This document shows, one piece after another, positions 1-15,479 of a DNA stretch of 15,479 nt. The notes below the pieces were generated by a model. The model worked only from the letters and a program-made list of their open reading frames with translations, had not been told where the DNA came from and did not search any database. Each line of letters opens with the position of its first letter. The first letter of the stretch is position 1. Origin of the DNA: Candidatus Iainarchaeum sp. (GTDB taxonomy: Archaea > Iainarchaeota > Iainarchaeia > Iainarchaeales > 0-14-0-20-34-12). The stretch is from the NCBI GenBank assembly GCA_030649345.1, contig JAUSKK010000030.1, positions 1 to 15,479 on the forward strand, given 5' to 3'. A program made the translations under genes and the position numbers.

Positions 1-234
1 AAAATGTTTGTTTTATTTAAAGAAGAAAACTTGGTTGAAATTAGTTTACAAAGCCCAGAAAACATTCAAGAAGTTCCAGGAATTGTAGCTTACTTGTATT
101 CTTTGTTTGCAGAACACAATTTGAACATTTTAGAAACCATGAGCTTTTGGACAGACACAATTTTTGTCATCCGAGAAAACGATTTAACCCAAGCATTAAA
201 TGTAATCAAAAAAAGCACAAACCCCAGTAGTTAA
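1..234 (+). CDS. ACT-domain (small-molecule-binding regulatory fold) protein, probably 5'-truncated by the window edge
   Basis: The frame of ORF 4..234 stays open back to nt 1. The pattern LVEISLQ...VPGIVAYLYSLFAEHNLNILETMS...DTIFVIRENDLTQALNVI looks like one ACT unit. Confidence 0.45.
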   Translation, partial: KMFVLFKEENLVEISLQSPENIQEVPGIVAYLYSLFAEHNLNILETMSFWTDTIFVIRENDLTQALNVIKKSTNPSS

Positions 235-272
235 CTAAACGCATAAAAAAATATAATTTGGGTTAAATAGTA

Positions 273-1202
273 TTATTTGAGTGCATTCTGGTATTGTTTT
301 TTGAATCGTCGAACTAGGCGAATTGCAAGTGCTCGCGCATTGTTATTGTAATGGCATTTTTCTAAAGTTTTAAAGTAAGCCTTTTTTTCTTGGGTTTTAA
401 TATCAAGCATGCCATATCCGTTTTTGTGCATGATATGGTTCATTACAATGCGTGCAGTTCTTCCATTGCCGTCTTGAAATGGGTGAATTCTTACTAGTTT
501 CCAGTGAGCCCAGGCAGCCAATTCTAAAGGGTGCAATTTTTTGTTTAACTCAATGTATTCTTTGAAATAATTTTTTATATCCGTTAAAACAAATTGGGGC
601 GGTGTTGTTTCAAATTGTGAACCGCGAACTAGATTTTGATGGGTTTTATATTTTCCTGCAATCTTTGGTTTTGAATCTTTGAAGTACATTTCATGAATTT
701 TTAACAAAAAGTCATGGTCAAATTTTCCAGTATAACCTTTTACAAAATTAAGTGTTTTTTGTGCTGCCTTCGCTTCCAATACATCATTGAGATCTTTGTT
801 AGGTGCAATATTTTCTGTTAATAATAATGCAACTTCCCTGGGACTTAAAGTAGAACCTTCAATTGAATTTGTATTGTGAACAAAAACAATTACGAAATTT
901 TCATCAAACTGTTCTTGAACAACTTCATTTACTGCGTTGTATCTTTTCCAGAACGCAGTATTAATTTCATTAATTTCCTTAATTTCATCCGGAGTCAAAT
1001 AATGAAATCCGTGTAATTTAATTAATTCTTTTTGAATCTCTTCTTCAAATTGACCCATTAAAACTTGCAGTTTTGTTTCCGAAGGCTTTTTTTCACCCAA
1101 ATATTTTCGGATTTGTTTTCGTGTGCCTTTAGCAACTGGAATGTTTTCAGCCAAATAATAATAGACTTTACTGCCACGCTTGAAGGTTGTTAAATAAGCC
1201 AT
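273..1202 (-). CDS. fic: Fic/DOC family protein (AMPylase-type), class II with an intramolecular inhibitory helix
   Basis: Canonical Fic motif HPFQDGNGRTAR (nt 450-485). N-terminal inhibitory motif TNSIEG = (S/T)xxxE(G/N) (nt 855-872). The ORF track extends to a GTG at 1220. I prefer the ATG at 1202 because a TATA-like box (1224-1231) is centred 25.5 nt upstream of it. Confidence 0.85.
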   Translation of the reverse strand: MAYLTTFKRGSKVYYYLAENIPVAKGTRKQIRKYLGEKKPSETKLQVLMGQFEEEIQKELIKLHGFHYLTPDEIKEINEINTAFWKRYNAVNEVVQEQFDENFVIVFVHNTNSIEGSTLSPREVALLLTENIAPNKDLNDVLEAKAAQKTLNFVKGYTGKFDHDFLLKIHEMYFKDSKPKIAGKYKTHQNLVRGSQFETTPPQFVLTDIKNYFKEYIELNKKLHPLELAAWAHWKLVRIHPFQDGNGRTARIVMNHIMHKNGYGMLDIKTQEKKAYFKTLEKCHYNNNARALAIRLVRRFKKQYQNALK

Positions 1203-1209
1203 ATAATAT

Positions 1210-1264
1210 GTATTACTCACAAATATTTAAAAAGGCATGAGTAATACACTAAAATGAGTAATAC
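1210..1264. promoter_or_regulatory. fic promoter/operator: a perfect 10-bp inverted repeat brackets the TATA box, with a third direct copy
   Basis: GTATTACTCA (1210-1219) and TGAGTAATAC (1238-1247) flank TATTTAAA (1224-1231). TGAGTAATAC recurs at 1255-1264. Confidence 0.5.
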
Positions 1265-1364
1265 GCCCACGGAAGGAGTAGAATACGCTGTTCGATCCCT
1301 CAAGTCAAATGCAAGCACCATTTGACCTCCGATTAAAGATTCTATAGAAAATATATCCACGAAC
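1261..1364. repeat. 104-nt non-coding element, copy A (paired with 6097-6200)
   Basis: Aligns without gaps to 6097-6200 with 79/104 identical positions. Positions 1-16 are identical (ATACGCCCACGGAAGG), the 3' ~43 nt are nearly identical, and the core is variable. It contains the palindrome TTCTATAGAA (1340-1349). Confidence 0.8.
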
Positions 1365-1438
1365 TAAACTTAAAAGTATCGAAAATGGATCAATGCCAGT
1401 ATTTGGCAAGTTAGTTCTTGGAAAATTAATTTAAATTA

Positions 1439-1471
1439 GACAATTGTCGCTTAGTGTTTCCACAATTGTGG
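1439..1471. promoter_or_regulatory. Two perfect palindromes sharing the core ACAATTGT, upstream of the MscS gene
   Basis: GACAATTGTC (1439-1448) and CCACAATTGTGG (1460-1471). Their centres are 22 bp apart, about 55 and 77 nt upstream of the ATG at 1520. Confidence 0.45.
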
Positions 1472-1519
1472 ACTATTCCTCTTTTTATTTAGTATCTGCT
1501 TTGTATACCTGTGACCTAG

Positions 1520-2578
1520 ATGCCTGCACTTTTTGATGATTTAATTGTTATTGTTGTTGCAATTCTTTGTTCTATTTTAATTGGAGCATTAATTTCAAAA
1601 GTATTATTGAAACATTTAAAGCGATTAACCAGCAAAACAATTACGTCTTTAGACGATAAAATCATTCATGCATTAGAGAAACCAATCTTTTTTGCAGTAC
1701 TTTTGTTAGGCATAAATTTTGGATTAGAATTTACTGAATTTAAAACACTTTCATTGCGCACGCCAGTGTTTCAAGTTTTAGTAATTTTAATTGTAGTACA
1801 CGCATTATTTTCTTTGATTGATGCCTTAATTGCCTGGTATGTCGAAGAAATTGAAGTGCGGCGCAAGCACAAAATTGGAGACATTATGCCAACCATTCGC
1901 AGGGTTGTGCGAATTATTATTATTGCACTAAGTGCGACTGTAATTCTTAGCAGTCTAGGTGTAGAGATAACCCCCATTATTGCAGCTTTAGGAATTGGTG
2001 GTTTAGCAGTTGCTTTGGCGTTTCAAGATACTTTATCTAATTTTTTTGCAGGAATTTATATTACAATGGATCGTCCAATTAAATTAGGCGATTTTGTTGA
2101 ATTTGAAAATACTGTTCGCGGCTACGTTGTTTCTATTGGCTGGCGCAGCACAAAAGTTCGTACTCTTGAAAACAATTTAGTTATTATTTCAAATTCTAAA
2201 CTTTCTCAGGCAATCATAACCAATTATTATGCACCTACCAAAGACATGGCAGTTGTAATTCCATGCAGTGTAGTATATGGCAGCGATTTAGATAAGATTG
2301 AAAAAATTACTATTGACGCTGCACGAGAAGTTCAGAAAAAAGTAAAAGGAGCTGTTCCAGATTTTGATCCATTTATTCGGTATCATACCTTTGGAGATCA
2401 CGGAATTCAATTTTCTATTATTTTACGGGTGCAAGAATTTGTTGACCAATACCTAGTCAAACACGAATTTGTTAAAGAACTTTCAAAAGCTTATCAAAAA
2501 GTTAAAATTGAAATCCCGTTCCCTCAAGTAACTGTTCATATGGCTAGTCAGCATAATTTATCAGATATAAAAGTGTAG
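1520..2578 (+). CDS. MscS-family small-conductance mechanosensitive channel
   Basis: Three or four N-terminal TM helices, then the characteristic pore and beta domain: GIGGLAVALAFQDTLSNFFAGIYITMDRPIKLGDFVEF...GYVVSIGWRSTKVRTLENNLVIISNSKL. Confidence 0.9.
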   Translation: MPALFDDLIVIVVAILCSILIGALISKVLLKHLKRLTSKTITSLDDKIIHALEKPIFFAVLLLGINFGLEFTEFKTLSLRTPVFQVLVILIVVHALFSLIDALIAWYVEEIEVRRKHKIGDIMPTIRRVVRIIIIALSATVILSSLGVEITPIIAALGIGGLAVALAFQDTLSNFFAGIYITMDRPIKLGDFVEFENTVRGYVVSIGWRSTKVRTLENNLVIISNSKLSQAIITNYYAPTKDMAVVIPCSVVYGSDLDKIEKITIDAAREVQKKVKGAVPDFDPFIRYHTFGDHGIQFSIILRVQEFVDQYLVKHEFVKELSKAYQKVKIEIPFPQVTVHMASQHNLSDIKV

Positions 2579-2589
2579 CTTATCATTTT

Positions 2590-4041
2590 ATGAATTCAAA
2601 AATTAAAAAAATTAATCAAGTATTGCAAGGACATAAATTGCTTTTAGCATCCAGCAGTGAACCATATGTGCATTTTTATCATGGCGGAGAAATTAATTGG
2701 CGTACTGCTGTGGGCGGCGTAGCTACTGCATTTGATGCATTCATGTCAGCCTATGGCGGAACCTGGGTTGCTTTAGGCCTGGGAACTGCAGATGCAAATG
2801 TAATAGACAATCAAAATAACATCAGTGTTCCGCCCAACGCACCAGCATACACTTTAAAGCGAGTGATGGTTACATCTAAAGAAGAAGAAGGCTTTTTGGC
2901 TCTTTCATCGAATACCGCATTATGGCCTTTGTCGCACGTAGTTTATGTTCGACCTCAGTTTAGTGAAGATGCATGGCTTCAATATCGAAAAGTTAATCAA
3001 AAACTAGCTGAAGCTCTTTCTGCAGAATGCACACAAAACACAGCCGTATGGTTAAATGATTACCATTTGTCTTTGTGCGCTCAATATTTTAAGAAACTTC
3101 AGCCCAATGTGCCCACTGGATTTTTTTGGCATATTCCTTGGCCCAGTTATGAAATCTTCAAAATATGTCCTTGGCATAAAGAAATTTTAGAAGGCTTGTT
3201 GGGCGCTGATTTGATTGGCTTTCACACGCAAGGCTATGTTAAAAATTTTTTATACACTGTAGAGAAAACACTTTCCTGTAAAGTAGATTGGCAAAATTTT
3301 AACATTCAACAAGGTAACCGCATTATTAAAGTTCGTGCACTGCCTATTGGAACTGACAGCCAAGGTTTGTCTGAATTATCTACCGCAAAATCATTGGATG
3401 AAATTAACACTGTGCGTAAACAATTCAATGTATTGAATCGAAAGCTATTATTGGGTGTTGACAGAATGGATTACACTAAAGGTTTGCCAGAAAAAATGAA
3501 ATCATTAGACATACTTTTTACACGATATCCAGAACTAGTAGGAAAACTGACATTGGTACAAATTGCTGCACCTACACGCACAAAACTTCCAGAATATGTT
3601 CAAGTTTTAGAAAATACTTTAAGTGCAGTGGATGCCGTTAATTGGAAATATGCTCAAGGAGACTGGAAACCCATTGTATTTTTGAACAAATTTATGTCTT
3701 TAAAAGAATTGATTCCAGTGTACAAAACTGCAGATGTTTGTTTGGTTACTTCATTGCATGACGGCATGAATTTAGTCAGCAAAGAATATATTGCAGCCAA
3801 TTCAGGAGAAGGTGCATTAATATTAAGCAAATTTGCAGGATCTGCAGAACAATTAACTCAAGCAATTCAAGTAAATCCATTTTTAGTAGAAGATATTGCT
3901 ATTGGCATTAAGCAAGCTTTAGACATGCCAGTATTGGAAAGACAAAAACGCATGACCAAATTAAAGAAAACTGTTATGCAAAACACAGTATTTGGATGGG
4001 CAACTGATTTTCTGCAAGAATTGATTGCTTCAAAACTGTGA
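2590..4041 (+). CDS. otsA: Trehalose-6-phosphate synthase (GT20)
   Basis: GT20 hallmarks: WLNDYHL, GFFWHIPWPS, LLGADLIGFHT, GVDRMDYTKG, SLHDGMNLVSKEY. Confidence 0.9.
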   Translation: MNSKIKKINQVLQGHKLLLASSSEPYVHFYHGGEINWRTAVGGVATAFDAFMSAYGGTWVALGLGTADANVIDNQNNISVPPNAPAYTLKRVMVTSKEEEGFLALSSNTALWPLSHVVYVRPQFSEDAWLQYRKVNQKLAEALSAECTQNTAVWLNDYHLSLCAQYFKKLQPNVPTGFFWHIPWPSYEIFKICPWHKEILEGLLGADLIGFHTQGYVKNFLYTVEKTLSCKVDWQNFNIQQGNRIIKVRALPIGTDSQGLSELSTAKSLDEINTVRKQFNVLNRKLLLGVDRMDYTKGLPEKMKSLDILFTRYPELVGKLTLVQIAAPTRTKLPEYVQVLENTLSAVDAVNWKYAQGDWKPIVFLNKFMSLKELIPVYKTADVCLVTSLHDGMNLVSKEYIAANSGEGALILSKFAGSAEQLTQAIQVNPFLVEDIAIGIKQALDMPVLERQKRMTKLKKTVMQNTVFGWATDFLQELIASKL

Positions 4042-4733
4042 TTGCAATGAAACCTAATTTGTTAGTTTTGTTGGATTTTGATGGAACATTAACAAGTATT
4101 CGATTGGATCCAAAAAAAGTCAAGCTATCTAAATCAATGTATACCACTTTAGAAAAATTAGTTCACAACAAAATTCAAGTAACTATAATTAGCAGTCGCC
4201 CATACTCATTTCTTAAACAGCAATTGCCTTCCTGCGTTAAAATTTTAGGCTCAAAAGGAAATTCTTTAAACAAACTAAAAAAGTTTTCCAAACAACGAAA
4301 GCATATTTTTAGAATTTTATACTGTACTGTAAAAAAGTTTCCGTTAACTACAGTCCAACTAAGCCCTTGCGGCGCAGAAATTCATTTTAGAAAAAACCAG
4401 TCTTTGACATTGTCAAAAGTTATGACTGAAGTTTGCCGAGTATTTGACACACAGCCGGTGAAAATTATTGCAGGCAGGAAAACTGTTGAAGTTATTCCTT
4501 TAGGGCTGGCCAATAAACAAGAAATTGTTAAAAAAATAATAAAAACATGGCAAGGCAAAATTATGTTTATTGGAGACGATGACAGCGATGCTGAAGCAGC
4601 TGTTGAAATAATGAAACAAAAAGGAAATTTAGCTTTTTTAGTCAAAACCAAAGAACGCAAAATCACGCCCAAAGAAGTCATTAAACTAACTGGAATTCAA
4701 GAAGTGCAAAAAACACTTAAACAATTACTTTAA
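4038..4733 (+). CDS. otsB: Trehalose-6-phosphate phosphatase (HAD superfamily)
   Basis: HAD motif I LDFDGTL, motif II IISSRP, a GRKTVEVIP...NKQ segment, and motif IV GDDDSDAE. A GTG start overlaps the otsA stop (GTGA). An alternative ATG lies at 4047. Confidence 0.8.
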   Translation: MIAMKPNLLVLLDFDGTLTSIRLDPKKVKLSKSMYTTLEKLVHNKIQVTIISSRPYSFLKQQLPSCVKILGSKGNSLNKLKKFSKQRKHIFRILYCTVKKFPLTTVQLSPCGAEIHFRKNQSLTLSKVMTEVCRVFDTQPVKIIAGRKTVEVIPLGLANKQEIVKKIIKTWQGKIMFIGDDDSDAEAAVEIMKQKGNLAFLVKTKERKITPKEVIKLTGIQEVQKTLKQLL

Positions 4734-4759
4734 AGTTTTTCCAGTTTCGGCAGAGATAA

Positions 4760-4786
4760 AAAGTGTTCATTTCAATTGAACACTTT
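4760..4786. terminator. Perfect 10-bp inverted repeat between convergent otsB and abiEi (possible bidirectional 3'-end structure)
   Basis: AAAGTGTTCA (4760-4769), loop TTTCAAT, TGAACACTTT (4777-4786). Archaeal termination usually relies on T-tracts, so the function is uncertain. Confidence 0.4.
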
Positions 4787-4799
4787 CAAGCAATAGTGT

Positions 4800-5393
4800 T
4801 CAGTTCATATTTCTTGATTGCAAAAGCTTATTGACTTTCTTCTTTACATTTTCCTGATATTTTTTCAAATATTCTTGTACTCGTTTTTTGTCTAATTTAG
4901 GCAAAAGTTCTTCTTTAATTTCTTGAGTTAAAGGCTGTTGGAAATGAATAAAATCTAAAAATGTTTTTTCTAAATCGCTGACTGGGATTTCCCAATCATA
5001 ATATTTTACGTAATTAAATCCAAAGAATAATTTGCGCTGAATTCGATGCACTAAAATATTGACTCCACTGATCTCTCTTAAACCCAATCTAACCTTTCTA
5101 GGCGTAATAATTATTGGATTCGTTTCTTGTGTTCCAATACCTTGCAATGCCAAAGCATTCTGTAACCCATAATAAAACGGAGAAAACGCAAACCCGTACA
5201 TCATGGGGTCTTCTTGAAAAGAATAAACTCCTTGAGTAATCTTATGCAATTCATTTTTTTTTAATAAAAAATGAATCATTAAATGCAAATAATTCTTGCC
5301 CAACTTTTTGCCATGAAATAATAACTGAATATCCCTCATAGTAAAAATAGACTTAGATTTGAATGAAGATTTGAGTTCCTGAACATACGTCAT
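4800..5393 (-). CDS. abiEi: AbiEi-like antitoxin/transcriptional regulator (N-terminal wHTH plus C-terminal domain)
   Basis: FTMRDIQ...LLKKNELHKITQGVYSF is a wHTH followed by the typical YYGLQNALALQGI segment. The gene sits directly downstream of an AbiEii-type NTase. The ATG at 5393 is preceded by AGGTG. The ORF track uses a GTG at 5399. Confidence 0.65.
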   Translation of the reverse strand: MTYVQELKSSFKSKSIFTMRDIQLLFHGKKLGKNYLHLMIHFLLKKNELHKITQGVYSFQEDPMMYGFAFSPFYYGLQNALALQGIGTQETNPIIITPRKVRLGLREISGVNILVHRIQRKLFFGFNYVKYYDWEIPVSDLEKTFLDFIHFQQPLTQEIKEELLPKLDKKRVQEYLKKYQENVKKKVNKLLQSRNMN

Positions 5394-5401
5394 TTTCACA
5401 C

Positions 5402-6049
5402 CTAACTATATTTCAACAATAAAGCCTGCTTAATCTGCTCAAATGAAGGAACAGCACCAGCATACACAATTGCTTTCAAATCCTTCTCATCCGCAGGTAA
5501 AGGCAACTGTTTTAATAAGTCTTTAATTTTCTTTTCAGTTTCATTTGAAACCTGTGCTTGATTACTTAAAAAATAAACATCATAAATATCCCGAATCAAT
5601 TTACGATTAGTATACGTAATCAGTTTCTCTAAAATTAAATCTTCTACAGACAAAGCAAACACATTTGTATACGTTCCATCCAGTTTCTCATACGCCTGCA
5701 CAACAGGCCTTTTGATAGTTGTAATCATATTTGCTTCCAAACGAACCTCTACGCGTTCATTGGAAATCTTGGAAAAAATAGTTGTACTAGTCTGTTTGTA
5801 TTTATTTAATTTTAAACCCCGTGCTTTCAAAGCAATTTCCAATTCAGACTTAAAGTTTTCTTTTGGCTTGAAATAAAAATCCAAATCTTCTGAAAAACGA
5901 TTCCCAGCAAAACAACGCCAAATTGAAGTACCACCATGCAAGACAGCTTTCGGTTCAACAGAATAAACAATCTCTAAAACTTCATCTTGCAAACTAGCAA
6001 TATCCCGATGAAGCTGTTTCCGCAACCGATTAAACAATGAAATCTTCAT
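5402..6049 (-). CDS. abiEii: AbiEii/DUF1814-type nucleotidyltransferase toxin
   Basis: NTase signature LHGGTSIWRCFAGNRFSEDLDF (nt 5879-5935). The ORF track starts at a TTG at 6064. I prefer the ATG at 6049 because TTATATAA (6071-6078) is centred 25.5 nt upstream of it. Confidence 0.8.
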   Translation of the reverse strand: MKISLFNRLRKQLHRDIASLQDEVLEIVYSVEPKAVLHGGTSIWRCFAGNRFSEDLDFYFKPKENFKSELEIALKARGLKLNKYKQTSTTIFSKISNERVEVRLEANMITTIKRPVVQAYEKLDGTYTNVFALSVEDLILEKLITYTNRKLIRDIYDVYFLSNQAQVSNETEKKIKDLLKQLPLPADEKDLKAIVYAGAVPSFEQIKQALLLKYS

Positions 6050-6066
6050 ATTAATAGTATTCAACG

Positions 6067-6090
6067 AAACTTATATAAATATATAAGTTT
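6067..6090. promoter_or_regulatory. 24-bp near-perfect palindrome containing the abiE TATA box (candidate AbiEi operator)
   Basis: AAACTTATATA-AA-TATATAAGTTT: 11-bp perfect arms with only the central 2 nt unpaired. Confidence 0.5.
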
Positions 6091-6096
6091 GGTTAA

Positions 6097-6200
6097 ATAC
6101 GCCCACGGAAGGGATCCAAGCAAAGGTTCAATCCACCCAGTCAAAAAGCAGTGCCAATTGACCTCCATTTAAAGATTCTATAGAAAGTATATCTACGAAC
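6097..6200. repeat. 104-nt non-coding element, copy B (paired with 1261-1364)
   Basis: Same orientation and same length as copy A. Contains TTCTATAGAA at 6176-6185 and is followed by T8 at 6218-6225. Confidence 0.8.
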
Positions 6201-6270
6201 AAAACTTAATATTATGCTTTTTTTTCAACCTAACAAGTATTTATTAAATATTTGACATAGCATTTATTCT

Positions 6271-6675
6271 ATGAAGCTGCAACTAACTATTATTAATATT
6301 GCCTGGGTTTTTCTTGCATTATTTTTAGGTGGAATTTGGTTAAATCTTATAGGTGAATCCACGGTTTTGTTCTTTTTTGTATCTATTTTTACTTTTGGAT
6401 TCTTTTTATTTATGGATGATTTATTATTTCAAGTTGTTGGACCGGCTGTGAAAGTAATTGGTGACAACAGATTCAAAAGTAGGTTAAGTGCATTTCCTGT
6501 TTTTCTATTTGAGCTTATTTTATTTGCGATAGCAAGCACTCCACTAAGTAAATTTGTAGAATCACTGCTTCAAACTTTTATTGCACATCCTGGAGTTGGG
6601 TTACAAGTTTTTTCTACGGGAGCTCTTTTGTTCGTTTTTCTTGTATATCTAGTTGCCTTTACTCGTCTGAAATAG
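6271..6675 (+). CDS. Small integral membrane protein (about 4 TM helices), unknown function
   Basis: Hydrophobic 134-aa ORF. The AT-rich TATA-like stretch TTTATTAAATATTT ends about 20 nt upstream of the ATG. I recognise no family motif. Confidence 0.5.
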   Translation: MKLQLTIINIAWVFLALFLGGIWLNLIGESTVLFFFVSIFTFGFFLFMDDLLFQVVGPAVKVIGDNRFKSRLSAFPVFLFELILFAIASTPLSKFVESLLQTFIAHPGVGLQVFSTGALLFVFLVYLVAFTRLK

Positions 6676-6697
6676 ATCCTAATATGTTAGAATAAGG

Positions 6698-6838
6698 TTA
6701 TTTTTTTCTTTTTTCGTGATCGTCAACCAAGCGGTTAATTATTTCGTCATAGGTTTCATCTTTTTTACCCAATTCGCGTAATCTTTCTCGTGTTTCAGGC
6801 GTTAATTGAATAGTTGTGATTTGCTTGCTTGACGGCAT
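6698..6838 (-). CDS. 46-aa ribbon-helix-helix (CopG/VapB-like) protein, absent from the supplied ORF track
   Basis: Hand translation: MPSSKQITTIQLTPETRERLRELGKKDETYDEIINRLVDDHEKRKK. It shows a beta-strand, helix-turn-helix RHH pattern with a basic tail and lies 25 nt downstream of the TrmB-like gene. Confidence 0.6.
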   Translation of the reverse strand: MPSSKQITTIQLTPETRERLRELGKKDETYDEIINRLVDDHEKRKK

Positions 6839-6863
6839 GAACTATATGCGGAACATAGAGCTT

Positions 6864-7379
6864 TTAAAGTTGCCTTCTTCCATTGAAAACTAGTTGTTTC
6901 TCACTTTCAGGTATTTCTTTAATTTTTTGTTCAATTCGTTGTTTGAGTTCTATTAATTCTTTGTAATTGCTGGCTTCTTGCATGGTTGTTTGATTAATAA
7001 GTTTAGTTTGATTGCCATTTCCAATTTTTATTACGTATTCTATTGAATGGCCATTGGAAGTATTTAGAATTACTTGTTCTAGTTTTTGTTTGCGTTCATT
7101 TAGTACTTTAGTTTTTGCAATTTGTTCAAATGCTTTGATTGGGTCACTGCAAAAGTAGCTGGCCGGCATTGAATTGGTTTTCTTTATCAATCCATTTTTT
7201 TCTAAGTTTATTAGTGCATAATAAACTGTAGCCGGTTGCAGTTGTGTTTCTTTTTGTATTACTATTGCAGTCTTTACATCACTTGTGAGTAAACTTAGGT
7301 AGACTTTAGCAATACTTTTGCTGAATTGCTCAAGTATACCTTTGTAGCTAGCTATCACTAGCTTGAGGTTTTCATCCAT
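6864..7379 (-). CDS. TrmB-family winged-helix transcriptional regulator
   Basis: N-terminal HTH_TrmB-like pattern AKVYLSLLTSDVKTAIVIQKETQLQPATVYYALINLEKNGLIKK...PASYFCSDP, followed by a coiled-coil-like C-terminus. Confidence 0.7.
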   Translation of the reverse strand: MDENLKLVIASYKGILEQFSKSIAKVYLSLLTSDVKTAIVIQKETQLQPATVYYALINLEKNGLIKKTNSMPASYFCSDPIKAFEQIAKTKVLNERKQKLEQVILNTSNGHSIEYVIKIGNGNQTKLINQTTMQEASNYKELIELKQRIEQKIKEIPESEKQLVFNGRRQL

Positions 7380-7444
7380 TTCTCTTCACTCTCTTTTAAC
7401 TCAACAACTATACTATTATGTATAAAACTCGTTAATATGACTGC

Positions 7445-7486
7445 GGTTGAATAAGAATCAACTAATTGGTTGAACTTATTTCAACC
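7445..7486. promoter_or_regulatory. Cluster of GGTTGAA half-sites (direct and inverted) upstream of the TrmB-like gene
   Basis: GGTTGAATAAG (7445-7455), TCAAC (7458-7462), GGTTGAACTTA (7468-7478) and CTTATTTCAACC (7475-7486), the last being the reverse complement of the first plus one extra T. Confidence 0.4.
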
Positions 7487-7521
7487 ACTCAGATATTAAT
7501 GTCTTGAAACTTATTGAGCAC

Positions 7522-7579
7522 GAGTGTGAGTGTGCGCTCAACAACAGCGAGTTATTTACTCTCTGGCACACTCGCACTC
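7522..7579 (+). other. GC-rich stem-loop (14-bp stem, 29-nt interior); candidate small RNA or 3'-end structure
   Basis: GAGTGTGAGTGTGC (7522-7535) pairs with GCACACTCGCACTC (7566-7579): 13 Watson-Crick pairs plus one G-T. On the plus strand ATATTAAT (7493-7500) lies about 26 nt upstream and T7 (7592-7598) lies downstream. Confidence 0.35.
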
Positions 7580-7612
7580 AAAATAAGGTCATTTTTTTGT
7601 CCTTATTTGTCC

Positions 7613-8773
7613 TTATTGCCTTTTCAGAAAATCTTGCAGCAAAGGTACTGAAAAAGCATAATATCCTCTTTGTGCCCTGTAAATTAATCCCTTATCAATT
7701 AGGCGAACCAAATATTTTTGCATTAGCATGTAATTAAGTTTCATTTTTTTACTAATATATTTGGCTGGAATTTCTTTTTCTTTGCAAGTTGCCATTGCAA
7801 GTAATGCTTTCTTTTCCATTGCAGACGCAAGATTAAATCTGTCTTCAAAGAAACTTTTATCCAACATTTTCAAAAGCTTGTTTTTATTTTGCACTAAATC
7901 GGATTGCAGTACGTTAGCTTTTTTCGCGTTATCCGCTAAAAAGTAACCATAAAATTGCAAAAAATACGGATAACCCTGAGTCTCTTCAATTACTTGACTG
8001 ACTAATTTGCTCTCAAATTTGTACTCAGTTTTCTTTAATGGTTCAGTTAATGCCTTTTCTGCTTCCAATTCGTCAAGGTTTCCAACTTCTTGATAGTTAA
8101 ACATTCTTTCAGTGTATGTTTTTGCTTCTTTAAGATTTGTTTTCAACGCAGGCAAACCAGACAAACATAGAACATATCTGCAACCTTCTCTTTGCACTTG
8201 TGCAATCGCACTTAGCAAACTTGATAGTACGTATTGTTGATCTTCTTTTTTGTCTTTTACTAAATGAAATTCATCGTACAATAATACTACTCCTTTTTTG
8301 TTGGATTTTTCAAAAACTGGCCAATTGGATTCCAGTAATTCTTTCAAGTAATCTTCTAACACTTCTCTTTTTTCTCCATGATACGGTTTATAGGTTATTC
8401 CATAACCAGACAGTTCTTCAACTTTTAGGCTTTCAATTAATTTTTTTCCAGTTTCTTCAATTTTCTTTTTAATAGATACTTCGGCAGCCATTGCAATTAA
8501 GTCTTTTCCAAATACTTGTGCAAATTCAGTTTCATTACAGTAACGTTCGTTAAATTCTCTGTCCATAAACAGCCAGTTATTTGTTTCCGCAAGTATTTTA
8601 TAATGTCTAAGCAAAACTGTTTTCCCTGTTCCGCGTAAACCGTATACTACAATGTTTCTTGGCAGACCTTCTTCTGTTTCTTTTAAAGATTTAATGAATT
8701 CTTGAATGTATTCTTGCCTTCCTGCTAAATATGCTGGTTCAATTCCGTTTCCAGGGGTAAAAGGATTTCTCAT
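7613..8773 (-). CDS. Arch_ATPase-type (PF01637-like) AAA+ ATPase with C-terminal winged helix
   Basis: N-terminus NPFTPGNGIEPAYLAGRQEY, Walker A GLRGTGKT (nt 8618-8641), Walker B VVLLYDEFH, C-terminal wHTH ...LIDKGLIYRAQRGYYAFSVPLLQDFL. The ATG overlaps the upstream stop (ATGA). Confidence 0.75.
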   Translation of the reverse strand: MRNPFTPGNGIEPAYLAGRQEYIQEFIKSLKETEEGLPRNIVVYGLRGTGKTVLLRHYKILAETNNWLFMDREFNERYCNETEFAQVFGKDLIAMAAEVSIKKKIEETGKKLIESLKVEELSGYGITYKPYHGEKREVLEDYLKELLESNWPVFEKSNKKGVVLLYDEFHLVKDKKEDQQYVLSSLLSAIAQVQREGCRYVLCLSGLPALKTNLKEAKTYTERMFNYQEVGNLDELEAEKALTEPLKKTEYKFESKLVSQVIEETQGYPYFLQFYGYFLADNAKKANVLQSDLVQNKNKLLKMLDKSFFEDRFNLASAMEKKALLAMATCKEKEIPAKYISKKMKLNYMLMQKYLVRLIDKGLIYRAQRGYYAFSVPLLQDFLKRQ

Positions 8774-11013
8774 GCAAACAACTCGTTTATTTTTGAAATA
8801 ACTTCAGTTCGTTTTAGTGTATTGCCTAGTTTTTCATACTCCGTTTTCAGGTCTTTATTTGTTACAACAAAATACCAGTCATCTGAAGTTTTTTGCAATT
8901 GATTTAGTTTTGTTTGAATATCTTCTTTTTTTGCTTTCAAAAGCTGGCCTGTTTCAATTTCAAATGCAATGCGCTTGTTTTTAGCAGTAAAGATTATGTC
9001 AGGATTTACCGATTGATAGCGTTCTAGTTCATTTGTATATTTTTTGAGTTCTTGAAAAATAAGTTCACATAACAGATAATGGTTTGCTCCTTCTTTTCCT
9101 GTGTCTTTCCTTACAAAATAGGTGTGTCCTTTTCCTTCGCCAAATCCAGATTCTCGAATTTCATTCCAGCCTGCTGTTTTTAGTATTTCAATTTCTTCAT
9201 TTGTAAGTTTTTTCTTTTTCCAATAATTTCGTTCAAACAAATTTCTGGGCCCTACTGTTGGTGTTTCTTGTAGTTGTTTTAGTTGTTCCTTTGCGGTCAA
9301 TTCTTCTGGATTTGTGGTTATAATTTGGTGTTCTTGTTTGCTTGCAATTATTTTGATAGGAATTCGATCATTCATTGCTAATAACAGGCCAGTTCCGGGT
9401 GTGCTTGTTAGAATGAAGTTTTGTTCTGTTTGCTTTAATCCAAACTTTTGTGTAATGTCTTGAATTACACTTGCTTCTTGTCTGAGTAATACTTTCCAAC
9501 TGGTATTTGCCAGGACTGAGTTTCCTGCTTTTGTATGCAATAAATCATTTACTTCTTGGGTTAGAATCAATAGTCCTGTTCCAAATTTTCTGGCAGTTTT
9601 GCATATTTTAAATAAGTATTCTGCTTGCTCTCCATATTTAAGCAAACTCCAAGCTTCATCTACCACAATTAGTTTTCGTTCTTTGTTTTTTTGAACTTTT
9701 TCATACAAATAATCTAAAATCAAGAACATGATTACTGGTTTGACTTGTTCTGGCATTTCTTTAATATTAAAAGTGATCAAATTCTTTTCAAGATTTAATT
9801 TAGTTGGATTATTCAAGAAAGAAAACGATCCTTTGGCGTAAATTCTTAACCGGTTTAGCAATGCTTCATATGTTAGTTGCTGTATTTTTGAGCGTGTTTT
9901 CTTTTCTTCCTCTTCTAAAACCAAGTAAAGATCTTTTAGCATCGGAGGTGTCTTTTTCCATGTTTCTTGATTCTCTGGAGTAATTCCTTTTCTCAAATAC
10001 GTTTCGTGCAGTGATTTATCCAATATACTTCTTTGTACTTCAGTAAGTTCTCCAAACATGATTTTGAATAAATCCATTAAGGACAACAGTTTGTCTCCGA
10101 AATCTTTTCCCATCAAATCAAGCGGGTTAATAATTGTATTTGAATTTCGGCTGATTTCAATTATTTGTCCTTTGTAAGCATTTGTTAATTCCAAATATTC
10201 TCCTTGTGGGTCAATTACAAATGTTTTAGTTTCGTTTAAAAGATTTCTTAGAATATATAATTTTACAAAAAAGCTTTTTCCTGAACCACTTGAACCTAAT
10301 ACTAATCCATTATAGTTGGCAAATGTATATGGATTGAGGATAATCGGAATATTGTTTGTATAGTTAACTCCGAACATGATGCCTTTTTCTTGTGCGTTTA
10401 AGAAAGCAGTTGTAAAAGGAAAGCAAGCAGCTAATGCACTACTTGAAATATTTCTTTTCATTTTAAGTTTATCTTGCGCTAAAGGCAGAACTGATTGAAG
10501 TGCAGGTTGTTGTTTCAAATAAGGTGTTTTTGGAATAATCATTATTGCATTCAATTCGCTTTCAATTTTCCTGCTCAATAATTCTAGTTCTTGTTTGTTT
10601 TTTGCTCGCGCATTCAAGTATAAACTGAAATTGAATAATTTTTCGTCACCTCTTTGCAAGTTTTCAAGCATTCTATAAGTGTCTTCATATTGAAGTTTCA
10701 ATGAAGGACTTACAATGCCTTTACTTTCACTTGCAATAACATCCGAACGCTGTTTAATCAATTCACGATTTAACTGTTCCAAAACTGTGTTAATGCATTG
10801 TGGTTCAATATGCAATGTAACGTCAAAATTCCCAGGACTTGCTACAATTGCATTTAGCCAGCCTTCTTTTATGAAACGTGGATAACCTACAGCCATTTCT
10901 ACACGATTAAGGGACTGATTGAGAACAATGTGATCATACTTATTCTGCATTTTTGAGGGCTTTAATAGTGCCATCAATTTGGACGCTGTTTGTGGACTTA
11001 ACGAACTAGGCAT
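8770..11013 (-). CDS. VirB4/TraE/ConE-family conjugation ATPase lacking the first ~200 aa of the usual N-domain and carrying an extra C-terminal PD-(D/E)xK-like domain
   Basis: GYPRFIKEGWL...DVTLHIEP (VirB4 N-domain second half), EKLFNFSLYL, Walker A GSSGSGKS (res 240-247, nt 10273-10296), IDPQGEY, INPLD, Walker B LIVVDEAWSLL (D452/E453, nt 9655-9660), RKFGTGLLILTQE. The C-terminal ~158 aa (nt 8773-9246) contain H645, E650, PD672 and E685-I-E687. Confidence 0.85.
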   Translation of the reverse strand: MPSSLSPQTASKLMALLKPSKMQNKYDHIVLNQSLNRVEMAVGYPRFIKEGWLNAIVASPGNFDVTLHIEPQCINTVLEQLNRELIKQRSDVIASESKGIVSPSLKLQYEDTYRMLENLQRGDEKLFNFSLYLNARAKNKQELELLSRKIESELNAIMIIPKTPYLKQQPALQSVLPLAQDKLKMKRNISSSALAACFPFTTAFLNAQEKGIMFGVNYTNNIPIILNPYTFANYNGLVLGSSGSGKSFFVKLYILRNLLNETKTFVIDPQGEYLELTNAYKGQIIEISRNSNTIINPLDLMGKDFGDKLLSLMDLFKIMFGELTEVQRSILDKSLHETYLRKGITPENQETWKKTPPMLKDLYLVLEEEEKKTRSKIQQLTYEALLNRLRIYAKGSFSFLNNPTKLNLEKNLITFNIKEMPEQVKPVIMFLILDYLYEKVQKNKERKLIVVDEAWSLLKYGEQAEYLFKICKTARKFGTGLLILTQEVNDLLHTKAGNSVLANTSWKVLLRQEASVIQDITQKFGLKQTEQNFILTSTPGTGLLLAMNDRIPIKIIASKQEHQIITTNPEELTAKEQLKQLQETPTVGPRNLFERNYWKKKKLTNEEIEILKTAGWNEIRESGFGEGKGHTYFVRKDTGKEGANHYLLCELIFQELKKYTNELERYQSVNPDIIFTAKNKRIAFEIETGQLLKAKKEDIQTKLNQLQKTSDDWYFVVTNKDLKTEYEKLGNTLKRTEVISKINELFA

Positions 11014-11035
11014 TTAAGAAATATTGCCTTTTTTC

Positions 11036-11068
11036 TTTATAACCTCTCGAGATTGAAATTCTATAGAA
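11036..11068 (-). promoter_or_regulatory. Promoter of the VirB4 operon: TATA box plus upstream palindrome
   Basis: TTATAAA (minus-strand reading of 11036-11042) is centred 26 nt from the ATG at 11013. TTCTATAGAA (11059-11068) is centred 50.5 nt from it. Confidence 0.55.
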
Positions 11069-11271
11069 ACTATACTGTGCTATTTTATACTATTGTCTAA
11101 CAATATCAGAATATAGCTTTTTTACAAAATGTTGTTATTATTAAAATGATAAAAAAATAAAATGCTTAAAAATGGCAAATTTATGGCTTTTTTAGAAGAT
11201 AATTTTTATTAATTAAAAAAAGGAACATTTAAAAACTTATACGCGCCAGAATTATTTAGTGATAGTTTAAA

Positions 11272-11490
11272 ATGGATGACGAAAAATTAAACGCAATAAT
11301 TAGAAGACTTGATGCTACTATCGTTGTCTTGTTAAATCAAGACAAAATGCAAGCAATGAATCTAAAAGAGAAAGTTATTGCATTATCTAATACTGGTTTA
11401 AAGGATCCTGAAATTGCGACAATGCTTGGAATTAAAGCTGTTACGGTTCGGGCTATAAAAAGTAAAGAACGGAGTGATAAAAATGGATGA
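11272..11490 (+). CDS. Small HTH protein (sigma-70 region 4/LuxR-like helix-turn-helix), paralog 1
   Basis: 72 aa with an N-terminal helix LNAIIRRLDATIVVLL, then LSNTGLKDPEIATMLGIKAVTVRAIKSK (GL.d.EIA..LG....V pattern). Confidence 0.6.
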   Translation: MDDEKLNAIIRRLDATIVVLLNQDKMQAMNLKEKVIALSNTGLKDPEIATMLGIKAVTVRAIKSKERSDKNG

Positions 11491-11695
11491 ATCTAAAATT
11501 ACTGAAAAGCTTAATACAATTATTAATTTACTTGCGTTACATGTTGTAAAAAAAACAGAATATGCTGAGCAAGTAAGATTATTAATGATTTCGGGGTTAC
11601 GCGATGTTGAAATTGCAAAAATTTTAGGAAAAACAAGGAACAATGTTGCTGTAACTATGAGTAAGCTAAGAAAGATGGGTACTAAGGCAAAATAG
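11483..11695 (+). CDS. Small HTH protein, paralog 2
   Basis: MDESKITEKLNTIINLLALHVV...ISGLRDVEIAKILGKTRNNVAVTMSKLRK parallels paralog 1 (MDDEKLNAII...). The ATG at 11483 is preceded by GGAGTGA and overlaps the upstream stop. The ORF track uses a GTG at 11474. Confidence 0.6.
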   Translation: MDESKITEKLNTIINLLALHVVKKTEYAEQVRLLMISGLRDVEIAKILGKTRNNVAVTMSKLRKMGTKAK

Positions 11696-11709
11696 TAATT
11701 GGTGACAAT

Positions 11710-11979
11710 ATGGAAAAATCAGATAGTGAACTCTTAAAAAAAATTCTCGAAAAAATTGAATTTATTGCAAAACAATACTCTTATAAATTGCTTGAAGAGG
11801 AATTGTCAAATAAAAAATTAAAATTATTATATCAACATACTGGGAAGGGAATTCCGCGACCAAAACTTGAAAAAGTTACTGGGTTAAGTGCTGGTAAGAT
11901 ATCCGGTATTTGGGCTAAATGGGAAAGTAAAGGCCTCTTAAAAAAAGATGGTAAATCATATTACAAAATTTTTGAATGA
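11710..11979 (+). CDS. Small winged-helix DNA-binding protein, third member of the tandem set
   Basis: 89 aa with N-terminal helix LLKKILEKIEFIAKQY, then PKLEKVTGLSAGKISGIWAKWESKGLLKKDGKSYYKI (HTH plus wing). GGTGA lies 6 nt upstream of the ATG. Confidence 0.55.
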   Translation: MEKSDSELLKKILEKIEFIAKQYSYKLLEEELSNKKLKLLYQHTGKGIPRPKLEKVTGLSAGKISGIWAKWESKGLLKKDGKSYYKIFE

Positions 11980-12698
11980 TATTTATGGAAAAATTGAACG
12001 CAAAGAAAAAAATTATTAAAAAAATTGCTACAAAAACGCATCAGAAGGAAAGTTCTATAAAAGTTAGAATTTCAGAGCTTGCATCTAATCATCCCGGATT
12101 GACATGGTTTTCAAAAGCGTACTTATATGCAAAAGAAAAAAATGTTAATATTCTGAGTTTGATTCCAATTAATGACCGAAAAAACTTACCTAGTAAAATT
12201 GAAGTGGAACGACAACCAATAAAAGTTAAAGAAAAGGCCAATAAGCAACGGCAAAAAATACCAATAATTTTTGCGCCATATTGTGATGATCTTTTTGTTA
12301 ATGCACATTTTAACGAATTAAATAAATCAATCTATTATGGTTGTTTTACATCGGCAACTATCTTGAGTCGAAAAATTATTGAAAATAGGTTAATTGAATT
12401 TTTACGCAAGCACTACTCAAGTGACGTCACATTATATTTTAATTCTACAAAGAACAGAATGCAGGATTTTAATACTATATTAACCAATTTACAAAATAAA
12501 TCTAAGGAATTTGGACCTGATCAATCACTTATAAACTCACTAGTTACAAGATGTCATAAATTTAGAGAGCAAGCAAATGGAAATACCCATTCCTTTTTTG
12601 AAATCGTTCGAACAAAAAAAGAATTCGAATCACACAACACGGATCAAATATTTAGTTTACTTGATAAGGTAACTTTAATTCAGCCAAAGAAACTTTAG
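11976..12698 (+). CDS. Protein with a C-terminal DUF4145-like domain, unknown function
   Basis: ELNKSIYYGCFTSATILSRKIIENRLIEFL ... KFREQANGNTHSF resembles the DUF4145 pattern (A..C...G.y.aa..l.R..lE ... R..GN...H). ATGA overlap with the upstream gene. Confidence 0.45.
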   Translation: MIFMEKLNAKKKIIKKIATKTHQKESSIKVRISELASNHPGLTWFSKAYLYAKEKNVNILSLIPINDRKNLPSKIEVERQPIKVKEKANKQRQKIPIIFAPYCDDLFVNAHFNELNKSIYYGCFTSATILSRKIIENRLIEFLRKHYSSDVTLYFNSTKNRMQDFNTILTNLQNKSKEFGPDQSLINSLVTRCHKFREQANGNTHSFFEIVRTKKEFESHNTDQIFSLLDKVTLIQPKKL

Positions 12699-12708
12699 TT
12701 GCCTACTT

Positions 12709-13536
12709 TTACTCACATAACTGAGTAAATACTGAAAAATAATCATTTTCCACTTCAATAAATCCCTCGAAAAAGCTTGCTAGTAGTGTGGTTAGTTCTT
12801 GGTCGTTTAATTGTTTTGATAACAGAGCTGCTTTTTGTATTTTTTCTTTGCATAGTTGAACTCTTACAGTAAGCTGATTTAAGTCTAATTCTTCATTTTT
12901 TGTTTTTTCAACTGGAATAACTACATAAAATAATCGATTTTTTACTTTGTTGTCTGTGATGTATTCTTCTATGAATTTTTTCAATGATTCAAATTGTTCT
13001 AGTAGTTCTTGTTTATTTTGTTTTTTTACTCGATTTTCAAGTTCTCTTAAATATGCAATTACGTTCAAGTCTACTGTTCGCATTACGATTTGTATTGGAA
13101 AATCAAGTGAGTTTAGAAAATCTTTAAATGAGTGGATAACTGCTTTTTGTTCTGATTCGGATAGCATATCAAAGCTTATGGGTAAAACTTGCAGTATTGC
13201 TAACATTCTTCCGTGTGTATAAACTGCATTATTTTCAATTTTCTGCACATCCATAAATTTTTCCATTTTTTTGTCAAAATAACCTGCGTTTCGCATTGAC
13301 GTTAAATATTCTATTCCGTCTTTTAGTTTTCCCCAAGCGCCAACAAATGCAAACGCCCCGCCGGCAATAAACAAAAGTATTGTAATTAGAATTTTCCATT
13401 CAAAGGAAAGTTGCGTTTTTAGAAAAATAAATATTGTTGGAGTAACAAAGATCGCGAGCCAGAATAATTGTTTTGCTGTTAGCCCAAATACGATTTTTTC
13501 TTCGTACTTTAGATTTTGTGGTATTTCGTATGACAT
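12709..13536 (-). CDS. PrgI/VirB3-like two-TM anchor fused to the first part of a VirB4 N-terminal domain
   Basis: N-terminus YEIPQNLKYEEKIVFGLTAKQLFWL plus two TM helices (PrgI family pattern). The cytoplasmic part, VQKIENNAVYTHGRMLAILQVLPISFDMLSESEQKAVIHSFKDFLNSLDFPIQIVMRT, matches the start of VirB4/TrbE N-domains. Confidence 0.7.
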   Translation of the reverse strand: MSYEIPQNLKYEEKIVFGLTAKQLFWLAIFVTPTIFIFLKTQLSFEWKILITILLFIAGGAFAFVGAWGKLKDGIEYLTSMRNAGYFDKKMEKFMDVQKIENNAVYTHGRMLAILQVLPISFDMLSESEQKAVIHSFKDFLNSLDFPIQIVMRTVDLNVIAYLRELENRVKKQNKQELLEQFESLKKFIEEYITDNKVKNRLFYVVIPVEKTKNEELDLNQLTVRVQLCKEKIQKAALLSKQLNDQELTTLLASFFEGFIEVENDYFSVFTQLCE

Positions 13537-13540
13537 TTTT

Positions 13541-14488
13541 TCACTGTCCTGATCTGAATACTTGGATAAAGTTTTTTACTTTAGTTGTAACTGTGGCTGC
13601 TGATTTGAAGACTGCAAAGTAAAACATTCCAATGTTAAGCAATGTCATTAGAACTAGCCCAATGGCTGTTGACAGTAAACCAATTATTGCAATGCCTGCA
13701 AATTCTTCTGCCACTAAATTAATTGCAATTAACAAAATAACGTCCATGATTGGCATTAGTAAAGCAATTCCAATTAAGTTCAGCAATAACATTCCGTAAG
13801 ACCGCAGTGGTTCTATGAAATAGAAAAATATTGCAATAGGGAACAACATGATTCCCATTATGATTATTGCTTGTCTAAAATACAAACTAATTACTGCAGG
13901 AATAATTGAAAGCGCAAGAAAAATTAACCAAATAATATTTAACGGATTCAAGTCAACATTTAGAATGCTTTCTAATCCATTGTTCCAAAGTGCCTGTGTT
14001 ACGCCTGAACTTAATGCTACAATTAATGAGTACCATAAAAGTGAAGTGTTTACAATAGCTAAAATGATTAATGTGTGTTTGAGCCATTCTTTTGCACTGG
14101 CTCTTTGTTCTGCGTCATATGAACCCATTAAGAATTTTGCACCAGTCAAAAAGAACAATAAAACATAAAATGAAGAAATAATTCCAACGATTAAAAACCA
14201 ATAACTTGAGTACTTGAAAACATCCACTGCAGGCAATAAGAATGTTTTTACAATGCCAAGTAATGGATTTACAAAGCCTACGAGTAAACTAGAGATAAAT
14301 CCAGTAAATGCACCTACTATTGCATTAGGTAAACTTGTAAAAAATTCTGCAATTCCATTCAATAAAGGGCCAAAATCTAATGGTGCTGGCGGTGGTGGTT
14401 GGGGTGGAGGCGTAGTATCTGTGCTAGTTGCAAAGGCATTCAGAGTGAATAAAACCATTGCAAACAAAATGAGTATTTTTTTGTTCAT
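13541..14488 (-). CDS. VirB6/TrbL/CedA-like polytopic membrane protein
   Basis: Signal peptide (..LNAFA|TS), Pro-rich linker TTPPPQPPPPAP (nt ~14381-14410), then about 7 TM helices. It sits between the pilin-like and PrgI-like genes. The call rests on topology and context only. Confidence 0.55.
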   Translation of the reverse strand: MNKKILILFAMVLFTLNAFATSTDTTPPPQPPPPAPLDFGPLLNGIAEFFTSLPNAIVGAFTGFISSLLVGFVNPLLGIVKTFLLPAVDVFKYSSYWFLIVGIISSFYVLLFFLTGAKFLMGSYDAEQRASAKEWLKHTLIILAIVNTSLLWYSLIVALSSGVTQALWNNGLESILNVDLNPLNIIWLIFLALSIIPAVISLYFRQAIIIMGIMLFPIAIFFYFIEPLRSYGMLLLNLIGIALLMPIMDVILLIAINLVAEEFAGIAIIGLLSTAIGLVLMTLLNIGMFYFAVFKSAATVTTKVKNFIQVFRSGQ

Positions 14489-14506
14489 AACAATCTTTTA
14501 ATGTTG

Positions 14507-14556
14507 GGAAAGGGCACTGTATTAGAGCTCAGGAGGAGGGTTTCAGCACCCTTTCC
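14507..14556 (-). other. GC-rich intercistronic stem-loop between the pilin-like and VirB6-like genes
   Basis: GGAAAGGG (14507-14514) pairs with CCCTTTCC (14549-14556). A 2-nt mismatch is followed by CTG/CAG (14517-19 with 14544-46). The loop contains AGGAGGAGGG. GTTGGG direct repeats flank the structure (14503-08 and 14557-62). Confidence 0.45.
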
Positions 14557-14570
14557 GTTGGGTAGTTTTT

Positions 14571-14909
14571 TCAGGCATTCAAATAACTTACAAGTGCTGG
14601 AGCAACCCAAACTACTGCCATTCCAATGATTGCATAGGACAGCATTTGTTTTGCACCTTCTCTAGCCTGCAAGTTATCCCCTGAAAACATAAACTTCACA
14701 CCAGCAAACGTAATCACAATTACAGCCAAAATTGAAACAATTGCTTTAACCAAATCATAAATTCGATTCAATGGTTCCGTAATTGCACTTACGCTAGTTT
14801 GCTCTAAAGCAAATACCGGGCTACTGTAAAATGACATTAACAGAAACACTGCCATGATCAGTATCGTTGTATTTGCAAACTTTTTCACTTCAACCAATTC
14901 TCTTAGCAT
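14571..14909 (-). CDS. VirB2/TrbC/CedA1-like pilin precursor
   Basis: 112 aa. Signal peptide with an A-x-A-like site (PVFA|LEQ after residue 34). The mature ~78 aa form two hydrophobic helices (about res 49-75 and 88-109) joined by the polar loop SGDNLQAREGAKQ. It is the first gene of the operon. Confidence 0.6.
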   Translation of the reverse strand: MLRELVEVKKFANTTILIMAVFLLMSFYSSPVFALEQTSVSAITEPLNRIYDLVKAIVSILAVIVITFAGVKFMFSGDNLQAREGAKQMLSYAIIGMAVVWVAPALVSYLNA

Positions 14910-14931
14910 ACAAACATAGTCCTTAAAGAAC

Positions 14932-14964
14932 TATAAAAAGAAAATAGATGGAAATTCTATGGAA
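14932..14964 (-). promoter_or_regulatory. Promoter of the pilin operon: TATA box plus upstream palindrome
   Basis: TTTTTATA (minus-strand reading of 14932-14939) is centred 26.5 nt from the ATG at 14909. TTCTATGGAA (14955-14964) is centred 50.5 nt from it. Confidence 0.55.
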
Positions 14965-14994
14965 AGAAAATAGTATACTGGTTATGAACTGAAC

Positions 14995-15402
14995 TTAAAT
15001 CTTACAAATATTAAGTGGTAAACGCCGAAGGATTCCAGCAATATTGCCAATAGAAGCAACTGTAAATACAAATCCACAAATAAGTGCGATAAACGCCATA
15101 ATAAAAATAATTTTTTCAGTTTTTCTTTCTTTGACGAATTTAAATTGGATAATTGCAAATGGCCACAAAGAAAAAATTGTGAACTTTATTAGCAAAGACG
15201 TCAGTAGCCCAAAATTATTTATTAAAATGATCCATAAAAAAGTTTGCTCAGATCCACCGCAATATTTAATTCCTAAAAAGGTGGTAATTAGATCAACTAG
15301 ATTTGCAAAAATACAAAATCGCATAAACTGTGGAAAGAACTCCTCACAAAGCACGATATAATGGAGAAGTCCTGTTTTCAGTTCAGCTAATAATTTCTTC
15401 AT
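14995..15402 (-). CDS. Small polytopic membrane protein (about 4 TM), possibly DUF5658-like
   Basis: Hydrophobic 135-aa ORF. ANLVDLITTFLGIKYCGGSE weakly recalls the D...T...G..E motif of DUF5658. It lies directly upstream of the pilin operon promoter. Confidence 0.4.
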   Translation of the reverse strand: MKKLLAELKTGLLHYIVLCEEFFPQFMRFCIFANLVDLITTFLGIKYCGGSEQTFLWIILINNFGLLTSLLIKFTIFSLWPFAIIQFKFVKERKTEKIIFIMAFIALICGFVFTVASIGNIAGILRRLPLNICKI

Positions 15403-15479
15403 TTCAAGTTATAATAAATATTTATTCAAATCTTACTTCTTTAAGGTTATTTTTGATGGCAAGTTTAATTTGATCAAAT

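What the first reader, a model, noticed from the sequence alone, without database searches (positions are those of the whole stretch)
7613..15402. Compact VirB2 / VirB6 / VirB3-VirB4 (T4SS-derived, Ced/Ted-like) pilus or DNA-transfer locus in an archaeal-looking context, with no relaxase or VirD4
Two minus-strand operons encode a minimal conjugation-type set. The first (14909 to 12709) has a signal-peptide two-helix pilin, a ~7-TM VirB6-like protein, and a PrgI/VirB3-like anchor with a VirB4 N-module. The second (11013 to about 6698) has the VirB4 ATPase with an extra nuclease-like domain, an Arch_ATPase AAA+/wHTH protein, a TrmB regulator and an RHH protein.

I can see no relaxase, VirD4/TraG coupling protein, VirB7-10 envelope parts, VirB1 or VirB11 in the window. 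A VirB2 + VirB6 + VirB4 core without a relaxase is the composition reported for the archaeal Ced and Ted DNA-import systems. Here it appears with different accessories and with apparently DPANN-like sequence features: leaderless mRNAs with TATA at -26, TrmB, Arch_ATPase, and high AT content.

Speculatively, it is a conjugation-derived pilus used by a reduced-genome archaeon to import or export DNA. The fused nuclease might process the substrate, for example to scavenge host DNA or nucleotides.
Basis: partly seen in the sequence, partly recalled or inferred. Interest (0 to 1): 0.85.

Follow-up and report, generated by a model that had tools for sequence, protein, structure and literature searches.

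The report
Minimal DPANN secretion system, nuclease-tipped ATPase
This contig from a tiny symbiotic (DPANN) archaeon carries an intact, stripped-down conjugation-type pilus machine whose motor ATPase ends in a conserved nuclease-like domain; the same machine is widespread in DPANN archaea and could be how these cells move DNA without the usual relaxase and coupling protein.

Summary
The window is a whole 15.5-kb contig of a Diapherotrites/Iainarchaeota (DPANN) MAG.

It encodes:
- a VirB2-type pilin;
- a 7-helix membrane protein in the VirB6 position;
- a PrgI/VirB3 protein fused to the VirB4 N-domain;
- a VirB4 ATPase of the monoderm CD1110 (MPF-FATA) type.

No coupling protein or relaxase is present.

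New points:
1. VirB3-VirB4 is one gene in some relatives. It is naturally split in Iainarchaeota. Here the halves are further separated by a contig-specific 1.7-kb insert, and the two units carry duplicated promoters.
2. The "VirB6-like" protein is detectably related only to VirB2 pilins (one hairpin). Its VirB6 status rests on position and a weak fold match.
3. The VirB4 C-terminus has a PD-(D/E)xK nuclease fold with an invariant E-H-D-ExE motif, present in 78 of 82 related loci. Free-standing copies sit directly after tyrosine integrases.
4. All 80 best loci kept from the species-genome scan are DPANN. A third of well-sampled loci have a co-oriented integrase upstream.

It is closer to bacterial monoderm and Patescibacteria T4SSs than to Ced/Ted. 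I found no published description of it. The substrate and its direction of movement remain inferred.

The parts
14571..14909 (-). VirB2-type pilin precursor, 112 aa (signal peptide ending ...VFA, then two hydrophobic helices)
   Evidence: Pfam T4SS_pilin E 3.7e-16 and TrbC E 2.1e-13, both above cut-off. Pilin-family ORFs occur at 67 of 82 related loci.
14946..14965 (-). 20-nt shared upstream element TTTCCATAGAATTTCCATCT, at -56..-37 from the pilin ATG. It is followed after 7 nt by the TATA-like box TTTATAG (14931-14937).
   Evidence: The second copy lies at the identical offset upstream of VirB4.
13541..14488 (-). 315-aa secreted polytopic membrane protein in the VirB6 position. It has a signal peptide, a Pro-rich linker, a VirB2-like helical hairpin (aa ~92-146) and four further long helices.
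   Evidence: - AF2 model pLDDT 90.6.
- hhalign of the pilin against this family: probability 96%, E 4e-9.
- 29 of 59 family members hit T4SS_pilin.
- Foldseek: 5 of the top 6 PDB hits are R388 TrwI/VirB6, but E is 0.1-0.25.
- Found at 70 of 82 loci.
12709..13536 (-). 275-aa PrgI/VirB3 membrane anchor fused to the first part of the VirB4 N-terminal domain (TrsD/TraC-like)
   Evidence: - PrgI E 5.3e-9.
- Matches VirB4_plasma profile positions 3-282 of 894, and TrsD E 1.6e-5.
- Colinear with aa 1-271 of the fused 1029-aa P0037, E 5e-58.
- Found at 76 of 82 loci.
11014..12708 (+). Contig-specific insert between the two halves of VirB3-VirB4. It carries plus-strand genes for two paralogous small HTH proteins (11272-11490, 11474-11695), an 89-aa protein (11710-11979) and a 240-aa protein of unknown function (11976-12698).
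   Evidence: None of the four has a homologue at the other 81 loci. Only weak HTH hits. No flanking repeats.
11050..11069 (-). Second copy of the 20-nt upstream element (TTTCTATAGAATTTCAATCT), at -56..-37 from the VirB4 ATG. It is followed after 7 nt by the TATA-like box TTATAAAG (11035-11042).
   Evidence: There are only two matches in the window; 0.01 are expected by chance.
9247..11013 (-). VirB4 ATPase proper (aa 1-589): the rest of the N-domain plus the P-loop ATPase (Walker A G240-S247, Walker B D452-E453)
   Evidence: - NCBIfam CD1110 family, 328.3 bits (cut-off 325).
- P-loop_TraG E 6.9e-27.
- PDB 4AG5, E 1e-51.
- Catalytic columns invariant in 21 homologues.
8773..9246 (-). C-terminal domain of VirB4 (aa 590-747): a small beta-alpha-beta-beta subdomain plus a PD-(D/E)xK nuclease-fold core. 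The motif residues are E641, H645, P671-D672, E685-x-E687 and K702.
   Evidence: - AF2 pLDDT 87.9.
- Foldseek hits are almost all PD-(D/E)xK nucleases: Hjc, Can2, Cdn1, N.BspD6I, R2 RLE and Avs4, with probability 0.9-0.99.
- Motif invariant in the fused and free-standing forms.
- Present in the VirB4 of 78 of 82 loci.
7613..8773 (-). 386-aa AAA+/STAND-like ATPase with a C-terminal winged helix. Its start overlaps the VirB4 stop (ATGA). It is a locus-specific accessory.
   Evidence: AAA_16 E 5e-12 and nSTAND1 29.3 bits. phrog_6841 E 5e-22. No homologue at the other 81 loci.
6864..7379 (-). 171-aa TrmB-family regulator, a recurrent neighbour of the system
   Evidence: TrmB E 3.7e-9. Relatives occur at 24 of 82 loci. 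The orthologous cluster is found at 15 loci, with a median position 3.5 kb downstream of VirB4.
6698..6838 (-). 46-aa ribbon-helix-helix protein (DUF7557)
   Evidence: E 1e-12.

Best explanation
The locus is an intact copy of a minimal, monoderm-type type IV secretion (conjugation-type) apparatus that is widespread in DPANN archaea.

**Shown**
- A Sec-exported VirB2 pilin.
- A secreted 7-helix membrane protein in the VirB6 position that itself contains a VirB2-like hairpin.
- A VirB3(PrgI)-VirB4N protein and a VirB4 ATPase that together equal one fused VirB3-VirB4 protein of related archaea.
- A conserved PD-(D/E)xK nuclease-fold domain at the cytoplasmic C-terminus of VirB4.
- No coupling ATPase or relaxase in the window, and no coupling ATPase beside any of the 82 loci.
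- Two transcription units with duplicated promoter/operator regions.

**Inferred mechanism**
1. The membrane protein and VirB3-VirB4N form the membrane platform.
2. The VirB4 hexamer extracts pilin from the membrane and polymerises a pilus or conduit through the S-layer.
3. The nuclease-like domain, held at the cytoplasmic mouth of the channel, binds and nicks or cuts DNA. It thereby supplies the DNA-processing and substrate-docking role that relaxase and VirD4 play in bacteria.
4. The likely substrate is DNA. Many relatives sit just downstream of a co-oriented tyrosine integrase, so it is probably the DNA of an integrated element that carries the system.

Whether DNA goes out (conjugation) or comes in (Ced-like import) is not determined.
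For: **Component identities:**

**Intactness**
- All ORFs are open.
- Walker A/B residues and the nuclease motif are invariant.
- Each unit has its own TATA box plus a shared 20-nt element at the identical offset.

**Family-wide conservation**
- 412 relatives were found in species-representative genomes. The best 80 are all DPANN.
- The core order is pilin, then TM protein, then VirB3/VirB4N, then VirB4, at 67-82 of 82 loci.

**Nuclease domain**
- The fold is confident (pLDDT 87.9) with the canonical alpha-beta-beta-beta-alpha-beta layout. E and H lie on helix 1, D at the start of strand 2, and ExE on strand 3.
- It is present in 78 of 82 VirB4s.
- It is absent from 72,556 plasmid records.

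**Link to mobile-element DNA**
- Free-standing homologues with the same invariant residues lie immediately downstream of tyrosine integrases at L082, where a tRNA-Ser overlaps the integrase start, and at L083 and L087.
- 18 of 82 T4SS loci have a tyrosine integrase within 10 kb. 16 of these are on the pilin side and 15 are co-oriented; only 49 loci have at least 6 kb of sequence on that side.
- tRNA-integrase-pilin-TM-VirB4 arrays occur at L060 and L062.

**Absence of a coupling protein**
- jackhmmer with a Firmicutes VirD4 found nothing among 6676 ORFs.
- None of the 16 neighbouring P-loop protein clusters is a coupling protein.
Against: - No experiment exists. Pilus formation, nuclease activity and the DNA substrate are all inferred.
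- The catalytic motif is ExE, not ExK. A few relatives have ExQ or lack the helix-1 Glu, so the domain could be a DNA-binding rather than a cutting module.
- Foldseek E-values for the nuclease fold are weak (best 3.8e-4).
- This contig shows no integrase, tRNA or att repeat.
- No att repeats were found around the ten related loci examined.
- The homologous Patescibacteria system, which also lacks a relaxase and coupling protein, has been argued not to transport DNA (PMC10633639).
- Relaxases were not searched for systematically outside the window. Whole genomes could not be inspected.
Confidence: 0.55

Rival explanations
1. Host-interaction machine like the Patescibacteria T4SS. In this view it is a chromosomal, domesticated pilus or conduit that the episymbiotic archaeon uses to attach to its host and take up (or inject) macromolecules such as proteins, RNA or nucleotides. 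The nuclease domain would degrade imported nucleic acid for salvage.
For: - The composition matches the Patescibacteria system: a monoderm-type VirB4, VirB3, VirB2-like pilins, and no relaxase or coupling protein (PMC12102498, PMC10633639).
- DPANN share the reduced, host-dependent lifestyle.
- The system is widespread and lies on large chromosomal contigs of up to 1.56 Mb.
- Some loci are next to giant surface proteins (L086).
- This window has cellular neighbours (OtsA/OtsB, MscS) and no integrase.
Against: - Some genomes carry two copies.
- The flanks are variable and rich in defence genes.
- A co-oriented integrase lies upstream in about a third of well-sampled loci.
- Free-standing nuclease homologues pair with integrases, not with uptake genes.
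- These features fit mobile DNA better than a core cellular organelle.
Confidence: 0.25
2. Ced/Ted-type DNA importer. In this view the pilus and VirB4 pull DNA from neighbouring cells into the archaeon for repair or nucleotide supply.
For: - VirB2 + polytopic membrane protein + VirB4-like ATPase without a relaxase is the composition reported for Ced and Ted (PMC9905601).
- The window has no relaxase or coupling protein.
- A cytoplasmic nuclease could process incoming strands.
Against: - The ATPase is not a CedB: 71 bits against a cut-off of 700. It scores 328 bits on the bacterial CD1110 VirB4 model.
- Neither the pilin nor the membrane protein hit a Ced family.
- There are no Ups-like or HerA/Rad50 partners.
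- The integrase linkage is not expected for a repair importer.
Confidence: 0.12
3. Decaying remnant. In this view the 1.7-kb insertion between the two VirB4 halves inactivated an operon that is no longer used.
For: - The insert is unique to this contig.
- Other loci also have foreign genes inserted inside the cluster. Examples are Gabija-like genes at L065 and 279-436-aa genes at L004 and L005.
Against: - The VirB3-VirB4N / VirB4 split itself is the normal architecture in about 30 Iainarchaeota loci.
- All four core ORFs are full length with invariant catalytic residues.
- VirB4 has acquired its own promoter, a copy of the pilin promoter at the same spacing.
Confidence: 0.05
4. Mis-binned bacterial (CPR or Firmicutes) conjugative element with an ordinary relaxase and coupling protein just off the contig.
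For: - The VirB4 scores best on a Firmicutes family model.
- The nearest annotated plasmid genes are from Firmicutes and Actinobacteria.
- A few relatives are labelled bacterial: L025 'Peregrinibacteria' and P0077 'Sphaerochaetaceae'.
Against: - Identity to bacterial VirB4 is only about 31% and ends before the nuclease domain.
- The 80 best genomic relatives are DPANN archaea.
- Related loci contain archaeal genes: TFIIB, NAC, Sec61-beta, histone-fold protein and aEF-1beta.
- The promoters are archaeal in type.
- L025 has the same gene order and sizes as the archaeal L020, so it is probably a binning error.
Confidence: 0.02

Closest known systems
Patescibacteria (CPR) T4SS, e.g. Southlakia epibionticum SEML1_0006-0019 (PMC10633639; PMC12102498)
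   Same: - A monoderm (MPF-FATA-related) VirB4 and a PrgI/VirB3.
- VirB2-like pilins, which are unusual for monoderm systems.
- No relaxase and usually no linked coupling protein.
- Chromosomal location in an ultra-small, host-dependent organism.
   Different: - The host is archaeal.
- There is a single pilin gene plus a pilin-like hairpin inside the polytopic membrane protein, rather than an array of pilin paralogues.
- No VirB1- or VirB8-like genes are detected.
- VirB3 is fused to VirB4 or to its N-domain; the CPR survey found no VirB3-VirB4 fusions.
- VirB4 carries a C-terminal nuclease-fold domain.
- Integrases are frequently linked.
- Whether the DPANN VirB4 falls in the Patescibacteria clade was not tested.
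Firmicutes CD1110-family (MPF-FATA) conjugative T4SS, e.g. Clostridium botulinum pCDC3875 (L089)
   Same: - The VirB4 passes the CD1110-family cut-off.
- The gene order is the same: polytopic membrane protein, PrgI, N-domain-like protein, VirB4.
- The VirB4 N-domain can be a separate protein (TrsD-like hit).
   Different: - The bacterial locus has VirD4 (CD1115), a MOBP relaxase, a cell-wall hydrolase, DUF3801 and SSB, and no pilin. None of these was found at 82 DPANN loci.
- The membrane protein is not detectably related to the CD1112 VirB6.
- The nuclease domain is absent from 72,556 plasmids.
Mycoplasma ICE conjugation module (Mbov_0395 pilin-like protein, Mbov_0397 VirB3-VirB4 fusion)
   Same: - It is a minimal apparatus in a wall-less or monoderm cell.
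- It has a VirB3-VirB4 fusion architecture: the 275-aa plus 747-aa proteins cover model positions 3-893 of 894.
- It has small pilin-like proteins: the window pilin hits the Mbov_0395 family at E 1.3e-5, and 17 of 59 members of the 315-aa protein's family hit it too.
   Different: - Scores are far below the equivalog cut-offs (285 against 590).
- Mycoplasma ICEs have a VirD4 (CDS5) and a DDE transposase.
- They have no nuclease domain on VirB4.
Archaeal Ced (Sulfolobales) and Ted (Thermoproteales) DNA-import systems (PMC9905601)
   Same: - The host is archaeal.
- The composition is a VirB2-like pilin, a polytopic membrane protein and a VirB4/HerA-type ATPase.
- No relaxase is known.
   Different: - The ATPase is not a CedB (71 bits against 700) or a CedD (34 against 600).
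- Ced has no PrgI/VirB3 module or nuclease fusion.
- The lineage and context differ: DPANN, with integrase linkage.
PD-(D/E)xK nucleases (Hjc resolvase, Can2/Card1 and Cdn1 CRISPR-ancillary nucleases, N.BspD6I nickase, R2 RLE domain)
   Same: - The core fold is the same.
- The acidic residues are placed the same way on helix 1, strand 2 and strand 3.
   Different: - No sequence-level family match in Pfam or the PDB.
- The motif is ExE (as in BamHI, from my own knowledge) instead of ExK.
- It is fused to a VirB4, or paired with an integrase.

Membership tests
VirB4-based type IV secretion system, monoderm MPF-FATA / CD1110 type | VirB4 ATPase that passes the family model | tested here: met
   NF045971 scores 328.3 bits against a cut-off of 325. 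The PDB 4AG5 VirB4 domain matches at E 1e-51. The Walker A and B columns are invariant.
VirB4-based type IV secretion system, monoderm MPF-FATA / CD1110 type | VirB3/PrgI membrane partner | tested here: met
   PF12666 scores 36.9 bits against a cut-off of 27. Here it is fused to the VirB4 N-domain.
VirB4-based type IV secretion system, monoderm MPF-FATA / CD1110 type | VirB6/TrbL-family polytopic channel protein | tested here: inconclusive
   - No Pfam or NCBIfam VirB6 hit for the protein or for 59 relatives, apart from one TrbL hit at E 0.12.
- hhalign against a CD1112 VirB6 gives probability 0.06.
- Foldseek puts R388 TrwI/VirB6 in 5 of the top 6 places, but with E 0.1-0.25 and TM-scores of 0.24-0.42.
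- A precomputed TrbL_3 hit for the orthologue at L085 was not reproduced.
- The position matches that of VirB6 in pCDC3875.
VirB4-based type IV secretion system, monoderm MPF-FATA / CD1110 type | VirD4-type coupling protein | tested here: not met
   - None in the window.
- jackhmmer with the CD1115 VirD4 gave 0 hits in 6676 ORFs of 82 loci.
- None of the neighbouring P-loop proteins is a coupling protein.
- The rest of each genome was not inspected.
VirB4-based type IV secretion system, monoderm MPF-FATA / CD1110 type | Relaxase (MOB family) | tested here: not met
   - No relaxase family hit for any window protein.
- None in the Pfam-annotated neighbourhoods L001, L085, L086 and one further locus.
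- No recurrent relaxase-sized unknown protein cluster.
- No dedicated MOB-profile scan was done.
Patescibacteria-type T4SS | Monoderm-type VirB4 combined with VirB2-like pilins and no linked relaxase | tested here: met
   set against the description in PMC12102498 and PMC10633639.
Patescibacteria-type T4SS | VirB4 falls inside the Patescibacteria VirB4 clade | not tested
A phylogeny is needed.
Ced DNA-import system | CedB ATPase (and CedA, CedA1, CedA2) | tested here: not met
   The CedB model scores 71 bits against a cut-off of 700, and CedD scores 34 against 600. Neither the pilin nor the membrane-protein family hits a Ced family.
PD-(D/E)xK nuclease superfamily (VirB4 C-terminal domain) | alpha-beta-beta-beta-alpha-beta core fold | tested here: met
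   The AF2 model has pLDDT 87.9 and pTM 0.81. The Foldseek hits are dominated by PD-(D/E)xK nucleases with probability 0.9-0.99; Hjc aligns at rmsd 2.5 A over 78 columns.
PD-(D/E)xK nuclease superfamily (VirB4 C-terminal domain) | Catalytic D ... (D/E)xK triad | tested here: inconclusive
   - D672 and E685 are invariant.
- The third position is E687, not Lys. A nearly invariant K702 follows on the next helix.
- A few relatives have ExQ.
PD-(D/E)xK nuclease superfamily (VirB4 C-terminal domain) | Metal-dependent DNA cleavage | not testable with these tools
   A biochemical assay is needed.
Integrative and conjugative element (ICE) | Integrase and att boundaries enclosing the transfer genes | tested here: not met
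   - The window has no integrase, tRNA or flanking repeat, but only 570 bp lie beyond the pilin gene.
- Among relatives, 18 of 82 have an integrase and 16 of these are on the pilin side.
- tRNA-integrase-T4SS arrays occur at L060 and L062.
- No att repeats were found.

The most novel reading that the evidence does not exclude
The conserved PD-(D/E)xK domain occurs in two forms: fused to VirB4 in the T4SS, and encoded as a small free-standing gene right behind tyrosine integrases. Under this reading it is the DPANN substitute for the relaxase and coupling protein that have never been found in archaeal conjugation.

It would cut or nick the element's DNA and dock it at the VirB4 channel. Integrase-plus-nuclease pairs without a T4SS would be mobilisable elements that borrow the machine.
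Probability: 0.2. Interest if true: 0.85.

Novelty: new variant of a known kind. Interest (0 to 1): 0.68.

Why it matters
- DPANN archaea, like Patescibacteria, are ultra-small cells that depend on a host. How they exchange material with other cells is largely unknown.
- This locus shows that a pilus-forming, monoderm-type T4SS is widespread in DPANN. It parallels the system that is essential for epibiotic growth in Patescibacteria. It therefore gives a concrete, conserved four-gene target for cryo-ET and genetics in the few DPANN co-cultures.
- The nuclease-fold domain on VirB4 and its integrase-linked free-standing relatives offer a testable candidate for the missing DNA-processing enzyme of archaeal conjugation. 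No relaxase has been identified there (PMC9905601, PMC12857230).
- The membrane protein with an embedded VirB2-like hairpin may bear on how pilins dock on the VirB6-position platform.

Tried and rejected
- **Sequence family for the C-terminal domain.** A Pfam scan of 18 members and a profile search of the PDB gave only noise. A plasmid tblastn gave no match. Only the predicted fold was informative.
- **Sequence-level VirB6 assignment.**
  - Pfam, NCBIfam and a PDB profile search were negative.
  - hhalign against a CD1112 VirB6 was negative.
  - A precomputed TrbL_3 label on an orthologue could not be reproduced.
- **The insert as a mobile element.** No terminal direct or inverted repeats beyond chance in AT-rich DNA. 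No transposase or integrase. Its 240-aa protein has no Pfam, PHROG, PADLOC or PDB relative.
- **The AAA+ protein as part of the system or as a known defence gene.** It is unique to this contig. PADLOC hits are negligible and there is no PDB relative.
- **att sites for an ICE.** None were found in ten related loci.
- **Viral origin.** Only one distant match in 2.9 million viral contigs.
- **Extending the contig.**
  - The only other assembly of this organism (Logan, 3066 bp) breaks at the same upstream point.
  - An exact-match scan of JGI metagenomes found nothing.
  - The closest homologue, P0003 (78% identity), is not on record for context.
- **RNA genes.** No tRNAs and no Rfam families in the window.
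- **Literature.** I searched DPANN together with VirB4, T4SS, type IV secretion and conjugative. I also searched Woesearchaeota together with conjugal transfer, and PF18895. None turned up a description of this system. The only DPANN-related item was the VirB4-like domain in the nanohaloarchaeal SPEARE giant proteins.

Full report
**1. What is in the window**

The window is a complete 15,479-bp contig. Its 747-aa ATPase is 100% identical to a protein of a 'Candidatus Diapherotrites archaeon' MAG whose longest contig has exactly this length. GC content is uniformly 28-38%. There are no tRNA or Rfam RNA genes.

The left half carries cellular and defence-type genes:
- an ACT-domain fragment;
- Fic;
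- MscS;
- OtsA/OtsB (trehalose synthesis);
- an AbiEii/AbiEi pair.

The finding occupies the right half.

**2. Check of the observation**

| Coordinates | Size | Result |
|---|---|---|
| 14571-14909(-) | 112 aa | T4SS_pilin E 3.7e-16; TrbC/VirB2 E 2.1e-13 |
| 12709-13536(-) | 275 aa | PrgI E 5.3e-9; covers positions 3-282 of the 894-position Mycoplasma VirB3-VirB4 model |
| 8770-11013(-) | 747 aa | passes the CD1110-family VirB4 cut-off (328.3 vs 325 bits) over profile positions 189-735 |
| 7613-8773(-) | 386 aa | AAA+/winged-helix protein |
| 6864-7379(-) | 171 aa | TrmB |
| 6698-6838(-) | 46 aa | RHH protein, DUF7557 |

The best solved relative of the 747-aa protein is the Gram-positive VirB4 ATPase domain 4AG5 (E 1e-51).

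No window protein matches a relaxase, VirD4/TraG, VirB1, VirB7-11 or an integrase.

TATA-like boxes sit at -29..-22 (VirB4) and -28..-22 (pilin) from the start codons. This fits leaderless archaeal transcripts.

**3. One split gene, not two unrelated operons**

The 275-aa protein aligns colinearly with residues 1-271 of a fused 1029-aa DPANN VirB4 (41% identity, E 5e-58). The 747-aa protein aligns with the remainder of that fused protein (54% identity).

Across 82 loci there are three architectures:
- fully fused, about 1000-1050 aa;
- VirB3 of about 110 aa plus VirB4 of about 920 aa;
- in Iainarchaeota, including this window, VirB3-VirB4N of about 280 aa plus VirB4 of about 750 aa.

So the split is a normal, conserved state and not a pseudogene.

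What is peculiar to this contig is a 1.7-kb plus-strand insert between the halves (11014-12708). It carries two paralogous small HTH proteins, an 89-aa protein and a 240-aa protein. None of the four has a homologue at the other 81 loci. The insert has no terminal repeats.

Other loci also have foreign genes lodged inside the cluster. L004 and L005 carry genes of 279-436 aa. L065 carries a Gabija-like GajA/GajB pair.

In the window, the separated VirB4 gene has its own promoter, and it copies the pilin promoter. The 20-nt element TTTCYATAGAATTTCMATCT lies at exactly -56..-37 in both cases. It is followed after 7 nt by the TATA box. These are the only two matches in the window, against 0.01 expected by chance. 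This argues that the two units are co-regulated and in use.

**4. The "VirB6-like" protein**

The 315-aa protein has a signal peptide, a proline-rich linker and about seven hydrophobic helices (AF2 pLDDT 90.6). It evolves fast. A word-indexed search found only 2 relatives. An exhaustive HMMER search found 177 cluster representatives.

Sequence evidence for VirB6 is negative:
- neither the protein nor 59 relatives match a VirB6/TrbL model; one member hits at E 0.12;
- hhalign against the CD1112 VirB6 of a Clostridium plasmid gives probability 0.06.

What is detectable is a VirB2-like hairpin at residues 92-146:
- BLASTP against the window's own pilin gives E 4e-5;
- hhalign gives probability 96%, E 4e-9;
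- 29 of 59 relatives hit Pfam T4SS_pilin;
- 17 of 59 hit the Mycoplasma ICE pilin-like family.

Structurally, R388 TrwI/VirB6 takes five of the top six Foldseek places among 350,542 PDB chains. However, the E-values are 0.1-0.25 and the TM-scores 0.24-0.42.

Its position, directly before PrgI and VirB4, is that of VirB6 in Firmicutes loci.

I therefore treat it as the VirB6-position platform protein, with a built-in pilin-like hairpin. I do not treat it as a demonstrated VirB6 family member.

**5. The extra domain on VirB4**

Residues from about 590 to 747 have no Pfam or PDB sequence match. They are nevertheless conserved: E641, H645, D672, E685 and E687 are invariant in 21 diverse homologues.

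The AF2 model is confident (pLDDT 87.9, pTM 0.81). It shows a small beta-alpha-beta-beta subdomain followed by an alpha-beta-beta-beta-alpha-beta core. E and H lie on the first helix, D at the start of strand 2 and ExE on strand 3.

The Foldseek hits are almost all PD-(D/E)xK nucleases: VC1899, Cdn1, Can2, the R2 RLE domain, Bax1, Avs4, N.BspD6I, Hjc, XPF/ERCC1 and VRR-NUC. Probabilities reach 0.99, but E-values are modest (best 3.8e-4).

The domain is present in the VirB4 of 78 of 82 loci. 70 of these match the strict motif. It is absent from 72,556 plasmid records. Bacterial VirB4 matches end at about residue 583.

The nuclease fold is well supported. Catalytic competence is plausible (ExE instead of ExK, with a conserved K702 nearby) but unproven.

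**6. Distribution and context**

A scan of one genome per species found 412 relatives. The best 80 are all DPANN: Iainarchaeota, Woese-, Pace- and Nanoarchaeota, plus a few evidently mislabelled bins. They lie on contigs of up to 1.56 Mb, and several genomes hold two copies.

The conserved core is pilin, then (optionally) a protein of about 130 or about 450 aa, then the TM protein, then VirB3/VirB4N, then VirB4.

Nothing else is broadly conserved. The AAA+ protein is unique to this contig. TrmB relatives occur at 24 loci.

The flanks are variable and rich in restriction-modification, methylase, toxin-antitoxin and Fic genes.

No coupling protein was found:
- a Firmicutes VirD4 query found nothing in 6676 ORFs;
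- the 16 neighbouring P-loop protein clusters are MutS-, OLD/UvrD-, HerA-, RM-, AAA- or T2SSE-type.

Tyrosine integrases lie within 10 kb at 18 loci. 16 of these are on the pilin side and 15 are co-oriented; only 49 loci have at least 6 kb of sequence on that side. L060 and L062 show tRNA-integrase-pilin-TM-VirB4 arrays. No att repeats could be found.

The system is not viral.

**7. Free-standing nuclease genes**

A profile of the C-terminal domain retrieves many proteins of 165-200 aa from Pace-, Woese- and Nanoarchaeia. They carry the same invariant residues.

Six were examined on long contigs:

| Locus | What lies next to the free-standing gene |
|---|---|
| L082 | directly downstream of a tyrosine integrase, with a 4-nt overlap; a tRNA-Ser overlaps the integrase start |
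| L083 | directly downstream of a tyrosine integrase |
| L087 | directly downstream of a tyrosine integrase (faint Phage_integrase hit) |
| fourth locus (no DNA held) | follows an unannotated 412-aa gene of integrase size |
| L088 | next to transposases |
| L084 | none of these |

The domain is therefore a mobile-element DNA-handling module that has also been fused to the T4SS motor.

**8. Mechanism**

Shown: the parts list, their conservation, their intactness and the missing partners.

Inferred:
1. The pilin is exported and assembled on a platform of the 315-aa protein and VirB3-VirB4N.
2. The VirB4 hexamer powers assembly and transport.
3. The C-terminal nuclease-fold domains, six per motor at the cytoplasmic entrance, bind and process DNA in place of a relaxase and coupling protein.

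The integrase linkage makes transfer of an integrated element the most economical reading. For this contig the integrase question is open, because only 570 bp lie beyond the pilin gene and two independent assemblies break there.

A Patescibacteria-like host-interaction role and Ced-like import remain live alternatives. The evidence does not fix direction or substrate.

**9. Comparison with known systems and novelty**

By sequence the ATPase is a monoderm MPF-FATA/CD1110-type VirB4, not a CedB. By composition and lifestyle the nearest described system is the Patescibacteria T4SS (PMC10633639, PMC12102498).

The 2025 T4SS nomenclature review lists only Sulfolobus plasmids and pT33-3 in its archaeal section (PMC12857230). 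The Ced/Ted paper does not mention DPANN. My literature searches found no description of this DPANN system. The library does not cover all journals, so prior mention cannot be excluded.

I rate it a new variant of a known kind. It is a real, widespread, apparently undescribed archaeal T4SS lineage with three distinctive features:
- a VirB4-nuclease fusion;
- a pilin-like hairpin in the VirB6-position protein;
- integrase-linked free-standing nuclease paralogues.

Noticed in passing
window 11050-11069(-) and 14946-14965(-): A 20-nt element (TTTCYATAGAATTTCMATCT, 18/20 identical) sits at exactly -56..-37 from the start codons of VirB4 and of the pilin. Each copy is followed after 7 nt by a TATA-like box. 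It looks like a duplicated promoter/operator, possibly the target of the nearby TrmB or RHH protein. It was found only in this organism.
   Followed up: partly
L082 6673-8528; L083 6705-8555; L087 4687-6555: Free-standing 175-184-aa homologues of the VirB4 C-terminal nuclease-fold domain lie immediately downstream of tyrosine integrases. At L082 a tRNA-Ser overlaps the integrase start. This suggests an integrase-plus-nuclease module of integrated elements.
   Followed up: partly
L065 4740-8349: A Gabija-like pair is inserted between the membrane-protein gene and VirB4 of a related T4SS cluster. The pair is an AAA_15 + OLD-TOPRIM protein of 602 aa and a UvrD helicase of 610 aa.
   Followed up: no
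P0087: A 1251-aa VirB4 homologue carries LAGLIDADG and intein-splicing domains, so it is an intein-containing VirB4.
   Followed up: no
L086 5254-5314 and 6870-6930; 14196-22922: 61-nt direct repeats (89% identical) flank a small cassette just upstream of the pilin gene. The cassette holds a 271-aa integrase and a NikA-like RHH protein (E 6e-7). A 2908-aa CARDB/CBM96/Laminin-G surface protein lies just downstream of VirB4.
   Followed up: no
L020, L025 and one more locus, upstream of the pilin: A T2SSE-family (VirB11/PilB-like) ATPase of about 350 aa sits just upstream of the pilin gene at three related loci. It is absent from the window.
   Followed up: no
L020 vs L025; P0077: L025 is labelled 'Candidatus Peregrinibacteria bacterium' but has the same gene order and sizes as L020, an 'uncultured archaeon'. 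One homologue is labelled Sphaerochaetaceae, and many loci are labelled 'Methanosarcinales'. These are probably binning or labelling errors for DPANN contigs.
   Followed up: no
window 15403-15479 and 11976-12698; L091: The only other assembly of this organism is a Logan contig of 3066 bp. It breaks about 11 bp upstream of the DUF63-like gene, close to the end of the NCBI contig. Its other end breaks inside the 240-aa gene of the insert. This hints at repeats or strain variation at both points.
   Followed up: partly
window 273-1220, 4800-6064, 2590-4733: The same small contig carries a Fic protein (PADLOC PDC-S04/SoFic-like, E 7e-29), an AbiEii/AbiEi pair, and a complete OtsA/OtsB trehalose pathway next to an MscS channel. 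The trehalose pathway is notable for a reduced-genome archaeon.
   Followed up: no
L008-L010, L033-L081 (between the pilin and the membrane protein): Many related loci have an additional gene of about 440-490 aa (or about 130 aa) between the pilin and the VirB6-position protein. In several Woese- and Nanoarchaeota loci it is fused to that protein, giving a product of about 670-690 aa. It has no family assignment apart from a weak DUF8186 hit. The window lacks it.
   Followed up: no

Follow-up and report, generated by a model that had tools for sequence, protein, structure and literature searches.

A conserved PD-(D/E)xK-like domain at the C-terminus of the VirB4 ATPase in DPANN T4SS clusters

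In bacteria, the nick that feeds a DNA strand into a T4SS channel is made by a relaxase, and we know of no enzyme that does this job in archaea. For the Ced/Ted importers, HerA-NurA has been proposed as a separate DNA-processing machinery and, to our knowledge, no nuclease domain has been reported in CedB or TedB. No relaxase is known from archaeal conjugative plasmids (PMC9905601); none is recognisable in Ced/Ted either, and the literature openly acknowledges that the origin of their DNA substrate has yet to be explained (PMC9905601, PMC12857230). The bacterial MOBC relaxases (TraX of pAD1, MobC of CloDF13) are PD-(D/E)xK enzymes that initiate transfer without a covalent intermediate, and the catalytic domain of TraX is preceded by a small DNA-binding domain at the N-terminus (PMC12857230). 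Within the PD-(D/E)xK proteins, COG4636 proteins such as Tt1808 have a first helix with a conserved His, together with a PD-ExX-K site whose Lys has moved to the adjacent helix, a PD-ExD-K variant being included (PMC551604), and CoiA has a PD-ExQ motif with a basic residue at the migrated-Lys position (PMC1189080). Here we analyse a VirB4-like ATPase with a C-terminal extension encoded in a 15,479-nucleotide stretch of Candidatus Iainarchaeum sp. DNA (contig JAUSKK010000030.1; the window). Features of the locus are collected in Table 1.

Table 1. Coordinates of the features discussed, in window positions
Feature	Position	Strand	Basis or remark
AAA_16/ATPase_2 STAND-like ATPase with C-terminal wHTH	7613..8773	-	Pfam
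747-aa VirB4-like ATPase gene with C-terminal extension	8770..11013	-	stop codon 8770-8772
VirB4/TraC ATPase core, residues 1-575	9289..11013	-	Pfam and NCBIfam profiles
Charged linker, residues 576-596	9226..9288	-	low conservation, gapped columns (113 homologues)
Small beta-alpha-beta-beta subdomain (predicted), residues ~597-635	9109..9225	-	AF2 and conservation
PD-(D/E)xK-fold core (predicted), residues 636-747	8773..9108	-	AF2 and Foldseek
E641-G-A-N-H645 ('ES..H' in the family), start of first core helix	9079..9093	-	alignment
P671-D672, 'PD' half-motif, start of core strand 2	8998..9003	-	alignment
E685-I-E687-T-G, end of core strand 3	8947..8961	-	alignment
K702, in the helix that follows strand 3, possible 'migrated' lysine of the active site	8908..8910	-	alignment
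VirB3 (PrgI)-like membrane part and VirB4 N-terminal-domain-like protein	12709..13536	-	Pfam PrgI 5.3e-9
315-aa polytopic membrane protein in VirB6/TrbL position	13541..14488	-	synteny
VirB2/TrbC-type T4SS pilin	14571..14909	-	Pfam T4SS_pilin 3.7e-16, TrbC 2.1e-13

The VirB4 ATPase and its minimal T4SS cluster

The GenBank entry for the same ORF is a 726-aa 'DUF87 domain-containing protein' starting at M22. The longer 747-aa start appears likelier because the invariant residue P19 lies upstream of M22. The N-terminal ~575 residues match the Pfam families P-loop_TraG (6.9e-27), DUF87 and AAA_10, all above cutoff, and residues 15-554 match the NCBIfam profile 'VirB4-like conjugal transfer ATPase, CD1110 family' (conju_CD1110), scoring 328.3 bits (cutoff 325). 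This match above a curated cutoff, the Walker A (GSSGSGKS, ~240-247) and Walker B (VVDEAW, ~450-455) motifs and the co-encoded VirB2-, VirB3- and VirB6-like T4SS membrane components identify the ORF as a VirB4/TraC-type ATPase.

The core closes with the motif IITTNPEE (564-571). Relatives without an extension, found in Streptomyces, one Patescibacterium and ten DPANN loci, stop 5-25 residues past ITTNP(D/E)E, so the tail is a real extra domain outside the canonical VirB4 protein. Among the other best full-length homologues, 119 in number and from independent assemblies, 112 share the ~190-aa tail, so that an assembly or gene-calling artefact is excluded. The original prediction had placed the end of the core near residues ~560-585, held that canonical VirB4 proteins end with the ATPase domain, and located an additional C-terminal domain at 8773-9246. 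This is borne out by the core end at ~571, where the relatives also stop, and by the interval itself, which corresponds exactly to codons 590-747 on the minus strand; the peptides and residue numbers quoted (H645, E650, D672, E685 and E687) are all correct.

The minimal DPANN cluster consists of genes for the pilin, the VirB6-like protein, VirB3/VirB4N and VirB4. The VirB3/VirB4N product of the window covers positions 3-282 of NCBIfam VirB4_plasma, and in ~1000-aa homologues (P0037, P0092 and others) this part is fused to the ATPase. The window copy of the 315-aa membrane protein has no Pfam match; the syntenic gene in loci L001-L003 matches TrbL_3, and synteny suggests that the window protein is VirB6/TrbL-like as well. 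Neither the window nor the related loci examined yielded a relaxase or a coupling protein (T4CP). The ATG of the STAND-like ATPase gene overlaps the virB4 stop codon (GCATGA), and this gene is not conserved beside virB4 at other loci. A 240-aa ORF (11976..12698) was compared with the ~240-aa gene that follows virB4 in L001/L003; it is not a homologue (E 0.08-1), and the idea of a conserved partner was dropped. AbiE-like and Fic genes are also present in the window.

Two described groups come closest to this machine. With the monoderm-type VirB4/TraC ATPases of MPF_FATA (NCBIfam CD1110) it shares a core above the family cutoff and linked VirB2-, VirB3/PrgI- and VirB6-like genes, but it carries a ~150-aa C-terminal domain, predicted to be folded and nuclease-like, that is absent from the bacterial members (Streptomyces, Patescibacteria) and from some DPANN members, and the VirB3/VirB4N part is a separate gene in the present locus. 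With the Ced/Ted importers it shares the archaeal minimal set of pilin, VirB6-like and VirB4-like proteins and the lack of a relaxase (PMC9905601), but its VirB4 is only distantly CedB-like (71 bits, with the cutoff at 700).

Predicted fold and candidate active site of the C-terminal domain

The tail had been read as a PD-(D/E)xK-like nuclease domain on the basis of its sequence. Two AlphaFold2 (AF2) models of the domain, with pLDDT values of 94.7 and 94.4, show no non-nuclease fold and instead predict the alpha-beta-beta-beta-alpha-beta element order of the mixed-sheet core typical of the superfamily. The predicted core is built from a helix (643-657), three strands (663-665, 673-677 and 680-687), a helix (696-709) and a strand (712-717, WYFVVT), followed by a further helix, strand and helix. 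The extra domain thus stands, but its predicted folded part begins near residue 597 and not at 590, and opens with a small subdomain (E10-12, H18-26, E30-34 and E43-47 in model numbering, pLDDT >90) that has conserved residues K595, L603, L611 and G615 and possibly binds nucleic acid.

Named Foldseek neighbours in the PDB and BFVD are almost all PD-(D/E)xK proteins, namely Card1/VC1899, Cdn1, Can2, R2 RLE, BspD6I, VRR-NUC, Hjc, XPF/Hef, McrC, RecU, BamHI/OkrAI and phage 'restriction endonucleases'. Their scores are weak, with best E-values between 7e-4 and 4e-3 (7e-4 in BFVD and 1.6e-3 in the PDB, where nothing falls below 1e-3) and TM values of 0.3-0.58. A model trimmed to the core gave no better E-values and raised TM only to 0.5-0.58. 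Sequence searches of the PDB with the tail or its profile gave chance matches only, and hhalign sets the PD of the domain on the PD of a VRR-NUC protein in an alignment that is not significant and informs register only. Taken together, the AF2 core, the identity of the weakly matching Foldseek neighbours and the conserved acidic residues support the PD-(D/E)xK-like reading, and the VirB4 tail, as modelled, very probably cuts nucleic acid.

In a column alignment of 113 VirB4 fusions, H645 (100%), D672 (113/113) and E685 (113/113) are invariant, E687 (110/113) is nearly so and E641 is conserved (92%), while K702 is present in 112/113 fusions, 35/35 TM-anchored and 27/29 stand-alone paralogues. 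H645 and D672 are invariant across all three architectures of the family, E685, E687, K702 and Y726 are near-invariant, and E685 is replaced by D in 4 of 64 paralogue clusters. The domain possesses the Asp at the start of strand 2 (D672) and the acidic residue of strand 3 (E/D at 685) that characterize the superfamily; E685 takes the (D/E) position, and E687 stands where the canonical Lys would be, giving a BamHI-like ExE. The acidic residues D672, E685 and E687 named in the original prediction are conserved in fusions and paralogues alike, and the conserved lysine is K702, located in the helix after the ExE strand and a candidate for the lysine expected beside them. E650, also singled out in that prediction, is not conserved (Q in 47, E in 31 and K in 22 of 113), the conserved residues of this region being E641 and H645.

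The H..PD..ExE..K pattern resembles the 'migrated lysine' active site of the putative COG4636/Uma2 nucleases (DUF820; Tt1808, PDB 1wdj), with the same residue order and an E-to-K spacing of 17 here and 16 there (PMC551604). However, the domain has no Pfam match and so falls outside the Uma2 profile (PF05685), and COG4636/Uma2 proteins are mostly from Cyanobacteria whereas the present fusions are from DPANN. We know of no link between COG4636/Uma2 and secretion motors. The lack of a Pfam match likewise separates the domain from CoiA (PF06054), as does its ExE in place of ExQ, the single CoiA link being one 'competence protein' among the BFVD structural neighbours (E 1.9e-3). As for Hjc/AHJR-like resolvases, 3 of 50 members match at E-values of at least 0.013, the domain has no ExK, and the structural match is local.

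Distribution, architectures and genomic context of the domain family

Relatives of the tail were retrieved by an exhaustive HMMER search; a single-sequence word-indexed search with the tail gave none. The family comprises 482 representative clusters at E<=1e-3 and occurs fused to VirB4, membrane-anchored or stand-alone, and the aligned paralogue set holds 64 clusters (35 TM-anchored, 29 stand-alone). The domain matches no Pfam, NCBIfam, PHROG or PADLOC family, and even with the threshold relaxed to E<=1, Pfam returned no significant family for either the window copy or 50 homologues. It represents a PD-(D/E)xK family without previous annotation. No relatives were found on IMG/VR viral contigs, and no description of the present fusion was found in the literature on VirB4 with DPANN, nuclease domain or endonuclease fold.

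The VirB4 fusion was found only in DPANN archaea. Ten DPANN virB4 loci are without the domain and none of them shows a relaxase or T4CP either, so the domain is accessory and not obligatory for this DPANN T4SS type. The idea that the domain-less loci use a relaxase or T4CP instead found no support, as ten large neighbouring ORFs are tRNA synthetases, GMP synthase, IS110 transposase or without a match. At locus L087, a tail-less virB4 is followed by a membrane-anchored copy of the domain with overlapping stop and start, and we count this split as a functional link between domain and VirB4 beyond fusion.

At 28 of 56 loci (18 of the 27 with enough upstream sequence), the gene immediately upstream of a membrane-anchored paralogue encodes a tyrosine recombinase, and one integrase-like gene runs with its end into a stand-alone copy. 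One integrase-adjacent membrane-anchored paralogue sits with island-like cargo, for example metal-resistance genes. At eight VirB4-fusion loci, an integrase is located upstream of the pilin gene. Because an integrase within 8 kb is seen in only 8 of ~52 fusion loci, many fusion clusters may be chromosomal and not mobile. Searches around the integrase-linked loci revealed no att- or oriT-like repeats, only short imperfect AT-rich direct matches.

Possible functions of the motor-borne domain

The explanation we favour, with a confidence that stays somewhat short of even, is that the tail is an active metal-dependent PD-(D/E)xK endonuclease that processes DNA moved by the T4SS. D672 and E685, together with E687, would bind divalent metal and K702 from the following helix would replace the canonical lysine. 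In known T4SS structures the C-terminal end of the VirB4 hexamer faces the cytoplasm, away from the membrane; since the domain is attached to this end, each motor would place nuclease heads at the mouth of the minimal DPANN T4SS on its cytoplasmic side, where they would cut the DNA that the machine moves. In the preferred version this processing would be donor-side, a nick or end being made so that a strand feeds into the channel. CoiA/RadA, YraN/ComM, HerA-NurA and phage large terminase similarly couple a nucleic-acid motor to a nuclease that prepares or finishes translocated DNA, but they involve other motors and nuclease families, and none is a T4SS VirB4. In support of the favoured explanation we count the predicted fold and the conserved residue set, the precedent of COG4636/Tt1808 and CoiA for this type of site, the split at L087, the recombinase- and integrase-linked loci, the loci without relaxase or T4CP, and the MOBC relaxases as PD-(D/E)xK enzymes. 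Against it we count the resemblance of the pilin, VirB6 and VirB4 set to the Ced/Ted importers, which points to an import-side role, the weak structural matches, the Glu at the canonical Lys position, the lack of att- or oriT-like repeats, the domain-less DPANN loci and the few integrases near fusions.

A more far-reaching proposal, which we consider unlikely, is that the domain represents the missing initiator of archaeal T4SS DNA transfer, a relaxase-independent, non-covalent PD-(D/E)xK nickase acting via VirB4 fusion or its own membrane anchor. The two-gene modules of Micrarchaeota, each a tyrosine recombinase and a membrane-anchored nuclease, would then be a new class of integrative mobilizable elements riding on these T4SSs. 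The MOBC relaxases themselves are separate proteins that cooperate with a T4CP on plasmids and ICEs of bacteria, whereas the window and related loci show no T4CP, and no oriT or att repeats were detected.

Import is a possible, though rather doubtful, alternative to donor-side processing. The T4SS would pull in host or environmental DNA (or RNA) and the domain would degrade one strand or chop the polymer to nucleotides for a cell unable to make its own. A pilin, VirB6 and VirB4 set without T4CP or relaxase matches Ced/Ted (PMC9905601), uptake of host nucleic acid linked to a T4SS has been put forward for the analogous ultrasmall bacteria (bioRxiv 10.64898/2026.06.21.733656), and the structural neighbours Card1, Can2 and Cdn1 are non-specific degradative nucleases. 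However, import leaves the paralogues operonic with tyrosine recombinases unexplained, related DPANN T4SS clusters manage without the domain, and the NCBIfam CedB similarity is as low as given above. The integrase-adjacent paralogues, one of them with island-like cargo, could instead reflect exclusion or defence, with the VirB4-borne or membrane-anchored domain destroying foreign DNA at envelope entry and so excluding competing elements or viruses. The domain's structural neighbours among restriction endonucleases and CRISPR ancillary nucleases would fit, as would the AbiE-like and Fic genes, but we judge this improbable: PADLOC gives no match for the domain or its paralogues, the fixed order of integrase then nuclease with touching ORFs suggests joint function and not variable cargo, and a defence nuclease on the element's transfer motor would endanger the element's own DNA.

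It is distinctly improbable that the restriction-endonuclease fold only keeps DNA, or else a partner protein, at the motor, standing in for the coupling protein that is absent from the loci examined. The Glu at the canonical lysine position makes the motif non-orthodox and inactive PD-(D/E)xK folds are known, for example the RPB5 N-terminal domain (PMC551604), yet three carboxylates, a His and a Lys that are near-absolute in >170 sequences at <=50% identity are expected of a catalytic centre and not of a binding surface, and other families have active enzymes with sites of both the ExE (BamHI-type) and the migrated-Lys kind (PMC551604). Very improbable, finally, is an Hjc-like structure-specific nuclease that resolves the D-loops or junctions formed as transferred DNA recombines, comparable to CoiA/RadA and YraN/ComM of bacterial transformation. 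The best local matches in structure include Hjc/Hje (rmsd 2.5-3.1 A over 77-87 columns), the faint AHJR-like Pfam matches point the same way, and CoiA and YraN are motor-partnered PD-(D/E)xK nucleases (bioRxiv 10.1101/2024.02.06.579203). However, VirB4 is a membrane-complex ATPase and not a branch-migration helicase, the missing ExK speaks against a resolvase, and the integrase linkage is left unexplained because tyrosine recombinases resolve their own junctions.

The family defined here adds to the PD-(D/E)xK superfamily a group without earlier annotation and with three architectures. Its motor-borne member addresses the question of what ultrasmall symbionts (DPANN, Patescibacteria) move through their T4SS-like machines: a conserved nuclease-like domain in the motor argues that nucleic acid is a substrate of the DPANN machine. 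A 150-residue soluble domain and the residues H645, D672, E685, E687 and K702 make this idea testable by point mutants, and the domain is a candidate for the DNA-processing step not found so far in archaeal conjugation-like systems.

The extra C-terminal domain of the VirB4-like ATPase

The window, a complete 15,479-bp contig from a Candidatus Diapherotrites/Iainarchaeum (DPANN) metagenome-assembled genome, has a GC content of ~32% and carries a T4SS-type gene row on the minus strand at ~7.6-14.9 kb. The gene for the STAND-like ATPase is translationally coupled to virB4 by its ATG, which overlaps the virB4 stop codon, and no counterpart adjoins virB4 at the other loci examined. The row is interrupted between the VirB3/VirB4N gene and virB4 by a ~1.7 kb segment of 28% GC with four plus-strand ORFs, two encoding ~72-aa HTH-like proteins, one 89 aa and one 240 aa without a family. 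This segment looks like an insertion because the flanking genes are contiguous in the closest related locus, L007, and in loci L001 and L003. The remaining genes are ordinary or defence-type and encode a Fic protein, MscS, trehalose-6-phosphate synthase and phosphatase, an AbiEii/AbiEi-like pair and a TrmB-like regulator. The 199-aa AbiEii partner has no Pfam match; the pair and Fic are defence/toxin-type genes sharing a small contig with the T4SS row.

Features of the window and of related loci
Locus	Feature	Coordinates	Strand	Remark
Window	Fic-domain protein	273-1220		
Window	AbiEii nucleotidyltransferase toxin and upstream 199-aa partner	4800-6064		partner AbiEi-like by position
Window	STAND-like AAA_16/ATPase_2 protein, C-terminal winged helix (wHTH)	7613-8773	-	ATGA overlap with virB4 stop
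Window	VirB4-like ATPase with tail, 747 aa	8770..11013	-	
Window	VirB4 tail	8773-9246	-	codons 590-747
Window	Alternative starts of VirB4 (ATG at 11013, M22)	10948-11013	-	
Window	Apparent insertion	11014-12708		
Window	PrgI/VirB3-like protein	12709..13536	-	also matches N-terminal third of mycoplasma-type VirB4
Window	Polytopic membrane protein, 315 aa	13541..14488	-	
Window	VirB2/TrbC-type pilin	14571..14909	-	
L003	SRAP, VRR-NUC nuclease, family-B DNA polymerase	13022-16788		after T4SS cluster
L087	Split arrangement of virB4 lacking the tail and membrane-anchored P0178	3-1804		
L089	Recombinase and membrane-anchored paralogue, Micrarchaeota	6799-8846		
L090	Same module	6253-8822		
L091	Same module	6567-8861		
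L092-L148	Module recurrent (28 of 56 loci)			

Residues ~15-554 of the virB4 product match the NCBIfam 'VirB4-like conjugal transfer ATPase, CD1110 family' at 328 bits (cutoff 325), and the core also matches Pfam P-loop_TraG, DUF87 and AAA_10. GenBank begins the protein at M22, giving 726 aa. The 21 residues before it can be aligned with those of homologues and contain an invariant proline, P19, so translation more likely begins at the ATG at 11013.

The original prediction described an extra domain appended to a canonical VirB4. Its coordinates are exactly those of codons 590-747, and all of its quoted peptide strings and residue numbers are correct. A scan of relatives with one genome per species found 133, and among the best 80, which were kept, the proteins from Streptomyces, one Patescibacterium and ten DPANN loci end 5-25 residues past the ITTNP(D/E)E motif. 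Canonical VirB4 thus lacks the ~175 residues that come after the motif in the protein studied here, as had been proposed. Nor is the tail an artefact: the suggested survey of homologues found it in 112 of 119 further top-ranking full-length proteins (43-60% identity), from Iainarchaeum, Micrarchaeota, Woesearchaeota, Nanoarchaeota and unclassified archaea. An HMM of the tail matches the virB4 end in about 55 of the genome loci examined. Some VirB4 homologues (P0087, P0258) contain an intein/LAGLIDADG homing endonuclease directly after the Walker A GKS.

Predicted fold and candidate active site

Sequence searches gave little indication of what the tail is. It matches no Pfam family at E<=10, and none was recognised at E<=1 for 50 aligned homologues; NCBIfam, PADLOC and PHROGs do not recognise it, nor did phmmer and profile searches against PDB sequences return a recognised match. 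The sole sequence hint is a faint match to AHJR-like (archaeal Holliday-junction-resolvase-like) proteins in 3 of 50 members. Using the 50-sequence alignment, AlphaFold2 modeled the tail with a pLDDT of 94.7 and a pTM of 0.88 as a small beta-alpha-beta-beta unit (residues ~597-634) followed by a core that has three strands between two helices and then strand, helix, strand and helix. The core order alpha-beta-beta-beta-alpha-beta is that of the restriction-endonuclease (PD-(D/E)xK) fold, and a second model of the core only has the same architecture (pLDDT 94.4). Foldseek matches for either model are almost all members of the PD-(D/E)xK superfamily, including VC1899/Card1, Cdn1, Can2, R2 retrotransposon endonuclease, N.BspD6I, R.BspD6I, VRR-NUC, Hjc/Hje, XPF/ERCC1/Hef, McrC, RecU, YaeQ and BamHI/OkrAI in the PDB and 'restriction endonuclease', 'endonuclease-like', VRR-NUC, Vsr-like and a 'competence protein' in BFVD. 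Scores are modest (best E 7e-4 in BFVD and 1.6e-3 in the PDB, TM 0.3-0.58), so the domain is without a close solved relative. The models and their structural neighbors agree with the restriction-endonuclease layout read from the sequence, and assignment of the predicted structure to the PD-(D/E)xK class is well supported.

Conservation was computed across 113 VirB4-tail fusion proteins. H645, D672 and E685 are present in 100%, K702 in 99%, E687 in 97%, E641 in 92% and P671 in 88% of these; A683, T688, G689, W713, Y726 and R735 are also conserved. The three acidic residues first put forward as catalytic, D672, E685 and E687, are thus conserved, while E650, the acidic helix residue proposed with them, is variable. 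In the model, H645 lies at the start of the first core helix, D672 at the start of strand 2, E685 and E687 at the end of strand 3 and K702 within the following helix. By secondary-structure place, H645, D672, E685/E687 and K702 would sit at the expected catalytic positions.

An hhalign comparison with a VRR-NUC protein of a related locus was not significant; its register pairs the two PD motifs, and E-I-E with E-V-K, so that E687 would take the canonical lysine position. BamHI-type enzymes likewise have a Glu at this position. In the COG4636/Uma2 family (Tt1808), a conserved first-helix His is followed by PD and ExX, of which an ExD variant exists, and the lysine has 'migrated' into the neighboring helix, 16 residues further on (PMC551604). 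The order H..PD..ExX..K is alike in the tail, with a spacing of 17. CoiA possesses PD-ExQ, where the tail has PD..ExE, and a basic residue at the corresponding helix position (PMC1189080). By analogy, the H..PD..ExE..K arrangement of the tail has precedents.

Homologues outside VirB4 and links to mobile DNA

HMMER, run exhaustively against 1.84 billion representative proteins, identified 482 clusters at E<=1e-3. Among the best 149, 98 short (<400 aa) complete-domain proteins were classified: 35 are membrane-anchored, mostly with two N-terminal hydrophobic helices and a long charged linker preceding the domain, 29 are stand-alone (~165-210 aa), 20 are fragments or chimeras that include the end of VirB4 and 14 have other N-termini. 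The membrane-anchored and the stand-alone proteins keep H645, D672, E685 (as E or D), E687, K702 and Y726 with few or no exceptions. A profile search of a 5.8-billion-protein collection returned solely 'hypothetical protein' entries without a Pfam domain, mostly from Micrarchaeota, indicating that the domain represents an unannotated family. No relatives were found in viral contigs. Two of the chimeric ORFs P0145, P0167 and P0345 have an integrase-N-like or thymidylate-kinase N-terminus followed by the last ~40 residues of VirB4 and the domain, and the third fuses an IS630 transposase to it; each could be a scar of recombination, a genuine fusion or an artefact of assembly.

The conserved gene order of related loci is pilin, TrbL_3 (VirB6-like), PrgI/TraC-like and VirB4 with tail. 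Clustering of neighboring ORFs in 51 loci identified a TrmB-like regulator (13 loci) as the only further widely conserved partner, and neither a relaxase nor a coupling protein was found in the annotated loci or the window. In L003, a complete-looking DPANN contig, genes for SRAP, a VRR-NUC nuclease and a family-B DNA polymerase come after the T4SS cluster; they may belong to the host or to an element.

The domain is tied to DNA mobility in several ways. In L087, virB4 ends at ITTNADE and its stop overlaps the start of P0178, a 368-aa membrane-anchored protein carrying the domain, so that the fusion occurs at this locus in naturally split form. Micrarchaeota membrane-anchored paralogues lie directly downstream of a tyrosine recombinase in three long contigs and in 28 of 56 metagenome loci (18 of the 27 whose upstream sequence reaches at least 1.2 kb). 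In five further loci a convergent integrase lies a short way downstream, and one stand-alone copy overlaps an integrase-like gene at that gene's end. Eight VirB4-fusion loci encode an integrase upstream of the pilin gene, and several genomes contain two virB4 loci. The Micrarchaeota module could represent a small integrative element, or else an operon; no flanking att-like repeats were found at integrase-linked loci. In L091, a tRNA-Leu is located 150 bp upstream of the integrase.

Possible roles of the domain

Our data show a strongly constrained domain of the PD-(D/E)xK fold that is covalently attached to a VirB4 motor and genetically coupled to VirB4 and to integrases. The best explanation is a predicted active, metal-dependent nuclease acting on transported nucleic acid; activity as a nuclease is probable, and we lean slightly towards T4SS cargo as its target. 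The C-terminal ATPase domain of VirB4 is the membrane-distal part of the cytoplasmic hexamer in established T4SS structures, so the tails would ring the cytoplasmic entrance of the motor.

If cargo is processed, we prefer a donor-side role in which the domain would functionally substitute for a relaxase. One reason is that integrase and nuclease form a pair like the integrase and relaxase at the core of mobilizable islands in bacteria. Others are that bacterial MOBC relaxases are PD-(D/E)xK enzymes acting without a covalent intermediate (PMC12857230) and that archaea have no known relaxases (PMC9905601, PMC12857230). The main rival is an import-side role in strand degradation or nucleotide scavenging, which fits the Ced/Ted-like gene set and a parasitic lifestyle but leaves the integrase linkage unexplained. 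We give lower probability to an exclusion or defence nuclease, to a non-catalytic adaptor and to a junction resolvase. In ten DPANN virB4 loci the domain is absent within 8 kb, and no relaxase or T4CP could be recognised either; these loci argue against an obligatory role.

Databases annotate the window protein merely as 'DUF87 domain-containing' or 'ATP-binding', and we found no description of a VirB4-nuclease fusion or of the tail family in the literature searched, though an earlier mention may exist. Motor-nuclease couplings (terminase, HerA-NurA, RadA/CoiA, ComM/YraN) and PD-(D/E)xK relaxases are already known, and the fusion is therefore a variation on established themes instead of a new category. 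Its interest is that it bears directly on two questions, namely what cargo the T4SS-like machines of DPANN archaea carry and how archaeal T4SS substrates are processed.
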